Of a stretch of 64,000 nucleotides of DNA, positions 1 through 64,000 are shown piece by piece. The position numbers and the translations under genes were made by a program. The notes under the pieces were generated by a model that saw nothing but the letters and a program-made list of their open reading frames with translations, was not told the DNA's origin and made no database searches. Positions within the stretch are counted from its first letter, which is position 1, and the number at the start of each line of letters is the position of its first letter. The DNA is from Pyrinomonadaceae bacterium (GTDB taxonomy: Bacteria > Acidobacteriota > Blastocatellia > Pyrinomonadales > Pyrinomonadaceae): positions 197,182 through 261,181 of the forward strand of contig DASVPO010000009.1 of assembly GCA_036382855.1 (NCBI GenBank). The letters are read 5' to 3'.

Positions 1-69
1 CCTACGATGCCGCCCAAAGCTAAAGCACATCAGTTGAAACGAAGCTGAAACGAAAACGCCGCTCGACTT

Positions 70-774
70 ATGTCTCCTGACAACAGACGCAAACTGCTCT
101 CCTACCTCGTGAGAGTGCACTTCGCTTATCTGGTGGCGGTTCCCGTTCTGGGAATTATCAGTTGGTGGTTTCTGCGGCGCGGCTCGATGCCTTTAATGAT
201 TTTCTCCGGCTTCGCAGCCATCGCCGCTTACTACTCGCTGCTGGCCGAGCGCTATTACCTGACAACACACTTGCCCTCTGCGCTGTGGGTCGTCTTTTCT
301 AGCCCGCTGCTGCTTTTCATCGCGAGTCTTGCGGGCGGCGGCTTCTGGTATTTCTATCTAGACGCAGCTTTCGTTGAAGTCGGCGGCCTGTGCGCGGGCA
401 TTGTTGCTGGCGCAACCGTGAAGGGCTTGAAGGAGAAGGAATATTTCTTCATGGGCGTTCTCTATCTTTTCATGGGCGGCTTTCTCGCGGTCTGGGGGTG
501 GGGCGTTTTCCGTGAGCACAAGATTTTTGACTGGCACGACAACGTGTGGGTCATCGTCGCGCTCGCAAACGAGACTTACATCTACAGTCGCATGTTTATC
601 TCAGGCGACCTTGATTTGCAGTTCGGTCATGGGCGGGCCGCGCGCCGTGCGGGAGCAGGCTTGTTGTCAGGCCCTTTCAGAGACGACCAGGGGTTTTCGC
701 TCATTCTGGTTTTCGCTATCCTCGTCGTCCTCTCACCCTTCATCTTCGGCCTGCTGAGCTACCTTTCCAAGTGA
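70..774 (+). CDS. hypothetical polytopic membrane protein
   Basis: 234-aa ORF with several hydrophobic helices (e.g. LVAVPVLGIISWWFL, FSSPLLLFIASLAGGGFWYF). No recognisable family motif. Confidence 0.45.
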   Translation: MSPDNRRKLLSYLVRVHFAYLVAVPVLGIISWWFLRRGSMPLMIFSGFAAIAAYYSLLAERYYLTTHLPSALWVVFSSPLLLFIASLAGGGFWYFYLDAAFVEVGGLCAGIVAGATVKGLKEKEYFFMGVLYLFMGGFLAVWGWGVFREHKIFDWHDNVWVIVALANETYIYSRMFISGDLDLQFGHGRAARRAGAGLLSGPFRDDQGFSLILVFAILVVLSPFIFGLLSYLSK

Positions 775-789
775 AGCGAGCCGCCGCTT

Positions 790-2334
790 TCAAGCGTCGC
801 CGTCGTGCTGCCAGTCTGGCGGCAAGAGCCTGCGCCTGCCGTCAACGCTCAGAGTAATTCCGGGCTCATCCAGTTGCACTCTATCCCACAGCTTGCATGT
901 GACCTGCTTGTGCGCCTGATCCAGCCCTTCGCAGTAGTTTGTATATGTGCAGCGACGAACCTCCTGGCCGCGGCCCCGTCTGACTTTCAGAAACCAGTCT
1001 GGGTCAGCGAGCGCCTGCCTCGCAAGACCTATGATGTCCGCCTCGCCTCTTTGCAGAATCTCTTCGGCCTGCTCAAACGTGCTGATGCCGCCCGCTGCGA
1101 CAAGCGGCGTCTCTAAGCCAGCCTCATTTACCGCACGCCTGATAGCGGCGACGAGCGGGACGTTACGCGAAAACGGCCCGCGCTCATCCGACAACACGGT
1201 CGGCATACACTCATAACCGCTCTCGCCCGTGTAAGGATAGACGGCATGGCCCACACGCGGCTGCTTCGCATCCTCAAACTTGCCGCCCTTGGAGATGGAC
1301 AGATAATCAAAACCCGCACGCGCAAACTCGACGCCGAAATAAGTCGCGTCCTCTATGCGACTGCCCCCCTTTATCACTTCGTCTGCGAGAAAACGCACGC
1401 CGACTGTGTAGTCATTGCGGACACGCTCACGCACAGCGCGATAAACTTCGAGCGGCAGTCGAATGCGATTCTCGCGCGGGCCGCCGTAAAGATCTGTGCG
1501 ATTATTGCGTGCGCTTAAGAATGAGGCCATCGTGTAGGCGTGCGCGTAGTGAAGCTCGACGCCGTCGAATCCCGCTTGGCGTGCGCGCGCGGCGGCGGAC
1601 GCGAAGATTTCTGGCAGCACTTCAGGCAATTCGCGTATGTGCGCAAGCTCCGTGTCTGTGACGCGCTCGCGATAACCGAAGCGCAACGATTCCAGTTCGC
1701 GTTCATCGAGCACGCGTTCGAGCGTCTCATCCGGCGCTTGTTTGAGCAGTTCGCGCAGTTCGGCTTCGCTTTGCTGAAGGCAGCGGTCGTCGTTTGTGAT
1801 TTGCGCGAGTTGCTGGCGATGTCGTTCGTTTAACTTGAAGAAGCGGTCGAAGAATTTATTCTTTTCCGGCCTGCGCTTGACGGTGAGGAAATCTATAATC
1901 TGTATGAAGAGGCGCGTCTGCCCTTTGCTTGCACGGCGCACACGTTCGACCAGTTGGCTTAGTCCGGGCAGGTAGCGGTCGTGTCCTATGCGCAGGAGCG
2001 GCCCGCTGGCAATGTCTCTGACGCCCGTCGCCTCTACGACAATCGCGCCGGGCTGTCCCATCGCGAACCGCTCATACCAATCGAGATTATCCGCCGTTAC
2101 ATACCCGTCTTCCGTTGCGCGCCACGGAACCATCGCCGGAACCCACGTCCGGCTCTCAAGCTGAAGCGGCCCTTTGCTAAGAGGACGATAGAGTAGCGAT
2201 TGCGCTGCCTCTCCGGCGGTCGGCCAGCGCGCGGGCAGGATTTCATGGCGGATTGCGTTTGCGGGATGCCACATCTTATCTTTGTTTCCGAAGCGAGCAG
2301 TGTAGCAGGTTTGGCTGCGAACTGCGGAGCGCAC
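790..2334 (-). CDS. NADH:flavin oxidoreductase, Old Yellow Enzyme family, with internal insertion and Cys-containing C-terminal tail
   Basis: Blocks typical of the OYE TIM-barrel (AGFDGVELHYAHAYTMASFL, RTDLYGGPRENRIRLPLEV, GFDYLSIS). A ~150-aa insertion and a C-terminal RCTYTNYCEGLDQAHKQVTCKLWD segment. Confidence 0.7.
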   Translation of the reverse strand: MRSAVRSQTCYTARFGNKDKMWHPANAIRHEILPARWPTAGEAAQSLLYRPLSKGPLQLESRTWVPAMVPWRATEDGYVTADNLDWYERFAMGQPGAIVVEATGVRDIASGPLLRIGHDRYLPGLSQLVERVRRASKGQTRLFIQIIDFLTVKRRPEKNKFFDRFFKLNERHRQQLAQITNDDRCLQQSEAELRELLKQAPDETLERVLDERELESLRFGYRERVTDTELAHIRELPEVLPEIFASAAARARQAGFDGVELHYAHAYTMASFLSARNNRTDLYGGPRENRIRLPLEVYRAVRERVRNDYTVGVRFLADEVIKGGSRIEDATYFGVEFARAGFDYLSISKGGKFEDAKQPRVGHAVYPYTGESGYECMPTVLSDERGPFSRNVPLVAAIRRAVNEAGLETPLVAAGGISTFEQAEEILQRGEADIIGLARQALADPDWFLKVRRGRGQEVRRCTYTNYCEGLDQAHKQVTCKLWDRVQLDEPGITLSVDGRRRLLPPDWQHDGDA

Positions 2335-2439
2335 AATGGAAACGATGAACGCCGTCGGCGCTAATTGGACGTTCCTTGTTGCGGGCGACTATACTATGAG
2401 CAAGGCATAACATTTCGCATGAACGGGCAGCCTCGCTAA

Positions 2440-3657
2440 TTGCAGCGTCGGAGGAGGAAACAGTTTTTGTCGGATGAACTACTGAAGTGGCGCGCGGAAT
2501 TTCCAATCCTGGAGAAGACCGTCTATCTCATCTCGCACAGCCTCGGCGCGATGCCGCGCGGCGCTTATGAGAGCCTACAGGATTATGCGGAGATGTGGGC
2601 CACGCGCGGCGTGCGCGCATGGGCCGAAGGCTGGTGGGAGATGCCCGTTAGCCTTGGCGACGAAGTGGCGCGCATCATCGGCGCTGATGCGGGCACAGTC
2701 GTCATGCACCAGAACGTCTCCATCTGTCAATCGTTGATTCTCTCCTGCTTCGAGCCGCATCCTCGCCGGAATAAAATCGTCTATTCGGAACTGAACTTTC
2801 CGTCTGTGATGTACGTCTATGAGGCGCACGCGCGCGATGGACGACTACGGATTGAAACCGTTAAGTCTGACGACGGGACAACCGTTGCGCTCGAAAAAAT
2901 GCTGGCGGCGATTGACGAAGAGACGCTGCTCGTTCCCATCTCTCATGTTCTCTTCAAGAGCGGTTTTCTACAGGATGCGCGTGCCATCATCGAGCGCGCA
3001 CACGAAGTCGGCGCAATGGTTGTGCTCGACACGTATCAATCGGCGGGCACTGTGCCGTTCAGTGTTAAGGAGTTGAACGTTGATTTTGCGACCGGGGGCT
3101 CTGTTAAGTGGCTCTGCGGCGGCCCCGGCGCTGGCTATCTCTACGTGCGCCCCGATTTGCACGAACGACTTGAGCCGAAGACGACAGGCTGGATGGCCCA
3201 CGAAGCGCCGTTTGCATTTGAGGGCGGCGCGATTCGTTATGCGTCCGGCATCAATCGTTTTCTGCACGGCTCGCCCTCCGTCTCCGCGCTCTACGCGGCC
3301 CGGAGCGGCTATCGCATCATCAACGAAATCGGTGTCGAAGCGATTCGCGCCAAGAGCGTGCGACAGACGACTCGCTTAATCGAGTTGGCAGAAGAGGCTG
3401 GCTTTGATGTGACAAGCCCTCGCGACTCCGAGCGTCGCGGCGGCACAATCACCGTCGCCGCCGAACACGCCGCAGCCGTGACGAAGGAACTCATCAGGCG
3501 CGAATTCATAGTGGATTACCGTCCCGGCGCTGGCGTACGCATCTCCCCACATTTTTATACGACGGATGAAGAACTCGAACTCGTTATTCGCGAGATGAAG
3601 AAGATTAGAGACACACGCGCCTACGCCGAGCACGAGGCGGCGACAGCAGCGTTCTAA
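2440..3657 (+). CDS. kynU: kynureninase (PLP-dependent)
   Basis: N-terminal FPIL...TVYLISHSLGAMP and internal VKWLCGGPGAGYLYVR are characteristic kynureninase blocks. Adjacent to tryptophan 2,3-dioxygenase. Confidence 0.75.
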   Translation: MQRRRRKQFLSDELLKWRAEFPILEKTVYLISHSLGAMPRGAYESLQDYAEMWATRGVRAWAEGWWEMPVSLGDEVARIIGADAGTVVMHQNVSICQSLILSCFEPHPRRNKIVYSELNFPSVMYVYEAHARDGRLRIETVKSDDGTTVALEKMLAAIDEETLLVPISHVLFKSGFLQDARAIIERAHEVGAMVVLDTYQSAGTVPFSVKELNVDFATGGSVKWLCGGPGAGYLYVRPDLHERLEPKTTGWMAHEAPFAFEGGAIRYASGINRFLHGSPSVSALYAARSGYRIINEIGVEAIRAKSVRQTTRLIELAEEAGFDVTSPRDSERRGGTITVAAEHAAAVTKELIRREFIVDYRPGAGVRISPHFYTTDEELELVIREMKKIRDTRAYAEHEAATAAF

Positions 3658-3661
3658 CAGC

Positions 3662-3767
3662 AGTGACGAGTTATGAATGACGAATGACAAGTTAAAAGAA
3701 ATTCTTTGTTGCTCTCAGCTTGCTTCTTATTCCTGCTCGCCACTCGTCACTCATCACTTGTCACTCT
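3662..3767. repeat. degenerate heptamer-hairpin element (GTGACGAGT/ATGAATGACGAAT variant of family A) between kynU and kynA
   Basis: Left arm AGTGACGAGTTATGAATGACGAATGACAAGT and right arm ACTCGTCACTCATCACTTGTCACTC share GTGA(C/T)GA heptamer units in inverted orientation. Followed by TTTTATT and the kynA ATG. Confidence 0.5.
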
Positions 3768-3773
3768 TTTATT

Positions 3774-4634
3774 ATGGCTAAAGATTACGGCAGCCAATCG
3801 CCGCTCTCATACAATAAATACTTACGCGTCTCAGACCTCATCGGCTTGCAGGATTGTCTGTCCGACCCCGCGCATCACGACGAGTTGCTGTTTATCACCA
3901 TTCACCAGACTTACGAGTTGTGGTTTAAGCAGATACTACACGAGATTGACGCGGCGATTGTGCAGATGAACGAAGACCGCGCGGCAGCGGCAGCACGAGC
4001 GCTGCGCCGCATCGTCGAGATTGAAAAGGTGCTCGTCAACCAGATACACATTCTGGAAACGATGACGCCGATTAACTTTCTCGCCTTCCGCGACGAACTG
4101 AATCCGGCGAGCGGCTTCCAGAGCATGCAGTTTCGCGAGATAGAGTTTGCCTCCGGCTTGAAAGACCCTGAGATTCTGCGCAGCTTCGAGACGGACGAGT
4201 TTGCGCGCGAGCGGCTGCAAGCGCGCTTTCGTGGGCCAACTCTCGGAGACGCCTTCTACGCGTTGCTCCGCCGGCGCGGTCTGTCCGCCCCTGCGGATGA
4301 TGCGTCGCTCTCTGCCGAAGAATCCCGCAAGCTTTACGGCCAGCGCACGCGCGCCGTGCTCGAAATCATCACACACTTCGAGGAGCGCTACGAAGAGTTT
4401 CAACTGGCCGAAGGGCTGTTGGAACACGACGAATATTTCTCTCTCTGGCGCTCGCATCACGTACGCATGGTGGAGCGCATGGTTGGAGCCAAGCGCGGCA
4501 CGGGCGGCTCCGAAGGCATCGGCTACCTGAACACAACTCTCGATAAAAAGTTTTTCCCTGAGTTATGGGAAGCGCGCACCTATCTCGACACGAAACATGA
4601 CGGCGCGGGTTGTCCTTTCGCCGGTAAATCGTAA
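3774..4634 (+). CDS. kynA: tryptophan 2,3-dioxygenase
   Basis: YNKYLRVSDLIGLQDCLSDPAHHDELLFITIHQTYELWFKQILHE and MTPINFLAFRDELNPASGFQSMQFREIEF match bacterial TDO closely. The track ORF starts at 3720 but its upstream 18 codons translate the hairpin repeat. True ATG at 3774. Confidence 0.85.
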   Translation: MAKDYGSQSPLSYNKYLRVSDLIGLQDCLSDPAHHDELLFITIHQTYELWFKQILHEIDAAIVQMNEDRAAAAARALRRIVEIEKVLVNQIHILETMTPINFLAFRDELNPASGFQSMQFREIEFASGLKDPEILRSFETDEFARERLQARFRGPTLGDAFYALLRRRGLSAPADDASLSAEESRKLYGQRTRAVLEIITHFEERYEEFQLAEGLLEHDEYFSLWRSHHVRMVERMVGAKRGTGGSEGIGYLNTTLDKKFFPELWEARTYLDTKHDGAGCPFAGKS

Positions 4635-4692
4635 ACGGTCAACGGTTGATAGACGCTGCATTAGCTCGCCGGTCGTCAAGCCGATTCATTAA

Positions 4693-6237
4693 GTGATGAA
4701 GATAGAGTTTCCAGAAAAGTTCAACATGTCGGACTACTTCCTCTATCACAATCTGGAGGAAGGGCGCGAAGGCAAAGTCTGTCTCTACTTTGAGGATCAG
4801 ACCTACACGTATGGCGAGACGGCGCGGTTAGCTAACAGGACGGGCGCTGCCCTCCGTGAGCTTGGATTAAGGCAGGAAGAGCGCGTGTTGATTGTGTTGC
4901 CGGACTGCCCTGAGTTTGTCTGGACGTGGTTTGGTGCGAGCCGCATCGGCGCTGTCATTACGATGGTCAACCCGCTGCTGCCCGCCGCCGATTACAAATA
5001 TTATCTTGAATACACGCGCGCTCGCATCGCCGTCATACATGAATCGCTGCTCGCGACGTTTGCGGAAGCCGCTGCTGACGCGCGTCATCTACGGCAGGTC
5101 TTAGTCGTCGGCGATGAGCACGGCGATTTTCTCTCGTTTCAGAATGTTGTTTACGCGATGCCGGAGAACCTGACGCCCGCCGAGACGCATCGCGACGATA
5201 TAGCCATCTGGCTTTTCACGTCCGGCTCGACGGGCCATCCTAAAGGTGCTGTCCACCTGCAACACGATTTGCCGTATAACACGGAAGTCTTCGCCAAGCG
5301 CACCATCGGCGTGCGCGAAGACGACGTGACAGTCTCCGTGCCGAAACTCTTTTTCGGTTATGCGACCGGCACAAACCTGCTCTTTCCGTTTGCAGTTGGC
5401 GGTGCGACCGCTCTTTTCAGTGAGAGGTCAACGCCGGAAAAGTTGTTCGAGGTAATAGAACGTTTTCGCCCGACGATTTTGACGACCGTGCCGACGATGA
5501 TTAATGCGATGCTCAATGCTGAAGGCGGCAGACAAAGAGACTTGTCCAGCTTGCGCTTCTGCTATTCTGCGGGCGAGGCGCTGCCCGTGGAGCTTTATAA
5601 GCGATGGGTGGAGACGTTCGGAGTTGAAATCTATGACGGTATCGGTTCGGCAGAGATGTTTCACATCTACATCACGAATCGCCCTAATGATGTGAAGCCG
5701 GGAAGTCTTGGGCGCATCGTCGAAGGCTATGAAGCGCGAATCGTTGACGCCGAGGGCGCGCAAGTTAGCACGGGCGAGATGGGAACTTTGCGCATCAAGG
5801 GCGATTCGGCGGCGCTCTGCTACTGGAACGCGCACGAGAAATCGAAAGAGACTTTCGCGGGCGATTGGTGTACGACCGGCGACCAGTTTCACGTTGATGC
5901 CGACGGTTACTACTGGTATCACGGTCGCACCGACGACATGCTGAAAGTCTCAGGGGTTTTTGTTGCGCCCGCCGAAATCGAGAATTGCCTGCTGCAACAT
6001 GAAGCCGTGCTCGAATGTGCCATCATCGGCTTCGACGCGGGCGATGGCCTTGTCAAGCCCAAAGCCTTTGTCGTCGCGCGCGACACTCACGCGGCGGACG
6101 ACGCGCTGGCCGAACAACTCAAAGACTTCGTTAAATCACGACTCGCGCTCTACAAGTATCCACGCCAAATCGAGTTCGTAACGTCTCTACCGAAAAACGA
6201 CCGCGGCAAGATTGACCGCAAGTTATTAAAACAGTGA
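4693..6237 (+). CDS. aryl-CoA ligase of the benzoate/2-aminobenzoate-CoA ligase family (AMP-dependent synthetase)
   Basis: AMP-binding signature FTSGSTGHPKGAVH, YGxTE block and C-terminal GKIDRKLL. Overall pattern typical of benzoate-CoA ligase family. Confidence 0.8.
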   Translation: MMKIEFPEKFNMSDYFLYHNLEEGREGKVCLYFEDQTYTYGETARLANRTGAALRELGLRQEERVLIVLPDCPEFVWTWFGASRIGAVITMVNPLLPAADYKYYLEYTRARIAVIHESLLATFAEAAADARHLRQVLVVGDEHGDFLSFQNVVYAMPENLTPAETHRDDIAIWLFTSGSTGHPKGAVHLQHDLPYNTEVFAKRTIGVREDDVTVSVPKLFFGYATGTNLLFPFAVGGATALFSERSTPEKLFEVIERFRPTILTTVPTMINAMLNAEGGRQRDLSSLRFCYSAGEALPVELYKRWVETFGVEIYDGIGSAEMFHIYITNRPNDVKPGSLGRIVEGYEARIVDAEGAQVSTGEMGTLRIKGDSAALCYWNAHEKSKETFAGDWCTTGDQFHVDADGYYWYHGRTDDMLKVSGVFVAPAEIENCLLQHEAVLECAIIGFDAGDGLVKPKAFVVARDTHAADDALAEQLKDFVKSRLALYKYPRQIEFVTSLPKNDRGKIDRKLLKQ

Positions 6238-6314
6238 CAAGTGATGAGTAATGAGTGATGCGTTAAAAACCTTGCTTTCTTTTACTCATCACTCATTACT
6301 CATCACTCATCACT
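6233..6314. repeat. heptamer-tandem hairpin element, family A (GTGATGA/GTAATGA units)
   Basis: Left arm AGTGACAAGTGATGAGTAATGAGTGATG (contains the ligase TGA stop). Loop CGTTAAAAACCTTGCTTTCTTT. Right arm TACTCATCACTCATTACTCATCACTCATCACT, ending 6 nt before the thioesterase ATG. Confidence 0.85.
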
Positions 6315-6320
6315 TCTCTT

Positions 6321-6734
6321 ATGCCTTTCTCGACACGCATCACAGTCCGCTTCGGTGATACAGACCCGGCCGGACTCGTCTATTATCCGAACCTCTTTCA
6401 TTATCTTCACATTGCGATGGAAGAGTTTTTCGCGGCGCGCTGCGGTATTAGCTATCACAAGCTGATGGCGGATGAGCGCATCGGTTTTCCGACCGTCAAT
6501 GCGCAGGCGGAATTTTTGCTGCCGCTGGTTTATGGAGACGAGGCCGTGGTGGAGGTATTGGGTTCAAACGTTGGCCGCAGCTCTGCGACGTTTGATTACA
6601 GCATTCGTCGCGTCAGTGATAATGCGCTGTGTGTGCGTGCGCGCCTCGTGCACGTGGCGATGAATCTGGACGAACGCCGCGCCGTCGCAATCTCCGACCG
6701 CTATCGCCGCGCCTTCATGGAAAGCGCAAGCTAA
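6321..6734 (+). CDS. acyl-CoA thioesterase, hot-dog fold (4HBT/YbgC-like)
   Basis: RFGDTDPAGLVYYPNLFHYLHIAMEEFF is the typical 4HBT N-terminal block. 137 aa. Confidence 0.7.
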   Translation: MPFSTRITVRFGDTDPAGLVYYPNLFHYLHIAMEEFFAARCGISYHKLMADERIGFPTVNAQAEFLLPLVYGDEAVVEVLGSNVGRSSATFDYSIRRVSDNALCVRARLVHVAMNLDERRAVAISDRYRRAFMESAS

Positions 6735-6940
6735 AGAGCGTTCACTTCAAAACTAAAGACCAGCAAAGCTGCCGAGCCTTTCCCGTTCTCGTTTTGGAAA
6801 TCAAGGCGCAATCGGTATTTCTTAAGGTTACAACATCAGGAATTGGATAACGGCTACTATCGTTGTCGTCGCCGCCAGCAGCGCGCTCGGACAGAAGCAG
6901 CTTCCTAAAATTCCCTCCTGCTTGTGCAAACAACTTAATC

Positions 6941-6980
6941 GGCGCGGGTGAAAGTGCTCCTACCCGCGCCGACTTTTTTG
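6941..6980 (+). terminator. rho-independent terminator (GC stem plus T-tract)
   Basis: GGCGCGGGTgaaagtgctcctaCCCGCGCC followed by GACTTTTTTG. Lies between the plus-strand thioesterase region and the 3' end of the minus-strand gene 7006..9633. Confidence 0.6.
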
Positions 6981-7005
6981 TCTACAGATGTTAGAAAGAC
7001 GACAG

Positions 7006-9633
7006 CTAATCGCGCAGGCGTTGTGCGAGACGGCGGATGACGCTGGCGGCGATGGCCGGGTCGTTGTTGAGCGCCTGCCGGAAAGCGTTGCCGTTCAGAC
7101 GCAACGCGCGCACGCCGCTTGCTCCCGCAATCACGGTGGCGGAGCGCGGCGCAGGGTCAAGCACCGCCATCTCTCCTATGAAGCCGCCAGCTTTTTCTAC
7201 TGAAAGATGCTCCTGCTGCCCTTCTTCCTCACGAAAAATGTCTGCCTCGCCGCTCAACAGGATAAAGACTTCATCACCGAATTCGCCCTCGACGCACAGA
7301 GCCTTGCCCGGCGCATACTCGTCTTCGCGGCTCGCACGCGCCAACTCCGCCAGGCTCTCCGGCCCAAGCGTTGTGAAGATTGGAGCAGAACGGAGAGCAA
7401 TCATCTTCTCGACCGTGATGAGACCGGGATGAGAGCCTACCTCTTGTCCTTCGCGGCCCGCGCGTTCTTTCAAATGCAGCGCCGTCTCGCGCACGACCTC
7501 GTGCTCGTCTGCGCTCAGGCGCGAGAGCGTCTGTTCGTCAACCGCTCCGCGCTCGCTTAATGAATAGAGCGCGAGAGCGCGTATGTACGGGTCAACGCTC
7601 TGTGTGCGTGCGCGCAAGGTATCGGAGAGCGTCGGCCATGATGCTTCGATGGAAGCGGTCTCGCGCTGTGCGGCCAGTAGGCGCTCTGCTATTGACGGTG
7701 GAACAGCCTGACGTAATTGCTCAAGAACGGATTCACGCTGCGATTGCTCAGGGCTGTTTAGAGCCTCACGCATCAGGCGACTCGTTTCGTCGTCGGGCGT
7801 AAAGCTCAGGCCACGCATCAGGCGGCCGATGGCGCGCGAACGGCGACGCTGTAGAAGAACGATGAGGAAATCGTGCGTCGGCTTGTGTTCCATCTCAAGC
7901 GCCTGAATGGCCTGCGCAGCGCGTTCGATAGTTCTGATCTCTTCCATCAGCCGCCCGGCCATTCCCTGATCGCCGCCCAGCAGGTTATCCAAGACGGCCG
8001 CGTGCTCTTCCTTTGTCACGCGATACTCCGCGCGCAGATTCAAGATAAGGCTGTCGTCAACAGCGCCCTCGCCCGCCAGCGCGCGTTCAAGATAACGACC
8101 GAGCGCGCGCTCGTAGGTTTCGAGTTGCAGACGCTTCTCTGCGGAAATCTGCTTCGACGGGTCGGAGATGAGTGCGCGTTCTTCTTCGGCCAGCGAGGCC
8201 ATCACCTTCTCGTGGTCTGCCTTCTTAATCTGCAACTGGTTGCGCAAGTTTTCCAGCAGGTGCACTTCCTGCCGCGTGACGAAACCGTTAGCTAAAGTTT
8301 CGCGCACAGCGTCTTTGTAAACTTCGAGCACCTTTTCAGAGCCGCGAGCGCTCTCGCGCGTGCGAATCGTATGAATCAGGAAAGCCTCGCGCAAATCTTT
8401 GGGCGGTTGTATGTCCGTCCACTCCCAGCGCTTGATGATGTTGCGCGCCAGAGTCTCTTCGGCAAACGTTTTCTGGTTACGACGCAGGCGGCGCACAAGA
8501 AAGTATGTGGCTGTCAGGACGACGACCGCGAAGAAAACGTGAGGCACGACCCACGGGAAATATTTGTAGAGCGAGGGCGCGCCCGCAAACGTGTAAAAGA
8601 TTGTGAAGGCGGCAAAGGCTGCGAGCGAAAACGTTACGTGGCGAACGCGGCCCGGATCCGTTTCGGGGTCGCGACGACGCAGGAATTTGCCGACCGCCTT
8701 TTCCAGCAGCGAGAACAGCAGATAACTCACAAGCCCGCAGAGCGCGAGCGTCAAAATGGAAGCGACGGCGCGCGGCACGACGTGCAGAAAGAAGAAGCCT
8801 GCGGTCGCCGCATCGTGTCCCGGCAGAAACGCATGATGGATCATCATCGGCTCGTTGACCCAAGCGCCGCCGAAGTAGTAGGCCCATGTGCCGGATTGCA
8901 GGTAGTAGTAGAAGTAGAAGCCGAAGACGAGGCCGGGGAAAGCGAAGTAGGCAAACTTTTTCGGCTGCGATTCAATCTCTTTCCAGTAGCCGTTCTCCTC
9001 GTTGATGTCTGGGCAGAACTTTTTGCAGGCAGTGCATTTGGTGCATTGAGAGTTGGGCGTTTCCCTGATGCCGTGCGGCTCCGTGTAAATCTTTTCGATG
9101 AAGGAGACGGGGCAGATGTGGTTGCACCAGGTCTTGCCCGTATAGAACGCGCCGAAGATGAGCGCCGCCAGGCTGAGCAGGACGAAGAAGGCCGTAATCG
9201 CATGGCCGTCGCCGTTGGTGGCAACCAGCCGCAGCCAGAGCGAGACGAAGAAGATGGAAAGCGAAATGTAGTAATAGTTGGCTTCCATCCACGCGGAAGC
9301 CTTCTTCGTGCCGGGACGGCGCAGCCTTACGGGAATTTGCGCGAAGAAGGCGAGCGGGCAGATGCGACGCCAGCGATGATAGCCAACCAGCACGATAAAG
9401 AGCGGCAAGCTTGCGACTGCCATCGTCCACACGACGCGGCCCGCAAGGCTCTGCATCATGTGCGCGAAGACTGGAATCGCGATGAAGACGGCGAGCGCCA
9501 CCCACTTGAGCGGCTCAACCCAACGCTCGACAGCAGGCTCGGCGGCAGCTTTAGCGGACGTATGGGCAGAGCGTGCCGTCTGCTTTGTCGGAGCAGTCGG
9601 AGTTGCGGGCAATTTGGGTGATGCTACGGCCAT
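7006..9633 (-). CDS. multidomain membrane protein: NapH/CcoG-like polyferredoxin membrane domain, HEAT-like helical region, C-terminal cyclic-nucleotide-binding domain
   Basis: N-terminal TM region with RICP and CNHICP motifs and a CTKCTACKKFCP (CxxCxxCxxxCP) ferredoxin motif. C-terminal FGDEVFILLSGEADIF...GEMAVLDPAPRSATVIA is a cNMP-binding fold. Confidence 0.7.
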   Translation of the reverse strand: MAVASPKLPATPTAPTKQTARSAHTSAKAAAEPAVERWVEPLKWVALAVFIAIPVFAHMMQSLAGRVVWTMAVASLPLFIVLVGYHRWRRICPLAFFAQIPVRLRRPGTKKASAWMEANYYYISLSIFFVSLWLRLVATNGDGHAITAFFVLLSLAALIFGAFYTGKTWCNHICPVSFIEKIYTEPHGIRETPNSQCTKCTACKKFCPDINEENGYWKEIESQPKKFAYFAFPGLVFGFYFYYYLQSGTWAYYFGGAWVNEPMMIHHAFLPGHDAATAGFFFLHVVPRAVASILTLALCGLVSYLLFSLLEKAVGKFLRRRDPETDPGRVRHVTFSLAAFAAFTIFYTFAGAPSLYKYFPWVVPHVFFAVVVLTATYFLVRRLRRNQKTFAEETLARNIIKRWEWTDIQPPKDLREAFLIHTIRTRESARGSEKVLEVYKDAVRETLANGFVTRQEVHLLENLRNQLQIKKADHEKVMASLAEEERALISDPSKQISAEKRLQLETYERALGRYLERALAGEGAVDDSLILNLRAEYRVTKEEHAAVLDNLLGGDQGMAGRLMEEIRTIERAAQAIQALEMEHKPTHDFLIVLLQRRRSRAIGRLMRGLSFTPDDETSRLMREALNSPEQSQRESVLEQLRQAVPPSIAERLLAAQRETASIEASWPTLSDTLRARTQSVDPYIRALALYSLSERGAVDEQTLSRLSADEHEVVRETALHLKERAGREGQEVGSHPGLITVEKMIALRSAPIFTTLGPESLAELARASREDEYAPGKALCVEGEFGDEVFILLSGEADIFREEEGQQEHLSVEKAGGFIGEMAVLDPAPRSATVIAGASGVRALRLNGNAFRQALNNDPAIAASVIRRLAQRLRD

Positions 9634-9774
9634 TTGTGTAATTGCAGTGAATTTGAGAAATGAATTTACGAGTCGCGTTGAGTATCAATTCTGGTTTCGT
9701 CTTCAGGATTAAAGTCTAACGGTTTCTGACCTGAATTTGAAGTCCATAAGATGCACGCGAGGGTTTTAGGGTTT

Positions 9775-11877
9775 TCACCTGTTGAGACTCCGCCAGTCGC
9801 CAGCCGGAATAAAGCTGGCCCAGTAATACGGATGGCCGAGTTCGGGGTCTTTGAGCATGCGGAGTTGCACCTGCCGTAGCGCCTCGCTGCGGCCAGCGCC
9901 AGTTTGCAGCGCTTCGTAGTATTGAGTCATCAACTCGCGCGTGGCATCATCCGACACCTGCCACAAACTCATCACCTGACTTTCCGCACCAGCCAACACG
10001 AGAGCACGCCGCAGGCCGTAGACGCCATCGCCCTTGCGCGCTTCCCCGACGCCCGTCTCGCAGGCGGAAAGGACGACGAGCTTCGTGCCCCACAAATCGA
10101 GCGCGGAGGCTTCGAGCGCCGTCAGGATGCCGTCTTCGTCGCCGCCACCGCGTCCAGCGTTGGCTCCGGCCAGGGCGAGTCCCGAACGGAGGAGAGGATT
10201 TTCGCCGCGCAGCGTCTCGGACGTTGATTCCGTGATGCTGCCGAGAACGACGCCGCGACGTGCGGTTCGCTGCTCGGCGGGCTTGTCAAGGAAAAAACCG
10301 TGCGTTGCGATGTGCAGGATGCTCGGCCCGCTGGCGGCCTTGAGCGACGCTTCGGTCGCCTGCGGGCCGGTCAGCATGCGCGCCTGCGGCAAAATCGCGC
10401 CGAGCGCCTGAGCTTCGGCTGCTGTGCCCGGAAGCTGTTTGAAGTTGACGGAAGTGAAGTCAATCGAGCGACGATTGGCAGCGGCCTGAGCCGTTTTGAC
10501 GACAGGCGCAGTTTGTTTGTCATCAGGTTTCCCGAAAAGCGGATTAGCAATCACGAGCGGCGCTTGCCTGTTTTCCGTCTGCGCCTGCAACCGCAGCAGG
10601 TCGCGCCCGCTCGTCAGGTATGTGAACGAGTAGCGCTCGACAAGATAACGGTTCTGCTCGTCAACGAGTGCGCCAAACGGAATGAGATTCAACTCGCCGT
10701 CGGGCGAGAGGAAGACGACGCGCGTTTCACCTAGCAGCCGACGAATGGGACGCATCAAGCGTTCGTCCAGAGAGCGTGCCGTGTCCTTAACTTTCGTATT
10801 TTCGGAATCGCGCAGGGCCGTCCGTAATTTTGCGACTTCCGTATCAATCAGGCGCGTCTCGCCCAGATCAACCCAGCGCGGCTCGCCCTCGCGGCTCAAA
10901 ACGTAGGCGGCATAGTGCGTAGCGCCGAAGCGTTTGCCGGGCTGCGCTTTTCCGTCATATGGCCTGTACGTCATTATCTCGACGAGCACAGCGTTTGCCG
11001 GAATTGACTGCTGAACACGTTCGAGCGTCGCCGGCTGCGAAGCGGCGCGAAACTCCGCACTGCGGGCGCTGGCCGCCGCTTCCAATCGCCGCACCTCCGC
11101 TTCCAGCCGCGCGATCTCCTGTTGATACTGCGCCGCGTCCTTCGTCTTGTCCGGCCCTCTCAAAGAGAGATTGGCGAGCGCCGAGCGTGCACGCGACAAT
11201 TGCTCCAACAGCGCGCGGTCTTCAGCATTGAGACGATGGCGCAGAGATGCGACCTGATCGCTCATCGCGTCGAGCGCGCGACCCTTCCGTTGCAGGATAA
11301 CGCTCAGCGCCAGACGCGCAGCCTGCACGTTGTTCGGAACGGCGTTGAGATGAAGCGAGATTGTCGCGTCGGTTTCGCCAGCGAGCGTTGCGAGATAAAG
11401 TCGCTTTTGTTCTTCGGAGCCGGTCGTTAGTATGTAGTCCAGATTGTGCTCGCGTATCTCCGCGCTGCGAGCCAGCGTGGTCGTGGCCTGCGCCGTGTCA
11501 CCTTTGCTCCAGAGCATCGTCGCCAGATTGGCGAGCAGACTTGCGATTGTCGGATGCCGCGCTCCGAGCGCACGCTCCTCTATTTCCAACGCGCGACGAT
11601 ACAACGGTTCGGCGCTCGCATAATCACCCCTGGCTTCCATGATGGCGGCGAGATTGTTGAGAGCCATCGCGACCGAAGGATGATTGGCTCCGAGTTGTTG
11701 CTCGCGAATCTGAAGCGCACGCTTAACGAAGGTTTCGGCGCGTGCTTCATCATTCATGTCGTGATAGAGCACGGCCAGATTGTCGAGCGCCGTTGCCACG
11801 TCCAAGTGTTCCGCTCCCTGCGCCTTCTCGTAGATACTGAGCGCACGCTGCAACAGCTTCTCCGCCTCCGCGGCCAA
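9775..11877 (-). CDS. TPR-repeat plus CHAT (caspase-like) domain protein
   Basis: N-terminal TPR units (ALDNLAVLYHDMNDEARAE..., AMALNNLAAIMEARGDYASAE...). C-terminal CHAT His/Cys dyad context HIATHGFF and VVLSACETGVGE. Confidence 0.8.
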   Translation of the reverse strand: MAAEAEKLLQRALSIYEKAQGAEHLDVATALDNLAVLYHDMNDEARAETFVKRALQIREQQLGANHPSVAMALNNLAAIMEARGDYASAEPLYRRALEIEERALGARHPTIASLLANLATMLWSKGDTAQATTTLARSAEIREHNLDYILTTGSEEQKRLYLATLAGETDATISLHLNAVPNNVQAARLALSVILQRKGRALDAMSDQVASLRHRLNAEDRALLEQLSRARSALANLSLRGPDKTKDAAQYQQEIARLEAEVRRLEAAASARSAEFRAASQPATLERVQQSIPANAVLVEIMTYRPYDGKAQPGKRFGATHYAAYVLSREGEPRWVDLGETRLIDTEVAKLRTALRDSENTKVKDTARSLDERLMRPIRRLLGETRVVFLSPDGELNLIPFGALVDEQNRYLVERYSFTYLTSGRDLLRLQAQTENRQAPLVIANPLFGKPDDKQTAPVVKTAQAAANRRSIDFTSVNFKQLPGTAAEAQALGAILPQARMLTGPQATEASLKAASGPSILHIATHGFFLDKPAEQRTARRGVVLGSITESTSETLRGENPLLRSGLALAGANAGRGGGDEDGILTALEASALDLWGTKLVVLSACETGVGEARKGDGVYGLRRALVLAGAESQVMSLWQVSDDATRELMTQYYEALQTGAGRSEALRQVQLRMLKDPELGHPYYWASFIPAGDWRSLNR

Positions 11878-12020
11878 CGCGCCGCATGCTTACTACTTTC
11901 GCAATCAAACTTCAAGAGCACTCGGATTCCAGTATAGACGAGACGTGTGACGCCGCGCTTTTTTTGCTGAGCCTGCAAGACGACAAACGCGCTCTAATGA
12001 GCAATAACCTGACCTCGCAA

Positions 12021-12085
12021 AGAAAACATAACGGAAGGATAAAGAGCACGGAGGACGTTGCCGATTCTTCCGTGCTCTCTTTATC
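12021..12085 (-). terminator. rho-independent terminator downstream of gene 12100..13908
   Basis: Imperfect 17-19 bp stem GGATAAAGAGCACGGAGGA / CTTCCGTGCTCTCTTTATC. On the minus strand it is followed by the T-rich run TTATGTTTTCTTT. Confidence 0.5.
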
Positions 12086-12099
12086 AATGGCGGTCTGCG

Positions 12100-13908
12100 T
12101 TAGCTTCGCCCGAATCTGGTATCGAACGGCCAATCGTTAGCGAGCGGCGAGTGGATGTTGACGTTGATGTTCAGGTAATCGCGGAAGACGCCTTTGAGGT
12201 TGCCGACCTGCTCGTCTTCCTCGCGGCGTATGTACTCCGTGCGCCCGTCGTGCCTAGTGGGAAGGATGACGAAGAAGACGCGCGGAATCTCGCGTGTGTT
12301 GCCGACGGGCACGCCAGAGTTTGGCTCGCGCACGGGCTTTAGATAATCGCCCTCGTCGAAGTTGCGAACATGACATTGGATGCAGGTCATGCCGCGCTCT
12401 TCAAAAAGACGACGGCGCGGGTCGCGCAGAGAAGTCTCTGCCACCATATACTTCGTCTTGAAATCTCGCGAGAACGAAGCCGAATCAATGTTGCTGGCCG
12501 TAACCGTGCCGTCGTGCTCATCTGGGATGGCGATGTTGCCGTGGTCATCTGCATCAACGAGTTTGTCCCAACCGGCGACGAATTGATTGCTCTGCTTATC
12601 GAAGCGCGGCGCGGGCACTGGCTTGTAAGCTTTGCCGTCCGGCGTCGGCTTGATGCTCGTCGCAAAGCCGTCAATGAATGGACTGACGAAGGCCAGAACC
12701 TTCCGTCCTTCGCGCTCTACGGGTGCGACTTTGAGCGCGCCGAGCGCCCAACCGTCGCCGCTCATGTAGTTGCCCTTCGCGTCATACTTATTGTCGCCGC
12801 CGAGACGCGCGTTGTGCGGAATGGCTGCGAGCGTGGCCTGCATGTTCGGGTCGGAAGGGTCTTTGTAGGTCAGCACCCTTGTCATGTAATCGGCGAGGGC
12901 CTGCCCGTAAGCCTTCTTGTCTTTGACGACGAAGGGCTTCAGATTCTCACCGTCGAAGAAGGCTTCGTGGAAGAGGCGCGCAAACGTCTGGTTGTTCTTC
13001 TGCCTTTGCTCTTCAGGACGCCCCGCATCTTTGCCGCGCACGATACGCATGCGCGGCATCAGGTAAACGGGTTCAGCCGCTGCGATGTTGAAGTAGACGA
13101 GACGCAGCTCAAAGGTCTTCTTATTGAGACGCGGGCGCACGCCGATGAGCCGCCAGTTTTCAGCCTTAAACTGCGGATTGAATTTCGGGCTGTCGGGGTC
13201 AATCTCTTCGTTGCGGTGAAGCGCGGCCAGATTCTTCAAAGCATCGCGGAAGAGCATTTCACCGTTTGTCGGCTGAATGTCCTTGCCCTGATTGGCGGGT
13301 TTTCCGGCTTCTATCTCAGCGATGCGCTGGAAGAGGGCCACGAGCGGCCAGCGTGCGTTAGCCGCCGCCAAACGCTCCGGGTCTGTGATGCTGACCAGCG
13401 TTTCGACTTCGATTGGCGCAGGCTCAAGAAAATTTGTCGAGACGGCGCGCGGCTCGACCTTGACGTTGAAGGTTTTGATTATCTCGCCGCGCCTCTCGTT
13501 CGTCTCGCGCGCAAACTCCGTAATGCGGACGACGAACTGGCCCTTGCGGTCGTCCGTTGGTTGCGGCGTCCAATCAACGGTCAGTGTTCGCTGGTTGAAC
13601 TTGGCGGAAGCAGGCTTTTGCACCAACTCAATACGCACATCGTCGCTCTCTTCGTCAATCGCGCCGAGGCCGAAGACGATGCGCTGGCCCAGTCCCACAC
13701 TCTTGAAGAGCACGGGAGCCAATTCCGGCGGATGATTCGCTTGCCCTGAGTCTGCGTCAGAATGGAGTTTATCGCTGACGCTGACAGCGCTCGCCGTCGG
13801 ATGTGAAACAAGGGCGGCGCTCGCCAGCGCGCAAAAGAGAAGAAGAGAGACAAGCTTGAGCTTATCCGCGTTGGAAAATCGCGAGGGGGAACGGCGTTTC
13901 GTCATCAT
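12100..13908 (-). CDS. secreted protein with C-terminal CxxCH (c-type haem-binding) motif
   Basis: Signal peptide MMTKRRSPSRFSNADKLKLVSLLLFCALASAALVSHPTASA. Single CIQCH motif near the C-terminus. The track ORF extends to 14328, but that would overlap the upstream regulator. The ATG at 13908 gives a signal-peptide start. Confidence 0.6.
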   Translation of the reverse strand: MMTKRRSPSRFSNADKLKLVSLLLFCALASAALVSHPTASAVSVSDKLHSDADSGQANHPPELAPVLFKSVGLGQRIVFGLGAIDEESDDVRIELVQKPASAKFNQRTLTVDWTPQPTDDRKGQFVVRITEFARETNERRGEIIKTFNVKVEPRAVSTNFLEPAPIEVETLVSITDPERLAAANARWPLVALFQRIAEIEAGKPANQGKDIQPTNGEMLFRDALKNLAALHRNEEIDPDSPKFNPQFKAENWRLIGVRPRLNKKTFELRLVYFNIAAAEPVYLMPRMRIVRGKDAGRPEEQRQKNNQTFARLFHEAFFDGENLKPFVVKDKKAYGQALADYMTRVLTYKDPSDPNMQATLAAIPHNARLGGDNKYDAKGNYMSGDGWALGALKVAPVEREGRKVLAFVSPFIDGFATSIKPTPDGKAYKPVPAPRFDKQSNQFVAGWDKLVDADDHGNIAIPDEHDGTVTASNIDSASFSRDFKTKYMVAETSLRDPRRRLFEERGMTCIQCHVRNFDEGDYLKPVREPNSGVPVGNTREIPRVFFVILPTRHDGRTEYIRREEDEQVGNLKGVFRDYLNINVNIHSPLANDWPFDTRFGRS

Positions 13909-13946
13909 GTTTAGCTTGAAATTCGTGAAAAGTTTACGGCCATATA

Positions 13947-13985
13947 TTGCATCAGGTTGACGCGCCCGGAAGCCTGATTTTGCAA
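13947..13985. promoter_or_regulatory. inverted repeat TTGCATCAGG-N16-CCTGATTTTGCAA between the regulator stop and the downstream gene start
   Basis: Seen directly in the sequence. Candidate enhancer-binding-protein site or weak terminator stem. Confidence 0.3.
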
Positions 13986-13990
13986 AGGCT

Positions 13991-15406
13991 TCAGTTCCGG
14001 CGTTCCAGATTGTAATCACGCAGGCGGCGATAGAGCGTAGAGGGTGAGATGCCCAGGAGTTCGGCGGTCTTGCCGCGATGCCAGTTGGTCTGTTCGAGCG
14101 CTGCGAGAATTTGCTGGCGTTCGACTTCACGGAGCGAAGCGGGCGCGGCTTGCGCGAGCGCTCCCGGTGTGGAATCAGCGACGCCCGCGCTGCCCTGTGC
14201 GGCGAAGGAGACGGGCGCTGGCTGCATTGTACGGCGTGCGACTTCGGGCGGCAGTTCAGCGAGCGTAATCTGACCTTCGTTTGCCAGCAGCACGGCGCGT
14301 TCCAGACAGTTGCGTAGCTGGCGAACATTGCCGGGCCAACTGTAGTCGCGTAGCGCCTGCAAGGCTTCGGGCGTGAGTTGCGGAGGATTCGGGCCGCCGA
14401 GTTGCTTGAGCAGATGTTGGGCCAGCGGCTCTATGTCTTCGGGGCGCTCGCGCAGCGGCAGCAATGAGATCTGGAAACCGTTGATGCGGTAGAGCAGGTC
14501 TGCGCGAAATTGTCCGCTCGTCACGACCTCATCCGGGTTGCGATTGGTGGCGGCGATGATACGCACGTTAACTTCAACTTTGCGCACGCCGCCGACGCGA
14601 TAAAACGTACGCGTCTCAATCGCACGCAGCAGCTTCGACTGCAACTGCGTCGGCAGTTCCGTTATCTCGTCGAGAAAGAGCGTGCCGCCGTCGGCCAGTT
14701 CAATCAATCCGAGCTTTCGCGCTTTCGCGCCGGAAAACGCGCCCGCCTCATAACCGAAAAGCTCTGATTCGAGCAGGGATTCCTGAAAGGCTGCGCAGTT
14801 GAGGTCAATGAAAGAAGCGTCTGCGCGATTCGAGAGGCGATGAACCGCATGTGCGATTAATTCCTTGCCTGTGCCGGATTCGCCCGTGATGAGAACGGAT
14901 GCATCGGAAGGCGCGACGCGCTCGACGAGGCGTATGGCCTCGCTCATAGCATCCGAGACGGAGATGATTTCGGGCATCTGCGACTGCCGTGCAAGTTGCT
15001 GCCTGAGCCGCAGGTTGTCAACGCGCAGCCGTCGCTTCTCAGCAGCCTGCCGGACGAGCGCGTCGAGTTCCGTGATGCGGTAAGGCTTCGAGAGGTAATC
15101 GTAAGCGCCGAGCTTCATGGCCTCTATGGCCGTCTCGACCGTGGCATGGCCGGTCAGCATAATCACCTCGGGCGGGTTGGGCCGCTCGTGAACGCGGCGA
15201 AGGAGTTCCATTCCGTCCATGCGCGGCATGTTGATGTCGCAGAGCAGCACATCAACGTTTCCTTCTTCGAGACGACGCAGCGCTTCCTCGCCGTCCGGGG
15301 CGACCTGCACTCTGTAGCCTAAGCGTTGCAGTTCCTTCTGGATTACCAGACGCAGGTTTGCTTCATCTTCAGCGACGAGCAGTCGCGCGCCGTTCGTTTC
15401 AGTCAA
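13991..15406 (-). CDS. sigma-54-dependent two-component response regulator (NtrC family)
   Basis: REC domain (LLVAEDEANLRLV...VLLCDINMPRMDGMEL), AAA+ sigma-54 activator domain (GESGTGKELIAHAVH, GAFSGA) and C-terminal HTH (TAELLGISPSTLYRRL). Confidence 0.9.
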   Translation of the reverse strand: MTETNGARLLVAEDEANLRLVIQKELQRLGYRVQVAPDGEEALRRLEEGNVDVLLCDINMPRMDGMELLRRVHERPNPPEVIMLTGHATVETAIEAMKLGAYDYLSKPYRITELDALVRQAAEKRRLRVDNLRLRQQLARQSQMPEIISVSDAMSEAIRLVERVAPSDASVLITGESGTGKELIAHAVHRLSNRADASFIDLNCAAFQESLLESELFGYEAGAFSGAKARKLGLIELADGGTLFLDEITELPTQLQSKLLRAIETRTFYRVGGVRKVEVNVRIIAATNRNPDEVVTSGQFRADLLYRINGFQISLLPLRERPEDIEPLAQHLLKQLGGPNPPQLTPEALQALRDYSWPGNVRQLRNCLERAVLLANEGQITLAELPPEVARRTMQPAPVSFAAQGSAGVADSTPGALAQAAPASLREVERQQILAALEQTNWHRGKTAELLGISPSTLYRRLRDYNLERRN

Positions 15407-17454
15407 GTCGTTCGTTCTCCATCCGATGGAATAGCCGCGGGCAGCGAAATCGTGAAGGTCGTGCCCTTCCCGATTACGGATTGAACCTCAAGGCGTCCGC
15501 CGTGCTCCGTTACAATACCATAACAGACGGCGAGGCCAAGCCCCGTGCCGCGCCCGACCTCTTTCGTGGTGAAAAACGGGTCAAAAATTTTCGTCAGATT
15601 TTCGGGCGCGATGCCGACGCCCGTATCGCTGATTTCTATTAGAACGTGATCGCCTTCGTTGCGCGCGCAGAGCGTCAGGCGTCCGCCATCGGGCATCGCG
15701 TCAATGGCGTTGGTTGAAAGCGCTATCACGGCCTGCTGTAATTGTCCCTCGTCGCCGGAAACTGTTGTCACATCCTTTGAGACTTCCGTCGTAATCTCTA
15801 CCTTAGCGCCGCGCTTTTGATGGGCCACTAACCGCGCCGCAGACTCTATCACGCCTGCAACATCAACCGGCGCGTGCTCGCCCACGCGCGCCCGGCTGAA
15901 ATCCAGAAGACCGTTCGTAATCGTCTTACAACGGAAAGCTTCGCTGCGAATCAGGCCCAGGTATTCCCTTAAATCTTCGGCTTCGGGCGAACTATCGAAC
16001 GCGCCCTCTCTGGCGCGCGATTCGAGGGCTTCGGCGCAGGCCGAAATCGTCGCCAACGGATTATTAATCTCGTGGACGACGCCCGCCGCCAAGCGACCCA
16101 CGGCCGCCAGTTTTTCGGCACGCGCGACGGCGCGATTGGCTTCGACGCGCGCCGTGATGTCTTCGCCGACCGTGATAACGTGTGACACCTCGCCGCCCTC
16201 AGCGCGCATCGGAACTTTGCTGACGAGCCAGTGATGAGTCGCGCCGCTTGCGTCGGTCGTCTCCTGCTCGATGCGTTCTATCGAGCCGCTTTCGAAGGCG
16301 CGCGCAAACTCTCTCTCCAGAATCTCGCGCCGCTGCCTCGTGAGCACCTGAAAGATATTGCGCCCGAGCACAGCCCCGCGCGGAATACCCTGCCCGCCCA
16401 ACTCGCGATTACGATTCCAAGCGACGATGCGATAATCACGGTCAACCGCATAGAGCGAGACGGGAAGACTATCAATAATCGCCTCCGTTAAGCGTCGCTG
16501 CGCTTCGACCTCGGCCGTTCGCCGCTCGACCTCTCTGGCAAGAGAGGCTGAGGATTCGCGTGCCGCTTCGTAGAGCAGCGAGATTTGTGCGGAGAGCGCG
16601 GCCTGCTGCGCAGCCGCATCAACCAGACGGCTCTCCGTTTCGCCGCAATCTTCGCGGCGGTCGAAAGCTGCCACGAGCGCGCCCTGCACGCGCCCGCCAA
16701 ACCTGAGCGGCGCGACATACTCAACCACGTGCGCCTCGTCCTTCAACAAAAACTTCGCAGGCTCATCAACAAGCTGCGAACCGGCAGCGCCCGGCGATGC
16801 CAGCCACTCCTTTAAGCGTTCGACCTGCATGAGGCCAGCGCCCTCTACGCTGCCCTCGCGGTCAAAGACACGAATCGCCAGTCCTTTATCGTTTTGACTG
16901 ACGGCGGCTGCGCAAAGAGCAGCGCCCGTGCCCTCGTAGGTCGCGCCCGCCACGCGCCTCACTACCTGATCAGGCTCCAGCGCGCGCAGCAGCCCGCGCC
17001 CTAAATCCGACAAAAATCTGAGTTCACGGTTGCTGCCGATTAAGGCCCACTCGCGCTGCGCACTTCCAAGGCGCGCACCGACACGCGAGATTAACTCACG
17101 CGCGCTCGAAGGCTTGACGATGTAATCGTCCGCCCCTGCGGCAAACGCCTCGACCTTCCGATTCTCGTCGTCGCTCGCGGAAAAGATGATGACGGGCAGT
17201 TGCCTCGTCGCTGCCTGCGCACGCAGCAGGCGACAGAGCGCGAGGCCGTCAATGCCGGGCATCGTGATGTCCAGAATGATTAAATCGCAGCCTTCTTTGT
17301 GCAGCAGCCTGAGCGCGCTCGGCGCATCAGAGGCAGCAATCACACGATTGCCCGCGCTCTCGAAGATACGACGCAAGGAACGCCGCGTGCCCGGTTCATC
17401 GTCAACGACGAGCAGCGTCAGACCTGTCGAATTAACATCGGATTGAGCGGGCAT
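15403..17454 (-). CDS. hybrid sensor histidine kinase (N-terminal REC, GAF-like, PAS, HisKA, HATPase)
   Basis: [17 protein letters not shown]...[44 protein letters not shown]-box [12 protein letters not shown]. ATPase [32 protein letters not shown]. Overlaps the regulator gene by 4 bp. Confidence 0.85.
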
Positions 17455-17616
17455 GCAGTCTTCAGGCCACTAGAACGTCCGGCCCTGATAAGGAAAGAGC
17501 CGGACACAGGCACTCAAACGTCTCACGCGGCGACGGCAATCACAAAGGAGCCGCCCGCCGCGCATTCTCATCAATGATTGAAAGCGAAGCGAACGGCTTT
17601 GTCAAGAAGTAAAAAA

Positions 17617-17682
17617 AGTGATGAGTAATGAGTTAAGAGCATCTGCTTTTACTCATCACTCATTACTCATCACTCATCACTT
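17617..17682. repeat. heptamer-tandem hairpin element, family A
   Basis: Left arm AGTGATGAGTAATGAGT, loop TAAGAGCATCTGCTTTT, right arm ACTCATCACTCATTACTCATCACTCATCACTT. Starts 5 nt downstream of the stop of gene 17687..19672. Preceded on the plus strand by an A7 tract, which is a U-tract for the minus-strand transcript. Confidence 0.85.
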
Positions 17683-17686
17683 GCTT

Positions 17687-19672
17687 TTAATTGATTGCCG
17701 ATGAGGTGAGTTTGCCGGTCGTGATGTCAACGAGCGGGTCTATCTTGTCGCTGAGGGCTGTGCGGCGCTGTTCTTTGTGGGCCGACTTGGCTGTGTACAT
17801 GGCCTGGTCGGCTGCAATCAGGAGTTGGTCAAGGGTTTCGCCGTCGAGGCCGTAGGTGGCCGCGCCGACGCTGATGCCGACGCGTGCGTGATGCTCTGCG
17901 CGAACGTGCAGGGAGAAATTCTTGATACTGTTTTCGATACGCTCGCGCAGTTCTTCGACCTGCTGTCCTTCGAGGTCTTGAACGATGGCGACAAACTCGT
18001 CGCCCGCGTAGCGCGCCAGAAAATCGTACTCACGCATTTGCGCTTGCAGCAGCCGCGCAATCTCGCGCAGCATCTTGTCGCCTATTTTGTGGCCGAAGGT
18101 ATCGTTGACCTGCTTGAAATCATCGAGGTCGAGCATGATGACCTGAAAGGGACAGTTCTTGCGGCGTGCGCGCGACGCCTCCTGCTCGAAGCGCAGGTAC
18201 ATGGAGCGCGCGTTGGGCAGGCCGGTCAGCGGGTCTGTCATCGCGTTGGATTCCGCCTCCGCGTGATGCATCGCGTTAAAGAGCGCGTCGGAAGCAAGAC
18301 GCGTGACGGTTTCGAGTAGCCGCAGGTGGTCGTCAGTGTATTCGGCCAACTGCATAGAGTAGATGGAGAGAGCGCCGAGCAGCCGTTCGTCTTTGACGAG
18401 GGGGAGAGAAACCATCGAGCGATAATGATTGTCGGCGGCCAATTCCACATCTGCGAAATCGAGCCGCGGGTCAATGCGTGTGATCGAGCGGCGGTTGGCG
18501 AGGGCAAAGCCTGTCACGCCTTCGCCCGGCGCGATGCAGCGATTAAGGAGCGCGTCCGTATTCTTTCCGGCAACGTGGGCGGCCGTCGCGTAGCCCTTCA
18601 ACTCGTCGTAGAGATAGACGGCGCAGGTTTCGAAAGGCACAACGTGGCCCACCTTGTTGACGAGAATCGAAACAGTGTCTTCGATGTCGAGCGAAGAGCC
18701 AAACGTGCGTGCAATCTCGTAGAGAGCATAGACTTCGCGGTGCGCGTTCTTAATCTGGTCGTAAGCCATCGCCGCTATCTGCTCTTTGCTGCGCGGAACA
18801 TCAGCGAGCTTTAAGGTAGATGGCCCATCATCGCTCGTGCGGCTCGGCTGCGGCTGCGGCTCAAGGCCGAGCGCGGCTATCTCTTTCTCAAAGCGCGGCA
18901 GGTGTTTGATAAAGAGTTCGACGACCTTCGGGTCGTAGTGTGTGCCGCTGCCGCGCAGGAGCAAAGCGATTGCTTCCTCGCGCGTCAGGCCGCGACGGAA
19001 GGGGCGGTCTTCGCGTACGGAGTCGAAGCAATCAACGACGGTGATGATGCGCGCGGTGAGCGGAATCTCTTCGCCCTTCAGGCCATCAGGGTAGCCGAGG
19101 CCGTTCCACTGCTCGTGATGATGCAGGACGATTGGCAGCACAGGGTATGGAAAATCAACGCGGCTCAGAATCTCAGCCCCGACGGTCGTGTGCACTTTCA
19201 TGCGCTCGAATTCCTGCGTGGTGAGGCGGCCGGGGTTGTTCAGGATGTGGTCCGGGACGGCGAGTTTGCCAACGTCGTGCAGGAGCGCACCGGCCTTGAG
19301 AGCTTCTATCTCTTCGTCTGGAAGACAGAAGACCTTGCCCATCCCGGCCGCGTAGATTTGCACGCGGCGGACGTGGCAATGCGTCGTCTGGTCTCTGGCA
19401 TCAATGGCCGTGGCTAGCGCCTCTACGGTTGCCAGATGAAGACGGCTCATCTCGGAAGCTTCGCGCGTTTTTTCCGTGACGCGCTCAAAGTGGATTTTGT
19501 AGGCGACGGCTGCTCCCGTGATGAGCGGCGCGATGAGCACAACGTAAAGAAAACCGAATTTCGAGACGACTTCGTACACGAGAGCCGCCGCACACAGGGC
19601 TGCGACGATAAGCATCACAGGCCGGTAGAGCTTAGCCACAAAGTTATACTCAGACCTCTCCAGTAGTTTCAT
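17687..19672 (-). CDS. membrane-anchored c-di-GMP turnover protein: TM, HD-GYP phosphodiesterase, GAF, GGDEF diguanylate cyclase
   Basis: Two N-terminal TM helices. HD-GYP signature HDVGK...HHHEQWNGLGYPDG. GAF region. GGDEF block RYAGDEFVAIV with DPLTGLPN. Confidence 0.85.
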   Translation of the reverse strand: MKLLERSEYNFVAKLYRPVMLIVAALCAAALVYEVVSKFGFLYVVLIAPLITGAAVAYKIHFERVTEKTREASEMSRLHLATVEALATAIDARDQTTHCHVRRVQIYAAGMGKVFCLPDEEIEALKAGALLHDVGKLAVPDHILNNPGRLTTQEFERMKVHTTVGAEILSRVDFPYPVLPIVLHHHEQWNGLGYPDGLKGEEIPLTARIITVVDCFDSVREDRPFRRGLTREEAIALLLRGSGTHYDPKVVELFIKHLPRFEKEIAALGLEPQPQPSRTSDDGPSTLKLADVPRSKEQIAAMAYDQIKNAHREVYALYEIARTFGSSLDIEDTVSILVNKVGHVVPFETCAVYLYDELKGYATAAHVAGKNTDALLNRCIAPGEGVTGFALANRRSITRIDPRLDFADVELAADNHYRSMVSLPLVKDERLLGALSIYSMQLAEYTDDHLRLLETVTRLASDALFNAMHHAEAESNAMTDPLTGLPNARSMYLRFEQEASRARRKNCPFQVIMLDLDDFKQVNDTFGHKIGDKMLREIARLLQAQMREYDFLARYAGDEFVAIVQDLEGQQVEELRERIENSIKNFSLHVRAEHHARVGISVGAATYGLDGETLDQLLIAADQAMYTAKSAHKEQRRTALSDKIDPLVDITTGKLTSSAIN

Positions 19673-20451
19673 CCGCGATTCTCCGACCGCGTGCGCTCGA
19701 TACAGATTTCTCTCGCGCCGCGAGTCAGGTTGGTTAACGCTTACGTTTCGTAGCTGTGGTTAAAGGGCAATTGCGCGCGTCGGGTTTATGCACGAGCAGT
19801 TCCCGTTCGCTCTTCGCAGCGCAGGCCGTAGAGCGTTTGTTGGTTTCAATCTCTATCGTCTCAGCGAGGCTGAAGGGTTCGGTCAAGGCTCTGATGTACA
19901 CGCTCTCTCGCGCCTTTCTGCGATTAATGAAATCGCGCAAACTGTAAAAGAGTCCCACGTCCGAAAACGTCGCCGGGCAATGGCACGCTTTCGGACGCGG
20001 GACGGGGCAAGCGGCGAACCTGCTCTGTTGGCACTCGTTCGCCATTTGGGGTGAGATGCCTTTCGAGCCTCGCGCCCTTCTTTCCTCTTCGCACGATGAA
20101 AGCAGCGCTCCCGGCCCGGATTTCAAATTGGTGCGGCTGCGACGGACTCCGTGCGGAGAGTCCGCGAAACGCCTAAGCGCTTCGAGCCGCACACAATCAC
20201 TTAACAACCCGCGTGCCGCTCTCTGCCGCAACACGCTCGGACAAGTTAACTTCTTAAATCACAGCACTTAACTTTATAGACGCCTCGTGCATGCGCCGCT
20301 CGGTTGGCGTTGAATGGTCAATGTGACAGGTCAGGTTGATGTGGAGTCAGGCAATCTGCGCGAAGAGAGATTTGACAAGCAGATGCCGGTCAGGACTAAA
20401 TGTTCAAATAGAGAATGGTAAACAAACTGTCGCTCGCGGCGCGGCTTTTCG

Positions 20452-21849
20452 ATGGCTCGCAAGCGGAAGTTTATTAAAGGGCGAGGCAGCTTTCCTTTGA
20501 AGAAAACGGCGAGCGCAGACAAGCAGTTAAACTTACTGCGGCCCATCGGCTATCTTGAGTTGCTGCGGACGAATCGCAACTTCCGTCAACTCTGGCTGGG
20601 CCAGGTCGTTAGCCAACTGGGCGACTGGCTCGACACCATCGCGCTCTACACAATCGTCCTGCACCTGACCGGGTCTGGCCGCGCCGTCGGCTTCGTTTTA
20701 GTCGCGCGCTTTCTTCCGACGTTTATCATTGGCCCACTCTCCGGCGTCCTCGCAGACCGTTTTAGCCGTCGCTCGATAATGATTGCTTCAGACCTTCTGC
20801 GCGCCGTCGTCGTCCTGGGCTTTCTACTCGTCCGCACGCCGGAAGACCTCTGGCTGGTTTACGTCCTGACAGTGCTGCAACTCGCGCTCTCGACCTTCTT
20901 CGAGCCAGCAAAATCGGCGGCCATTACTTCCATTGTCTCGACGCGCGAGCTTCTTCCGGCCAGCACCATCTCGTCGGCCACATGGTCTGCGATGCTCACG
21001 CTCGGCTCGGCCATCGGCGGAGAGGTCACGGGCTGGCTCGGCACAAACGGCGCTTTTATTCTGGATTCTCTAACATACCTCGTCTCGGCAGCGCTCATCG
21101 CCAGCGTGCGCTTACCGAAGCGCCCCGCGCGCGAGAAAAGCAGACTCACCATCGGCAAAGCGCTCGGCATCAACGACACGCTCGAAGGTGCGCGCTACGT
21201 CTGGCAGCGCCCGCGCCTCTTCGCCGCGTTGATGGTCAAGCCCGCTTGGGGTCTTGGCGGCGGCATCCTGACATTGCTGGCCGTCTTCGGTGAAAAGATT
21301 TACCCGGTCGGAGGCCAGACATCGCGCGGCATCGGCGTGCTCTACGCGGCACGCGGCATCGGCACGGCCATTGGCCCAATCGTCTTCCGCCGCTTCGCTG
21401 GCGAAACGCGCGAACGACTGCAAACCGCCATCGGTTTTTCGTTTCTCATCGGCGGACTCTTCTACATAGGCTTCGCCAGCGCCACCAACTTTACTCTCGC
21501 GCTCATCCTGCTAGCCATCGCACACGCGGGCGGCAGCACTCTCTGGGTCAACTCGACCGTGCTCTTGCAGTCGAGCGTGGAGGACAACTTTCGCGGGCGC
21601 GTCTTCGCCGCCGAGCTTGCTTTGCTGACGCTGACGATGGCTGCTTCTAACTACGCCACCGGCGAACTGCTAGACCGTTTCAACTATTCGCCAAGAGCCG
21701 TCACCATCGGCATCGGAATTCTCTTCATCATCCCCGGCCTCGTCTGGTTTGCGACTAAAAGATTCTGGGACTACGGGCAGGAGGAGACGCGACAGTCTGC
21801 GGAAGAAAAAACAGACATCGAAACCAGACCGGCGCGGGCCGCACAATAA
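20452..21849 (+). CDS. MFS transporter (EntS/MFS_3-like)
   Basis: 12-TM pattern. N-terminal LRTNRNFRQLWLGQVVSQLGDWL is typical of this MFS subfamily. Start may be slightly downstream. Confidence 0.75.
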   Translation: MARKRKFIKGRGSFPLKKTASADKQLNLLRPIGYLELLRTNRNFRQLWLGQVVSQLGDWLDTIALYTIVLHLTGSGRAVGFVLVARFLPTFIIGPLSGVLADRFSRRSIMIASDLLRAVVVLGFLLVRTPEDLWLVYVLTVLQLALSTFFEPAKSAAITSIVSTRELLPASTISSATWSAMLTLGSAIGGEVTGWLGTNGAFILDSLTYLVSAALIASVRLPKRPAREKSRLTIGKALGINDTLEGARYVWQRPRLFAALMVKPAWGLGGGILTLLAVFGEKIYPVGGQTSRGIGVLYAARGIGTAIGPIVFRRFAGETRERLQTAIGFSFLIGGLFYIGFASATNFTLALILLAIAHAGGSTLWVNSTVLLQSSVEDNFRGRVFAAELALLTLTMAASNYATGELLDRFNYSPRAVTIGIGILFIIPGLVWFATKRFWDYGQEETRQSAEEKTDIETRPARAAQ

Positions 21850-21870
21850 CGACGTTTCCTCTGGAGAAGC

Positions 21871-22527
21871 TTGAAAGTGAACTCTGACGATTTAATCATA
21901 GCCGAGCGCGCCAGCGCACAACTCACAGCCTCCGCACTGGACCACCACGACTGGAACAAAGCCCACGTCGTTCATCTAACACGATACTGGTCAGGCGCAG
22001 AAGCTCCACCCTCGCGGCATGCCGAAGCGCGAATCCTCTGGACTCCCTATGCTCTCTGCGTACGCTTCGTCTGCCAGCAGGATGAGCCGCTCATCGTCAG
22101 CGCCAATCCGCAAGTTGAACAAAAAACTCTGAAGCTGTGGGATAGAGATGTCTGCGAAATCTTCGTCGCGACGGACGCCGGGAAGCCCGACCGCTACCTC
22201 GAATTTGAAGCAGCGCCCACGGGCGAATGGCTCGACCTCGCGATTCAATTCACGGGTGATAAGCGGGAAACCGACTGGCACTTCGATTCCGGCATGACCA
22301 CCGCCGCACGCACCGGCGCGGGGCTGTTAACGATTGCGCTCTGCATTCCGTGGAAAGCCTTCGGACGTGCGCCGCAGGCAGGCGAACGCTGGCGCGTCAA
22401 TCTCTTTCGCTGCGTCGGCACAGATCCTAATCGCGGCTACCTCGCATGGCGACCGACCTACGCGCCGCAGCCAAACTTCCACGTTCCGTCCGTCTTCGGC
22501 TGGCTTGAATTCAAAGATGAAGCGTGA
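21871..22527 (+). CDS. hypothetical protein, possibly CBM9/DOMON-like beta-sandwich domain
   Basis: 218 aa. Weak resemblance to CBM9-like domains (WD..D.CEIFV, EFEAAP.GEWLDL). Not secure. Confidence 0.4.
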   Translation: MKVNSDDLIIAERASAQLTASALDHHDWNKAHVVHLTRYWSGAEAPPSRHAEARILWTPYALCVRFVCQQDEPLIVSANPQVEQKTLKLWDRDVCEIFVATDAGKPDRYLEFEAAPTGEWLDLAIQFTGDKRETDWHFDSGMTTAARTGAGLLTIALCIPWKAFGRAPQAGERWRVNLFRCVGTDPNRGYLAWRPTYAPQPNFHVPSVFGWLEFKDEA

Positions 22528-22646
22528 AGGCGGAACACTAATTTTCAACTTTCTTCACCGCACGAGCAGAGCGTTTAACTGCCGCAGCGATGAAATATGA
22601 GAGAGAAGCTGCTGCAACTGTCTGCGCGCTGGCGTGTGCACCGGCG

Positions 22647-23090
22647 TCATTCGCTTGTTAGCTTTTTGAGGTAGGCTTGGTAGCGCGCTTTGTCTCGTTC
22701 GCTCATCTGTTTGATTTGCACGCCGATGATGTAGCCTGTGTCTTTGGCGTCTTCATCGAGCGGGCTGTAGCGTGCGGGCGTGGCCTGTAGTTGTATGGGG
22801 CCACTCGGAAGTCTGAGTGTGATGTCCAGTATGCGATTCGGGCTGGTCAGATACTGGCCTCCGATGTGTACGGCAGGCATGATGAGTGCCAGCCCGGTTT
22901 CACTGATGTCGCGCGTATAGCCTGCGAGACGCAGCGGCGAGTTTTCAGACTGGGCCTTGCTTCCTGTTTCGCCAAGTGAAACGCTGAGGATGAGCGCGAC
23001 TTCGAGATGCGTCGCGTAGCGCGGCGCGGCGCGACGATTGCCAACGTGCTCGCGCAGGCGATTGACGATAGTGCGCAGGAGTTCCGGCAT
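22647..23090 (-). CDS. PilZ domain protein (c-di-GMP receptor)
   Basis: RRAAPRY (RxxxR) and DISETGLAL (DxSxxG) motifs. Confidence 0.65.
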   Translation of the reverse strand: MPELLRTIVNRLREHVGNRRAAPRYATHLEVALILSVSLGETGSKAQSENSPLRLAGYTRDISETGLALIMPAVHIGGQYLTSPNRILDITLRLPSGPIQLQATPARYSPLDEDAKDTGYIIGVQIKQMSERDKARYQAYLKKLTSE

Positions 23091-23308
23091 GGCCTTAACT
23101 TAACACAGAGCAGGCGCGAAAGGGTTAATCCTTTCGCCAGCTTAAAGACCAGAAGAGGGAAGGACTTAAATAAAGGAAGGAGTTGGCCCACCTTAAGCGT
23201 TATCCTTCCAAGCACTTTCCGAAGTTTGGTTCAAAGGAGAAACGGTCGGCGCTCTATCACGTTTTCCGTCAAGCTAAGATTGATTAACGGGGCGCACCTT
23301 CTGCCATG

Positions 23309-24118
23309 TCATTGCTTTTCGGAAACGACGAGGGGTTTGCCGCCGACATCAGCGCTCTTGATTCCTTTCTGGTCCATGTAGAAGGAGAGGCGGCCCGTGC
23401 GCCCGTAGCGCGCAGGTTCGGCGCTGACGGAGTAGCTTTTTGCGTCCTTGTCGAGCTTGATGGTGAAGCGATAGCCTGTGGATTCCGTGCCCTCAAGATC
23501 CTTCGGGACAAATCCGGCCGCGATGAGCGTCGGCAGATCTGCGAACATGTTTTTGTGCTGCGAGCTATAGGTCATCTGGGCCAGTTGAATACGCTGCAAC
23601 ATGTCCTTGACCTCACCCTCGTGGACATCTATCCGCGTCTTAAAGAAAAAATCTTTGCCGCTCTGTTTGACTAACTCGTAATCGCTTTTCTCGCCGACTA
23701 TCCACTGGCCGTCAACGCGCAAGAGCGGCACAGGCGCGGGCGGAGCATCGGCCGCATCGTCCGTCATCCTGACAAAGACGGTCGCGGTCTCGCCGCTCAT
23801 CTGCTCGCCCTTGACTTCAACCTTCTCCGCGCCCGCAGCCATCTTCTCGAAATCGGGCCGCAGTTCTTCAACCTCCGACGCGCTCAAGCCCTCAATCGCA
23901 GGCTTGTAGATGGACATCATCAACGCCTCGCGAAAACGTTTCTGGCTGAGCGCTCTGTAAAACTCGCGCACGGTTTCGACGGGCGTTTTCGCCTGCGTGT
24001 TCCGAGCCTGCGCGCCTCCGTAAGCGCACGAGACGAAGAGCAGCAGCGCGGCGAGCGAAATCGAGAGAGTGCGTGAAGCGGTCTGTTTGCGGTAAGTCAT
24101 AAAAAAATCCTGCCTCAA
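23309..24118 (-). CDS. hypothetical secreted protein
   Basis: Signal peptide MTYRKQTASRTLSISLAALLLFVSCAYGGAQA. Start more likely at the second Met. No family motif recognised. Confidence 0.5.
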   Translation of the reverse strand: MRQDFFMTYRKQTASRTLSISLAALLLFVSCAYGGAQARNTQAKTPVETVREFYRALSQKRFREALMMSIYKPAIEGLSASEVEELRPDFEKMAAGAEKVEVKGEQMSGETATVFVRMTDDAADAPPAPVPLLRVDGQWIVGEKSDYELVKQSGKDFFFKTRIDVHEGEVKDMLQRIQLAQMTYSSQHKNMFADLPTLIAAGFVPKDLEGTESTGYRFTIKLDKDAKSYSVSAEPARYGRTGRLSFYMDQKGIKSADVGGKPLVVSEKQ

Positions 24119-24128
24119 TTATTGAAAT

Positions 24129-24163
24129 GGCGGCGCGCTGTGTTTCCGGGACAGCCGCGCCGC
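24129..24163 (-). terminator. GC-rich hairpin downstream of the OPT transporter gene
   Basis: GGCGGCGCGCTGT...ACAGCCGCGCCGC imperfect stem. Followed on the minus strand by the AT-rich ATTTCAATAATT. Confidence 0.4.
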
Positions 24164-24225
24164 ACATTTTATAGAGGGGCGAATAACGAGAAACGTTGCC
24201 GCCCCGTAGTCGCTCTTTTATCTTG

Positions 24226-26694
24226 CTAGCGCTCCTTAACGCCGGTTGCGGGTGGCGGAGGCGACGGCAAGTTCTCATTTCTCTTGCCCGTCAGACCGTA
24301 GCGACCTATGTAGTAGAGCGTGAACGACAGGAGGCCGAACGCTATCAACGCCGTCAACCTGTTTTCATGGAACCACTCAGGCAAGTATCTGCCGAAATCC
24401 AACATTTCGGCTTTACCGAGCCCCTGCGGAATCGCCAACAGCAGACCGGCGATAGCGCCGCCCGCGATGAGGCCGGAGCTATAGAGAACGCCCGGGCCGC
24501 TCTCCTCTTCGGCCAGCGTGCGTTTGCCGCGCGAGACGCGCTCGACCAGAGCGCGCACTCCGCCGCCGACAAAGATGGTGGCGGAGGTTGCGAGCGGCAG
24601 GTACATGCCGACCGCAAACGGCAACGCAGAGATGCCGACAATCTCAAGCAGGATAGAGATAAACGCGCCGATGAGAATCAGCGACCAGGGCAGCTTTTGC
24701 GTCAACACGCCGTCAACCAGCACGGCCATCAACTGCGCTTTCGGCGCGTCAAACTTCGAGTTTGGCCCAGTCTCAACCTGCTCGTATTTAGCCACGCCTC
24801 CGTTATCCACAAAGAAGGTGCGTGTCTTACCGCCTTCTTTCACGAGTGCCAGATTATAGGTGTTGCCATCCAGACCTCGCGTCTGCCCTTTCATTTCGAC
24901 ATTCGGACCGGCTGCAATCGGCTGCGTCGGCAAATCCGTGCTGGAGATGGCCGCGCGCGTGCCGCCGACGCCCGGATTGATGCGGTAGCGAAGCTCGCCG
25001 CTCTGGTCTGTCAGATACTGGCCCGACGGAATAATCGTGCCGTCCGTGCCCTTCTCATCTGCCGAAAGACGATGCACGTAGAAAGGCCCGCCGGAAAGTT
25101 GCCCGCCTTTCATATCGCCTTTGTCCCATTGCTGGTCGCCGGGGTTGATGGTCGCGCGGTAGGCCGGATAATTGGCCGGAAGCAAATTGGTGTAAGACGT
25201 GTTCAGGTAGTTGAGCGTCCACGCAATCAACAGCGCAGAGGTGGTCGCGCCAATCATTAAGCCCCACTGCATACGCGACGGTGTACCGCCGACCAGATAA
25301 CCCGTCTTCAAATCCTGCGAGGTCGTGCCAGCGTTCGATGCGGCGATACAGACGACCGCGCCGACCGACAGCGCAAGCACGCGCGAATCTGCCCCGCCCA
25401 TCCCCAGAATCAGAAAGATGAGCGAGGTCAAAAGAATCGTGGCGATGGTCATGCCGGAAATCGGATTTGACGAAGAACCAATCTCGCCCGTGATGCGAGA
25501 GGAAACAGTTGCGAAGAAGAACCCGAAGAGCAGCACCAGCAACACCGAGAGGATGTTCATCGCAACACCGCTGCCCGGTGAGCCTGCGAAATTCAACCAG
25601 ATGAAAATAGCGATTGCCAGAATGATGATGCCGCCGACGACGAAGGTCATAGGCATGTCGCGCTCCGTGCGCGGCACTTCCTGACCGTCGCCCTTTTTGC
25701 CCGCGCCGAAGCTACCGACCGAAGATTTGAAGGCACTGAGAATCGTCGGCAGCGTGCGGACGAGGCTGATGATGCCGCCCGTGGCGACAGCGCCCGCCGC
25801 TATGTAGCGTATGTATAAATCCTGTACTTGCCCGGAAGTCATTTCGGAGATGAGCGGCCCGCCGGGAAGCACAGGGAAGAGCGGCGCTGTGTAGCCCGCG
25901 CCGAAAAACTTGACCATCGGAATCAGCACCAACGCCGAGAGGAAACCGCCGCCGACCATCATCGCCGCCACGCGCGGCCCTATGATGTAGCCGACGCCCA
26001 GAAGTTCCGGCGAGATGTCTGCTGCAATCGTTGCTCCCTGATATTTTCTGAGGACATATGAGGGCGCTTCGTTCCACAGTCGCATGCCCTTCATCAACAG
26101 CGTGTAGAAGGCCGCAACGCCGAAGCCCGTAAACACCGTCTTAGCATCCGTCCCGCCCTTTTCTCCGACGACCAACACTTCGGCGCACGCAGTCCCCTCC
26201 GGGTAAATCAGCTTGCCGTGCTCTTTGACAATCAGAGCACGCCTGAGAGGTATCATCAGTAAGACGCCGAGCCAGCCTCCCAGAAGTGCGACTATCGTGA
26301 TGCGCGGAATCTCAAGGTCGTAGCCGAGAATCAGGAGCGCGGGCATCGTGAAAACAATACCGGCGGCGATTGATTCTCCGGCCGAGCCAGTCGTTTGCGC
26401 GATGTTGTTCTCCAAGATAGAAGCACGACCCAGAGCGCGGAAGATAGAGATGGACATCACCGCAATCGGAATCGAGGCCGAAACGGTCAGCCCGACGCGC
26501 AGCGCCAGATAGACGCTCGATGCGCCGAAGATGATGCCGAGGATGGAGCCGAGGATGACGGCCCGCGGCGTGAACTCCGGGAGGAACGTCGAGGCCGGAA
26601 CGAAAGGCTTATGCACGGCATAGCTTTCGGCCACGGGAACGTGCGCCTCATCAACAATGTCCGGCTTGACCCCATTAATGGTTTCAGTCGCCAT
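24226..26694 (-). CDS. OPT-family oligopeptide transporter with ~150-aa hydrophilic insertion
   Basis: N-terminal [38 protein letters not shown] is the hallmark OPT block. 822 aa against a typical ~650 because of an internal soluble insert. Confidence 0.85.
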
Positions 26695-27041
26695 CAGAAA
26701 GTGACCTCCGAATTAGATTCTTAACAAGGGGAGCAAAGGGTGATATTCGGGCATACTGTACCTCTCTCTTATCGCCAGAGCAAGCGTATTTTCAATAATT
26801 TCGAGCCACTTACAACTCCACCCGGCAGGCGGCAACAATGATGCTTGCAGACTGCAACATTAAAAGATTCAACCTCGCAGCGGTTAACTAAACCCTCGCT
26901 GCCTGCCGCTCAAAGTTTAGCTCTCATCTTTCAACATACGGCCGCCGCACTTTCGCCTTCAACCCATTTACATTACACTTGCCACGCACGGTCTTTTCCC
27001 ATGTTCTGATTTTCAATCTTCATTGCCGGAGTCTTCCGCCT

Positions 27042-29417
27042 ATGCGGTCACGCTCGCTCGCGCTCCTTTTGCTCTTCATCTTCATTCTCTTCTGCTCGCT
27101 TGAGAGCGAGCGCGCACAGGCGCAGCCGCGCTCTGCCCGTCAAGAGACGCGCGATACAAGAGGGAGCGTGCCTGCGCCGGAAGATGTGCTCGGCTTTCAT
27201 CCCGGCGATGATCGGAAGCTTGCGAGTTGGCGCGAGGTCATCGAATACTTCAAGCGGCTCGACGCGGCAAGCGACCGCCTGCGCTTCGAAGAACTCGGAC
27301 GCTCGACGATGAATGCGCCCTTCGTGATGGCGACCATCAGCGCGCCGGAGAATCTGGCGCGTCTCGATGAGTTCAAATCCATCCAGCGCAAGCTTGCAGA
27401 CCCGCGCAGGCTTGGGCCCAATCCAGAGCGCGAGGCTGCACAACTCATCGCGCGCGGCAAGACCATAGTGCTCATCACCTGCGGCATACACTCCACAGAG
27501 GTCGGCTCTTATCTCTCAAGCATGCTGATTGCGCATCGTCTGGCTTCCAGCAACGAGCCTTTGATTCGCGCCATCCTGCGCGACACGATTGTGCTGCTCG
27601 TTCCGTCTTTGAACCCTGACGGCGTTGACATCGTTAAAAACTGGTACGACAAAACTCTCGGCACGCCCTTCGAAGGCACAGACCCGCCCACGCTCTATCA
27701 CAAATACGTCGGCCACGATAACAACCGCGACTGGTATGCCTTCACGCAGGTAGAGACCGAGATTACCGTCAGCAAGATTCACAACGTCTGGCATCCGCAG
27801 ATAGTCCACGACATACACCAGCAGGGCGAGTTTGGCTCTCGTCTTTTTCTGCCGCCCTACATGCCGCCCGTCGAGCCGAACGTGCCGCCGCAGATTGTCG
27901 AAGGCTACACGGAGTTGGGCGACGCGATAGCGCGCGAGATGCGCGCCACAGGATTCAAAGGCATCACCACGAATACGACCTACGACGCATGGACTCCGGC
28001 CCGCGCCTATTCACACTATCACGGCGGCGTTCGCATTCTCTCCGAGACTGCTTCGGCCAAGCTCGCCACGCCCATCAACGTCAAGTTCGATGAACTGCGC
28101 TCGCGCGAAGGCTACGACCCGCATAAAGAGTCTGACAAATACTCTCCGCTCTGGCGCGGCGGCCAGTGGCGCTTGCGCGACATCACAAACTACATGACAA
28201 GCGCCGCCTTCTCTCTTCTCAAACACGCCGCCGGTAATCGCGAGCGCTGGCTCTCCAGATTCTACGAGATTGGGAAAGAGGCCGTGCGCCCGCGCCGCAA
28301 TGGAGAATTATTCGGCTTTCTGTTGCCGCGTCCTCCATCGAGAGGCATCGGTAATGAGTCTGCGATAACGCGCATCCTCACGATGGGCGGAGTCAAGATT
28401 GAAAGCACGGAACAGGGGCAGTTAGTCAGGCTGGACCAGCCTTACGGAGCTTTCGCCAAAGCCCTGCTCGAACCGCAACGCTATCCAGACCTGCGCGACG
28501 ATGAAGGGCATCCCATCGCTCCGTATGATGTCACGGCTCACACGCTCCCGCTGCTGATGGGCGTTAAAGCCACGCCCGTCTATGCTCCGTTTAGTTATAA
28601 GACGACAACATACTGGTGGCTTGGCGGACTCTTCGGCTGTAGTCGTGGCGTCGGGCGCGTCGCCATCTATAAGTCTCACGTGCCGTCTATGGACGAAGGC
28701 TGGACGCGCTGGCTGTTGAGAGAAGCAAAAGGCTTTCCAGAGAACGAACGTAAATGTCTGACAGTCTCATCGCTTGAAGATAAGGAAGCGAGGACGGAGA
28801 ACCTGATTAGCAAGTACGACACGATTATTATCCCGGACCAATCGCCGCGCGTAATCCTTGAAGGTCACAGGCTGGGCACGATGCCTACTGAGTTAACAGG
28901 CGGCCTCGGCCCGGAAGGCACAAAGCGACTGCGCGAGTTTGTCGAGCAGGGCGGCACGCTCATCTGCCTCAACCGCGCATCGAATTTTGCCATCGAACAA
29001 TTCAAGCTGCCCGTGCGCGACATCACGGCCTCATGGAAGCGTACGGAATTTTACGCGCCCGGCTCAATCCTGCGCACGGAGATTGACACTTCGCACACGA
29101 TTGCTATGAACATGCCGCGCGAGTCAATCGCGTGGGTGGAGAATTCGCCTGTCTTCGAGATTAAGAGCGACCCGCTCGCGCTCGTGCGCGTTAAAATCAT
29201 TGCTCGTTATCCTGCTCATGCCGACCCGCTGCTTTCCGGCTGGCTGCTCGGCGGCGAGAGAATCAGAGGCAAGGCGGCGCTGATGGAGGTTGGATTGGGG
29301 CAGGGCCGAATTTATCTCTACGGTTTCAGGCCGCAGTATCGCGCGCAATCGCTGGCGACCTATCCGCTCTTCTTCAACGCCATTCGTCCTCGTACTACTG
29401 CTCTTGCAACCCCCTGA
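27042..29417 (+). CDS. secreted M14-family zinc carboxypeptidase-like protein with large C-terminal extension
   Basis: Signal peptide MRSRSLALLLLFIFILFCSLESERAQA. HxxE zinc motif GIHSTEVGS and second His context VHDIHQQGEF. ~790 aa mature protein. The track ORF start at 26979 lies upstream of the signal peptide. Confidence 0.65.
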   Translation: MRSRSLALLLLFIFILFCSLESERAQAQPRSARQETRDTRGSVPAPEDVLGFHPGDDRKLASWREVIEYFKRLDAASDRLRFEELGRSTMNAPFVMATISAPENLARLDEFKSIQRKLADPRRLGPNPEREAAQLIARGKTIVLITCGIHSTEVGSYLSSMLIAHRLASSNEPLIRAILRDTIVLLVPSLNPDGVDIVKNWYDKTLGTPFEGTDPPTLYHKYVGHDNNRDWYAFTQVETEITVSKIHNVWHPQIVHDIHQQGEFGSRLFLPPYMPPVEPNVPPQIVEGYTELGDAIAREMRATGFKGITTNTTYDAWTPARAYSHYHGGVRILSETASAKLATPINVKFDELRSREGYDPHKESDKYSPLWRGGQWRLRDITNYMTSAAFSLLKHAAGNRERWLSRFYEIGKEAVRPRRNGELFGFLLPRPPSRGIGNESAITRILTMGGVKIESTEQGQLVRLDQPYGAFAKALLEPQRYPDLRDDEGHPIAPYDVTAHTLPLLMGVKATPVYAPFSYKTTTYWWLGGLFGCSRGVGRVAIYKSHVPSMDEGWTRWLLREAKGFPENERKCLTVSSLEDKEARTENLISKYDTIIIPDQSPRVILEGHRLGTMPTELTGGLGPEGTKRLREFVEQGGTLICLNRASNFAIEQFKLPVRDITASWKRTEFYAPGSILRTEIDTSHTIAMNMPRESIAWVENSPVFEIKSDPLALVRVKIIARYPAHADPLLSGWLLGGERIRGKAALMEVGLGQGRIYLYGFRPQYRAQSLATYPLFFNAIRPRTTALATP

Positions 29418-29431
29418 TGGAGTAATCTGGA

Positions 29432-29950
29432 ATGAAGCACAGAGACGACAGAGCGAAGATGTTGCTCACGGAGATGCTGTTTGTCAGGTTGTGCTGCTGT
29501 CTTTTGCTGTTGGCTGTTGCAGCCGGTTGCGGTAACAACGCAAACGTGAGCAACGCAGACAACCGTTCTCAGTCCACGTCCTCCAGCCGGACTCAGGAGA
29601 ACGGCGGCGCGACCGCGCAACCGACGAGCGATGACAGCGGTGCTGTCACGCAGCAGACGGTAGGAAGCAAGGCCGAAGAGGCTTGCCGTAAGTATGAGTC
29701 CTGCGGCTGTCAGGCGTTCGCGCAGTGTATGGAACAGATTGGCAACGACCCTTCAATCGAGGCAGGGATTGGCGATTGCATGATTAAGTCCAGTTGCCAG
29801 AGCTTGTGCGCGGGCAAGCCTGACGGATGCCCTAAGACCAACACAGGCCCGCAGAGGTCTAATTGCTCCGCGATTCCGTGCAGCAAGAATTCCGACTGTC
29901 CATCGGATTGCTATGGCGGCTGCGACGGTGTTATCTGCTACGCGTTCTGA
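29432..29950 (+). CDS. small cysteine-rich lipoprotein
   Basis: Signal peptide with lipobox LLLLAVAAGC. Mature part has ~14 Cys (CRKYESCGCQAFAQC...CQSLCAGKPDGCP...CSAIPCSKNSDCPSDCYGGCDGVICYAF). Start may be at an internal Met (MLLTEM or MLFVRL). Confidence 0.5.
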   Translation: MKHRDDRAKMLLTEMLFVRLCCCLLLLAVAAGCGNNANVSNADNRSQSTSSSRTQENGGATAQPTSDDSGAVTQQTVGSKAEEACRKYESCGCQAFAQCMEQIGNDPSIEAGIGDCMIKSSCQSLCAGKPDGCPKTNTGPQRSNCSAIPCSKNSDCPSDCYGGCDGVICYAF

Positions 29951-30131
29951 TGGCGTGCGGGGCAGCAAGAGTAAGAAGCAAGTAAGAAACAAGGCGGCCT
30001 CTGTTATCTCGTTTGTCGCTTCCGGGAGCTTGAACATTTAGGGGCGCTCAGGCGTATAATGATGACGGATAGACGCCCGGCAGAAGCGCGTACCCTAGAG
30101 GAAAGCCATCGCGCAGGCGTCTTGCGGCCAA

Positions 30132-30839
30132 ATGGTCACTGTTCTCGTCACCTCGTTTCTCCTGTTCGCTGCAATCTCCTACGCTATTTACTGGTGGCAA
30201 CGCAGTTCGTCTAACCTGAACGCAGAAGAACGCCTTCTGCCGCCGGCACACACGGGCGGACTCTTCGGCCACATCAGCCCCGCGGAAGAAGCAGCCCTCT
30301 TAGCCGCCGAGAAAGCGGAGCGCCAATCAGCACTCCGCTCAACGCTGCTCAAGCGCGCCAGCGAAGGCGACCGCAAGGTTTTAGACGAAGCGAAAGAGAT
30401 GGCCGATGCGAACCTGTACGACGAAGTGCTAGACGCTTTGACCGAGCAGGCCGACACAGACCAGCGATTGCTCGCGCTCGTCTCCTACATCGCCAGACAC
30501 GATGGCCTGCGCGTTAATGCGAATCTGGCTACGAAGTTTATCGAAAGCTGGAAGCGTGAGCCTGAGCGCAAGACGACGGCCCGCGTGCTTCACGTCGCAG
30601 CGCTCTCGGGCGATGCGCACGTTTACCAGCAGGCCGTGGAAACAACTGTTCAATACTGGCGCGACGGGCGCGTGCCCGCGCTCGAAGCCGGCGAGTTGCG
30701 CCAACTCGTCGAGAGTGAATACTGGCTCTTGCCCGCCGAAAGCCGCAACTCCGGCGCGGGCTTTACCCTGAAACAAACGCTGGCGCGTCTCCGCCGTCAA
30801 CTAGCGGCAACAACTAACAGCGTCAATCGTGATTCGTGA
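30132..30839 (+). CDS. hypothetical protein with N-terminal TM helix
   Basis: MVTVLVTSFLLFAAISYAIYWW followed by a helical Ala/Leu/Glu/Arg-rich soluble region. Confidence 0.45.
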   Translation: MVTVLVTSFLLFAAISYAIYWWQRSSSNLNAEERLLPPAHTGGLFGHISPAEEAALLAAEKAERQSALRSTLLKRASEGDRKVLDEAKEMADANLYDEVLDALTEQADTDQRLLALVSYIARHDGLRVNANLATKFIESWKREPERKTTARVLHVAALSGDAHVYQQAVETTVQYWRDGRVPALEAGELRQLVESEYWLLPAESRNSGAGFTLKQTLARLRRQLAATTNSVNRDS

Positions 30840-30890
30840 AAGAGACGACACAACTTTGCTGTCGTCGCTGAAGATTCGCGATTCCCTTCT

Positions 30891-33098
30891 TTGAGGACTA
30901 CCATGAACAACACAGATATTACGTCCTGGATTCCCTACATCGTCGTCGGCGTGATTGCGCTGATTGTGCTGCTCGTCATCCTGAGCCGCATTCTCGTCAA
31001 CGTCGGCGCGAAAGAGATAGCGATTAAAGAGCGGCGCTACTTTGGCCGCAAGATGCCTCCCGGCCGTGTCGTCGCCACCGAAGGCGAAGTCGGCATTCAG
31101 GCAGATGTCCTGAAGCCGGGCCTGCATCTCATCAAGTATCCGTTTGAACGCGTCGTGCATAAAGTGCCGCTGATTGAGATCGGCGCTGATGAGATTGGCA
31201 TCATCGAAGCGGTTGACGGCGAGCCGATGCCGCCGGGCAGAATCTTCGCGCCGGACCGCGCGCAGAACGCACACAACAATTTTCAGGACCCGATTGCTTT
31301 CATCAAGCAGGGCGGCGTCAAGGGCATCCAACTGCGTACGCTGCCGCCGGGCCTCTGGCCGATTCACCCTTACCTGTTTCGCGTTTCGGTGACAAAAGCA
31401 ACGGTCGTCCCGCCGGGCAAGGTGGGCGTCGTCACGGCAGCCGACGGTGCGCCGCTCGACGCCGGACGCCTCCACGGCAAAGCCATAGAGGGCCACATCA
31501 ACTTCCAGAACGCAGAGTTTTTCATAGGCTCAGGCGGCCAGAAAGGCCCGCAGGTTGAAATCCTGACGCCCGGCACATATCGCATCCTGACCAACTCGGT
31601 TGACGTTGAAAACAACAACTCCGTCAAGCCTGGCCTCTTTACAGTTCGCCTTTTCGACGCGACCGTGATTAACGAAAACGAGATTGGCCTTGTCGAAGCC
31701 TTGGACGGCGCGCCGCTTGACCCGCGCGACTACGTGGCAACGCCCGTCGAAGGCCACGATAATTTTCAGGATTGCAACGAGTTCATCACCGGCGGCGGCC
31801 AACGCGGCCCGCAGAAAGACATCCTGCTGCCCGGCACTTACTACATCAACCCGCTCGTCTTCAAGGTGATTCCAGAGACGGCGAAGGAAGTCAAACCGGG
31901 CGAGGTCGCCGTGATTGTTTCCAATATCGGCAAAGACCCCGGCGAGGAAGTGCGCCGTTCGATGGCGGCGAAGGTGCGCGAACGTATGGAGCGCGAAGAG
32001 CAGGAACACGTCGAGCAGGCAGCCGCGCGTCTTGACAAGCTTTCGGACGAAAACCGCAACGTCTCGGAGATTCAGGAAGACCTGCTTTCGGGCGACCCGG
32101 CAGACCGTCGCCTTGACGAGGGCGCACACGAAGCTTACGTCGTGCCTGAAGGCTACAGAGGCATACAGGAGACGGTCGTCGGCCCCGGCCGCTACTACGT
32201 CAACACGCTCGCCATCACTCCCATCGTCATCCCGACGACGAACCAGACCGTTGAGTGGACTGCGGGCGAAGTCAATCAATCGTTCAACCCGTTCGAGGTC
32301 ATCTCGAAGGACGGCTTCACGATGCAGTTGGAGGTGCGCGTCGTCTTCCGCGTGAAGCCCGAAGATGCGCCCTTCATGGTCGCGAAGATTGGCTCGATTG
32401 ATAAGCTCATCCAGAACGTGATGCACCCCTTGATTGACTCCATCTTCCGCAATCAGGCTTCGGAATCAAGTGCGATGGCCTACTTGCAGAATCGCCACGA
32501 GGAGCAGGAGCGTGCGGAGGCGCGCGTGCGCGCACATCTCTTGAAGTATCACGTTGACGTTGTCAACGTGCTTATCTGCCACATACATCTCCCTGCGGAG
32601 TTGATGAAGACGCAGACCGAGAAGATTCTCGCGGAGCAGCGGCAGAACATGTTTGACGCGCAACGCGAGGCCGAAGAGAAGCGCATTCAACTTGAGAAGA
32701 TTACGGCGCAGGCCAACAACCAGAAAGACTTGATGGCTGCGACCGTCGGCGTTGAAATCTCCGGCAAGCGCGCCGAACAGCGCAAAGCGGAGGCCGAAGG
32801 TGAGGCACACTACATTCTCGCGACGGGCAAAGCGGAAGCCGAAAGGGTGAGACTGATGGGCGAGGCACAGGGCGTCGCCTATCACGAACAGGTCAACGCG
32901 CTCGGCGCGCAGGGTGTGGCCCTCGTCGAAACCCTCAAGGTCATCGGCGAGAAAAACGTCCGCATCACGCCCGACGTGATGGCATCGGGCGGCAATGGCG
33001 ACGGAGGCGGCGGCATCGGAACGTTGCTCCTGCTCAACCTCTTCAAAGACCGCCTGAATCTGCCGGGCGACAACGGCTCGAAGTCAAACGGCAAGTAA
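30891..33098 (+). CDS. flotillin-like SPFH/band-7 protein with triplicated N-terminal repeat
   Basis: N-terminal TM helix. Three ~85-aa tandem repeats (DG.P...G...NFQ....FI..GG..G.Q...L.PG.Y). Flotillin-type C-terminus rich in EA repeats (KAEAEGEAHYILATGKAEAERVRLMGEAQ). Confidence 0.8.
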   Translation: MRTTMNNTDITSWIPYIVVGVIALIVLLVILSRILVNVGAKEIAIKERRYFGRKMPPGRVVATEGEVGIQADVLKPGLHLIKYPFERVVHKVPLIEIGADEIGIIEAVDGEPMPPGRIFAPDRAQNAHNNFQDPIAFIKQGGVKGIQLRTLPPGLWPIHPYLFRVSVTKATVVPPGKVGVVTAADGAPLDAGRLHGKAIEGHINFQNAEFFIGSGGQKGPQVEILTPGTYRILTNSVDVENNNSVKPGLFTVRLFDATVINENEIGLVEALDGAPLDPRDYVATPVEGHDNFQDCNEFITGGGQRGPQKDILLPGTYYINPLVFKVIPETAKEVKPGEVAVIVSNIGKDPGEEVRRSMAAKVRERMEREEQEHVEQAAARLDKLSDENRNVSEIQEDLLSGDPADRRLDEGAHEAYVVPEGYRGIQETVVGPGRYYVNTLAITPIVIPTTNQTVEWTAGEVNQSFNPFEVISKDGFTMQLEVRVVFRVKPEDAPFMVAKIGSIDKLIQNVMHPLIDSIFRNQASESSAMAYLQNRHEEQERAEARVRAHLLKYHVDVVNVLICHIHLPAELMKTQTEKILAEQRQNMFDAQREAEEKRIQLEKITAQANNQKDLMAATVGVEISGKRAEQRKAEAEGEAHYILATGKAEAERVRLMGEAQGVAYHEQVNALGAQGVALVETLKVIGEKNVRITPDVMASGGNGDGGGGIGTLLLLNLFKDRLNLPGDNGSKSNGK

Positions 33099-33120
33099 GC
33101 CAAACTATTAGTCCATGACA

Positions 33121-33161
33121 GAAGCGGCTGCCCTGAATCAAACAGGGCGGCCGCTTTTTTC
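33121..33161 (+). terminator. rho-independent terminator after the flotillin-like gene
   Basis: GAAGCGGCTGCCCTGaatcaaaCAGGGCGGCCGCTTTTTTCG. 13-bp GC-rich stem plus T6. Confidence 0.75.
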
Positions 33162-33340
33162 GTCAGGTCTCTACGGCGCGAGTGTTGGCAAAAGGCGTCC
33201 TTGCGGGTATGATGACGCGCTCGTTTGCTCGCGCTCTCGTTTTTGTCGTGCTGCCTTTGGCCGTCGCCTTTTCCTTTGAGCCGTCGAAGCGAGCGCATCA
33301 CATTTGTAGCTCTATCAAACTTCCCCGGAGGAATCACCAC

Positions 33341-33982
33341 ATGAAAAAAGTCAAAGCCATCCTGGCAATCGTCCTCGCCAGCCAACTCCTGCTCGCCTGT
33401 AGCAAGGAGGCGACTAACAGCAACAGCAATAGCAACGGCAACAGCAACGCCAACTCGAATTCGAAGACGACCAACACAACGACCTCTACCAACACCAACA
33501 CGTCGAAACCGGCCAACACCAGCGCTGACGCGCCCGCTAAACAGACTGCGACCGCGCCGTCCGGCGCAAACATCTACACGCACGCCGAAGGTGGCATACA
33601 GTTTGAAGTGCCCGCCGGATGGAAGGCCGAGCCAAACGGCGAGCAGATGACGCTCTCAACTCAGGATAGTTCGCTCAGCATCGTTCTCTGGGTTCCAGCC
33701 GAAGATAATTTCGACGAGGCGGTTAACGAGCTTGATAAGGAACTGGGCAAGACGATTACTAACATCAAGCCGGGCGGCGAGCCGCGAGAGACGACCGTCG
33801 GCGGCATGCCAACCTTCAGCCAGTCAGGCACGGGCGTCGTCGAAGGCAACCAGATTCAGTGGGCCGTTGACATCATCAAGGCCAAGAAGCCCGTCATCGT
33901 GCTCACCTTCGCCGCACCCGGCATCTGGGAAAAGCATCAGGGCGACTATCAAAAATTCGCGAGCAGCATCAAGCCCGCCTAA
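33341..33982 (+). CDS. lipoprotein with Asn/Ser/Thr low-complexity linker
   Basis: GGAGGA RBS 9 nt upstream of ATG 33341. MKKVKAILAIVLASQLLLAC lipobox. TNSNSNSNGNSNANSNSKTTNTTTSTNTNTS linker encoded by AACAGC-type repeats. The track ORF start at 33182 is upstream and out of context. Confidence 0.6.
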   Translation: MKKVKAILAIVLASQLLLACSKEATNSNSNSNGNSNANSNSKTTNTTTSTNTNTSKPANTSADAPAKQTATAPSGANIYTHAEGGIQFEVPAGWKAEPNGEQMTLSTQDSSLSIVLWVPAEDNFDEAVNELDKELGKTITNIKPGGEPRETTVGGMPTFSQSGTGVVEGNQIQWAVDIIKAKKPVIVLTFAAPGIWEKHQGDYQKFASSIKPA

Positions 33983-34103
33983 TAAGTTAAGACGAAAAAA
34001 TTTCAACGCACGCGAAAGCACACGCCAACGACAAGCAAGAGTAATTCTCTGCGCTGTCGTTGGCGTGTGCTTCAGTATCGCAAGACCGCGCCTTTGAGCG
34101 GCT

Positions 34104-35876
34104 TTACTTCTTGAAGTAGGACTTGGCGGCCATCTTCGCAAGCTTCCACATCTTGCTCCACTCTATCTGGCCTTCGCGGTCGCGGCCCATGAATTTATCA
34201 ACGATGAGCTTGCGAAACTGCCGTCCCTCGCGCTTGAGCATAAACTCCTTGGCGTAGGGCTTCGCCGTGTCGAAGAAGCTGAACTCAGGGTCTGTCACGA
34301 TGCCTATGCCTTCGAGCGTCATCAGAGCGCGCATGACGTACGTGAAATTCGATGGCAGTCGGAACGGGTATTCGTACATCACTTCGGCCAGCTCGTAAGT
34401 CAACTCTTTGAAGTTGACTTCACCGAGCTTCAGATTGATGTAGTGCTCGAAGAGTCCTTCGACGACGGGACGCACCGTTTCAGGGTCAACGCCCGGCTTG
34501 AGGAAATTGAGATTGATGAGGTCTTGCGCAAGGCCGTGCACGTCGCGCTCGATGACGTGGAAGAAGGCGTCAATCATCTGCGATTGCAAGCGCTCCGTAA
34601 TCTTGCCCGTCATCCCGAAATCGAAGAAGGCGAGCCGCCCGTTGTCCATCACGAGCAGATTGCCCGGATGCGGGTCTGCGTGAAAGAAGCCGTCTTCCAG
34701 AAGCTGCTTCAAATAGGTGCGGACGAGCAGACGGTTGACCTTGACGGGCGAGATGCGTCGCGCCTTCAGGGCTTCGATGTCAACGACCTTTGTGCCGCGT
34801 ATGAACTCCATCGTCAGCACGTGGCGACTAGTGTGTGACCAGTAGATGACGGGAACACGTATGGCGCGCCACTCCTTGAAGTTTTCGCGGAAGCGGTCCG
34901 CGTTGCGCCCTTCCTGCACGTAGTCCATCTCTTCGAGGACGGTCACGCTAAACTCGTGCAGCATGCCTTCCCAGTCTGCGTTCTCGTTGGCCTGCGGAAA
35001 GTGGCGATTAACGAGGCGGACCAACTTGTGCAGGATGCTGATGTCGAAGCTGATAAGCTCGGACAGATTTGGCCGCTGCACTTTGACGGCCACCTCCTCG
35101 CCCGAATGCAGGCGAGCGCGATAGACCTGGCCCAGCGAAGCGGCGGCAATCGGCTCGGCATCAATCTCAGCGTAAGCCTCGCGGAGGCTGCGGCCCAACT
35201 CAGCTTCGATGCGCGCGTAAGCTTCCGTGGTCGGAAAGGGCGGAACCTGATCCTGCAAGACCGCAAGCTGCTTGATGTAAGGCAGCGGCAGCAAATCGCC
35301 GCGCGTGCCGAGCGCCTGCCCTATCTTGATAAACGTTGGGCCAAGTTTGATTAAATTATCCTTCAGCCACACGGCCTGCTCTTCAAGCCGCGCCTCTTTC
35401 TTCACACTGCCCTGCGCGCCACGGAAAACGATGAAACGCACGATGCGAATCAAGCGGTCAACTGCGCGGCGGTCAACATCGCGACTCCAATGCTGGAAGA
35501 GCGCACGACGCCCACGCCCGCGCGCTTCCTCTCGCCTGCGCTCAGCCATGCGCGCGTTGAAGGCGGCGCGGATGTCGTAGCTATCCAGATAAAGGTAGAA
35601 CGAGAGCAGGCCGAGCACGCGAGCGATGTTACAGACGCGCAGCCACCCGCGCAGCCCGTGCCCCTTCATACGCTCATCCTCTTTAATACTCTCGTTGCCC
35701 GCGCCCTTGAGCTTTAACTTTTCCTTCACGCCGCCGCCCGCGCCAGCGCTACGCACAGGAGCAGGCACGAGCGCCGGAGCGGCAACTTTCGCATTGCCGT
35801 TTCCGTTCACCCTCTGTTGCCCGCCGCCGGTCGCCGCGCGCAAAGCCAGAGCCTCTTTGTTTTCAGGAGCCGCCAT
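34104..35876 (-). CDS. ABC1/UbiB-family atypical protein kinase
   Basis: LGPTFIKIGQALGTRGDLLP, AAASLGQVYRARL, AVKVQRP and FFHADPHPGNLLV blocks. ~115-aa Gly/Ala-rich N-terminal extension. Confidence 0.85.
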   Translation of the reverse strand: MAAPENKEALALRAATGGGQQRVNGNGNAKVAAPALVPAPVRSAGAGGGVKEKLKLKGAGNESIKEDERMKGHGLRGWLRVCNIARVLGLLSFYLYLDSYDIRAAFNARMAERRREEARGRGRRALFQHWSRDVDRRAVDRLIRIVRFIVFRGAQGSVKKEARLEEQAVWLKDNLIKLGPTFIKIGQALGTRGDLLPLPYIKQLAVLQDQVPPFPTTEAYARIEAELGRSLREAYAEIDAEPIAAASLGQVYRARLHSGEEVAVKVQRPNLSELISFDISILHKLVRLVNRHFPQANENADWEGMLHEFSVTVLEEMDYVQEGRNADRFRENFKEWRAIRVPVIYWSHTSRHVLTMEFIRGTKVVDIEALKARRISPVKVNRLLVRTYLKQLLEDGFFHADPHPGNLLVMDNGRLAFFDFGMTGKITERLQSQMIDAFFHVIERDVHGLAQDLINLNFLKPGVDPETVRPVVEGLFEHYINLKLGEVNFKELTYELAEVMYEYPFRLPSNFTYVMRALMTLEGIGIVTDPEFSFFDTAKPYAKEFMLKREGRQFRKLIVDKFMGRDREGQIEWSKMWKLAKMAAKSYFKK

Positions 35877-35925
35877 CTCGTCTATGATAATAACTCAAAG
35901 CTGTCGCAATAACATTCGCGCCGGA

Positions 35926-36004
35926 TGTTCAAAATCTAAAGTCCAACATCCAAAGTCGAAACAATGGCCGTTGACTTTAGAGGTTGGACTTTTAAACTTC
36001 AAAC
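35926..36004. repeat. heptamer-tandem hairpin element, family C (AAAGTCC-type units)
   Basis: Left arm ATGTTCAAAATCTAAAGTCCAACATCCAAAGTCGAAAC. Loop AATGGCC. Right arm GTTGACTTTAGAGGTTGGACTTTTAAACTTCAAAC (imperfect). Right arm contains the ribF stop codon. Confidence 0.65.
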
Positions 36005-36952
36005 TATCGTTAACATCCTGCGCACGCCTCCGCGCTCGAAATAGCTTTCAGCACGACGACGGTCAAACTCAATCTGCTTTTTCAACTCCAAGACCGAAGC
36101 GAACTTGCGTTCCTCGCGCAGGCGATGCAGAAAACGCACGCGCACCACGTCGCCGTATAAATTGCCCGCCCAGTTCAGCACGTATGTCTCAACAGTCGGT
36201 TCAGCATCCTCTTCAAAGGTCGGGCGCGTGCCGACGTTGGTCACGCTCCTGCGCCATGCGCCTTCAATCAGTGTTGCCGTCACGTAAACACCGCTGCGAG
36301 GTATGACGCGGTTCTGCGGGTGCAGGTTGGCCGTCGGGAAACCTATCGTGCGGCCTCTCTCTTCACCATGCACGACGCGCCCCTCGACCCCGTAAGGTCG
36401 CCCCAGCATCCGTCGCGCCAGATTCACGCGGCCTTCCGCCAGCAGCCTGCGAATCGTGCTCGAACTAATGCGCTGCCCGCGCAGCCGCACCTCCGCCACT
36501 TCTTCCGCACGAAAGCCAAGCCGCTCGCTCACCTCTTTCAACAACTCTATGTTGCCCCGTCGCCCGCGCCCGAAAGCAAAGCCACGCCCAAGGTAAACTT
36601 CCCTCGCCTGAAGGCGTTCGCCCACCACATCGCGCAGAAAATCCTCTGCTTCAATCTCCGCGAACGCACGGTTGAAGCGAATGACGATGACCTGCTCGAT
36701 GCCGAGCACGCCGAAGGCTTCTATCTTCTGGTCGAAAGTTTGCAAGAGCGGCGGGGCGCTTTCCGGGTGCAGCACGGCGCGCGGGTGCGGGTCAAAGGTA
36801 ATCACTGTCGGTACAGCGCCGACCGCGTGTGCACGCTCCAAGACCGTCCGCATCACCAACTGATGACCTAAGTGCAGCCCGTCAAACACGCCCAGCGTCA
36901 ACACGGTCGGCCGCGCAATCCGCGCATTCTCAATGCCATGAAAAAGGCGCAT
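35999..36952 (-). CDS. ribF: bifunctional riboflavin kinase / FAD synthetase
   Basis: MRLFHGIENARIARPTVLTLGVFDGLHLGHQ matches the RibF N-terminus. GFPTANL riboflavin kinase block. The track ORF start at 37012 translates the hairpin repeat ([14 protein letters not shown]). True start 36952. Confidence 0.9.
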   Translation of the reverse strand: MRLFHGIENARIARPTVLTLGVFDGLHLGHQLVMRTVLERAHAVGAVPTVITFDPHPRAVLHPESAPPLLQTFDQKIEAFGVLGIEQVIVIRFNRAFAEIEAEDFLRDVVGERLQAREVYLGRGFAFGRGRRGNIELLKEVSERLGFRAEEVAEVRLRGQRISSSTIRRLLAEGRVNLARRMLGRPYGVEGRVVHGEERGRTIGFPTANLHPQNRVIPRSGVYVTATLIEGAWRRSVTNVGTRPTFEEDAEPTVETYVLNWAGNLYGDVVRVRFLHRLREERKFASVLELKKQIEFDRRRAESYFERGGVRRMLTIV

Positions 36953-36957
36953 AAAAA

Positions 36958-37034
36958 AGTGATGAGTGATGAGTGATGAGTGATGAGTGAGAAGCTGTTT
37001 TCTGCTCATCACTCATTACTCATCACTCATCACT
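36958..37034. repeat. heptamer-tandem hairpin element, family A
   Basis: Left arm (AGTGATG)x4-like AGTGATGAGTGATGAGTGATGAGTGATGAGTGAG. Loop AAGCTGTTTTCTGC. Right arm TCATCACTCATTACTCATCACTCATCACTG. Contains the stop codon of the MBL-fold gene and ends 6 nt upstream of the ribF ATG. U-tract CTTTTTTAT on the transcribed strand. Confidence 0.85.
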
Positions 37035-37790
37035 GATTTCCAATCCGTCGTAAGCAAATTCAACGCCTGCGGGCAGGCGGTGGCTGTCGCGCGCGTGTTT
37101 GACATCGTGTGCGATGTGCGTCAGATAGGCGCGGCGCGGTTTGAGTTCAGAGATATATTCGAGAGCGCGTTCGAGCCAGAGGTGCGTCGGGTGCTTTGTG
37201 AAGCGCAGGCAGTCGAGCACGAGCACGTCTAGGTCGCGCAGGCCGTCGAGCGTCCGCTGTGGTATTTCGCTCAAGTCCGTCGCGTAGGCGAAATCGTTAA
37301 AGCGATAGGCGATGACGGGCAGGCGACCGTGTATGACTTCGAGCGGTGTGACCTGCAAATCCCTGCCGATGCAGAAGGGTGCGCCGTTGACGACCGTATG
37401 GGGCACAATCTGCGGCAGCCCGCCGCCGACGTAAACCGGCTCGAAGACATACTGGAAAATACGCCGCAGGTCTTTCCAGGCGCGCTCGTTGGCGTAGATT
37501 CCGAGCGCGCCATGACGGAAGTTGAGCGGGCGAATATCGTCTAGGCCGAAGACGTGGTCTGCGTGGCAATGCGTAATCAGCACGGCATCGAGCCACTTGA
37601 TTTTTTGCCTGAGCGCCTGCTGGCGAAAGTCTGAAGAGGTATCAACGAGAACAATCTGCCCGCCGTGCTCAATCAGAATGGAGACGCGCAGGCGCTTATC
37701 GCGCGCATCGTCCGACACGCACGTCTCGCACTCGCAGCCGATGGAGGGTACGCCCGTCGAAGTGCCTGTGCCGAGGAAAGTCAATTTCAT
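37023..37790 (-). CDS. MBL-fold metallo-hydrolase (PhnP/RNase Z-like)
   Basis: HxHxDH motif LITHCHADHVFG. 255 aa. Confidence 0.75.
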   Translation of the reverse strand: MKLTFLGTGTSTGVPSIGCECETCVSDDARDKRLRVSILIEHGGQIVLVDTSSDFRQQALRQKIKWLDAVLITHCHADHVFGLDDIRPLNFRHGALGIYANERAWKDLRRIFQYVFEPVYVGGGLPQIVPHTVVNGAPFCIGRDLQVTPLEVIHGRLPVIAYRFNDFAYATDLSEIPQRTLDGLRDLDVLVLDCLRFTKHPTHLWLERALEYISELKPRRAYLTHIAHDVKHARDSHRLPAGVEFAYDGLEISDE

Positions 37791-37791
37791 G

Positions 37792-37882
37792 TCAGTTTTC
37801 AGTTTTCAGTTAACAGCTTTCAGTTAACAGAAGTAAGACGAGGGAGCCTTTATCTGAAAACTGAAAGCCGCAAACTGAAAAC
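37792..37882. repeat. heptamer-tandem hairpin element, family B (CAGTTTT-type units)
   Basis: Left arm TCAGTTTTCAGTTTTCAGTTAACAGCTTTCAGTTAACAG. Right arm CTGAAAACTGAAAGCCGCAAACTGAAAACT. Ends 1-2 nt upstream of the MBL-gene ATG. A GGAGGAAAG Shine-Dalgarno-like motif lies on the far side of the hairpin. Confidence 0.7.
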
Positions 37883-37885
37883 TAT

Positions 37886-38527
37886 TTACTTTCCTCCGAG
37901 AATGTCGCTGCCCGTGAAGACGCCGGGCCGCTTCTGTGTCGAAGCGCGTGTGAGCGAGACAAATTGCATGCGGAGGTCCGAGAGCAAGCCTGTGAAGATT
38001 TGCTGCTCGCGCGTAGAGAGATTGCCGTTCGTCTTTTCCTGCAACATGCCGAGCACGTCAATCCAGTGTTTGCCGAGCGCAAGGTCAACGCCGCGCTCGC
38101 CCGTCACAGGATGCTCCATCATGCCGAGCGCAGCAGCAGCGTTTGAGGCGATAGACATCAGGAAGTTGACAAAACTCGCGGGGTCGTTTGCTCCCGGAAT
38201 GTCGCCCTCATCATATGCTTCGCCGGACAAGTCATCTTCTTCACCGATGACAGATGCGCTACTGGTTGAGTCGGCCGTGGCTCTTCTCGCAGCATCGGAT
38301 GTTGTGGCTTGTTCGGTCGCGGAAGAAGATAATGACGGGGCGGCTGATTCTGCTGGCGTTGCGGATGAAGCGGCCTCAGTCGTTGTCGTGGTAGCGGCCT
38401 CTGCGGTCGCGGAGGCTTGCGGCGCTGGCTTTTCTTCCTGCTGTTGCTGCGCCACTTCGCGCGGCGTCCCGTCAGGATTAAAAAGGCGACGGTCTGTGAC
38501 TTTGAAGCCCGATTGTTCTTCGCTCAT
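37886..38527 (-). CDS. hypothetical protein (DUF1844-like), acidic low-complexity centre
   Basis: MSEEQSGFKVTDRRLFNPDGTPRE N-terminus. Ala/Thr/Ser/Glu-rich low-complexity segment. Conserved C-terminal block FVNFLMSIASNAAAALGMMEHPVTGERGVDLALGKHWIDVLGML. Confidence 0.5.
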   Translation of the reverse strand: MSEEQSGFKVTDRRLFNPDGTPREVAQQQQEEKPAPQASATAEAATTTTTEAASSATPAESAAPSLSSSATEQATTSDAARRATADSTSSASVIGEEDDLSGEAYDEGDIPGANDPASFVNFLMSIASNAAAALGMMEHPVTGERGVDLALGKHWIDVLGMLQEKTNGNLSTREQQIFTGLLSDLRMQFVSLTRASTQKRPGVFTGSDILGGK

Positions 38528-38789
38528 CGTATTGCTCTACGGGAACGCGGCCCTGAAAGCACACTCTTCGGTGCGAATGCACGTTCCCTTCTTTCATCTC
38601 AAGATTGTGTTGAACGGTTTTTGATGGTAGCACCTCCCTGCGCACCCTCGCAAGATTAGTCCTAAAAGTCTGAAGGCCGGAGCCCGGAGGCTGAAGACAC
38701 AGTAAGCCCGCTTGGAAGATGCGGCCTGAAGCTTTAGACTTCCGTGCGCTGGCTTCAGACCACAAACTTTGAACATTGGACGATAAATC

Positions 38790-39617
38790 ATGCCCGCTAC
38801 ATTTTCCGACCTCGTTGCGCTAATGGCGCGCCTGCGTTCGCCTGACGGTTGCCCCTGGGATCGCGAACAAAATTACGAGACGCTTGCGCCGATGCTGCTT
38901 GAAGAAGCTTACGAGGCTTTCGAGGCAGTCGAAGCGGCGCGCGAAGGGCGGCCACTGGAGTTGCGCGACGAACTTGGCGACCTGCTTTTTCAAATCGTCT
39001 TCTACGCGCAGGTCGCCAGCGAGCGCGCGGAGTTTACGATTGACGACGTGACCGAAGCGATTCATGCCAAGATGGTGCGGCGTCATCCACACGTCTTCGC
39101 GAGCGCGCAGGCGGAAGACACGGCCGCCGTGCTGCGCAACTGGGAAGCCATCAAGGCAGAGGAAAAACGGCTCGCCGGAAACGAGACCGAAGAAAAGGAC
39201 GAATCGTTGCTTGACGGCGTTTCAACGAGAGCGCCCGCGCTGATGGAAGCTCATCAATTGAGCACGAAGGCTGCGCGCGTCGGCTTCGACTGGCAGCACA
39301 TAGACGACATCTTCGCCAAGCTACAGGAGGAGGTTGGCGAACTGCGCGCAGCCATCAGCCAGCAGTCCGCGACGAATGAAGCCGAAAAGACGTCGCAGGT
39401 GCGCGGAGAGTTGGGCGACCTGCTGTTTGCCGTCACCAATATCGCGCGTCACCTGAAAATCGAACCCGAAACGGCGCTTAAAGCCACCAACCGCAAATTC
39501 CGTCGCCGCTTCCGTTTCATCGAAAGCAGCCTGAAGGCGCGCGGGCGCTCGATGGAAGCCGCGACGCTCGATGAAATGGAAGCGCTCTGGCAGGAAGCTA
39601 AAGGAAGTGATGAGTGA
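38790..39617 (+). CDS. mazG: nucleoside triphosphate pyrophosphohydrolase MazG
   Basis: [29 protein letters not shown] and duplicated EELGDLLF blocks. Confidence 0.85.
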
Positions 39618-39778
39618 TGAGTAATGAGTGATGAGTGAGAGAAAAAAAATGATAAGTAAGTAGAGATGGACGGCAGTTGAAAAGTATCGGATGACAAGCG
39701 GAAACCTGTAGTGCTATCTTTTTCAATGTCGGAAGTGAGGGGTTTTACTCATCACTCATTACTCATCACTCATCACTG
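39606..39778. repeat. family A heptamer hairpin arms separated by a ~100-bp insert
   Basis: Left arm AGTGATGAGTGATGAGTAATGAGTGATGAGTGAGAG (overlaps the mazG stop). Right arm TACTCATCACTCATTACTCATCACTCATCACTG 104 bp away. Followed by GTTTTTTTTGGGAGG and the ATG of the next gene. Confidence 0.7.
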
Positions 39779-39797
39779 TTTTTTTTGGGAGGATGCA

Positions 39798-40496
39798 ATG
39801 ATTCAGTTCGTTAATAATTATGAAGACCTTTCAACGGACAGGGGCTACCAGTTTAAGTTCCACTGCGACAAATGCGGCAACGGCTACATGTCGCGCTTTC
39901 AGGCTTCGACCATCGGGACGGCCGGTTCGCTGCTGCGCGCGGCCGGAAGCTTGTTCGGCGGCTGGGCCGGTTCGGCAGGTGATTCCGCTTACGAAGTGCA
40001 GCGAGCCGTCGGCGGCAAGGCCCACGACAGCGCACTCGAAAAGGCCGTGCAAGAAGGCAAGGAACATTTTCATCAATGCTCGCGCTGCGGGCGCTGGGTC
40101 TGCCCCGAAGTCTGCTGGAACGCGCAGGCAGGGCAATGCGAAGAATGTGCGCCCGACTTTCAGGAAGAACTAGCATCCTCGCACGCGCAGGCCAAAGCCG
40201 CAGCCGCCAACGAACAACTCCGCGAGAAAGCTCGACAAACAGATTACGTCTCGAAGATTGACATGAGCGCCGACGCTCAAGTGAGAGCGCCGCAGACGCA
40301 AGCGCCGCAGGCAGCGGCGGCAGCAGCGGCCGACTGTTCCTCGTGCGGCGCACAGGTGGGCAAAGCCAAGTTCTGTCCCGAATGTGGAACGCCGACGAAG
40401 CCGCCGCGCGTGGCCTGCCGTGGCTGCGGCCATGAGCCTGAGAATTCGACCAAGTTCTGTCCAGAATGTGGCGCGAAGATGCCGCTCATCGGTTAA
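39798..40496 (+). CDS. zinc-ribbon protein with four CxxC pairs
   Basis: CDKCGNGY, CSRCGRWVCPEVC...CEEC, CSSCG...CPECG, CRGCG...CPECG. GGGAGG RBS 7 nt upstream. The track ORF start at 39711 translates the repeat ([11 protein letters not shown]). Confidence 0.6.
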   Translation: MIQFVNNYEDLSTDRGYQFKFHCDKCGNGYMSRFQASTIGTAGSLLRAAGSLFGGWAGSAGDSAYEVQRAVGGKAHDSALEKAVQEGKEHFHQCSRCGRWVCPEVCWNAQAGQCEECAPDFQEELASSHAQAKAAAANEQLREKARQTDYVSKIDMSADAQVRAPQTQAPQAAAAAAADCSSCGAQVGKAKFCPECGTPTKPPRVACRGCGHEPENSTKFCPECGAKMPLIG

Positions 40497-40525
40497 GAAT
40501 TTACGGCGCGAGATGTAAGAAAGAT

Positions 40526-40557
40526 GAAAGGCACGCTCTTGATTGAGCGTGCCTTTC
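40526..40557. terminator. perfect 13-bp hairpin between convergent genes
   Basis: GAAAGGCACGCTCttgattGAGCGTGCCTTTC. Minus-strand side followed by the T-rich ATCTTTCTTACATCT. Confidence 0.55.
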
Positions 40558-40582
40558 ATGTTGGTAGAAGCTGCGCGCGTTG

Positions 40583-42001
40583 CTAGTCGTTGAGCCGGAT
40601 CGAGCGCAGGACGGAGTTGAAGACTCCCTGATAGTTATTAAACTCGTTCTGCGGAGCGACGGCAATCATGTGAAACAGTTCGCCGTTGCGCAACAGCACG
40701 GTGTAGACCGTGACGATTTCCGATTGCCCGGTCGCCTCGTTGACGTTTGAGAGCGTCATCGCCAGCGCTCTGCGCCCCGAAATGTTGCCGCTCTGGTAAC
40801 GCGTCTGCTGGCGCAGGCTGGTGTTGCCCTGCATCAGGTCGTTGATGAAGGCATCGGACGCCTGTTGCAGGTTGTTGCCGTAGGCGCGAGAGACGCCGAT
40901 TTCCACGCCGTGCGTGAAGACGTTCTGCCCTTGCACCTGCCCGAAAGCGCCGTTCGGCGCAAACCAGACGGAGTTGTTATCGCCCAGCCGTCGCCAGTTG
41001 TCCGGCACGCTGATGCTCAGGAAGTTGCCTTCGTTGTAGCTGCGATAGCGGCCCGAAGGATACTCGACGCGGTTTGAGACCGTGCCGCCTTCCGGGTAGC
41101 TTGTGCCGCCGCCGTGCGGATAGCGCTGGCCGCTGCGCGCAATCTCTTCCATCGAACGCGCACGCGGTTGGCCGTTCAAGCGAGCCTGTACGCGCTGAAA
41201 CTCGCGCGTGTCCTCAATCGGATTCGTCACACGCAGCATCGCCGCTTCCTGATTGATGCGCTGATAACGATTAGCCGGGTTCGGGTGGCTGCTCAAAAAC
41301 TCCGGGCCACCGCCGCCGCCCTGCGACTGAATCGTCCTGAACATGTTCGCAAGGTCACGCGGGTCGTAGCCTGCACGCGCCATAATCTGCGCGCCGAGCA
41401 CGTCCGCTTCCGTCTCATACTCGCGGCTGAATTTCAGGAAGTAAGTTCCGACCGCTGCCTGTCCGACCTGACCGAGAGCCGGGCCGCCGATAATCGAACC
41501 GGCAATGCCCGCCACACCCGCCAGAATGGAATACTTCTGCGCTTTGGTGGCCTGCGCTGTGCCGTGTCGAAGCGCGACGTGGCTCAGTTCGTGGGCCATC
41601 ACGCCCGCCATCTCGCCTTCGCTGCGTGCCGCCTGAATCATGCCGCGATTGATGTACATGGGCCCACCCGGCAACGCGAAAGCGTTGATGTCGCGCGCGT
41701 CAACGACCCTGAAGTAGTAACGGAACTCAGGATGCTGAAACTCAGACGGAATCGCTGACACGAGTCGCTGCCCGACGCGGTTCACGTAATCTGTCACTTC
41801 CTCATCACGCATGACAGGCATCTGCCGCTCGACCTCGGCTGCTGCCTGCTGCCCCGCACGCACATCGTCTGTTACTTTATACTTGTTGCTGTGATAACTA
41901 ATACGTGTCTGCGCCAGCGCGGCCAGAGGCATCGCCAGCATCGCCAGCACCATCAACCAAGCCGTTAGCACATGTGCCCGGCGATTATTATTAACTCTCA
42001 T
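40583..42001 (-). CDS. secreted M48-family zinc metallopeptidase
   Basis: Signal peptide MRVNNNRRAHVLTAWLMVLAMLAMPLAALAQ. HEXXH in GVMAHELSHVALRHG. Confidence 0.8.
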   Translation of the reverse strand: MRVNNNRRAHVLTAWLMVLAMLAMPLAALAQTRISYHSNKYKVTDDVRAGQQAAAEVERQMPVMRDEEVTDYVNRVGQRLVSAIPSEFQHPEFRYYFRVVDARDINAFALPGGPMYINRGMIQAARSEGEMAGVMAHELSHVALRHGTAQATKAQKYSILAGVAGIAGSIIGGPALGQVGQAAVGTYFLKFSREYETEADVLGAQIMARAGYDPRDLANMFRTIQSQGGGGGPEFLSSHPNPANRYQRINQEAAMLRVTNPIEDTREFQRVQARLNGQPRARSMEEIARSGQRYPHGGGTSYPEGGTVSNRVEYPSGRYRSYNEGNFLSISVPDNWRRLGDNNSVWFAPNGAFGQVQGQNVFTHGVEIGVSRAYGNNLQQASDAFINDLMQGNTSLRQQTRYQSGNISGRRALAMTLSNVNEATGQSEIVTVYTVLLRNGELFHMIAVAPQNEFNNYQGVFNSVLRSIRLND

Positions 42002-42051
42002 TTTCTCCCTCCTCCGACAAAGCGCGCCGAGGAATCTCTAACGCGCCTCGC

Positions 42052-42112
42052 GTTCCCAAACAAAAAGAGCGGCGACCCTCAACATGATGTCTCGGAGGAC
42101 TCGCCGCTCTTT
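42052..42112 (-). terminator. rho-independent terminator
   Basis: AAAGAGCGGCGA-N25-TCGCCGCTCTTT 12-bp stem. Minus-strand U-tract from the plus-strand CCAAACAAAAAG preceding it. Confidence 0.5.
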
Positions 42113-42295
42113 AGTCTGGCTACGATAATCTCCCCCGACACTTCGAAAAACTGCCTGCTCAAACGCGCAGGGGGAGAGAGCGCGTAAATCTCTTGCCACG
42201 TCAGCCGTGAAAAATAACGTTCGGCTTTATCCGGGCGCTATTTTGATGAATCATAGCACAGGCAGGTTGGCCTCGAACAGCATGTGTGTTAAACG

Positions 42296-44557
42296 TCAAC
42301 GCCGCCTGTAACGCCTACGTGGTCTTAAGCTTCGCCTTCTTTCGTAACGATTCTGTTCCGCTTTTATAACGTCTTCATCATTATTAAACCGCACGGAAGA
42401 GCCTTCGGGCGGACGCGCGAATGAGACCGCAACATAGGCCGACGGAAGTTCCGCCGGTCTTGCAGCGCCGCCCGCGTTCTGTTCTTTAGTTTTAACAGTA
42501 ATGAGTTGGCCCTCGCGGCTGATCGTCTCAATCGAGATGCCTGCGCCCGTGGCCGACTGTCCTTGATAAGCGATGATGACAGCCTGCGTGTTGAAGTTTA
42601 CATCCGGCGGAGGATAACGCGCATCGCCTATCAAGCGCCAAGCCGTTTGCCACTGTCCCTGATTCATAATCAACTCAAGCGTGCGTGGGCCTGTGTGACG
42701 ACTGCGACTGCCCGTAGCGACAACAGAGAAGGGTTCAAACCTGACGGGAGCAAGCGTCTCTGTCGTCGTTAAGGCAGCAGGTTTTGCGTCGCCGAGCATC
42801 GCGAGACGGATGATTTTGATGGGCGGCATGCCGTAGCTCAGCAAGCGGTCGTGAAACTCACCGAGGCGGAACGATTGGCCCATGCGCTCTCTCCATTCGT
42901 CGCGCAACCTGATAATCTCCATCTTGCCGAGCGTGTAGACCAGGTAGGTCGGATCAATCGTGCCGCGACGCGCTTCGCGTTCGGCGTTAACGCGTTCCTG
43001 ATAACCTTCACGCACGAAAAAATTGACGGCCTCTTCGTAAGTCATGCCCTGCGTGTGCAGGCGCAGGCCCACTACGTAGCGGCACAGGCGCAGCAGCGCA
43101 AGGTTCAACTGCGCGAGCCTGAGCTTGGGGTTATTGCCGCCAAAGCCTTCGTCCAGCATCATCTGCTCGCAGTAGTGGGCCCAACCCTCTACGAAGCTGG
43201 CGGAAGCCAGAGCGGTGCGAACGCGCGAAGGCTGGCTCTTCAATGCAAGGCCCTGATAATAATGGCCCGGATAGACTTCGTGTATGGAGATGACGGGCAG
43301 CGCGTAGCGATTATAGAAACTGAGATGTTCTTCGAGGCGGCGCGCGTCGAGTTGCGGGTCCGGCGGAGTGATGTAGTAGTAAGCTTCCGTTGCGACGCGC
43401 TCGAAGGGGCCGGGCGTATCCATCGAGGCGAAGCTGGTCGAGCGCGCGTATTCCGGCGTTTCGGCTACGGTCAGATTCTCGCGCGCTGGCGGCGTCAGAA
43501 TATTTTGCGTGCGAACGAAGGAACGAATGCGGTCAAGCTCTGCGCGCGTCTCACCGACGAGGCCGTCGGCAGAAGGATGCTCACGCCCGAGCAGGCTGAG
43601 AGCGAAGCCGATGCCTTTGCCCGGCGCTATCTCTTCGGCAAGAGCGCGCATTGAATCCTGCGTGCGGCGCAACTCGCTTTCGCCGTCGCGCAGCAATTGC
43701 TGAAGAGGGGTTTCGACCATCTCCTCGTAAAGCAGCTTGCGACGATAATTTTCAGGGCCGATGCTGAAGCTGCCCGTCGAGCGCGGGAGCAGTTCGCGTT
43801 CCAGCCAGTCGAGGAAGGAACGCAGTTCGGAGATAACGTTCTGATTGGTCGTTTCAAACTGCGCACGCCGTTCGGCGTTTAAGCGAACACCGCCGGCGCG
43901 CTCAATCATCTGCGGAACGACGCGCGAGAAATAATCGAGGCTGCCTCGCACCTGGCCCAGAGCTATCTCCGTGTAGATGCGCGGAGGCTGCTGTAGATTA
44001 AGGCGCGCTTCGCGCAGCAGTCGTGGAATCTCGCGCTCGCGCCTGAGCACGGATTCGAGGCGCTGTTCGATGGGCGCATAGTTTCGCTTGAGGATGTTGT
44101 CAATGCTGGCGGAGAGCAGGCGATTATAGAGGTTCGGGTCGCGCTGCCACATGCGTATCTCTTCGAGTTCGAGAAGCTGCGCGCGTGCGTGTGAGACGAG
44201 CACAAGGTAATCGTAGCGAGCCTCAAGCGAGAGCACAGCGGGGTTGATGCGCAGCAACTCACCCAGCGCCGAGCGCAGTCGTCTTATCTCGCGTGCGATT
44301 GTTTCGGGCGAACGCGATTCAAGCTCCACGTCGTATTCATGCAGCCCAAGCACGGTCGCTTCCGACGGGTTAAACGCGTAATAGCCGCGAAGGTACGCAT
44401 CTGCAATCTGGTTGAAACGCGCTGTGACGTAAACGCTGCCGGAAGGACGCGGCACAACGCGGCGAGCACGCGCCTGCGCCGCGACTTCACGAGGCAGCGC
44501 AAGCGCCGAGAGCCAGCACGCAAGCACACACAGCAGAACGATTAGTTTCCTCTTCAT
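42296..44557 (-). CDS. secreted DUF885-family putative metallopeptidase with C-terminal PrcB-like domain
   Basis: Signal peptide MKRKLIVLLCVLACWLSALALPREVAAQ. DUF885 core block ISIHEVYPGHYYQGLALK...FVEGWAHYCEQ. ~170-aa C-terminal extension resembling PrcB_C beta-domain proteins. The track ORF start at 44632 precedes the signal peptide. Confidence 0.65.
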   Translation of the reverse strand: MKRKLIVLLCVLACWLSALALPREVAAQARARRVVPRPSGSVYVTARFNQIADAYLRGYYAFNPSEATVLGLHEYDVELESRSPETIAREIRRLRSALGELLRINPAVLSLEARYDYLVLVSHARAQLLELEEIRMWQRDPNLYNRLLSASIDNILKRNYAPIEQRLESVLRREREIPRLLREARLNLQQPPRIYTEIALGQVRGSLDYFSRVVPQMIERAGGVRLNAERRAQFETTNQNVISELRSFLDWLERELLPRSTGSFSIGPENYRRKLLYEEMVETPLQQLLRDGESELRRTQDSMRALAEEIAPGKGIGFALSLLGREHPSADGLVGETRAELDRIRSFVRTQNILTPPARENLTVAETPEYARSTSFASMDTPGPFERVATEAYYYITPPDPQLDARRLEEHLSFYNRYALPVISIHEVYPGHYYQGLALKSQPSRVRTALASASFVEGWAHYCEQMMLDEGFGGNNPKLRLAQLNLALLRLCRYVVGLRLHTQGMTYEEAVNFFVREGYQERVNAEREARRGTIDPTYLVYTLGKMEIIRLRDEWRERMGQSFRLGEFHDRLLSYGMPPIKIIRLAMLGDAKPAALTTTETLAPVRFEPFSVVATGSRSRHTGPRTLELIMNQGQWQTAWRLIGDARYPPPDVNFNTQAVIIAYQGQSATGAGISIETISREGQLITVKTKEQNAGGAARPAELPSAYVAVSFARPPEGSSVRFNNDEDVIKAEQNRYERRRSLRPRRRYRRR

Positions 44558-44790
44558 CAAAGCGGCAGCCTGTTTTCCGAGAATGATAGAGCAGCGCTCA
44601 ACCGTTGGAAGACGGTCAAGAGAGCTTAACATAAAAGCGAGGGCGTGAGTGGGAAGAGACGCGAAGCGGAAAGAGACTTTGCAAATCTGGGGCGAGCGTT
44701 TGGCTGCGAGCTATGCATGACTGTCCGCGCTGAGGTAGCGCGACACGGCGCGCTGACGGAGCGCAGGCGAGCGGCTTTCTAAAAGTTTCT

Positions 44791-45447
44791 CTACTTCGTG
44801 CGCGGCTCGATTGTTCCGTTGAGCCATTTTGTCGGCTCGTCGAGCGGCGCGATGTGGTGCGGTTCGCCCTTCCAGACGCGAATGATGGAGATGGCGAAGA
44901 AGATGATGGAGGCGAGTGTGAAGAATGTTCGGCCGATGTTGCTTCCTGTAAAGCCGCCGATGATGCTGAGGACGGTCTGCACGGCGATGACGAAGAGATG
45001 CATCGCTAAGCCCTGCGCGGCATGAAAGCGGACGCGCGTTTCCTTGCGCGGCACGAGGAACAACTCGGCGACCGCAAACACCGCGCCGATGTAGTAAGGA
45101 ATATAAGGAACTATCAACGCGACGTTTTCGGGAACGTTGATGCCGGGAATGTTGCGTGAGGTCGGCTGCCCTGTTGTGACGGGCGGCGGTCCGGCCTGCT
45201 GCACCTGCGGAGGCGCGGCCGGTGGCGGAACGAAAACCGAAGGATAGGATGAAGGGAGCGGATTATCGTAGCGGCGCGTCGGCGCTTCTGCGGCGTCGCC
45301 CGCGAGCGGCTGTTGTTCTTCGGTCGGGCGCGGAGCGTGGCTGCGCGTCGCGCCCCACATATCGTCTGTGTGTTTGGCGTAATCCGGGTCGAGCGGATTA
45401 GTATCGTACTTGCTCTTCTTTTCCATCACACATACTCTTACGAACAC
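44791..45447 (-). CDS. membrane protein with Pro-rich N-terminus and DUF4870-like TM domain
   Basis: Pro-rich segment PPPAAPPQVQQAGPPPVTTGQ. TM region with RFHAAQGL motif typical of DUF4870. Start possibly at the second Met (45426). Confidence 0.5.
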   Translation of the reverse strand: MFVRVCVMEKKSKYDTNPLDPDYAKHTDDMWGATRSHAPRPTEEQQPLAGDAAEAPTRRYDNPLPSSYPSVFVPPPAAPPQVQQAGPPPVTTGQPTSRNIPGINVPENVALIVPYIPYYIGAVFAVAELFLVPRKETRVRFHAAQGLAMHLFVIAVQTVLSIIGGFTGSNIGRTFFTLASIIFFAISIIRVWKGEPHHIAPLDEPTKWLNGTIEPRTK

Positions 45448-45475
45448 TCAGCCGCTTCAGTTCGTCTCTTGCTCT

Positions 45476-45898
45476 TTAGTCAAGCACATGAAATTCGACT
45501 TGTTCCCAGCGGCCAGCGCTTTTGCTGATGCGGAAGGCACGAAGCACGGCCTCCGCGCCCGACAGCCCGATAATAAAATAGATGGCCGAAGGATAATAAG
45601 CCAGCCGCACGTCCGTCACGGAAGGCACAGGCTCGCTCGTGCGCGGATGCGAATGGTAGATCCCCAGAAGCTGCTCGCCGCGCTCGCGCATGCTCTTCTG
45701 CGCGGCAAACAGATCAACTGCTGCCGCCTCATATGAAACGGTCGGGTCGGCGGCGATATTACGCAGACGATAGATAGAACTCGCCCGTCCGTCGCCTGAA
45801 CCGCCCATCCAGCCGCAACACTCCGCCGGGCTTGTCTCATGCGCGTGTGCCGTCATCTCTTCAACGTGTGCGCGTAGCAGCGTAATCATTCCCGGCAT
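45476..45898 (-). CDS. JAMM/MPN (Mov34) metalloprotease-family protein
   Basis: JAMM motif context E...LGIYHSHPRTSEPVPSVTD (HxHx7Sx2D). Confidence 0.75.
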   Translation of the reverse strand: MPGMITLLRAHVEEMTAHAHETSPAECCGWMGGSGDGRASSIYRLRNIAADPTVSYEAAAVDLFAAQKSMRERGEQLLGIYHSHPRTSEPVPSVTDVRLAYYPSAIYFIIGLSGAEAVLRAFRISKSAGRWEQVEFHVLD

Positions 45899-45919
45899 CA
45901 GCAGACAGAAGCTTGATAA

Positions 45920-46990
45920 CTACTGTATAAAACGCATCACCATGTCGCTCATGGGCCCGGCCAGCAAAGGGGCCAGCAACGCGACGAGTCTTGGTATATA
46001 GACGGAAATAGAGAGGGCCAATCCGCGCTCCTGTAGCCATTTTTCACGCGCAGGTTCCGCCTGAAACTCATCGCTGGTAATCAACTTGCAGGCCCGACTT
46101 CGCAGTATCAGGATTGCCGGTAGATAGACGGCCACGAGGATGAGTGTATAAGTTGCTGCTTCGATGTAAGTAAGCGTGGTAGCCAGACCGACGACCGCTT
46201 TGATGAGCGGGCCGGACGCAGGGTTCTTATCATCGAGAGGCAAAAAGGAGGTGGACCAGTGAAAGGTCGTGCTGAGCCGCAGCGTGCTGGTCACAAGCTG
46301 GACCATCCCCGTGTAGAGCAGAAGGCGAAGCAGTTTTGTCCGTTTGGAGATTTCCGCTTCAGACGTTTGGCGTTCCTTTTCAACCGGCCAGAGAATCGCA
46401 CAGCTTAAAAGCACCAGCAGAAAAGCAGCCGTGTAGCTGAGAGCGATAATCCAGTTTGAGACGGCGATGACGCTCGGCAGTTCGATGGTCGCCGTGCAGG
46501 CTAGAAACTGGTTCACGAGCCGGTTGTTTGTATAGTCTGCCGAACAGCGCACCAGCGAATTGATATTCGGCTCACGAGACAGGAAGAGAACGAAAGCCAG
46601 CAGTGTCAGCAGAATCATGGAGCCTGCAAACGCTTGCTGGTAGCGACGCGAGCGACCGGCAATCACGTTCCAGACGATGTAAACGCCGATGACGATAGTG
46701 CCCACGCAGGCCAGTATGTTCAACCCGACCGTGAACAACCAGAGGAAGCGACCTTGAATAACAGTCGCTTTAACAGCGCCCGCCGTGTTGAAGCAACACA
46801 GGTTGTTATCTTTGAGTAACTGCGTGATGTTTATCGCCTGACACCCGGCCGCCAACGTACTCCCGCATAAGACGAGAGCATCAATCAGCATGTCATACAT
46901 GACGAAGATGAGCAGGGTCAGCAGGAGCGGGGCTAGCGCTTCGAGATAGCCTCCCAGTTGCGCCGGTGTGAAGTTCCTAAGGAGTTTCAT
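45920..46990 (-). CDS. hypothetical polytopic membrane protein
   Basis: 356 aa with ~8 hydrophobic helices. No motif recognised. Confidence 0.45.
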   Translation of the reverse strand: MKLLRNFTPAQLGGYLEALAPLLLTLLIFVMYDMLIDALVLCGSTLAAGCQAINITQLLKDNNLCCFNTAGAVKATVIQGRFLWLFTVGLNILACVGTIVIGVYIVWNVIAGRSRRYQQAFAGSMILLTLLAFVLFLSREPNINSLVRCSADYTNNRLVNQFLACTATIELPSVIAVSNWIIALSYTAAFLLVLLSCAILWPVEKERQTSEAEISKRTKLLRLLLYTGMVQLVTSTLRLSTTFHWSTSFLPLDDKNPASGPLIKAVVGLATTLTYIEAATYTLILVAVYLPAILILRSRACKLITSDEFQAEPAREKWLQERGLALSISVYIPRLVALLAPLLAGPMSDMVMRFIQ

Positions 46991-47130
46991 GCGAGCGTCC
47001 TAGTAGGGATTCAAGCTAAGGTTGCAACACCTCGCCGTCCTGTGCGCGAGCAACACCAGCGGCCAGCACAAAACGGAACAGGGAACGAGAAAGCCATTCG
47101 TCCCCGCATCACATTTCAACTCTACTCACA

Positions 47131-48315
47131 TTATACCTCAACGGCTTTCGCCTGCGGCTGACCGGCCGCGGCTTCTTTAATCAGGCTGCGGCCGATGACG
47201 AGACGTTGAATCTGGTTCGTGCCTTCGTAAATCTGCGTAATCTTCGCATCGCGCATGTATTTTTCAATCGGGTAGTCTTTGCAGTAGCCGTAGCCGCCGA
47301 AGAGTTGTACGGCGTCTGTCGTGACAGACATGGCTACGTCAGTTGCGAAGACCTTGCCCATCGCCGCCAGCTTCGAGACGTTCTTCGCGCCTGCATCAAT
47401 CGCACGCGCCGAAGCATAGACGAGTTGGCGCGCGGCTTCGATTTTGGTCGCCATGTCGGCCAGCATCCACTGTATGCCCTGAAAGGAAGCGACGGATTGA
47501 CCAAACTGCTGTCGCTTCATGGTGTAGTCAACCGCCAGATCGAGCGCGCCCTGCGCAAGGCCGAGAGCCTGCGCCGCCACACCGGGCCGCGCCAGATCGA
47601 GCGTCATCATCGCGTGCTTAAAACCGTGGCCCTCTTTGCCTCCCAGAAGATTCTCTTGGGGCACGTAGCAATCCTCGAAGTGAAGCTCGTGGACGGGAAC
47701 GCAGCGGATGCCCATCAAATCTTCCTTCTTGCCAATCTCGAAGCCGGGCGTGCCCTTCTCGACGAGCAGCGCGGAGACGCCGCGCCCGCCCCTCTCAGGA
47801 TTGGTCGAGCAGAAGATTGTGTAAAGCTGAGCAGCGTTGCCGTTCGTGTTCCACTTCTTATCGCCGTTCAAAACATAGAAGCCGTCGCGCTTCTCTGCGC
47901 GAGCCTTAAGGCTGCCCGCGTCCGAACCCGAAGCCTTCTCCGAGAGGCCAAACGCCATTAAGGTTTTCCCCTGCGCGACATCCGGCAGATACTTCTGCTT
48001 CTGCTCCTCCGTGCCACCGACGATAATCGGAAACGACGCGAGCGCGTTAACGGCATATGTCACGCCGACACCGCCGCAAGCCTTCGACAATTCTTCGACG
48101 ACGATGCACAGGTTCATCACGCCGCCGCCGCGCCCGCCATACTCCTTTGGAATCCAGACGCCCATCAGCCCCGCATCCTGCAACGCGCGCACAACGGCCC
48201 AAGGATATTCGGCCTTCGCATCAAGTTCGGCCGCTATCGGCCGCACATGCTTGTCTGCAATCTCGCGCGCCATCGCACGATACTCAAGATTCTCTTTCGT
48301 CAGCAGTTCATCCAC
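47131..48315 (-). CDS. acyl-CoA dehydrogenase (short/medium-chain type)
   Basis: Full-length ACAD pattern: FGLSEKASGSDAGSLK, C-terminal YEGTNQIQRLVIGRSL, catalytic Glu context QLFGGYGY. Confidence 0.9.
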   Translation of the reverse strand: MDELLTKENLEYRAMAREIADKHVRPIAAELDAKAEYPWAVVRALQDAGLMGVWIPKEYGGRGGGVMNLCIVVEELSKACGGVGVTYAVNALASFPIIVGGTEEQKQKYLPDVAQGKTLMAFGLSEKASGSDAGSLKARAEKRDGFYVLNGDKKWNTNGNAAQLYTIFCSTNPERGGRGVSALLVEKGTPGFEIGKKEDLMGIRCVPVHELHFEDCYVPQENLLGGKEGHGFKHAMMTLDLARPGVAAQALGLAQGALDLAVDYTMKRQQFGQSVASFQGIQWMLADMATKIEAARQLVYASARAIDAGAKNVSKLAAMGKVFATDVAMSVTTDAVQLFGGYGYCKDYPIEKYMRDAKITQIYEGTNQIQRLVIGRSLIKEAAAGQPQAKAVEV

Positions 48316-48328
48316 GCTTTGATTCTCC

Positions 48329-50212
48329 TTAAACTTTTCCAGGTTCGTCCATAAACTCCGAGGGCTCTTCGCCCGTCGGACTCTGGACTCTGGACTTTGG
48401 ACTTTGAACTTCGACTATCTTCAGCCTCAACTCTTCCAACTGCTTTGCGTCAACCTCGCCCGGCGCGTCAATCATCAAATCCGCTGCGGACGCCGTTTTC
48501 GGGAAAGCCATCAAGTCGCGTATGTTCTCGATGCCTGTGAGGGCCATCAGGAGGCGTTCGATGCCGGACGCGATGCCGCCGTGCGGCGGCGTGCCGTATT
48601 CGAGCGCGTCAAGGAAGAAACCGAAACGCGCGCGCGCCTTCTCCTGCGTTAGTCCCAGAGCCTTGAAGACGAGACCCTGCACCTCTCTCTGGTGAATACG
48701 AATCGAGCCGCCCGCTGCTTCCACTCCGTTAACGACCGTATCATAAGCCTTGGCCCGCAGTTGGCCCAACAGAGCCGTCTCGCCATCTTCAACCGCCCGC
48801 TTCAGGAGCGGCAAATCTTCGTCGAGCGGCGACGTGAACGGATGATGCATCGCATAATAACGCCCATCTTCTTCGTTAAACTCGAACATCGGAAACTCAG
48901 TCACCCACAGCGGCATGTAAACATCCTGCGGAATCAGCTTTCCGCGCCGCGCGATTTCAACGCGCAACGCGCCGAGGCTCGCCGCCACGACCTTCGCTTT
49001 GCCCGCAACAATCAACACCGCATCATTCTTGCCAGCTCCGGCTTCATCAGCCAGCCGCGTCACAACATCATGGCCCAGCGGCTTCAGCAGCGATGACGAT
49101 AGCTCGTCCGAGAGCTTAATCCACGCCAGAGCAGTTGCGCCGTAACGCTTGGCGTATTCCTGCAATTCGTCCAGAGCTTTTCTTGACAGCGAAGCGCCGC
49201 CCTGAACGACGATGCCCTTCACTTCGCCGCCCGCCGAGAGCGCGGAGGCGAAAGGCGCGAACGTCGTTCCCTCAAGCGCGGGCGACAAATCGCGCAACTC
49301 CATCCCGAAACGCAGGTCTGGTTTATCCGAGCCGTAACGCCGCATCGCTTCCTCATACGTCAGGCGCGGAAACGGCAAAGGTAATTCGATGCCCGCCAGA
49401 CGGAAGACGCGCGCAAACAGTCCCTCTATTAACGTGTAAACCTGTTCGGGCGAAGCGAAGCTCAATTCAACGTCCAACTGCGTAAACTCCGGCTGTCGGT
49501 CGGCCCTCAAATCTTCATCGCGAAAGCAGCGCGCAATCTGGTAATACTTATCAAGGCCCGCAATCATGCAGAGTTGCTTAAAGAGTTGCGGCGATTGCGG
49601 CAGCGCGAAGAATTTTCCGGGCTGTATGCGCGAGGGCACTATGTAATCGCGCGCACCTTCGGGCGTTGACTTGATCAGGATAGGCGTCTCGATTTCCGTG
49701 AAGCCCTGCTCATCCATGTAGCGACGGATCTCTGCGACGACGCGCGCGCGCAGCCGCAGGTTCGTCTGCAATTGCGGACGACGCAAATCCAGATAGCGAT
49801 ACTTCAAACGCAAATCTTCGCTCGCTAAGGCATCCGACGAGACCATCTCAAGCTGGAAGGGCAGCGTGCGCGCGTCGTTGAGAATCAACAAGCGGCTGGC
49901 GCTCACCTCAACGTCGCCCGTCGCTATCTTCGGATTGCGCTGCCCCTCTTCGCGCAGCACGACCTCGCCCGTCACGGCGATAACGTATTCGCCGCGCACG
50001 TCCTTCGCCTTAGCGTGCGCCTCTGGCGCAACATCTGCATTGAAGACGACCTGCGTAATGCCGTCGCGGTCGCGCAAATCGAAGAAGGTCAGCGGGCCGA
50101 AATCGCGACGGCGAGCGACCCAGCCCATCAGCGTGACAGTCTCTCCGACGGCACTCGTCGTAAGCGCTCCGCACGAATGCGTGCGCTGCAAATTTCCAAG
50201 GTTATCCAACAT
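48329..50212 (-). CDS. aspS: aspartyl-tRNA synthetase with heptamer-repeat-encoded C-terminal tail
   Basis: Class II motifs (FFDLRDRDG, FRDEDLRADRQPEFTQLDVE, GGSIRIH). C-terminal ~25 aa extension VEVQSPKSRVQSPTGEEP encoded by the tandem heptamers at 48378-48415. Confidence 0.92.
   Translation of the reverse strand: MLDNLGNLQRTHSCGALTTSAVGETVTLMGWVARRRDFGPLTFFDLRDRDGITQVVFNADVAPEAHAKAKDVRGEYVIAVTGEVVLREEGQRNPKIATGDVEVSASRLLILNDARTLPFQLEMVSSDALASEDLRLKYRYLDLRRPQLQTNLRLRARVVAEIRRYMDEQGFTEIETPILIKSTPEGARDYIVPSRIQPGKFFALPQSPQLFKQLCMIAGLDKYYQIARCFRDEDLRADRQPEFTQLDVELSFASPEQVYTLIEGLFARVFRLAGIELPLPFPRLTYEEAMRRYGSDKPDLRFGMELRDLSPALEGTTFAPFASALSAGGEVKGIVVQGGASLSRKALDELQEYAKRYGATALAWIKLSDELSSSLLKPLGHDVVTRLADEAGAGKNDAVLIVAGKAKVVAASLGALRVEIARRGKLIPQDVYMPLWVTEFPMFEFNEEDGRYYAMHHPFTSPLDEDLPLLKRAVEDGETALLGQLRAKAYDTVVNGVEAAGGSIRIHQREVQGLVFKALGLTQEKARARFGFFLDALEYGTPPHGGIASGIERLLMALTGIENIRDLMAFPKTASAADLMIDAPGEVDAKQLEELRLKIVEVQSPKSRVQSPTGEEPSEFMDEPGKV
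48378..48415. repeat. tandem heptamer array (GGACTCT x2, GGACTTT x2, GAACTTC) inside the 3' end of aspS
   Basis: GGACTCTGGACTCTGGACTTTGGACTTTGAACTTCGACT read directly. No inverted partner. In-frame in aspS, giving VQSPKSRVQSP. Confidence 0.8.
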
Positions 50213-50214
50213 AG

Positions 50215-50826
50215 TTATTGTTTCTTCGTTTCCGCTTCGCGGCTGAAATCGAGCGGCGATTGAAAACGTTTCTCGCGCGATGAGCCTGCCGCGTTCTCCT
50301 TCAGGTACGCGTTAAACTCCGCCGATTTGTTGCGCGGAATACTCAGGCTCTTCCACTCAGCTGACCTGAAATGTTTCGCCAGAAAAACTATCTGGCCGAT
50401 GTGATAAGCGTAGTGCGTCAATTGCCGGTTGATGGCTTCGACGACCGTATGCTCCTCGCCCCTGATTAAAATTTTCGTTCCGAAATCTTCCGGCCGCAAA
50501 GGCTCAAGCGCGCCGAACAAACAACTCCAACCCCTCTCCCATTCAGCCAGCAACTCCGCTTTGCTCGTCTCCTTAGTGATGACAAACTCCATGTCGCGAT
50601 GGCGCGAAGGCTTCTCTCCGTCGGTCGTCAGGAAATCCGTCCAACGCGAAAGCATGTTGCCGCTGATGTGCTTGATGATGACGGCGATGCTGTTGGCCTC
50701 TTCGTCCAAGGCCAGAAAAAACTCCTCGTCGCTCGTTTGCGCGAAGGCTTTTTCAGCCAGCGCCTTATAGTCTTTGAAAGTACTGATGGCATCATCCAGA
50801 TAATGCTGCACGAAGGAATCGTTCAT
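50215..50826 (-). CDS. DinB/YfiT-like (DUF1572) superfamily protein
   Basis: 203 aa. HISGNMLSRW and LTHYAYHIGQIVFLAKH blocks typical of DinB-fold proteins. Confidence 0.55.
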   Translation of the reverse strand: MNDSFVQHYLDDAISTFKDYKALAEKAFAQTSDEEFFLALDEEANSIAVIIKHISGNMLSRWTDFLTTDGEKPSRHRDMEFVITKETSKAELLAEWERGWSCLFGALEPLRPEDFGTKILIRGEEHTVVEAINRQLTHYAYHIGQIVFLAKHFRSAEWKSLSIPRNKSAEFNAYLKENAAGSSREKRFQSPLDFSREAETKKQ

Positions 50827-50829
50827 AGT

Positions 50830-52221
50830 TTAACTTCGCTTGAGCTTCTCGCGCACCGTCTCTGCCACACTCGCGCGCGCCAATGTCTGCTGTTCGCCTG
50901 TCGCCATATCTTTGAGCGCGACCTCGCCGCGCTCGCGTTCCGTTTCACCCATCACGACGACGAACGGAATCCCTCGCGACGACGCATACTTGAACTGCTT
51001 TCCGAGCTTGTCCGCCTCCGGGTAAACGTCAACGCGAAGACCCGCGCCGCGCAACTCCGCCGCCAGCGCGAGCGCTTCACCGACGGCCTCTTCATTCCAG
51101 AGAGTGACCATCACACCGGCCGCCGCGCCCATGAGCGCCTGCGGAAACATCTCGCGCTCCGTCATCACGACGATGATGCGTTCTAAGCCCAACGAGAAAC
51201 CGCAGGCCGGAACATCCTGCCCGGAAAACATTCCGACCAGATTATCGTAGCGCCCGCCGCCGCCGAGGCTGCCCGCCAGATCAGGCACTTTGATTTCCAT
51301 AATCGCGCCCGTGTAATAAGAGAGTCCGCGCGCGAGGCTCGGGTCAATCCTGATGTGCGCGCCCGCTGGCGTTGCGGCAGCAAGCTGCACAACCGAGCGC
51401 AACTCGTCAATCCCACGCGCGCCCGCCTCATGGTCGCCCACAAACTCTACTAGACGGCCAAGCGTTGCAGCATTGAGCGCCGCAGGCGTCGTCGTAATCG
51501 AATCATCGGTCAACTCGGCCGCGTGTTCCAGCGCCGCAAGGCTTTCAAAGAACGACAACAATCTCTCGCCCGCTTCCGCCGCGATGCCGCGCTCGCCTAG
51601 TTCGCCGGAAACTCCTTCACGACCAATCTTGTCAAGCTTGTCGAGCGCAACCAGCGCGTCCGACTGTTGCTCAATTGAAACGCCCGCCGCATCGAGCACG
51701 CCCGTCAACACCTGCCTGTGATTCAGCCGCATCGTGAAATTATTAAAGCCAAGCTGCTTGAGCGCATCGCAGGCGGCCGCGCATAATTCCGCTTCGATCA
51801 ACATCGAACGCGAGCCGAGCGCGTCAACATCACACTGGTAAAACTCCCTGAAGCGACCATGCGCCGGACGGTCTGCGCGCCACACGGGCTGTATCTGGTA
51901 GCGCTTGAAAAACTTCGGCAGGCTCGCCCTGTATTCCGCCACCACGCGCGCCAGCGGCACTGTCAAATCGTAGCGCAAAGCAAGGTCGGCTGCGCCCGTT
52001 GATTCATGCACGCCGCGCTTCAGTATTTTGAAGATGAGCTGGCTGCCTTCCTCGCCATACTTGCCGGAGAGCGTCTCTATGTTTTCGACCGCAGGCGTCT
52101 CCAGCGGCTCGAACCCGTAGCGCTCATAGACCTCCTTGATGCGGCCAATCACATACTCGCGCCGCCTCACATCGGCTGGCAAAAAATCGCGCATCCCGCG
52201 CGCCGGTTGAGTCTTAGCCAT
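50830..52221 (-). CDS. hisS: histidyl-tRNA synthetase
   Basis: MAKTQPARGMRDFLPADVRRREYV N-terminus, class II motifs, C-terminal anticodon-binding domain. Confidence 0.92.
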   Translation of the reverse strand: MAKTQPARGMRDFLPADVRRREYVIGRIKEVYERYGFEPLETPAVENIETLSGKYGEEGSQLIFKILKRGVHESTGAADLALRYDLTVPLARVVAEYRASLPKFFKRYQIQPVWRADRPAHGRFREFYQCDVDALGSRSMLIEAELCAAACDALKQLGFNNFTMRLNHRQVLTGVLDAAGVSIEQQSDALVALDKLDKIGREGVSGELGERGIAAEAGERLLSFFESLAALEHAAELTDDSITTTPAALNAATLGRLVEFVGDHEAGARGIDELRSVVQLAAATPAGAHIRIDPSLARGLSYYTGAIMEIKVPDLAGSLGGGGRYDNLVGMFSGQDVPACGFSLGLERIIVVMTEREMFPQALMGAAAGVMVTLWNEEAVGEALALAAELRGAGLRVDVYPEADKLGKQFKYASSRGIPFVVVMGETERERGEVALKDMATGEQQTLARASVAETVREKLKRS

Positions 52222-52227
52222 AACTCA

Positions 52228-52315
52228 AGTGATGAGTAATGAGTGATGAGTAATGAGTGATGAGCAGAAAGCTGTTCGTCTTTCACTCATCACTCATTAC
52301 TCATCACTCATCACT
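52228..52315. repeat. heptamer-tandem hairpin element, family A
   Basis: Left arm AGTGATGAGTAATGAGTGATGAGTAATGAGTGATGAG. Loop CAGAAAGCTGTTCGTCTT. Right arm TCACTCATCACTCATTACTCATCACTCATCACT. Begins 7 nt upstream of the hisS ATG and contains the stop of the gamma-CA gene. Confidence 0.85.
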
Positions 52316-52816
52316 TTTATAAGCCCTCGTATACTCTATGTAGTTTTTCCAGAACACTTCGAGGCCAGCAACCTCTTCATCGTTGAGCGGGCGCTTGATG
52401 CGCGCGGGCGCGCCGATGACGAGCGAGCGCGGCGGAATCTGCGTGCCGGGTGCGACGAGCGCTCCGGCGGCAACGAGCGACTGCGCGCCGACGCGCACTC
52501 CGTCCATCACGATTGAACCCATTCCAATCAGGCATCCTCGCTCGATATGGCAGCCGTGCAGCGTCGCGTTGTGCCCGACCGTCACTTCGTCTTCGAGGAT
52601 GGTGGCGTGCGTGCCGTTGGTGACGTGTATGACCGTACCGTCCTGTATGTTTGTACGGTTGCCGATGCGTATGTAGAAACAATCGCCGCGCACCGTCGCG
52701 TTAAACCAGACGGAAGCCTCTTCGCCAATCGAGACATCGCCGATAATCTGCGCGCTCTCTTCGATAAAGGCTGTCGGATGAATCTGCGGGTGCTTGCCCT
52801 GAAACGGTCTAATCAT
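52304..52816 (-). CDS. gamma-class carbonic anhydrase family protein (hexapeptide repeat, YrdA/PaaY-like)
   Basis: MIRPFQGKHPQIHPTAFIEESAQIIGDVSIG and left-handed beta-helix hexapeptide repeats. Confidence 0.8.
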   Translation of the reverse strand: MIRPFQGKHPQIHPTAFIEESAQIIGDVSIGEEASVWFNATVRGDCFYIRIGNRTNIQDGTVIHVTNGTHATILEDEVTVGHNATLHGCHIERGCLIGMGSIVMDGVRVGAQSLVAAGALVAPGTQIPPRSLVIGAPARIKRPLNDEEVAGLEVFWKNYIEYTRAYKSDE

Positions 52817-53029
52817 AACGAGCCGCCAGCAGTCTGAACAGACTCCTTTCTCCTCCGGCTGATGAAAGGCAAAACGGTAACATGCGGCACAAACAAGAGC
52901 AAGGACGATGGCGGCAGCGATGACCGTTGAAAAAAGCAGTACTCAATCATCGGAGCCGCCCTCTCATCCCTCGCCCTCAATTGCTTCCCACTTGATTTTC
53001 TACTGCCTACATGCGAGAGTGCGCGCTGG

Positions 53030-53638
53030 ATGATGAAGGTCACGACATCACATCAAAGGCGAAGCAGCGCGGCCGTCAAACTTCTGCTACTACTGCTGCC
53101 TTTAATAGCGGGAGCTTCCTGCGGCGGCTCGCTGTATAAGGTCAAGCCGGTGGTGAATGCGCCGGTTAATGTGCCAGCCGGAAGGGCCGCTGCGGGCGGC
53201 ATCGAGTTGCGCGCCGTGCCGCTGCTGACCGACGAAGAGAGCCAGAGGCTTTTTGAAGCCAACCTGCTGCTGGCCGGATTGCTTCCCGTGCGCGTTGAGT
53301 TAAGCAACGAAAGCGGAGCGCCGCTGGATTTCAAGCGCGTGCGTTTTCGCCTGCGCGCAGAGTCGGGCAAAGACTGGAAGTACCGCAACGCCAAGCAGGC
53401 CGTCTCGCGTATCCTCGATGCCAATCAGGTCTTTCTCTACAACCCCAACTCGCGCACCGCATTCGAAGCGGCCTTCCGCGCACACGCACTCGACCTTCAG
53501 ACGCCGCTTGCGGCCAATCAGTCGCGGCGCGGACTCATCTTTTTCCAGACGCCCAAGAAGGATGCTGTCGAAAGCCCGCGCGGGCTGGTGCTCAGCGTCG
53601 AAGGATTGCCGCAGCCTCTGGAGTTAAGATTAAACTGA
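53030..53638 (+). CDS. probable lipoprotein, hypothetical
   Basis: Signal peptide MMKVTTSHQRRSSAAVKLLLLLLPLIAGASC. Confidence 0.5.
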   Translation: MMKVTTSHQRRSSAAVKLLLLLLPLIAGASCGGSLYKVKPVVNAPVNVPAGRAAAGGIELRAVPLLTDEESQRLFEANLLLAGLLPVRVELSNESGAPLDFKRVRFRLRAESGKDWKYRNAKQAVSRILDANQVFLYNPNSRTAFEAAFRAHALDLQTPLAANQSRRGLIFFQTPKKDAVESPRGLVLSVEGLPQPLELRLN

Positions 53639-53668
53639 CCTGCGTTAACTTCCGAAAGACTCCGCGCT

Positions 53669-54730
53669 TCACGCTGCTAATCGTGTCGCGACTGCGACTG
53701 ACTGCTGTGCATCGTGTGCGCAGCCGTCGGCCCCTATGCTCTGCCACAATTCCGGCGCGACGTTGAAAGGATAGCCGCCCACAATAATCTTCACGTCCCG
53801 CGTTTCATCAGACGAACGCACGGCATCAATCAACCCTGCGACGGCGCGCACATGCGGCGTAATGGTAACGGAGATGGCGAGCACATCCGGCTCGCGCTCC
53901 GCAACTGTTTCCAAGACACTTGCGGTCGGCGCATTCGCGCCAAGACAAAATGTGTTCCAGCCCTCCATCTCGAAGAAGTCTGAGACCATGCGCACGCCTA
54001 TCTCATGCAGGTCTCCGGCTACGCACGTTGCCAATAGCTTGCGCCCGTTCTTCTCCGCGCCGGAGAGATGCGGGTAAAGCTGCGACATGATGAGTTGTGT
54101 TGCCGCCGTGCAGTAGTGCTCCTGCGCGACGCTCAGCAGGTTCATCTGCCAGAGCCTACCGATTTCATGCTGGCAACGCTGAAAGACGTGCAGGTAAATA
54201 TCGCTGATGCTTGCGCCCTCATCAACCGCCTCAAGAATCAGCCGGCTCGCTATGTGACGCTCGCCGCGCAAGAGAGCGTTGAGATACTGCTTCGCCAGCG
54301 CGGCGAGCGGCTGCGAATCGCCCATAAAAGTCGGCTGGTCTGAAGGCAACTGCGGTAGATGCCTGAGTCCTGTCTCGATGTATTCAATCGCCAACGCGCC
54401 CATCTCTGCCGGAAGCTCCTGCCGCAATGAATCGCGCATCACCTCAAGATTCCTTGCGAGGTCGCAGGCAGGGACGCCGCGCCCTTCCAGCATCACCTTG
54501 GCCCACGCTATGTAGTCCGCAAACAGAGAGGGCTGCGAAGCTGCGATTGACTCCGTCAGGTAAGAGAGATGAAAGCCTGCGTCCTGCAAGCACTTTGCGC
54601 GGCCCGCCGCACCGTAACGCGCGAGGAGTTCCGGCTGAAGCTCATACTGGCGCGTCGTAATGATTTCGGCCAGCCGGTCGCGCCGCGCGTTAATCAGTTG
54701 GCCCGCTTCCCTGTTTAGTTCCTGCTCCAT
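53669..54730 (-). CDS. cobalamin (B12)-binding domain protein (B12-binding_2 cap plus Rossmann B12-binding), no DNA-binding domain
   Basis: WQMNLLSVAQEHYCT (cap helix bundle) and CVAGDLHEIGVRMVSDFFEMEGW with DxHxxG His-on motif. ~170-aa N-terminal helical domain of unknown function. Confidence 0.7.
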   Translation of the reverse strand: MEQELNREAGQLINARRDRLAEIITTRQYELQPELLARYGAAGRAKCLQDAGFHLSYLTESIAASQPSLFADYIAWAKVMLEGRGVPACDLARNLEVMRDSLRQELPAEMGALAIEYIETGLRHLPQLPSDQPTFMGDSQPLAALAKQYLNALLRGERHIASRLILEAVDEGASISDIYLHVFQRCQHEIGRLWQMNLLSVAQEHYCTAATQLIMSQLYPHLSGAEKNGRKLLATCVAGDLHEIGVRMVSDFFEMEGWNTFCLGANAPTASVLETVAEREPDVLAISVTITPHVRAVAGLIDAVRSSDETRDVKIIVGGYPFNVAPELWQSIGADGCAHDAQQSVAVATRLAA

Positions 54731-54747
54731 GATTTATCGTTGTCTGC

Positions 54748-55104
54748 TTATGAACTGACCTGCTCAAAATAACGAAGCGAAGCGCTCTTCGGCACTAATT
54801 TCAGGCCCTTCGGAATCGCTTTGTGTGACTCGTGGTAGAGATGGCTATGATGCCAGACTTTGAAGCTCTGTTCATCAGTCCAGTAGGTGAACAGCCAAAT
54901 CTCATCCGGGTTATCCAGGGGGCTGAGCACTTCGAGCCGCACAAAGCCGGGCGCATCCTCAACCAGATGCGGCCGCTCTCTGAAAGCTTGCCTGACCTGC
55001 TCCGTCATCTCGTTGGCGACCGTGAATCTGCTGAGCGCAATAAAAGCCGGAATGCGAACGCCAGCAGCAACGCTTTCCAGCGCACTGCTCAAAACTTCCC
55101 TCAC
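54748..55104 (-). CDS. ABM-domain (antibiotic-biosynthesis-monooxygenase fold) protein, possibly IsdG-like
   Basis: IALSRFTV beta1, FVRLEVL, TYWTDEQSFKVWHHSHLYHESH (W/H positions resemble haem-degrading IsdG/MhuD). GTG start. Confidence 0.55.
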   Translation of the reverse strand: MREVLSSALESVAAGVRIPAFIALSRFTVANEMTEQVRQAFRERPHLVEDAPGFVRLEVLSPLDNPDEIWLFTYWTDEQSFKVWHHSHLYHESHKAIPKGLKLVPKSASLRYFEQVSS

Positions 55105-55269
55105 TCTTTTCGTCCTCCTTGCTGGTGATTGCGGTTAGACAGTGGGCTAACAGTAACACCCGGACGCGTATATATGTATGTAGTTTTAGTCACATTTTAT
55201 ACTCTACTTTCGGCAATCCTTTGAAAGGGCGTGAAAAGAGTATAAGCTCAGGGCGCGAAAGGCGTGCGG

Positions 55270-55377
55270 ATGTCCGTCGAAGAGAACAAACAGGTCGTCC
55301 GGCGATTCTACGGAGAACTCTGGAACAAGCGCCAAATCAACATCGCGGGCGACATTAACGGTAATAAGCCGCAATGA
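55270..55377 (+). pseudogene. N-terminal remnant of a SnoaL-like/ester cyclase gene (35 codons, then stop)
   Basis: MSVEENKQVVRRFYGELWNKRQINIAGDINGNKPQ*. The classic ENKxVVRRFYEEVWNKG start of NTF2-like ester cyclases, terminating after 35 aa. Confidence 0.4.
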
Positions 55378-55425
55378 TAACGCGCCGGAAACGTGCGACA
55401 CATCACTTAAGGAGAGTTTGAGCTT

Positions 55426-56289
55426 ATGTGCCTGGGCGATGATTTTGACCTTGAAAGCCCCGAACGCAGAACGTTCCTTTCAAAGACCACGGCAGCCGCC
55501 GCAGCAGCCTTCGCCACACTCACCTTTCTGCGCCAAGCAACAGGTTCGACGCAGCAGCAAGAAGCGCAGACGCCGCCGACGCGCGTTCTGGACGCACCCA
55601 ATATTCAGCATGGCAGGGTGACGTTTAAGAGCGGCGCTAAGGAGATTGATGGCTACCTCGCCCGCCAGAAAGGCAAAGGCAGGCACAGGCCCGTTCTCGT
55701 CGTCGCCGGAAACAGAATTACTGAAGAGTATATTCCTAACACCTGCGCCGCGCTTGCCGTCGCGGGCTACGTCGGTCTTGCGCCCAACATCTTCCACACC
55801 GTCCCGGACAGCGCGCGAACGCCCGACGAGATGCAGAAGGCTCTCGAAGGCCGCACCGAGGACGATTATTTACAGGACATACGCGCGGGTGCAGACTATC
55901 TAAACTCCCAAGCCTTCGTTAAGTCGGGCCAAGCGGGAATCATCGGCTTTTGCTCCGGCGGTCGTCGCGCAATGCTCTACGGCGCTCGCTACCATGACAC
56001 AAAGGCCGTCGTTCCTTATCATCCGGCGCGTATGAAGGCTGAGGAAGTCGCGACGTTGAAAGCGCCCGTGCAGATACATCAGGGTACGGCCGACCGTCAT
56101 ATCCCCGTCATCTGGATTAAAGAGTTGGAGGAAATTTTCCGTAAGCAGAAGACGCCCGTCGAGGTCTACTTTTACGAAGGGGCCGACCACGGCTTTCTGG
56201 CTTACACGCGTCCCTACTACAAACCAAACGATGCCCTGCTATCATGGAAACGAACCACAGAGTTTCTAAATAAGCATCTCAGGAAATAG
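55426..56289 (+). CDS. dienelactone hydrolase family protein with Tat signal
   Basis: AAGGAGAG RBS. RRTFLSKTTAAAAAAFA twin-arginine signal. GFCSGG nucleophile motif. Confidence 0.8.
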   Translation: MCLGDDFDLESPERRTFLSKTTAAAAAAFATLTFLRQATGSTQQQEAQTPPTRVLDAPNIQHGRVTFKSGAKEIDGYLARQKGKGRHRPVLVVAGNRITEEYIPNTCAALAVAGYVGLAPNIFHTVPDSARTPDEMQKALEGRTEDDYLQDIRAGADYLNSQAFVKSGQAGIIGFCSGGRRAMLYGARYHDTKAVVPYHPARMKAEEVATLKAPVQIHQGTADRHIPVIWIKELEEIFRKQKTPVEVYFYEGADHGFLAYTRPYYKPNDALLSWKRTTEFLNKHLRK

Positions 56290-56462
56290 CCCGAAGACTT
56301 CGCCACTCGCGCCTGACATTCAACCGAGCCGCGCAAGCTCTCACAGCATCCCTCTCATTCTTATTCACCACCGTTAGGCCGGAGCACGTTCACGTGTTTC
56401 CATCTCAACTCCAGGCATCAGTGTTAATGGGTTAATCAATCTTAACCAAGTTGACGAACAAG

Positions 56463-56505
56463 CTAGATGTGTGTTGTAACACATGAATGTTTATGGTATA
56501 AACAT
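56463..56505. promoter_or_regulatory. putative MarR operator region: CTAGATGTGTGTTG box, TGTGTT-GT-AACACA palindrome and ATGTTTAT-GGT-ATAAACAT palindrome
   Basis: Perfect inverted repeats read directly. The 14-mer CTAGATGTGTGTTG recurs at 56995-57008 upstream of pirin. Confidence 0.6.
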
Positions 56506-56986
56506 GACTAACATGGGAGAAGCATTGAAAAAGCGCATCAAGCAGACAGCCGATTTTGATAGCCCATTGGAGGAAGCGCTGCTGAATTTGATGGTGGCCG
56601 CGGACCATGCTCGCGGGCGTCTTGAGCGTGCGTGCGAGGGATTCGACATCACGCCCGGCCAATATAACGTGCTCAGAATCCTTAGAGGCGTTCATCCGGG
56701 CGGACACCCGCGTTGCGAAATCGCCGCGCGTTTAATCGAAAAAGCGCCTGATGTTACGCGTCTTGTCAATCGTCTGGAGGCGCACGGGTTGGTCGAGCGC
56801 GACCGCTCAAAGGAGGATCGCCGCTTGAGCCTGACGCGGATTACGAAGAAGGGGCTGCGGCTGCTCGAAGAGATGAACACGGAGATGGAGCAGGCGAACC
56901 GCTATTTCGGCGAGAGAATCTCGCGCCGTGATTGCCGCGAGCTGACGCGCATCTGTGAGGGCATCTACGCAGAAGACGAGGACTAA
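56504..56986 (+). CDS. MarR-family transcriptional regulator
   Basis: Winged-helix MarR pattern (ITPGQYNVLRIL..., RLVNRLEAHGLVERDRSKEDRRL). The track ORF starts at 56483 but that ATG sits inside the operator palindromes. Start at 56504 (MTNMGEAL) is preferred. Confidence 0.75.
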   Translation: MTNMGEALKKRIKQTADFDSPLEEALLNLMVAADHARGRLERACEGFDITPGQYNVLRILRGVHPGGHPRCEIAARLIEKAPDVTRLVNRLEAHGLVERDRSKEDRRLSLTRITKKGLRLLEEMNTEMEQANRYFGERISRRDCRELTRICEGIYAEDED

Positions 56987-56994
56987 AGTTTTAA

Positions 56995-57008
56995 CTAGAT
57001 GTGTGTTG
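56995..57008. promoter_or_regulatory. second copy of the CTAGATGTGTGTTG box upstream of pirin
   Basis: Exact 14-nt repeat of the box at 56463-56476. Confidence 0.55.
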
Positions 57009-57046
57009 CGACAAGTAACTGTGCAATGCGCGAAGAGGATAAACTA

Positions 57047-57940
57047 ATGGCGGACAACACTCAAAAGATACGCAGCGTCACTCGCGTTGTTAATAGCATA
57101 GAGACATTGGAGGGCGAAGGCTTTCTCGTGCATCGCCCTTTTCCAACGTTTGCTCTCTCGGAGTTTGACCCCTTCCTGCTCTTGGATGAGATGGGGCCGA
57201 AAGACCTTGCGGCGGGCGAAGCTAAGGGAGCGCCGGACCACCCGCATCGCGGTTTCGAGACTGTCACCTACCTGCTCTCAGGACACATGGAGCACAGAGA
57301 CTCACAAGGACACGCGGGACAACTTAATCCGGGCGATGTACAGTGGATGACGGCGGGCGCTGGCGTCGTACATTCGGAGATGCCGGAACGAGAGTTTGCG
57401 AAGCGCGGAGGCCGGCTGCACGGTTTTCAGCTCTGGGTTAACTTGCCACGGCAGGACAAGTTGATGCAGCCCAGGTATCAGGAGATTCCGGCGGTGCGGA
57501 TTCCGACGGCGCAGACCGTTGACGGTCTCGTCGCGGTGAAAGTCATCGCAGGCGAGGCACTCGGCGCACGCGCTCTGATTGAGACGCGCACTCCAATCAT
57601 CTATCTACACTTCACGCTCCAGCCGGGCGGGCGCGTTGTGCAGGCTGTGGCGGGCGAGTATAACGCTTTCGCTTATGTGGTGGAGGGCGAAGGACTCTTC
57701 GGCGCGGACGATGAAGCTGCAAGACGCGGGCAGATGGTGATGTTTGAGCGAGACGGCGAGGCCGTCACAATCTCGTCGCCTGAGAATGCGCAGGCGCAAC
57801 TTGATGTGCTGCTCATCGCGGGAGTGCCGCTTAACGAGCCGGTTGCGCGTTATGGCCCATTCGTGATGAACACGCGCGAGGAAATCTATCAGGCGCTCGA
57901 AGATTACCGCAGCGGTCGTATGGGCGCTATCAATTTCTAA
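57047..57940 (+). CDS. pirin-family protein (bicupin)
   Basis: HPHRGFETVTYLLSGHMEHRDSQGH. Two cupin halves. Start at MADNTQK. Confidence 0.85.
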   Translation: MADNTQKIRSVTRVVNSIETLEGEGFLVHRPFPTFALSEFDPFLLLDEMGPKDLAAGEAKGAPDHPHRGFETVTYLLSGHMEHRDSQGHAGQLNPGDVQWMTAGAGVVHSEMPEREFAKRGGRLHGFQLWVNLPRQDKLMQPRYQEIPAVRIPTAQTVDGLVAVKVIAGEALGARALIETRTPIIYLHFTLQPGGRVVQAVAGEYNAFAYVVEGEGLFGADDEAARRGQMVMFERDGEAVTISSPENAQAQLDVLLIAGVPLNEPVARYGPFVMNTREEIYQALEDYRSGRMGAINF

Positions 57941-57971
57941 ACAGGCGGGAACAAAAAAGGAAGGAACGAAG

Positions 57972-58601
57972 ATGGACAAGGTTAATGTTTTAATCGCATT
58001 TTATTCGCGCAACGGCTCGACCGAAGCGCTCGCCAAATCAATCGCCGAGGGAGCACAGAAGGAGGGAGCTGAAGTCCGCCTCAGGCGGGCGCGTGATATT
58101 GTTGCCGAAGAGATTATACAGAAGGTGCCGGGTTGGGCAGAGAATCGCGACCGCATGTACAAGGAATACGAAGCGCCGACTGAAGACGATGCCGTCTGGG
58201 CTGATGCTATCATCCTCGGCACGCCGACGCGTTTCGGCAATGTCTCTGCGGAACTCAAAGCATATATTGATTCGCTTGGCGGCCTCTGGTTTCAGGGCAA
58301 GCTGAACGGCAAGGCCGGCAGCGCCTTTACTTCCACCTCGACCACGCACGGCGGAAATGAATCAACCATCCTTACTCTCTACATACCGATGGCGCATCTC
58401 GGTTTAATCCTTGTGCCGCTCGGCTACGCCGACCCTGTGCTGTTCAGCGCCGGCACGCCCTACGGCGCATCGAGCGTCTCCGGGCCGGGCAGCGACCAGC
58501 CGCCGACGGATAAAGACCTTGAAGTCGCACGCTTTCAAGGCAAGCGCGTCGCGCAAATCGCGCGCGTCTTGAAAACTGCTGGCGAAACGCGCACCGAATA
58601 A
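57972..58601 (+). CDS. wrbA: NAD(P)H:quinone oxidoreductase, WrbA type (flavodoxin-like)
   Basis: VNVLIAFYSRNGSTEALAKSIAEGA and TSTSTTHGGNESTILTLYIPMAHLGLILV blocks. Confidence 0.85.
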   Translation: MDKVNVLIAFYSRNGSTEALAKSIAEGAQKEGAEVRLRRARDIVAEEIIQKVPGWAENRDRMYKEYEAPTEDDAVWADAIILGTPTRFGNVSAELKAYIDSLGGLWFQGKLNGKAGSAFTSTSTTHGGNESTILTLYIPMAHLGLILVPLGYADPVLFSAGTPYGASSVSGPGSDQPPTDKDLEVARFQGKRVAQIARVLKTAGETRTE

Positions 58602-58742
58602 GCAAGATTGATAACGGACAATCACAGCGCAGCATGGCCTTCGGTTTTCAGTTAGTCCATGCTCCGAACAGTAGTAAGCCTGCTGATTACTAAACGGCTG
58701 TTTGGCAAGTGTGATTGAGTCTCATCTCTCGCTTTAAGGATG

Positions 58743-58777
58743 AAGGCCGCCGGAATTTGAACTCTGGCGGCCTTTAT
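58743..58777 (+). terminator. possible terminator hairpin downstream of wrbA
   Basis: AAGGCCGCCGG-N10-CTGGCGGCCTT then TTATC. Weak T-tract. Confidence 0.35.
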
Positions 58778-59018
58778 CGCGCGTAAGTGTTCGACGCTTT
58801 TATATCGTGTTGCGGAATAAAACAGATTGCGAAGGCTGGACTCTGTACATAAAAGTACGACTGCACTAAACTGTCCGTAAACAAAAGGCTGCCGCCCGGC
58901 TCTCCGAACACATCGCCGAGTCTCAAATGCGGCAGTAGCTAAATCCGTTTCAAAAACGAGTTTCATCGGCAGGATACGCGCGGCGCGAGCGCTGCAACAG
59001 AGTCAACCGCTGAGCGTT

Positions 59019-61595
59019 ATGCAAGAGATTGACGATGAGAGAAGTAACGGCCTGATGCTCGTCGGCATCGGGGCTTCGGCCGGTGGCATTGACGCGCTGC
59101 TGCGTTTCTTTGAGCACACGCCGCCGGACAGCGGGCTTGCGTTTGCCGTTGTTCTGCACGCCTTGCCCGACCATGAGAGTCGGCTGGCGGAAGCGCTTCA
59201 GACGAAGACGCGCATGCCTGTGACGAGGGTGGCTGAGGTTGCTCGTGTCGAGCGCAACTGTGTCTACTTTGTGCCGCCAGATAAGCAGGTCTTTCTGTCG
59301 GGCGGGCACATACGGCTCGCCGAGCGCAGGCAGGAGAACGCCTGTAACGCGCCGATTGATTTATTCTTTCGCGAGTTGGCGGTCGCTTACAAAGATAAGG
59401 CCATCGCGGTCGTGATGTCGGGCGCGGACGCGGACGGCTCGCTCGGCCTCGGGCGTGTCAGGGAAGAGGGCGGCGTCTCCATCGCGCAAGACCCTTCGGA
59501 GGCCGAGCAAGCGGCCATGCCGCGCAGCGCCATCGAAACCGGCTGGGTAGATTTCATACTGCCTGCCGGCTCAATGCCGCAGAAGCTCCTCTCGCTCAAG
59601 CAGAACGCCGGGCGCATCCAACTGACGCCTGCCGAAAAGTCCTCGTGTAACTTCGAGGAAGATGCGCTGCTCGAAATGCTCGCGCTCCTGCGCGCACGCA
59701 CGCGCCAAGACTTTACCAACTACAAACATTCAACTCTGCTGCGCCGCATCGAGCGCCGCTTGCAGGTCGCGGACTCCGAAGACATTCCAGCCTACCTAGA
59801 GCACGTCCGCCATCATCCGGCTGAGTTGCAGGGCTTGCTGCGCGACCTGCTCATCAGCATGACCAGCTTCTTACGCGACCCTGACGCCTTCCGCATTCAA
59901 GACCTAAAGCTCCGACGCGCAGCCGTGCTCTTCTACGACATCACCGAGCGCAAACGCCTCGAAGCGAACCTTGCCTTTCTGGCCGAAGTCAGTCAGGACC
60001 TCGCGCGCTTGACGAGCATTGACGAAATCATGCAAACGGTCGGCGCGAAAATCGGTGCGTATCTGAATCTTTCGCTCTGCGCCTTTGCCGAAATCAATGA
60101 TGCGGCTGACGAAGTAGTTGTGACCCACGATTGGCACAGGGCAGATGTGCCGGGCATAGCCGGCGTTTATCGCCTCTTTGATTTCGTTACGGACGAATTT
60201 CAGCGGGCATCACGCGCCGGAGAGATTATCGTCGTCCGCGATACGATGGCCGGTGCGCGCACCGACGCGGAAAAATATGCGGCACTCAAAATCGGTTCGT
60301 TCATCATCTTGCCGCACGTCAGCGACGGCGAGTGGCGGCCTCTGCTCGCCATCTATCATTCAGAGGCGCACGATTGGCGCGACGACGAAATCGAGTTGAT
60401 GCGCGAACTGACGACGCGCCTCTGGATGCGACTCGAACGCGCACGCGCAGAAGAAGCCCTGCGCCTCAGCGAGGAGCGCCTGCGCCTCGTGCTTGAGAGC
60501 GCCACGGACTACGCCATCGTGCTGATGAACGCCGAAGGGCGCTACACGAGTTGGAACCCAGGCGCGGAGAAGATGTTCGGCTATACGGAAGCCGAGGCGG
60601 TCGGACAACCGTCAAGTCTCATCTTCACGCCCGAAGACCGCGCAGCGGGCCTGCCCGAACAGGAGTTGCAGGTGGCGGACACGGCAGGGCGTGCCACCGA
60701 CGAACGCTGGCACATGCGCAAGGACGGCACGCGCTTCTACGTGAGCGGGGTGGCGGTCTCTCTGGGGCGCGGTCGCGGCTACGCCAAGATTGCGCGCGAC
60801 CTGACGGCGCAGAAGCAGGCGCAGGAAGAGTTGCAAAAGGCTTGGGAAGATTTGGAGAAGCGCGTCGGGGAGCGGACGGCGGAACTGGCCGAGGCAAACT
60901 CCGCCCTGCGCGAAGAGGTGCGCGTGCGCCGCCGCGCCGAGCAGGAGCGTTTAGAACTGCTGCGCCGCATCGTCACCACGCAGGAGGACGAACGCCGCCG
61001 CATCTCGCGCGAGTTGCACGACCAGTTGGGGCAGTCGCTCACGGCGCTCCGGCTCAAGCTCGAAGGGTTGAAGGGCGAGGCGGGCGAGAGTTCGAAGCTA
61101 CAGGGGAGGATTACGGAGTTGGTGGAAGTGGCGCAACGTCTAGACGCGGACGTGGACTTCCTCGCGTGGGAGTTGCGCCCCTCTGCGCTCGACGACCTCG
61201 GCCTCACAGTCGCCCTGAGCAACTACGCACATGAGTGGTCGAAGCACTTAGGCGTTAAAGTCAACTTCCACTCCGCCGGTCTGGAGGATGCACGCCTTGC
61301 GCCGCTCGTCGAAACCAGCCTCTACCGCATCGCGCAGGAGGCTTTGAACAACGTCTCGAAGCATGCGGAAGCCACGAGCGTTGACCTGCTGCTTGAACGT
61401 CGCGGCCACAACGCCGTCCTCATCATCGAGGACAACGGGCAAGGCTTTAACCCCGACGAGATGACGCTCTCCGCAGGCGGGCGCGGCATGGGCCTCATCG
61501 GAATGCGTGAGCGCGCGGCTCTCGTCGGCGGCTCAATCGAGATTGAGAGCGCAGGCGGCGAAGGCACTACAATCTTCGTTCGCATCCCCTTTTGA
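59019..61595 (+). CDS. chimeric sensor kinase: CheB methylesterase, CheR N-terminal region (methyltransferase core absent), GAF, PAS, HisKA_3, HATPase
   Basis: CheB MLVGIGASAGGIDAL...VVMSGADADGS. CheR_N LLRRIERRL...SFLRDPDAF. PAS tail LFYDITERKRLE. GAF region. PAS ESATDYAIVLMNAEGRYTSWNPGAEKMFGY. HisKA_3 RISRELHDQLGQSLTAL. ATPase GRGMGLIGMRERAALVGG. Confidence 0.8.
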   Translation: MQEIDDERSNGLMLVGIGASAGGIDALLRFFEHTPPDSGLAFAVVLHALPDHESRLAEALQTKTRMPVTRVAEVARVERNCVYFVPPDKQVFLSGGHIRLAERRQENACNAPIDLFFRELAVAYKDKAIAVVMSGADADGSLGLGRVREEGGVSIAQDPSEAEQAAMPRSAIETGWVDFILPAGSMPQKLLSLKQNAGRIQLTPAEKSSCNFEEDALLEMLALLRARTRQDFTNYKHSTLLRRIERRLQVADSEDIPAYLEHVRHHPAELQGLLRDLLISMTSFLRDPDAFRIQDLKLRRAAVLFYDITERKRLEANLAFLAEVSQDLARLTSIDEIMQTVGAKIGAYLNLSLCAFAEINDAADEVVVTHDWHRADVPGIAGVYRLFDFVTDEFQRASRAGEIIVVRDTMAGARTDAEKYAALKIGSFIILPHVSDGEWRPLLAIYHSEAHDWRDDEIELMRELTTRLWMRLERARAEEALRLSEERLRLVLESATDYAIVLMNAEGRYTSWNPGAEKMFGYTEAEAVGQPSSLIFTPEDRAAGLPEQELQVADTAGRATDERWHMRKDGTRFYVSGVAVSLGRGRGYAKIARDLTAQKQAQEELQKAWEDLEKRVGERTAELAEANSALREEVRVRRRAEQERLELLRRIVTTQEDERRRISRELHDQLGQSLTALRLKLEGLKGEAGESSKLQGRITELVEVAQRLDADVDFLAWELRPSALDDLGLTVALSNYAHEWSKHLGVKVNFHSAGLEDARLAPLVETSLYRIAQEALNNVSKHAEATSVDLLLERRGHNAVLIIEDNGQGFNPDEMTLSAGGRGMGLIGMRERAALVGGSIEIESAGGEGTTIFVRIPF

Positions 61596-61634
61596 GTTTG
61601 CCCCTACAGATTTGCTCGAAGATGGAGAAGCACG

Positions 61635-62291
61635 ATGACAAACAAGCTGCGTGTCTTTCTCGCCGACGACCACGCCGTGCTCCGCGAAGGATTGAAGATG
61701 CTTGTCAACGCGCAGGCCGACATGGAGTGTGTCGGTGAAGCGTCGGACGGGCGCGCGGCCGTCCAGGGCGTGAGCGAGCTTCTGCCCGACGTGGCCGTGC
61801 TCGACGTTTCGATGCCGGAACTAAACGGCTTGAAGGCGACCAAGCGCATCAGGCAGTGTTGCCCGGAGGCAAAAATCCTGACCCTCACGCGCCACACAGA
61901 CGACGGCTACCTGCAACAACTTCTCAAGGCGGGCGTTAATGGCTACGTTCTCAAGCAGAGCGCATCAGCAGTGCTCCTGTCAGCTATCCGCGCCGTCGCC
62001 TCCGGCCAGACCTTCCTCGACCCGGCCCTCACGAGCAAGGTCGTCGGCAGCTACGTCGCAAAGTCTGCCAGCAAAGGCATCACGCCGCAGAACGAACCGA
62101 GCGCGCGTGAACGCGAAGTGCTGCGCATGATCGCATGGGGCTACAGCAACAAGGAGATTGCCGCGCGCTTAGACTTGAGCGTTAAAACGGTCGAAGTCCA
62201 CAAGGCCAACGCCATGCGCAAGCTCTGTATGACAAGCCGCATAGACATCGTGCGCTACGCCATTCTTCAGGGGTGGTTGCAGGATACATGA
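61635..62291 (+). CDS. NarL/LuxR-family response regulator
   Basis: REC RVFLADDHAVLREGL...VAVLDVSMPELNG. C-terminal LuxR HTH EREVLRMIAWGYSNKEIAARLDLSVKTVEVH. Confidence 0.88.
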   Translation: MTNKLRVFLADDHAVLREGLKMLVNAQADMECVGEASDGRAAVQGVSELLPDVAVLDVSMPELNGLKATKRIRQCCPEAKILTLTRHTDDGYLQQLLKAGVNGYVLKQSASAVLLSAIRAVASGQTFLDPALTSKVVGSYVAKSASKGITPQNEPSAREREVLRMIAWGYSNKEIAARLDLSVKTVEVHKANAMRKLCMTSRIDIVRYAILQGWLQDT

Positions 62292-62520
62292 AGCCGCCCG
62301 CGTTGCAGCTCCGGCTGTACACGTCAGTTTTTGTCCACGCTTTACAGCCTTAAAGCCATCGCCTGATTCTCTTCACACAGCATCCGTAACACGCTCCAAA
62401 GTTTCTCAAAACATCTTCAACAATTACGGAGCAGGGTCGGCATCAACTTTGCTTCTCAGCTTCAGCAGTTCTTTTTGCTGCATCTGAACGGTTCATCCAA
62501 ACTCGAAGTTGAGGTGAAGC

Positions 62521-62724
62521 ATGTATTTTCTAAATACAGCGCGCACACTTTGCCACATGATTGAAGATCTTAGAACAGGCCAGGCTCCTGACCCGTGCGG
62601 CTCAAGAGCTAATAAGCTGGACATACTGCAATACCACGAAGGCAAGCCAAACAAACTTCTGGCCGAGAAGCCAACAAACATTCCTCTCTGTAAACACTGC
62701 GAAAAGGGTATTGCGGCTCGCTAG
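62521..62724 (+). CDS. small hypothetical ORF in a low-GC segment
   Basis: 67 aa with CxxxxxxxxxxxC and CKHC motifs. Lies in a ~500-bp AT-richer stretch just 3' of tRNA-Asn. Coding status uncertain. Confidence 0.2.
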   Translation: MYFLNTARTLCHMIEDLRTGQAPDPCGSRANKLDILQYHEGKPNKLLAEKPTNIPLCKHCEKGIAAR

Positions 62725-62761
62725 TCCAAGAGAATGAGCGCGCTCAAAGGTAAGGAAAGGG

Positions 62762-62793
62762 AAAACGAAAAAGGGCAACTGTTTTAGTTGCCC
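62762..62793 (-). terminator. rho-independent terminator of tRNA-Asn
   Basis: GGGCAACTAAAACAGTTGCCC followed by TTTTTCGTTTT on the minus strand. Confidence 0.65.
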
Positions 62794-62813
62794 TCATTCA
62801 TTTCAGATGTTAA

Positions 62814-62885
<72 letters not shown>

Positions 62886-63135
62886 ATACGCGCCCCATGC
62901 AAGCTTTAGCTAGTAAAGCCTGCTGGGGCGCGAAGCGTTTTTATAGCAGAAGGGTTGTGGGAGCGTCAAGCAGTGGGAGATGTAGAAGGCGCTGGCAAAG
63001 AGGGCTGAGGGGCGGAATTGGCTTGCGCGGCGACGAGAAGTGAGAGAATATCTCGCCACTCGATTTAGTTAGACAAGCAGTGAAGAGGTTCTACCATTTT
63101 GCCACGCGCGTCGCGTGAGCTAGGAGAGTGTTTGC

Positions 63136-63867
63136 ATGGAGCGCCGGACGACCAGTTGGTATAGTCACAATCTGGGAATGGAGATGCCGCTTGTGGCTTA
63201 CGGGCATGCGGGCTATCCGTTGTTGATGTTTCCCACTGCTGCCGCAGATTATCTGGAGTATGAGCGGTTTCATCTCATTGACGCAATCAAACATTTAATC
63301 GAAGCCGGGCGCGTGCGTGCCTTTTCGATTAACAGCGTCAACCGTTATAGCCTGCTGAACGAGCAGGCTCCGCCAAACGTGAAAGCAGAATTGCTGACGC
63401 GTTATGACCGCTACGTGACGGACGAAGTGTTGCCCTTGATTCGCAACGAGGTCGGAGACGGCGCGCGTCCTATCACGACGGGCGCGAGCCTCGGCGCATT
63501 CCTTTCGGCCAACGCTTACTTTCGTCACCCCGATTTGCTGCGCGGCGTTATCGCGATGAGCGGCAGCTACGACGTGCGCTCTTATCTAAAAGGCTATTCG
63601 GACGACAACGTTTATTTCAACAACCCTGCCGACTACCTGCCAAACCTGAACGACGATTACTACCTTCCGCTGCTTCGTCGTGCCGATGCAATCTTCATCC
63701 TCTCAGGACAGGGAGCCTACGAAGCGCCGGAGCGCAGCAGAAAATTGTCGGAGATTTTGACTGCCAGAGGAATCCCGCACACGCTCGATTTGTGGGGACA
63801 CGACGTAAACCACGACTGGCCCTGGTGGCGCAAGATGCTGCCTTACTATTTAGAGAAGCTGTTTTAA
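63136..63867 (+). CDS. esterase family protein (alpha/beta hydrolase, PF00756-like)
   Basis: GASLGAFLSANAYFRHPD nucleophile-elbow context. 243 aa. Confidence 0.7.
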   Translation: MERRTTSWYSHNLGMEMPLVAYGHAGYPLLMFPTAAADYLEYERFHLIDAIKHLIEAGRVRAFSINSVNRYSLLNEQAPPNVKAELLTRYDRYVTDEVLPLIRNEVGDGARPITTGASLGAFLSANAYFRHPDLLRGVIAMSGSYDVRSYLKGYSDDNVYFNNPADYLPNLNDDYYLPLLRRADAIFILSGQGAYEAPERSRKLSEILTARGIPHTLDLWGHDVNHDWPWWRKMLPYYLEKLF

Positions 63868-63947
63868 ATGATGAACGCGGAACGATGAACGATAAAGTAC
63901 TAAGCAGTTGTTTGTCATTCATCGTTCATCGTTCCGCGTTCATCATT
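63867..63947. repeat. heptamer-tandem hairpin element, family D (GATGAAC/GCGGAAC units), perfect 27-bp stem
   Basis: AATGATGAACGCGGAACGATGAACGAT ... ATCGTTCATCGTTCCGCGTTCATCATT. Begins at the esterase stop codon. Confidence 0.8.
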
Positions 63948-64000
63948 TCGTTACGGTTCGTCGTTGCCCTTCTTCCCTTTTTTCTTAGCGGGTTCGACTT

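What the first reader, a model, noticed from the sequence alone, without database searches (positions are those of the whole stretch)
7006..9633. Fusion of a NapH/CcoG-like membrane polyferredoxin to a HEAT-like region and a cNMP-binding domain
The N-terminus has a TM domain with RICP and CNHICP motifs plus a CxxCxxCxxxCP ferredoxin motif, typical of redox-active membrane ferredoxins. The C-terminus is a CAP-family cyclic-nucleotide-binding fold, with ~400 aa of helical repeats between. A redox or Fe-S membrane module regulated by a cyclic nucleotide is an uncommon architecture. It lies at the downstream end of a co-directional signalling block.
Basis: partly seen in the sequence, partly recalled or inferred. 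Interest (0 to 1): 0.65.

Follow-up and report, generated by a model that had tools for sequence, protein, structure and literature searches.

The report
Cyclic-nucleotide-linked membrane iron-sulfur protein family
This gene encodes a membrane iron-sulfur protein with a built-in cyclic-nucleotide sensor; it belongs to a widespread, unstudied family that sits next to genes for exported haem proteins, which suggests a second-messenger-controlled electron supply to the periplasm.

Summary

It has four parts:
- A NapH-like membrane core with seven invariant cysteines (WRRICP, WCNHICP, CTKCTACKKFCP).
- Four further TM helices.
- A 360-aa all-helical middle region.

It is not a one-off fusion. The three-part architecture persists down to ~25% identity in Acidobacteriota, Myxococcota, Gemmatimonadota and Cyanobacteria, with FHA-bearing relatives lacking a detectable cNMP domain on Rhizobiaceae plasmids. 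No paper describing it was found.

It fails the NapH, CcoG and NosR membership tests: one Fe-S motif instead of two, and the first CX3CP has lost a cysteine.

The informative neighbour is not the TPR-CHAT or sigma-54 genes. It is a 602-aa exported orphan protein with an invariant CxQCH motif (12100-13908). That gene lies directly upstream in Pyrinomonadaceae and Myxococcota. Here a lineage-specific TPR-CHAT insertion separates the two.

Other lineages carry a di-haem oxidoreductase, cytochrome c peroxidase or secreted globin there. Some add a downstream FAD/NAD(P)H/2Fe-2S reductase.

Best reading, inferred: a cNMP-modulated membrane redox module serving periplasmic haem proteins.

The parts
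7006..9633 (-). Whole gene: 875-aa membrane Fe-S / helical / cNMP-binding protein. The stop codon is 7006-7008.
   Evidence: ORF list and translation. An identical protein, P0001, is in the public collection, annotated only as 'cyclic nucleotide-binding domain-containing protein [Pyrinomonadaceae]'.
8968..9519 (-). NapH-like core, residues 39-222: four TM helices plus a cytoplasmic Cys-rich loop.
   Evidence: NCBIfam NapH/MauN hit on residues 89-209, E 1.2e-6, below cutoff. E. coli NapH aligns in register to the family profile, E 1.3e-9. Helices come from the model. Positive-inside counts place both Cys loops in the cytoplasm.
9355..9372 (-). Degenerate first CX3CP motif, W88-R-R-I-C92-P. The first Cys is replaced; R89, C92 and P93 are invariant.
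9109..9129 (-). Intact second CX3CP motif, W169-C170-N-H-I-C174-P175 (all invariant). This is the Fer4_5 hit.
9010..9045 (-). Single ferredoxin-type motif, C197-x2-C200-x2-C203-x3-C207-P. It is followed by invariant D209, E213 and W217.
   Evidence: NapH's second such motif has no counterpart here.
8482..8967 (-). Four additional TM helices (residues 223-384) with conserved periplasm-facing loops at 248-287 and 350-361. These helices are absent from NapH.
   Evidence: Model, conservation, topology.
7399..8481 (-). All-helical cytoplasmic middle region, residues 385-745. It has no Pfam, NCBIfam or PDB sequence match.
7957..8337 (-). Tandem ~58-residue three-helix repeat (433-490 and 501-559) with the signature Y..LR..EH.
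   Evidence: hhalign of the two halves: probability 97.7%, E 1.3e-12.
7453..7656 (-). HEAT-like stretch, residues 660-727. Scores are sub-threshold only.
   Evidence: HEAT_2 E 0.55 here. Homologues reach at most 26.9 bits against a cutoff of 27.7 at the equivalent position.
7009..7398 (-). Cyclic-nucleotide-binding domain, residues 746-875.
7126..7188 (-). Phosphate-binding cassette, GGFIGEMAVLDPAPRSATVIA. Conservation across 77 relatives: G820 75/77, E821 75/77, R830 69/77.
12100..13908 (-). Conserved partner gene: a 602-aa exported orphan protein with a signal peptide, an Ig/cadherin-like domain, a large core without a PDB fold match, and an invariant CxQCH motif.
12370..12384 (-). CIQCH, a c-type haem attachment motif in the partner.
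9775..11877 (-). TPR-CHAT gene inserted between partner and target. It is not part of the conserved module.
   Evidence: CHAT E 6.8e-87. Present between the pair only here and in L004 among the loci compared.
13991..17454 (-). REC-PAS histidine kinase (15403-17454) and sigma-54-type response regulator (13991-15406). They are syntenic with the pair within Pyrinomonadaceae only.

Best explanation
The gene encodes the membrane subunit of a periplasm-directed redox system.

**Shown**
- It is an 8-TM protein with both ends in the cytoplasm.
- Its first four helices and cytoplasmic Cys motifs are homologous to the NapH / NosR / RdhC quinol-dehydrogenase-type membrane module.
- It carries seven invariant cysteines: C92, C170, C174 and one CxxCxxCxxxCP motif.
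- It ends in a cNMP-binding domain whose ribose-phosphate contacts (Gly-Glu ... Arg-Ser/Thr-Ala) are conserved across the family.
- Family members sit next to genes for exported haem proteins of at least four unrelated families, and in some lineages also next to an FAD/NAD(P)H/2Fe-2S reductase.

**Inferred**
- The cysteines hold at least one [4Fe-4S] cluster at the cytoplasmic membrane face.
- Reducing equivalents come from a cytoplasmic reductase and/or the quinol pool.
- They pass through the membrane module to the exported haem partner. Here that partner is the 602-aa CxQCH protein at 12100-13908, probably a peroxidase-like or small-molecule-reducing enzyme.
- Binding of cAMP or cGMP to the C-terminal domain repositions the helical middle region and switches electron flow on or off. 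This would resemble how C-terminal cNMP domains gate channels and exchangers.

The route through the bilayer is unknown. Candidates are a bound quinone or an aromatic relay; no conserved haem-b ligand pair is seen. The direction of regulation is also unknown.
For: **Domain assignment and fold**
- Pfam and NCBIfam assignments.
- In-register alignment to E. coli NapH, E 1.3e-9.
- High-confidence model, pLDDT 89.9.
- Phosphate-binding cassette conserved: 75/77, 75/77 and 69/77.
- Seven Cys invariant in 77 relatives down to 24% identity.
- Positive-inside topology puts the Fe-S loop and the cNMP domain in the cytoplasm.
- Periplasm-facing loop residues G248, Y253, G256, W258, G279, P287, G351, P353 and P360 are nearly invariant.

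**Architecture**
- Retained in 71 full-length cluster representatives.

**Exported haem-protein neighbours**
- Orphan CxQCH protein directly upstream in Pyrinomonadaceae and, at 31-37% identity, in Myxococcota, often with 1-2 nt gaps or overlap.
- DHOR di-haem oxidoreductase next to the gene in Gemmatimonadota, Vicinamibacterales and Polarisedimenticolaceae, and in L108.
- Secreted Bac_globin in Terriglobia.
- CCP_MauG cytochrome c peroxidase in Agrobacterium fabrum and Rhizobium etli plasmids.
- Genes with CxxCH are directly adjacent in 37 of 278 cases, against 9 of 889 elsewhere in the same loci. Odds ratio 15, p 1.7e-16.

**Cytoplasmic donor**
- An FAD_binding_6 / NAD_binding_1 / Fer2 reductase lies immediately downstream in 17-18 cyanobacterial-type loci and in both Rhizobiaceae plasmids.

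**Possible cNMP source**
- In three loci a class III cyclase with a haem sensor domain lies divergently adjacent.

**Published background**
- The 4-TM + CX3CP module of NapH, NosR and RdhC is held to link the quinol pool to periplasmic reductases (PMC5928378).
Against: - No cofactor, ligand or activity has been measured; everything functional is inference from sequence and gene context.
- Seven cysteines do not make two standard [4Fe-4S] clusters, and the role of CX3CP motifs is unresolved even in NapH and NosR.
- No conserved pair of TM histidines or other obvious transmembrane cofactor site was found. Only H332 is nearly invariant.
- Many family members have no haem-protein neighbour. This includes the 54-57% identity Terriglobia/Pyrinomonadaceae clade, most ~940-aa cyanobacterial members, and Synechocystis PCC 6714.
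- The loci are phylogenetically clustered, so the enrichment p-value overstates independence.
- In this window the pair is split by a TPR-CHAT gene, so co-transcription here is unproven.
- The partner's CxxCH region is modelled with low confidence, and haem attachment is assumed.
- No cytoplasmic reductase gene is adjacent in this window.
Confidence: 0.5

Rival explanations
1. Membrane-anchored signalling receptor or scaffold. The Fe-S site senses redox state, O2 or NO, and the cNMP domain senses a second messenger. The output is not electron transfer. Instead, partner proteins such as regulators or kinases are bound or released by the helical repeat / HEAT-like region.
For: - A large (360-aa) conserved helical region with tandem repeats and HEAT-like segments is typical of protein-protein interaction modules.
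- An FHA phospho-threonine-binding domain is inserted in the cyanobacterial and Rhizobiaceae clades.
- Two-component systems are frequent neighbours: HK + NtrC in Pyrinomonadaceae, and DAHL-HK + RR in Rhizobiaceae.
- Many members have no redox neighbour at all.
Against: - There is no recognisable output domain.
- The most conserved parts are the membrane core, the Cys motifs and the periplasm-facing loops, not the helical region: conservation is 0.85-0.91 against 0.65-0.80.
- Recurrent operonic pairing, with overlapping stop and start codons, to exported haem proteins and to an NAD(P)H reductase fits an enzyme complex better.
Confidence: 0.2
2. CcoG-like metal reductase or maturation factor. 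The cytoplasmic Fe-S/Cys site reduces a metal ion or cofactor (Cu2+, Fe3+, haem), or supplies reducing power needed to mature the exported haem protein. It would not feed that protein's catalytic cycle.
For: - The module is shared with CcoG-type proteins, which carry Fer4_5-type motifs and act as a cytoplasmic-face cupric reductase for cbb3 oxidase assembly (literature list; my own knowledge of Marckmann et al. 2019).
- All invariant Cys lie on the cytoplasmic side.
- The partners are cofactor-containing exported proteins.
Against: - There is no CcoG/FixG HMM hit and no FixG_C domain.
- No copper or haem transporter, or Ccm genes, are conserved nearby.
- One partner class, the globins, does not need covalent haem attachment.
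- A dedicated NAD(P)H reductase partner and second-messenger control are unusual for a maturation factor.
Confidence: 0.15
3. Anti-phage defence effector of the Pycsar type: a cNMP-binding domain coupled to a membrane-disrupting TM module, triggered by a cyclic pyrimidine. The neighbouring TPR-CHAT protease would belong to the same defence island.
For: - PADLOC matches to the PycTIR and effector cNMP domains, E 5e-17 on residues 762-874.
- A CHAT protease gene is adjacent.
Against: - The matches cover only the generic cNMP fold; nothing matches the membrane part, the CHAT gene or the partner.
- There is no adjacent cyclase in this window.
- The gene sits in stable chromosomal synteny (HK - NtrC - partner - target - thioesterase - kynurenine genes) across Pyrinomonadaceae at 62-93% identity. 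Defence islands do not behave this way.
- The CHAT gene is a recent insertion found in 2 of the loci compared.
- Invariant Fe-S cysteines are not a feature of PycTM.
Confidence: 0.02

Closest known systems
NapH / MauN family (TIGR02163): membrane ferredoxin-type quinol dehydrogenase subunit of periplasmic nitrate reductase
   Same: - Four-TM core with N-in topology.
- A cytoplasmic WCxxxCP motif after TM4, followed by a CxxCxxCxxxCP motif. These align in register with E. coli NapH, E 1.3e-9.
- Works with periplasmic redox proteins (literature).
   Different: - Scores 28 bits against a cutoff of 213.
- The first CX3CP has lost its first Cys.
- Only one ferredoxin motif instead of two.
- Four extra TM helices, a 360-aa helical region and a cNMP domain are added.
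- There is no napG or napA. The partner is a haem protein, not an Fe-S protein.
NosR / NirI and RdhC (PceC) membrane proteins
   Same: They share the '4 TM + two CX3CP' module thought to connect the quinol pool to a periplasmic terminal reductase (PMC5928378).
   Different: - There is no periplasmic FMN-binding domain (no such Pfam hit).
- The cytoplasmic extension here is a regulatory cNMP domain.
- The partner genes are different.
CcoG / FixG / RdxA cupric reductase
   Same: A membrane protein with Fer4_5-type Cys motifs and cytoplasmic Fe-S, serving the biogenesis of an extracytoplasmic haem-copper enzyme (and my own knowledge).
   Different: - No CcoG model hit and no FixG_C Ig-like periplasmic domain.
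- One Fe-S motif rather than two.
- No ccoGHIS context.
Membrane proteins gated by a C-terminal cNMP-binding domain (MloK1 / SthK / HCN / CNG channels, SLC9C1 exchanger)
   Same: - A membrane module, then a helical linker, then a C-terminal cNMP domain with a canonical phosphate-binding cassette.
- These are the top structural matches for the C-terminal domain.
- They are the functional analogy for 'ligand binding in the cytoplasm controls a membrane activity'.
   Different: - The membrane module here is an Fe-S redox-type fold, not a channel or transporter. TM-score to these proteins is only 0.12-0.14, which is the cNMP domain alone.
- The linker is far longer.
Bacterial di-haem cytochrome c peroxidase electron-supply chains (CCP with cytochrome c or cupredoxin donors; quinol peroxidase YhjA)
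   Same: A periplasmic haem peroxidase needs a dedicated electron donor. In A. fabrum and R. etli a CCP_MauG gene lies beside a family member and an NAD(P)H reductase.
   Different: - No known CCP system uses a NapH-like Fe-S membrane protein as donor, or one regulated by cNMP or FHA domains (my own knowledge; no paper found).
- In this window the haem partner is an orphan family, not CCP.

Membership tests
NapH/MauN family (TIGR02163; NapH PRK09477) | HMM score at or above the curated cutoff | tested here: not met
   28.2 bits against 213.05 for TIGR02163, and 24.6 against 234 for PRK09477.
NapH/MauN family | Four TM helices with cytoplasmic N- and C-termini | tested here: inconclusive
   A homologous 4-TM core is present and N-in. 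However, the protein has eight TM helices in all.
NapH/MauN family | Two cytoplasmic CX3CP motifs | tested here: not met
   The second motif, C170-x3-C174-P, is intact. The first is W88-R89-x-x-C92-P, with NapH C105 aligned to invariant R89.
NapH/MauN family | Two C-terminal CxxCxxCxxxC(P) 4Fe-4S motifs | tested here: not met
   Only C197...C207P is present. NapH's C260...C270 has no counterpart, and TM5 follows instead.
NapH/MauN family | Operon with napG/napA (or mauM) | tested here: not met
   No such genes among the neighbours scanned in the window (1-30 kb) or among the conserved neighbours of the 160 related loci.
Pfam Fer4_5 (PF12801) | HMM score at or above the gathering threshold | tested here: met
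   25.2 bits against 22, residues 147-177.
Iron-sulfur protein (any) | Bound Fe-S cluster | not testable with these tools
   Only the invariant Cys pattern is seen. Confirmation needs Fe/S analysis and EPR.
Cyclic nucleotide-binding domain (PF00027; CAP/PKA fold) | HMM score at or above the gathering threshold | tested here: met
   61.5 bits against 27.5, E 7.6e-17.
Cyclic nucleotide-binding domain | Eight-stranded beta-roll plus C-helix fold | tested here: met
Cyclic nucleotide-binding domain | Phosphate-binding cassette residues (G-E ... R-[ST]-A) | tested here: met
   G820-E821 ... R830-S831-A832. Conserved in 75, 75 and 69 of 77 relatives.
Cyclic nucleotide-binding domain | Actual binding of cAMP or cGMP, and which nucleotide | not testable with these tools
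   Needs ITC or a similar assay on residues 746-875.
CcoG/FixG/RdxA | CcoG model hit, two 4Fe-4S motifs and a FixG_C periplasmic domain | tested here: not met
   No CcoG family appears in the NCBIfam list at E up to 1, and Pfam gives no FixG_C hit. There is one Fe-S motif.
NosR/RdhC | Periplasmic covalent-FMN-binding domain | tested here: not met
   No FMN_bind hit. The periplasmic loops are at most 40 residues long.
HEAT repeat proteins (PF13646 / PF02985) | HMM score at or above the gathering threshold | tested here: not met
   11 bits against 27.7 here. Homologues reach 22-26.9 bits at the same relative position but never pass.
Pycsar effector (PycTM / PycTIR) | cNMP domain plus effector module, encoded next to a PycC cyclase | tested here: not met
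   Only the cNMP domain matches. No cyclase was found among the scanned neighbours, and the chromosomal synteny is stable.
c-type cytochrome (partner protein, 12100-13908) | CxxCH motif in a Sec-exported protein | tested here: met
   N-terminal signal sequence and CIQCH. C519, C522 and H523 are invariant in 30 sequences including Myxococcota.
c-type cytochrome (partner protein) | Covalently bound haem | not testable with these tools
   Needs haem staining or mass spectrometry.

The most novel reading that the evidence does not exclude
This family would be the first example of a respiratory-type membrane electron-transfer module switched directly by a cyclic-nucleotide second messenger, and in some clades also by phospho-threonine through FHA domains. 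It would deliver cytoplasmic or quinol reducing power across the membrane to exported haem enzymes. Its conserved 602-aa CxQCH partner would be a new class of periplasmic haem enzyme with a fold not seen in the PDB.
Probability: 0.3. Interest if true: 0.8.

Novelty: new variant of a known kind. Interest (0 to 1): 0.62.

Why it matters
Cyclic nucleotides in bacteria are known mainly to control transcription factors, channels and a few enzymes. Direct allosteric control of a membrane Fe-S electron-transfer protein has not been described in the literature searched.

If the model is right, it does four things:
- It adds a new output class to cAMP/cGMP signalling.
- It explains how several orphan or poorly understood periplasmic haem proteins get their electrons. 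These are DHOR, secreted truncated globins, some cytochrome c peroxidases, and the orphan CxQCH protein.
- It gives a function to a family present in hundreds of soil and aquatic species, including Acidobacteriota, Myxococcota, Gemmatimonadota, Cyanobacteria and rhizobial plasmids.
- It makes the question testable, because members exist in cultured, genetically tractable strains: Synechocystis sp. PCC 6714, Agrobacterium fabrum Kin001 and Rhizobium etli 8C-3.

Tried and rejected
1. **Sigma-54 control of the gene.** No -24/-12 element lies upstream of the target or the partner. Window-wide matches to TGGCAC-N5-TTGCW number 24, below the chance expectation of 33.7.
2. **Promoter and terminator scan of 6700-14100.** Not above the shuffled background.
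4. **The afdb50 fold library** was not available.
5. **Partner protein.**
   - No Pfam, NCBIfam or PDB sequence hit.
   - Profile-profile comparison with the DHOR neighbours gave 3% probability, so the partner classes are unrelated.
6. **Structure prediction of the partner with Myxococcota homologues.** A second protein search with the mixed alignment returned only Pyrinomonadaceae. The partner model therefore rests on a shallow alignment and has low confidence around CxxCH.
7. **Defence-system reading (Pycsar, CHAT).** Rejected.
8. **Literature searches.** Searches for polyferredoxin + cyclic nucleotide-binding, Fer4_5 + cNMP_binding, and 4Fe-4S + cNMP domain + transmembrane found no description of this architecture.
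9. **Taxon names for distant representatives.** Cluster look-up was mostly uninformative.
Full report
**What is in the sequence**

Window 7006-9633 holds one ATG-initiated ORF of 875 codons on the minus strand. The plus-strand frame is broken by stops.

The quoted motifs are all present and were checked by translation:
- WRRICP at 9355-9372
- WCNHICP at 9109-9129
- CTKCTACKKFCP at 9010-9045

An identical protein is already in public collections. It is annotated only as 'cyclic nucleotide-binding domain-containing protein [Pyrinomonadaceae bacterium]'.

**Anatomy**

- Pfam gives cNMP_binding (residues 772-858, E 7.6e-17, 61.5 bits against a cutoff of 27.5) and Fer4_5 (147-177, 25.2 against 22). 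HEAT_2 is not significant (E 0.55).
- NCBIfam gives only a weak NapH/MauN match: residues 89-209, 28 bits against a cutoff of 213.
- An AlphaFold model built on 77 relatives is confident (pLDDT 89.9, pTM 0.80). It shows:
  - a disordered N-terminus (1-38);
  - eight TM-length helices between 39 and 384;
  - a short non-helical Cys-rich loop (185-211);
  - an all-helical stretch (387-727);
  - a beta-roll with C-helix (769-874).
- Lys+Arg counts are 5, 8, 7, 5 and 3 in the loops predicted to be cytoplasmic, and 0, 0, 0 and 1 in those predicted to be periplasmic. The protein is therefore N-in and C-in, with the Cys motifs and the cNMP domain in the cytoplasm.
- Its phosphate-binding cassette, GGFIGEMAVLDPAPRSATV, keeps the Gly-Glu and Arg-Ser-Ala contacts. 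These are conserved in 75, 75 and 69 of 77 relatives.
- The middle region contains a tandem ~58-residue repeat, 433-490 and 501-559 (hhalign probability 97.7%, E 1.3e-12).
- It also contains a HEAT-like segment that stays below the Pfam cutoff in every member tested.
- The middle region has no PDB sequence relative.

**Relation to NapH**

E. coli NapH aligns in register to the family profile, E 1.3e-9:
- NapH's second CX3CP (C197-C201-P) matches C170-C174-P.
- NapH's first ferredoxin motif (C226...C236-P) matches C197...C207-P.
- NapH's first CX3CP (C105-C109-P) aligns to R89...C92-P, so the first cysteine has been replaced by an invariant arginine.
- NapH's second ferredoxin motif has no counterpart. 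A fifth TM helix follows instead.

The protein is thus NapH-like in its core. It fails the defining features of NapH (two CX3CP, two Fe-S motifs, HMM cutoff, nap context). It also fails those of CcoG (no model hit, no FixG_C) and NosR/RdhC (no FMN domain). 'Polyferredoxin' is a misnomer.

Seven cysteines (C92, C170, C174, C197, C200, C203, C207), together with R89, D209, E213 and W217, are invariant down to 24% identity. Which cluster or clusters they bind cannot be decided here.

**It is a family, not a chance fusion**

- A full HMMER scan of 1.84 billion cluster representatives with residues 1-740 found 933 relatives, 270 of them at E<1e-30.
- Local HMMs for the three modules show membrane + middle + cNMP in 71 full-length representatives of 740-1135 aa. 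Most of the remainder are shorter than 740 aa and appear truncated.
The 80 best are mostly from Acidobacteriota (Pyrinomonadaceae, Terriglobia, Vicinamibacteria, Thermoanaerobaculia), Myxococcota (Kofleriaceae, Haliangiales, Polyangia) and Gemmatimonadota. Single MAGs are labelled Planctomycetota, Nitrospinota, Armatimonadota and Patescibacteria.
- A metagenome scan seeded with a divergent ~1,000-1,100-aa clade added at least 484 more. That clade is cyanobacterial where taxonomy is known.
- That clade carries an FHA domain inserted before the cNMP domain.
- Members occur in cultured strains:
  - Synechocystis sp. PCC 6714 plasmid pSYLB (WP_028946478.1)
  - Leptolyngbya sp. BL0902
  - Kovacikia minuta
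  - Agrobacterium fabrum Kin001 pAt3 (WP_121652064.1)
  - Rhizobium etli 8C-3 (WP_196776341.1)
- The A. fabrum protein tested carries an FHA domain but gave no cNMP_binding hit at E up to 0.001. Its R. etli counterpart is likewise annotated only as an FHA domain-containing protein.
- Several Rhizobium plasmids carry the membrane module alone.

**Gene context: the main new result**

In this window the genes from 19672 down to 7006 all run on the minus strand:
- HD-GYP/GAF/GGDEF protein
- REC-PAS histidine kinase
- sigma-54-type response regulator
- an ORF with no Pfam hit
- TPR-CHAT
- the target

Comparison with 82 related loci shows which of these matter.

*The TPR-CHAT gene* lies between the no-hit ORF and the target only here and in L004. 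It is an insertion.

*The kinase and regulator pair* is syntenic only within Pyrinomonadaceae.

*The no-hit ORF* is the conserved neighbour.
- Its true start is the ATG at 13908, giving 602 aa.
- It lies immediately upstream of the target in 25 Pyrinomonadaceae loci.
- At 31-37% identity it also does so in about 19 Myxococcota loci, frequently with 1-2 nt gaps or overlapping stop and start codons.
- Its CxQCH motif is invariant across both phyla.
- It has no Pfam, NCBIfam or PDB sequence relative.

*Where this partner is absent*, the neighbouring gene is often another exported haem protein:
- DHOR di-haem oxidoreductase in Gemmatimonadota, Vicinamibacterales and Polarisedimenticolaceae, and in L108.
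- Signal-peptide-bearing truncated globins in Terriglobia.
- CCP_MauG cytochrome c peroxidase in the two Rhizobiaceae plasmids.

The orphan partner and DHOR are unrelated (hhalign 3%), so these look like independent associations.

*Enrichment.* Genes with CxxCH are directly adjacent in 37 of 278 cases, against 9 of 889 elsewhere in the same loci. The odds ratio is 15 and p is 1.7e-16. The loci are not phylogenetically independent and the gene calls were crude.

*Cytoplasmic side.*
- An FHA-FAD_binding_6-NAD_binding_1-Fer2 reductase gene follows the target directly in 17-18 cyanobacterial-type loci.
- An FAD/NAD/Fer2 reductase, with no FHA hit in the one tested, follows it in both Rhizobiaceae plasmids.
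- L108 and the Rhizobiaceae plasmids have all three together: haem peroxidase-type gene, target and reductase.

*Possible cNMP source.* Three loci carry a divergently adjacent class III cyclase with a Tll0287-like haem sensor domain.

**Most likely mechanism**

*Shown:*
- A NapH-type membrane core with invariant cytoplasmic cysteines.
- A ligand-competent-looking cNMP domain.
- Near-invariant periplasm-facing loops.
- Recurrent operonic linkage to exported haem proteins and to an NAD(P)H reductase.

*Inferred:*
- The protein holds at least one Fe-S cluster at the inner face of the membrane.
- It takes electrons from a cytoplasmic reductase and/or quinol.
- It hands them through its membrane module to the exported haem partner.
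- cNMP binding modulates this step through the long helical region.
- FHA-mediated phospho-threonine recognition does the same in some clades.

This extends the role proposed for the shared module of NapH, NosR and RdhC (PMC5928378).

*Unknown:*
- The cluster type.
- The path across the bilayer. Only one TM histidine, H332, is nearly invariant.
- The nucleotide bound.
- The sign of regulation.
- The partner's chemistry.

I put this at about 0.5.

**Rival explanations**

- A membrane-tethered redox and cNMP receptor acting through protein-protein contacts (0.2).
- A CcoG-like reductase or maturation factor (0.15).
- A Pycsar-type defence effector (0.02). This is rejected because only the generic cNMP fold matches, no cyclase was found among the scanned neighbours, and the locus is in stable chromosomal synteny.

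**Novelty**

Both end modules are known kinds, so this is a new variant rather than a new category. However:
- The combination is conserved and widespread.
- It is uncharacterised in the literature searched.
- It comes with an orphan haem-motif partner and a coherent set of redox neighbours.
- It is testable in cultured strains.

**Limitations**

- All function is inferred.
- Many members lack a redox neighbour.
- The partner model is only moderate (pLDDT 73.5) and poor around CxxCH.
- The membrane and middle modules could not be fold-searched separately.
- The afdb50 library was unavailable.

Noticed in passing
window 9775-11877 (-): A 700-aa TPR-CHAT protease gene sits between the conserved partner gene and the target. 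Among the related loci compared, this happens only here and in L004; L005, at 85% identity, has an 82-nt gap instead. It looks like a recent insertion into an operon-like pair. A CHAT gene also lies near a cyanobacterial family member (L083), probably by coincidence.
   Followed up: partly
window 12100-14328 (-): The mechanical 742-aa ORF overlaps the 3' end of the sigma-54 regulator gene (13991-15406). The real gene starts at ATG 13908 (MMTKRR..., 602 aa), matching the lengths and N-termini of homologues.
   Followed up: yes
window 13951-13978 (-): A 6-bp inverted repeat, ATCAGG-N16-CCTGAT, lies in the 82-nt gap between the regulator's stop codon and the partner's start codon. It could be an operator or a hairpin. 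No sigma-54 -24/-12 element is present there.
   Followed up: no
window 790-6734: A cluster lies convergent with the target: tryptophan 2,3-dioxygenase (3720-4634), kynureninase-like aminotransferase (2440-3657), AMP-dependent ligase (4693-6237), 4HBT thioesterase (6321-6734) and an OYE-family flavin oxidoreductase (790-2334). It is syntenic across Pyrinomonadaceae loci. It is a kynurenine/aromatic-acid pathway with no evident link to the target.
   Followed up: partly
window 17687-19672 (-): A 661-aa HD-GYP + GAF + GGDEF protein sits at the head of the co-directional block. It is a c-di-GMP turnover enzyme, conserved in a few Pyrinomonadaceae loci (L012, L017, L031, L054).
   Followed up: no
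L106, L109 (3176-4696 -), L113: A class III adenylate/guanylate cyclase with an extracytoplasmic Tll0287-like CxxCH haem sensor domain is encoded divergently next to cyanobacterial-type family members. It is a candidate local source of the cyclic nucleotide.
   Followed up: partly
L036, L038 (2796-3347), L042, L044 (7491-8015): Truncated (Bac_globin) haemoglobins with clear N-terminal signal peptides lie next to the family member in Terriglobia MAGs. Three are upstream on the same strand (L036, L038, L044); the L042 globin is on the opposite strand. Exported globins are unusual, and it is an open question how they acquire haem and a reductant.
   Followed up: partly
L174 (A. fabrum pAt3 45688-48870) and L177 (R. 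etli pRsp8C3a): On conjugative rhizobial plasmids a family member with an FHA domain sits in a compact cassette: response regulator - DAHL histidine kinase - cytochrome c peroxidase, divergent from the FHA/Fe-S membrane protein - FAD/NAD/2Fe-2S oxidoreductase. No cNMP_binding hit was found at E up to 0.001 in the A. fabrum protein tested. This is a ready-made genetic test system.
   Followed up: partly
L175 (R. leguminosarum pRltTA1A 314244-315548) and ~25 Rhizobium plasmids: A 434-aa '4Fe-4S binding protein' consists of the membrane module alone, with no helical region and no cNMP domain. It lies next to a MerR regulator. This shows the 8-TM Fe-S module can function as a stand-alone unit.
   Followed up: no
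L084 / L085 (5110-5997): In the ~810-aa clade (P0165) a rhodanese gene ends 4 nt before the family member's start codon. This is a different, sulfur-related partner that the haem-partner model does not explain.
   Followed up: no
L139, L141 (7832-8203) and 9 other loci: A prokaryotic diacylglycerol kinase gene follows the ~940-aa cyanobacterial members at a gap of about 15 nt. The reason is unknown.
   Followed up: no

Follow-up and report, generated by a model that had tools for sequence, protein, structure and literature searches.

The window analysed here, 64,000 nucleotides of a contig from a soil acidobacterium of the Pyrinomonadaceae, contains three hairpins built of tandem heptamers, referred to below as B, C and D. 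Hairpin B (37792-37883) fills the gap between a DUF1844 gene and a gene for a metallo-beta-lactamase-fold (MBL) protein, with the minus strand as the mRNA, and is composed of CAGTTTT/CAGTTAA units with arms at 37794-37827 and 37850-37883. Read along the mRNA, the 5' arm (37850-37883) begins 2 nt past the TAA stop codon of the DUF1844 gene (37886-37888) and carries CAGTTTT-type units (AGTTTTC, AGTTTGC, GGCTTTC, AGTTTTC). A 22-nt loop region (37828-37849), self-paired in part, leads into the 3' arm (37792-37827), which runs CTGTTAA, CTGAAAG, CTGTTAA, CTGAAAA, CTGAAAA, CTGA, includes TAACTGA-like units and stops 1-3 nt upstream of the ATG of the MBL-fold gene (37790-37788). No Shine-Dalgarno (SD) sequence is present ahead of this ATG.

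Hairpin C (35918-36023, minus strand) lies in a gap between co-directional genes and consists of AAAGTCC and AACATCC units that alternate with a 14-nt period. On the mRNA, the 5' heptamer arm covers about 35973-36004 and the 3' one about 35927-35957, and an outer 12-bp stem pairs 35918-35929 with 36012-36023. The terminal part of ribF and its stop codon (35999-36001) fall inside the hairpin, which leaves 41 nt to the ATG (35876) of a gene for an ABC1/UbiB-type kinase. Hairpin D (63866-63948; arms 63866-63903 and 63911-63948, 89% complementary), built of GATGAAC units with a GCGGAAC variant, spans the entire gap from the stop codon of a plus-strand esterase gene (63865-63867) to that of a convergent PBP1A-like gene on the minus strand (63951-63953).

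RNA folding yielded -55.7 kcal/mol (z -8.4) for B, -46.0 (z -7.8) for C and -50.3 (z -11.4) for D, and none of 200 shuffles matched the fold strength of these hairpins. A scan of positions 35500-40000 against Rfam returned no family at gathering score, the only hits being sub-threshold miRNA-precursor models that capture generic long hairpins, and a consensus scan for Rho-independent terminators called 0 hairpins; B and C have no T-run. At B, the flanking coding sequences GAGGAAAGT and ACTTTCCTC (13 nt) are likewise complementary, and we considered whether they form a co-evolved outer stem; across 74 loci, however, cognate and non-cognate flanks paired equally well (p=0.2), and the complementarity arises because the GGK-stop and MKLTFLG coding sequences are conserved.

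The window holds further heptamer elements, most of them belonging to a family, A, with AGTGATG/CATCACT units. The copy at 36952-37040 (minus strand) sits between the MBL-fold gene and ribF: its 5' arm enters the MBL open reading frame by 9 nt and provides the TGA stop, and beyond its 3' arm come TTTTTT and the ribF ATG (36952-36950). Other copies are flanked by co-directional genes on the plus strand (6232-6319) or on the minus strand (17611-17687, and 52226-52319 with a fold of -60 kcal/mol), while the copy at 39603-39781, which has a 102-nt loop, lies downstream of the mazG stop codon, and a T8 run, GGGAGG and the ATG at 39799 come after it in turn. T6-T8 runs are present at some family A copies. 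A degenerate hairpin at 3667-3765 uses an AGTGACG/AATGACG sub-alphabet. The family C alphabet recurs as a single AAAGTCC array on the minus strand (48373-48415), within the final about 30 codons of the open reading frame 48329-50212, which reads through it because the unit is stop-free in all frames. Degenerate family-C-like arms also surround a conserved promoter-like core (38655-38785) between the divergent DUF1844 and mazG genes, an intergenic site at which several related genomes carry intact heptamer arms. Together, the window and locus L125 contain alphabets A, B, C and D and an AGTGACG variant. Family A is represented by at least six copies in 74 kb, five of which share an identical 31-nt arm that includes a CATTACT variant; loops and left arms differ among the copies, and one arm alone is identical. 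Family A does behave as a dispersed, homogenised repeat inside this genome. A single fixed chromosomal orientation of the conserved arm was judged anecdotal, the sixth copy (L125) being without the pattern.

The three hairpins share a strong 7-nt periodicity. In each of the six arms of B, C and D, autocorrelation at lag 7 reached 0.57-0.73, compared with 0.08-0.46 at lags 5, 6, 8 and 9, and was significant against shuffles (p<=0.001), the weakest signal being that of C, which is better described, as TRF shows, by a 14-nt period of two alternating heptamers; period-7 repeats were also among the TRF output. Over the whole window, 14 period-7 tracts were observed where 0.1 were expected from shuffles. 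A de novo scan of 1.28 Mb of sequence drawn from 81 related genomes, comprising the window and 80 related loci, recovered 333 long inverted repeats. Over this set, arm autocorrelation peaked at lags 7 (0.534) and 14 (0.514) and stayed at 0.23-0.29 at every other lag, and 120 of the 333 had arms with at least 70% lag-7 identity, compared with 0-8 for lags 5, 6, 8 and 9. Period-7 tracts were paired in inverted orientation in 163 cases and in direct orientation in 6, and a single one of the 163 hairpins is intragenic. Arms usually comprise 4-6 units, or about 25-42 nt, a narrow range from which long arrays are absent. These data bear out the description of B, C and D as tandem-heptamer hairpins with the units given above, all six arms being periodic and the folds ranging from -46 to -56 kcal/mol; nor does the check that the earlier note had named as able to overturn its reading, the absence of a 7-nt signal from inverted repeats beyond these loci, overturn it, since the spike appears in this set, at lags 7 and 14 only. 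Two further regularities did not hold up: an AAAAGC...GCTTTT loop motif common to all families was found in just 30 of 163 loops, and a systematically longer 3' arm, leaving an unpaired leader, amounted to a small effect (median +2 nt) for which two sites are responsible.

Comparison of orthologous gaps reveals that the hairpin stays in place as its unit changes. In 70 of 81 genomes the gap that holds B is occupied by a hairpin or heptamer array, with 27 unit necklaces among them, and a second MBL site is occupied in 66 of 81, with 23 necklaces, an occupancy that holds across saturated silent divergence at both sites; the site orthologous to C is occupied in just 18 of 71. The two arms of a locus change in concert, with cognate arm-arm unit distances of 0.53 and 0.65 at the two MBL sites versus 2.96 and 2.62 for non-cognate arms (p 5e-33 and p 4e-22, respectively). 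Between genomes whose MBL proteins are at least 96% identical, units range from identical to differing at three or more of their seven positions. L025 and L028 share 94% of their DNA sequence and do not differ in MBL protein, yet one or two of the seven positions have changed in all units, in both arms and at both sites. Similarly, in an alignment of L034, L074 and L027 the flanks and loop are conserved and every unit is altered. Conservation of loops above arms is true just for these three genomes and is not a general rule, aggregate alignments giving 0.54 versus 0.71. Unit divergence amounts to 0.27-0.30 per position where third-codon divergence is 0.1-0.2. Across Pyrinomonadaceae, unit sequence thus diverges at or above the silent-site rate, and the palindrome and its 7-nt periodicity are kept. 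At L015 the hairpin is absent from the gap, and the two genes overlap as ATGA. Pairwise alignments gave no clear excess of 7-nt indels, alignments of the repetitive arms being too noisy.

These observations agree with the proposal in the earlier note that B, C and D do not derive from the spread of a single mobile sequence. The alphabets, which it had called unrelated, turn out to be linked by mutation in a network whose steps are single-base changes, and a limited number of them recur across loci, genomes and phyla. The suggestion that a generating mechanism underlies the shared architecture stands in part. The architecture is regenerated independently of its sequence, and G.U pairs are equally frequent on the two strands (315 vs 314), the transcribed strand not being favoured, which fits complementarity being kept at the DNA level by a repair- or replication-type process. 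A G.U versus A.C asymmetry, which we had considered as proof of an RNA-level stem, is absent. Nothing supports a dedicated heptamer-templating enzyme, and dozens of graded alphabets speak against a fixed template.

The arms also have a polarity relative to the loop. Among 61 distinct units, the 5' arm favours AGT over ACT (24 vs 1), AG over CT (38 vs 8) and G over C (115 vs 57), and viral and metagenome loci replicate this bias (AGT 7 vs 0 and 12 vs 0). Elements always read 5'-(G-rich, C-poor, AGT-type)-loop-(G-poor, ACT-type)-3' on either strand, and this strand-symmetric polarity puts a G-type array after stop codons and a G-poor one ahead of start codons irrespective of how the neighbouring genes are oriented. 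Start, stop and SD content accounts for part of the polarity only. Every class of intergenic region holds hairpins. At the MBL-ribF site the median distance from the start of the stem to the last base of the stop codon is 12 nt, and that from the end of the stem to the ATG is 5 nt; more generally, arrays extend into the ends of open reading frames, which terminate at the first in-frame stop that the array offers. A T following the 3' arm is enriched as a trend, most strongly between convergent genes (0.43 vs 0.21 genome-wide). Divergent promoter regions hold 13 of 53 hairpins in a set excluding the two MBL sites, and in such regions a single transcript probably does not include both arms. L010 carries, in its mazG leader, a single-stranded (AAAACTG)4 array directly before the ATG, downstream of the conserved promoter-like core.

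The elements extend to phages. In the phage structural-gene cluster of L087, most junctions consist of a stop codon, a heptamer hairpin of about 80 nt (in four alphabets), GGAGCGCAGCGACC and an ATG. Beyond this cluster, alphabets recur in contigs of 35 to 72% GC and in phage contigs, and the family A alphabet forms long direct arrays in contigs of 35-38% GC. A search for a cultured relative of the hairpin-rich phage found none, and a literature search for such elements in Acidobacteria was likewise without result.

The reading that we tentatively favour, with a little less than even confidence, is that B, C and D are heptamer-microsatellite palindromes whose homogeneity is kept by slippage and template switching at the DNA level, and which are tolerated, or used, as gene punctuation. 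Each arm would be created and homogenised through replication slippage in 7-nt steps, following the polymerase-footprint idea (Mrazek 2007, cited in PMC4679880 and PMC4692102); the complementarity of the arms would be kept through intrastrand hairpin-templated template switching or short-patch conversion; and copies with the same alphabet, like those of family A, may be homogenised by occasional conversion between loci. We infer the slippage and template-switch steps with published proposals, rather than direct counts, as our guide. If co-transcribed with their neighbours, the elements would form predicted hairpins of -45 to -60 kcal/mol that fill the stop-to-start or stop-to-stop gap and so act as punctuation. 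Between convergent genes, as at D, this predicts a structure that serves as a 3' end, or resembles a terminator, in both directions. Where genes are co-directional, as at B and, less tightly, at C, the hairpin is predicted to mask the SD-less initiation region of the downstream gene; a ribosome terminating on the upstream gene may then open the 5' arm and make the region accessible, resulting in translational coupling. The long duplex is also a possible RNase III-type processing site. Because G.U counts are equal on both strands, there is no positive sign of selection on an RNA stem. We regard as rather unlikely the more sweeping proposition that a conserved replisome-intrinsic or enzymatic process writes and keeps rewriting 7-nt palindromes at fixed gaps, passing on the structure and leaving the sequence free, and that Acidobacteria and phages use these as general punctuation, with the G-rich arm after the stop and the G-poor arm as an SD-independent leader.

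Several other explanations deserve weighing against the slippage and template-switching model. The elements might be self-perpetuating junk, a mutational by-product of slippage and palindrome correction that fills unconstrained DNA and has no role in expression. Units that evolve at or above the silent-site rate, the lack of G.U strand asymmetry, arrays that intrude into open reading frame ends and set the stop at the first in-frame chance, the 18/71 occupancy of C's orthologous site and the finding of no regulatory effect in Xanthomonas by Rehm et al. (PMC4692102) would all be in keeping with such an origin. Yet it sits poorly with the occupancy of 70/81 and 66/81 despite saturated silent divergence, with arm lengths that stay narrow when low-GC contigs carry long direct arrays, with a polarity coupled to gene ends in all orientations, and with the filling of most junctions in a phage structural cluster, as streamlined phage genomes seldom keep junk; we consider it unlikely. 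It is decidedly doubtful, too, that the hairpins are non-autonomous mobile palindromes of a REPIN- or MITE-like kind, with one family per alphabet mobilised in trans by RAYT or another transposase and the gaps serving as insertion hot spots. Although family A, with at least six copies in 74 kb and an identical 31-nt arm in five, has the look of a mobile element, alphabets recur over loci, genomes, contigs of 35 to 72% GC and phage contigs, and all intergenic classes are used, no target-site duplications were noticed at B, C or D, the arms are not REP-type palindromes, and the conserved GTAG is absent. Moreover, the gap is filled in almost all genomes, relatives differ by graded single-base unit changes, and family A copies vary in loop and left arm and are identical in a single arm. 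The orthologous loop and flanks of L034, L074 and L027, whose arms differ, point to rewriting in place and not to fresh insertion.

Binding by proteins offers a different account of the unit length, in which the arrays are landing pads for a single-strand nucleic-acid-binding protein with a footprint of about 7 nt (a cold-shock domain or S1-type OB fold), and binding to the first, G/U-rich arm competes with hairpin closure to tune termination or translation. The footprint of bacterial cold-shock proteins (Csp) is a heptanucleotide, the 7-nt unit is constant over all alphabets and phyla, polarity places one arm type first on every transcript, and the (AAAACTG)4 array before the L010 mazG ATG resembles TAACTGA repeats. 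We give this account little chance all the same: with 61 necklaces, and evolution at the silent rate, there is almost no constraint on unit sequence, which disfavours sequence-specific recognition, and the same arrays lie between convergent genes with no start codon downstream. Scarcely any weight falls on a dedicated heptamer-writing enzyme, such as a reverse transcriptase, a telomerase-like enzyme or a primase-polymerase, that would add 7-nt units at breaks or nicks, with fill-in or joining producing the palindrome. Such an enzyme would account for the polarity, since two G-strand extensions joined head to head would each point their G/T-rich strand, read 5' to 3', at the centre, for a unit fixed in length and free in sequence, and for the alphabet that both arms always share. 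However, a fixed template is disfavoured because dozens of alphabets are connected by graded changes in single-base steps, with mixed arrays among them; in addition, the inner part can stay constant while units change (L034/L074/L027), and the phenomenon covers distant phyla as well as phages.

Heptamer repeats were recognised as over-represented in bacterial genomes in work dating from 1990 and 2007, and neither a cause nor a function has gained acceptance; this lineage provides an unusually clean natural experiment, with hundreds of orthologous hairpins in which the architecture is held and the sequence turns over at the neutral rate. The stop/start polarity rule is also true of Xanthomonas, Nostoc and phage contigs, and hairpins fill most junctions of a phage structural cluster. 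Taken together, these features make two old questions testable: what sets the unit at 7 nt, and whether the arrays are junk or gene punctuation. The elements give neighbouring genes stop codons and sometimes C-terminal residues, and cover start regions; gene callers and operon predictions for Acidobacteriota should allow for heptamer hairpins.

Among known systems, the hairpins are like REP, BIME and REPIN elements in being intergenic, hairpin-forming and multi-copy, and in occupying co-directional and convergent gaps. REP sequences are species-specific at conserved positions, a pattern of concerted evolution, and the elements shield the 3' ends of mRNAs. Their arms are 20-35-nt imperfect palindromes with a conserved GTAG, whereas those described here are tandem heptamers in many alphabets per genome, without an internal dyad and with no motif common to the alphabets. 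An unsystematic look at B, C and D noticed no target-site duplications, and the sole empty site, L015, carries no footprint. In phage T7, the early mRNA contains intercistronic RNase III hairpins, and hairpins that sequester ribosome-binding sites enforce translational coupling. The long stems that run from stop codon to the next ribosome-binding site at most L087 junctions and in host operons resemble this arrangement in working principle only.

With at least three head-to-tail units, an intergenic location and several alphabets, B, C and D are heptanucleotide simple sequence repeats (LSSR/STRR). In cyanobacteria, STRRs and long SSRs comprise several tandem heptamers per genome in intergenic positions (Mazel 1990 and Mrazek 2007, as cited in PMC4692102 and PMC4679880), and the heptamer is an over-represented SSR unit length for which polymerase slippage was the proposed cause (Mrazek 2007, as cited in the same two papers). 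Those repeats form long direct arrays, unlike the short, paired arms of matched length seen here. TAACTGA repeats of marine Beggiatoaceae, Cyanobacteria and Bacteroidetes, in which 2-6 forward units stand just upstream of SD-less starts, are direct repeats of a single alphabet, with one 'indirect repeat' only in the BOGUAY genome, and Csp, S1 and CsrA have been proposed to bind them (MacGregor 2015, PMC4679880). The 3' arm of hairpin B reads CTGTTAACTGAAAGCTGTTAACTGAAAACTGAAAACTGAC-ATG, its units being TAACTGA or one base off; B alone, and not C or D, has such units (TTAACTGA twice, plus AAACTGA units) next to an SD-less start. TAACTGA repeats lack a complementary partner, whereas the 3' arm of B finds its complement in the 5' arm, with a fold of -55.7 kcal/mol, and many alphabets coexist here in place of one.

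Close counterparts are also the GGGAATC heptamers of Xanthomonas and GGGGA(C/T)T heptamers of Nostoc, which mostly comprise about 4 tandem units and are overwhelmingly intergenic (Rehm et al. 2015, PMC4692102). In Xanthomonas, 70-75 pairs of arrays per genome converge on opposite strands as possible stem-loops, the same gene gaps are used in related species with varying length and sequence, and Rehm et al. saw no regulatory effect; in both genera, the G-rich strand is the coding strand downstream of an open reading frame (PMC4692102). Convergent inverted pairs and the polarity rule are thus common to these repeats and the Pyrinomonadaceae hairpins. The differences are that each Xanthomonas-type repeat has one alphabet per genus and at least 61 alphabets occur here; that Xanthomonas units contain G-tracts capable of forming G-quadruplexes, whereas Gs here are mostly isolated and without G4 potential, units of B, C and D holding one or two isolated Gs and not a tract of three or more; that nearly all arrays here are paired as hairpins; that divergent regions, repeat-depleted in Xanthomonas, are not so here; and that the host is an acidobacterium. 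The architecture itself was therefore already known from the single alphabet of Xanthomonas in 2015, and it is the many-alphabet form described here that is new.

The intergenic hairpins B, C and D all have arms of tandem heptamers, at the loci and with the units that the earlier note had assigned to them. The arms of B (37794-37827 and 37850-37883) consist of CAGTTTT/CAGTTAA units, those of C (~35927-35957 and 35973-36004) of alternating AAAGTCC/AACATCC units with a 12-bp outer stem (35918-35929/36012-36023), and those of D (63866-63903 and 63911-63948; 89% complementary) of GATGAAC units and a variant, GCGGAAC. D occupies the 83-nt gap that separates the stops of convergent esterase and PBP1A-like genes of the source contig. 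RNA folding energies of -55.7, -46.0 and -50.3 kcal/mol for B, C and D (z = -8.4, -7.8 and -11.4) were equalled or bettered in 0/200 shuffles, and lag-7 autocorrelation was 0.57-0.73 in every one of the six arms (p<=0.001), with a strong lag-14 signal in addition. Lag-7 periodicity is weakest in C, the true period of which is 14 nt, or two heptamers. The whole window holds 14 period-7 tracts, versus 0.1 in shuffles. A period-6/12/18 repeat at 33416-33454 (AACAGC/AACGGC), lying within the ORF 33182-33982, presumably encodes short repeated amino-acid motifs and is unconnected with the heptamer elements.

A fourth alphabet, family A (AGTGATG/CATCACT), is present in the window at 6232, 17611, 36952, 39603 and 52226, with a degenerate variant at 3667 and an extra hairpin 7 kb past the window end, in another convergent gene gap. 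In five copies (6280, 17647, 37002, 39743 and 52280) one CATCACT-type arm of 31 nt is identical, including a CATTACT variant in the second unit, and the partner arms and loops are unlike; this conserved arm forms the right side on the plus strand in 5/5 cases, regardless of gene strand, and the pattern is absent from a sixth copy (17681-17764 of the compared locus L125). The copy at 39603-39781 has a 102-nt loop (-78 kcal/mol, z -12.4); with the T8, GGGAGG and ATG (39799) that come after it, it looks like a terminator and then an ordinary SD-led start. As a separate observation, the GCGGAxx variant occurs inside otherwise unlike GATGAxx-type arrays, both in D (63866-63948) and downstream of the metallo-beta-lactamase-fold (MBL) gene in L009, L012, L015, L022 and L034; this looks like a dimorphism common to several alphabets, for which whole-unit slippage alone is not an obvious cause.

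With neighbouring genes named by Pfam matches, the minus-strand order is a DUF1844 gene (37886-38527), B, the MBL gene (37023-37790), a family A hairpin, ribF (35999-36952), C and an ABC1/UbiB-type kinase gene (34104-35876). One end of B lies 2 nt downstream of the DUF1844 stop and the other 1-3 nt upstream of the next ATG, with no Shine-Dalgarno sequence; in L015, the sole genome with no sequence in this gap, the two genes overlap as ATGA. At the MBL-ribF site the median stem runs from 12 nt ahead of the last stop-codon base to 5 nt ahead of the ATG. In the window (36952-37040), the family A array lies 9 nt inside the MBL ORF and contributes its TGA stop; at this site the in-frame stop comes from the array itself, because TGA-containing heptamers provide one in all three frames within three units. 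A family-C-alphabet array at 48373-48415 (AAAGTCC, minus strand) lies within the last ~30 codons of the ORF 48329-50212, and since the AAAGTCC unit has no stop in any frame, the encoded protein has apparently gained a repeat-encoded C-terminal tail. An Rfam scan of 35500-40000 matched no family and a simple terminator scan called none of the hairpins. The T share in the 10 nt past the 3' arm is 0.43 in convergent gaps and 0.36 on the transcribed strand of co-directional gaps, against a genome average of 0.21.

A query with the MBL-fold protein returned 80 Pyrinomonadaceae loci (Acidobacteriota, class Blastocatellia; 79-96% amino-acid identity), which together with the window comprise 1.28 Mb. 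Here period-7 tracts pair in inverted orientation 163 times versus 6 times directly, leaving 212 single tracts, part of which have a degenerate partner. The earlier note had staked its reading on a 7-nt periodicity beyond B, C and D. This periodicity was borne out by a de novo inverted-repeat scan free of any periodicity assumption (arms >=20 nt, >=80% complementary), in which the arms of 333 repeats gave autocorrelations that peaked at lags 7 (0.534) and 14 (0.514), versus 0.23-0.29 at all other lags <=16. A 20-sequence subset accounted for 98 of these repeats and shuffles of the same sequences for 0; the heptamer hairpin signal is real and well past chance. Arm length is short and varies little, with a median of 34-36 nt and 10th to 90th percentiles of 25-42 nt. 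Of the hairpins away from the two MBL sites (B's gap and the MBL-ribF gap), 33 are co-directional, 13 divergent, 7 convergent and 1 intragenic, with 658 co-directional, 132 divergent and 144 convergent gaps as background.

At B's orthologous gap, at least one heptamer tract is present in 70/81 genomes, 60 of which have at least two, forming a paired hairpin, and the MBL-ribF gap is occupied in 66/81. The units themselves vary widely, with 27 and 23 distinct unit necklaces at the two gaps (among them CAGTTTT, CAGTAGT, GGTCAGT, GTCTGGA, AAAGTCC, GTCCCAA, GTTTCAA, AAATCGT and AAATGGT), and the mean unit distance is 0.53 / 0.65 between the two arms of a hairpin versus 2.96 / 2.62 to other genomes' arms (p 5e-33 / 4e-22). 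Unit consensus divergence already amounts to 0.27-0.30 per position where the third-codon difference in the flanking gene is only 0.1-0.2, and beyond that it plateaus near the value for unrelated units. Change is concerted over units and arms: L025 and L028 do not differ in MBL protein and are 94% identical in DNA, yet at either site each unit, in one arm as in the other, differs at 1-2/7 positions, and in L034, L074 and L027 flanks and loop can be aligned around arms that are GATGAAC in one genome and GATGAGG/GGGATGA in the other two. With arms that match while their units change this fast in orthologous gaps, it is thus the architecture that is inherited, and not the sequence. Loops are on average no better conserved than arms, and the pattern is weaker at C's site, occupied in only 18/71 loci. 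At B's orthologous gap, L047 and L055 have a G+C-rich palindrome of the GCAAGCG...CGCTTGC type (near position 10000, ~100 nt ahead of the MBL start codon) and no heptamer hairpin, and L048 has a short GC hairpin.

The arms also obey a polarity rule. Among 61 distinct 5'-arm units, AGT is found in 24 versus ACT in 1, AG in 38 versus CT in 8 and GT in 39 versus AC in 8, with 115 G versus 57 C. Because the elements are palindromes, this polarity is the same on both strands: a transcript from either side has the G-rich, C-poor arm first, and relative to the genes, G-type arrays lie after stops and G-poor ones ahead of starts in co-directional, convergent and divergent gaps alike. Independent viral and metagenome loci repeat the rule (AGT 7 versus 0 and 12 versus 0). 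Weighted counts in 5' versus 3' arms are 38 versus 8 for ATG, 92 versus 49 for stops and 64 versus 17 for SD-like triplets, so that selection against spurious initiation close to real start codons is a plausible partial cause; as a full cause it leaves the 24:1 AGT:ACT ratio unaccounted for.

In 135 hairpins of co-directional gaps, the transcribed strand folds no better than the opposite one (-47.30 versus -47.27 kcal/mol), and the two have 315 versus 314 G.U pairs; B and C in the window individually favour the transcribed strand, which is not a general trend. These equalities fit an upkeep of complementarity at the DNA level, and an RNA role of the stems is compatible with them too, since a single mismatch in a 35-bp stem is hardly visible to selection. 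In the divergent mazG/DUF1844 gap, heptamer arms stand on both sides of a conserved core (AGTCTAAAGC ... TTCCAAG) in the window (38655-38785), in L010 (9064-9199) and in L004, L009, L014, L020, L039, L050 and L062 (~9000-9260). In mazG orientation the core has the form of a sigma-70-like promoter (TTGGAG, 17 nt, TAGACT in L010), from which the L010 mazG mRNA would have a single-stranded (AAAACTG)4 leader directly before its ATG.

The proposal that unrelated units in a shared architecture reflect a generating mechanism, and not the spread of one mobile sequence, holds on two points: the elements are not one mobile sequence, and something regenerates the architecture; a dedicated templating enzyme finds no support. 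Given elements shown to have this architecture and geometry, to persist at orthologous sites and to turn over in concert under one polarity, we tentatively suggest, with slightly less than even confidence, that they are self-renewing heptamer microsatellite palindromes, kept up by DNA-level slippage and hairpin-templated correction and retained as punctuation between genes. Slippage and correction would maintain the palindromes in the DNA, and in the RNA D may serve as terminator-like punctuation, and B and C may mask the region where the next gene starts.

Similar elements are found in viral and metagenome contigs. A (CAGTTTT)3 scan of viral contigs gave 44 stretches, and several of these contigs (63-68% GC) are dense in heptamer arrays and hairpins of many alphabets. 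In L087 (IMGVR_UViG_3300045947_000060), a tailed-phage structural cluster encoding head-tail connector, head completion and tail completion proteins, six of the gene junctions examined in 850-6650, the majority, consist of a stop codon, a ~80-nt heptamer hairpin, a conserved GGAGCGCAGCGACC and an ATG, with four alphabets in this single contig; L093, L108, L111 and L121 are of like density (1.5-2.5 tracts per kb). Two further viral contigs (L114 and L097; 67% GC) have five or six unpaired (CAGTTTT)n arrays with CAGTCGT variants on one strand only, a direct-repeat form of the family B alphabet. The family A 31-nt arm occurs in at least 120 metagenome stretches; among the 80 loci listed, hairpins account for 39, in contigs of 50-72% GC, and long direct arrays for 20, some of them in contigs of 35-38% GC. 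Eight of these low-GC contigs (L130, L133, L136, L143, L156, L161, L167 and L204), probably cyanobacterial to judge solely by GC content and sample type, have arrays, tens of units long, in which ACTCATC and ACTCATT are mixed: the two-variant alphabet of family A in very different genomes.

In long SSRs of bacteria the heptamer is the unit length found in excess, and one proposal is slippage linked to a polymerase footprint of 7 nt (Mrazek 2007, cited from PMC4679880 and PMC4692102). B, C and D conform to the definition of heptameric SSRs, and to none of those of G-quadruplexes, REPs or terminators. Our literature search found no description of such heptamer elements in Acidobacteria. Calothrix has three heptamer alphabets. 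Xanthomonas has ~185 GGGAATC arrays, mostly of four units, with 70-75 pairs per genome in convergent inverted orientation; these occupy the same gene gaps in two species, vary in sequence and length, and have no known function (PMC4692102). B, C and D have this paired, polar arrangement in common with them, and our polarity rule is identical to the preference of position described for repeats in Xanthomonas and Nostoc. TAACTGA repeats, which precede start codons lacking an SD sequence (PMC4679880), are resembled by B alone of the three hairpins, and their described arrangement is that of the putative mazG leader. Heptamer repeats as a kind are thus already known, if unexplained; new, as far as we could find, are the form that they take in Acidobacteria and phage contigs, with many alphabets and almost constant pairing, their turnover at a neutral rate in fixed positions and the generality of the polarity rule.
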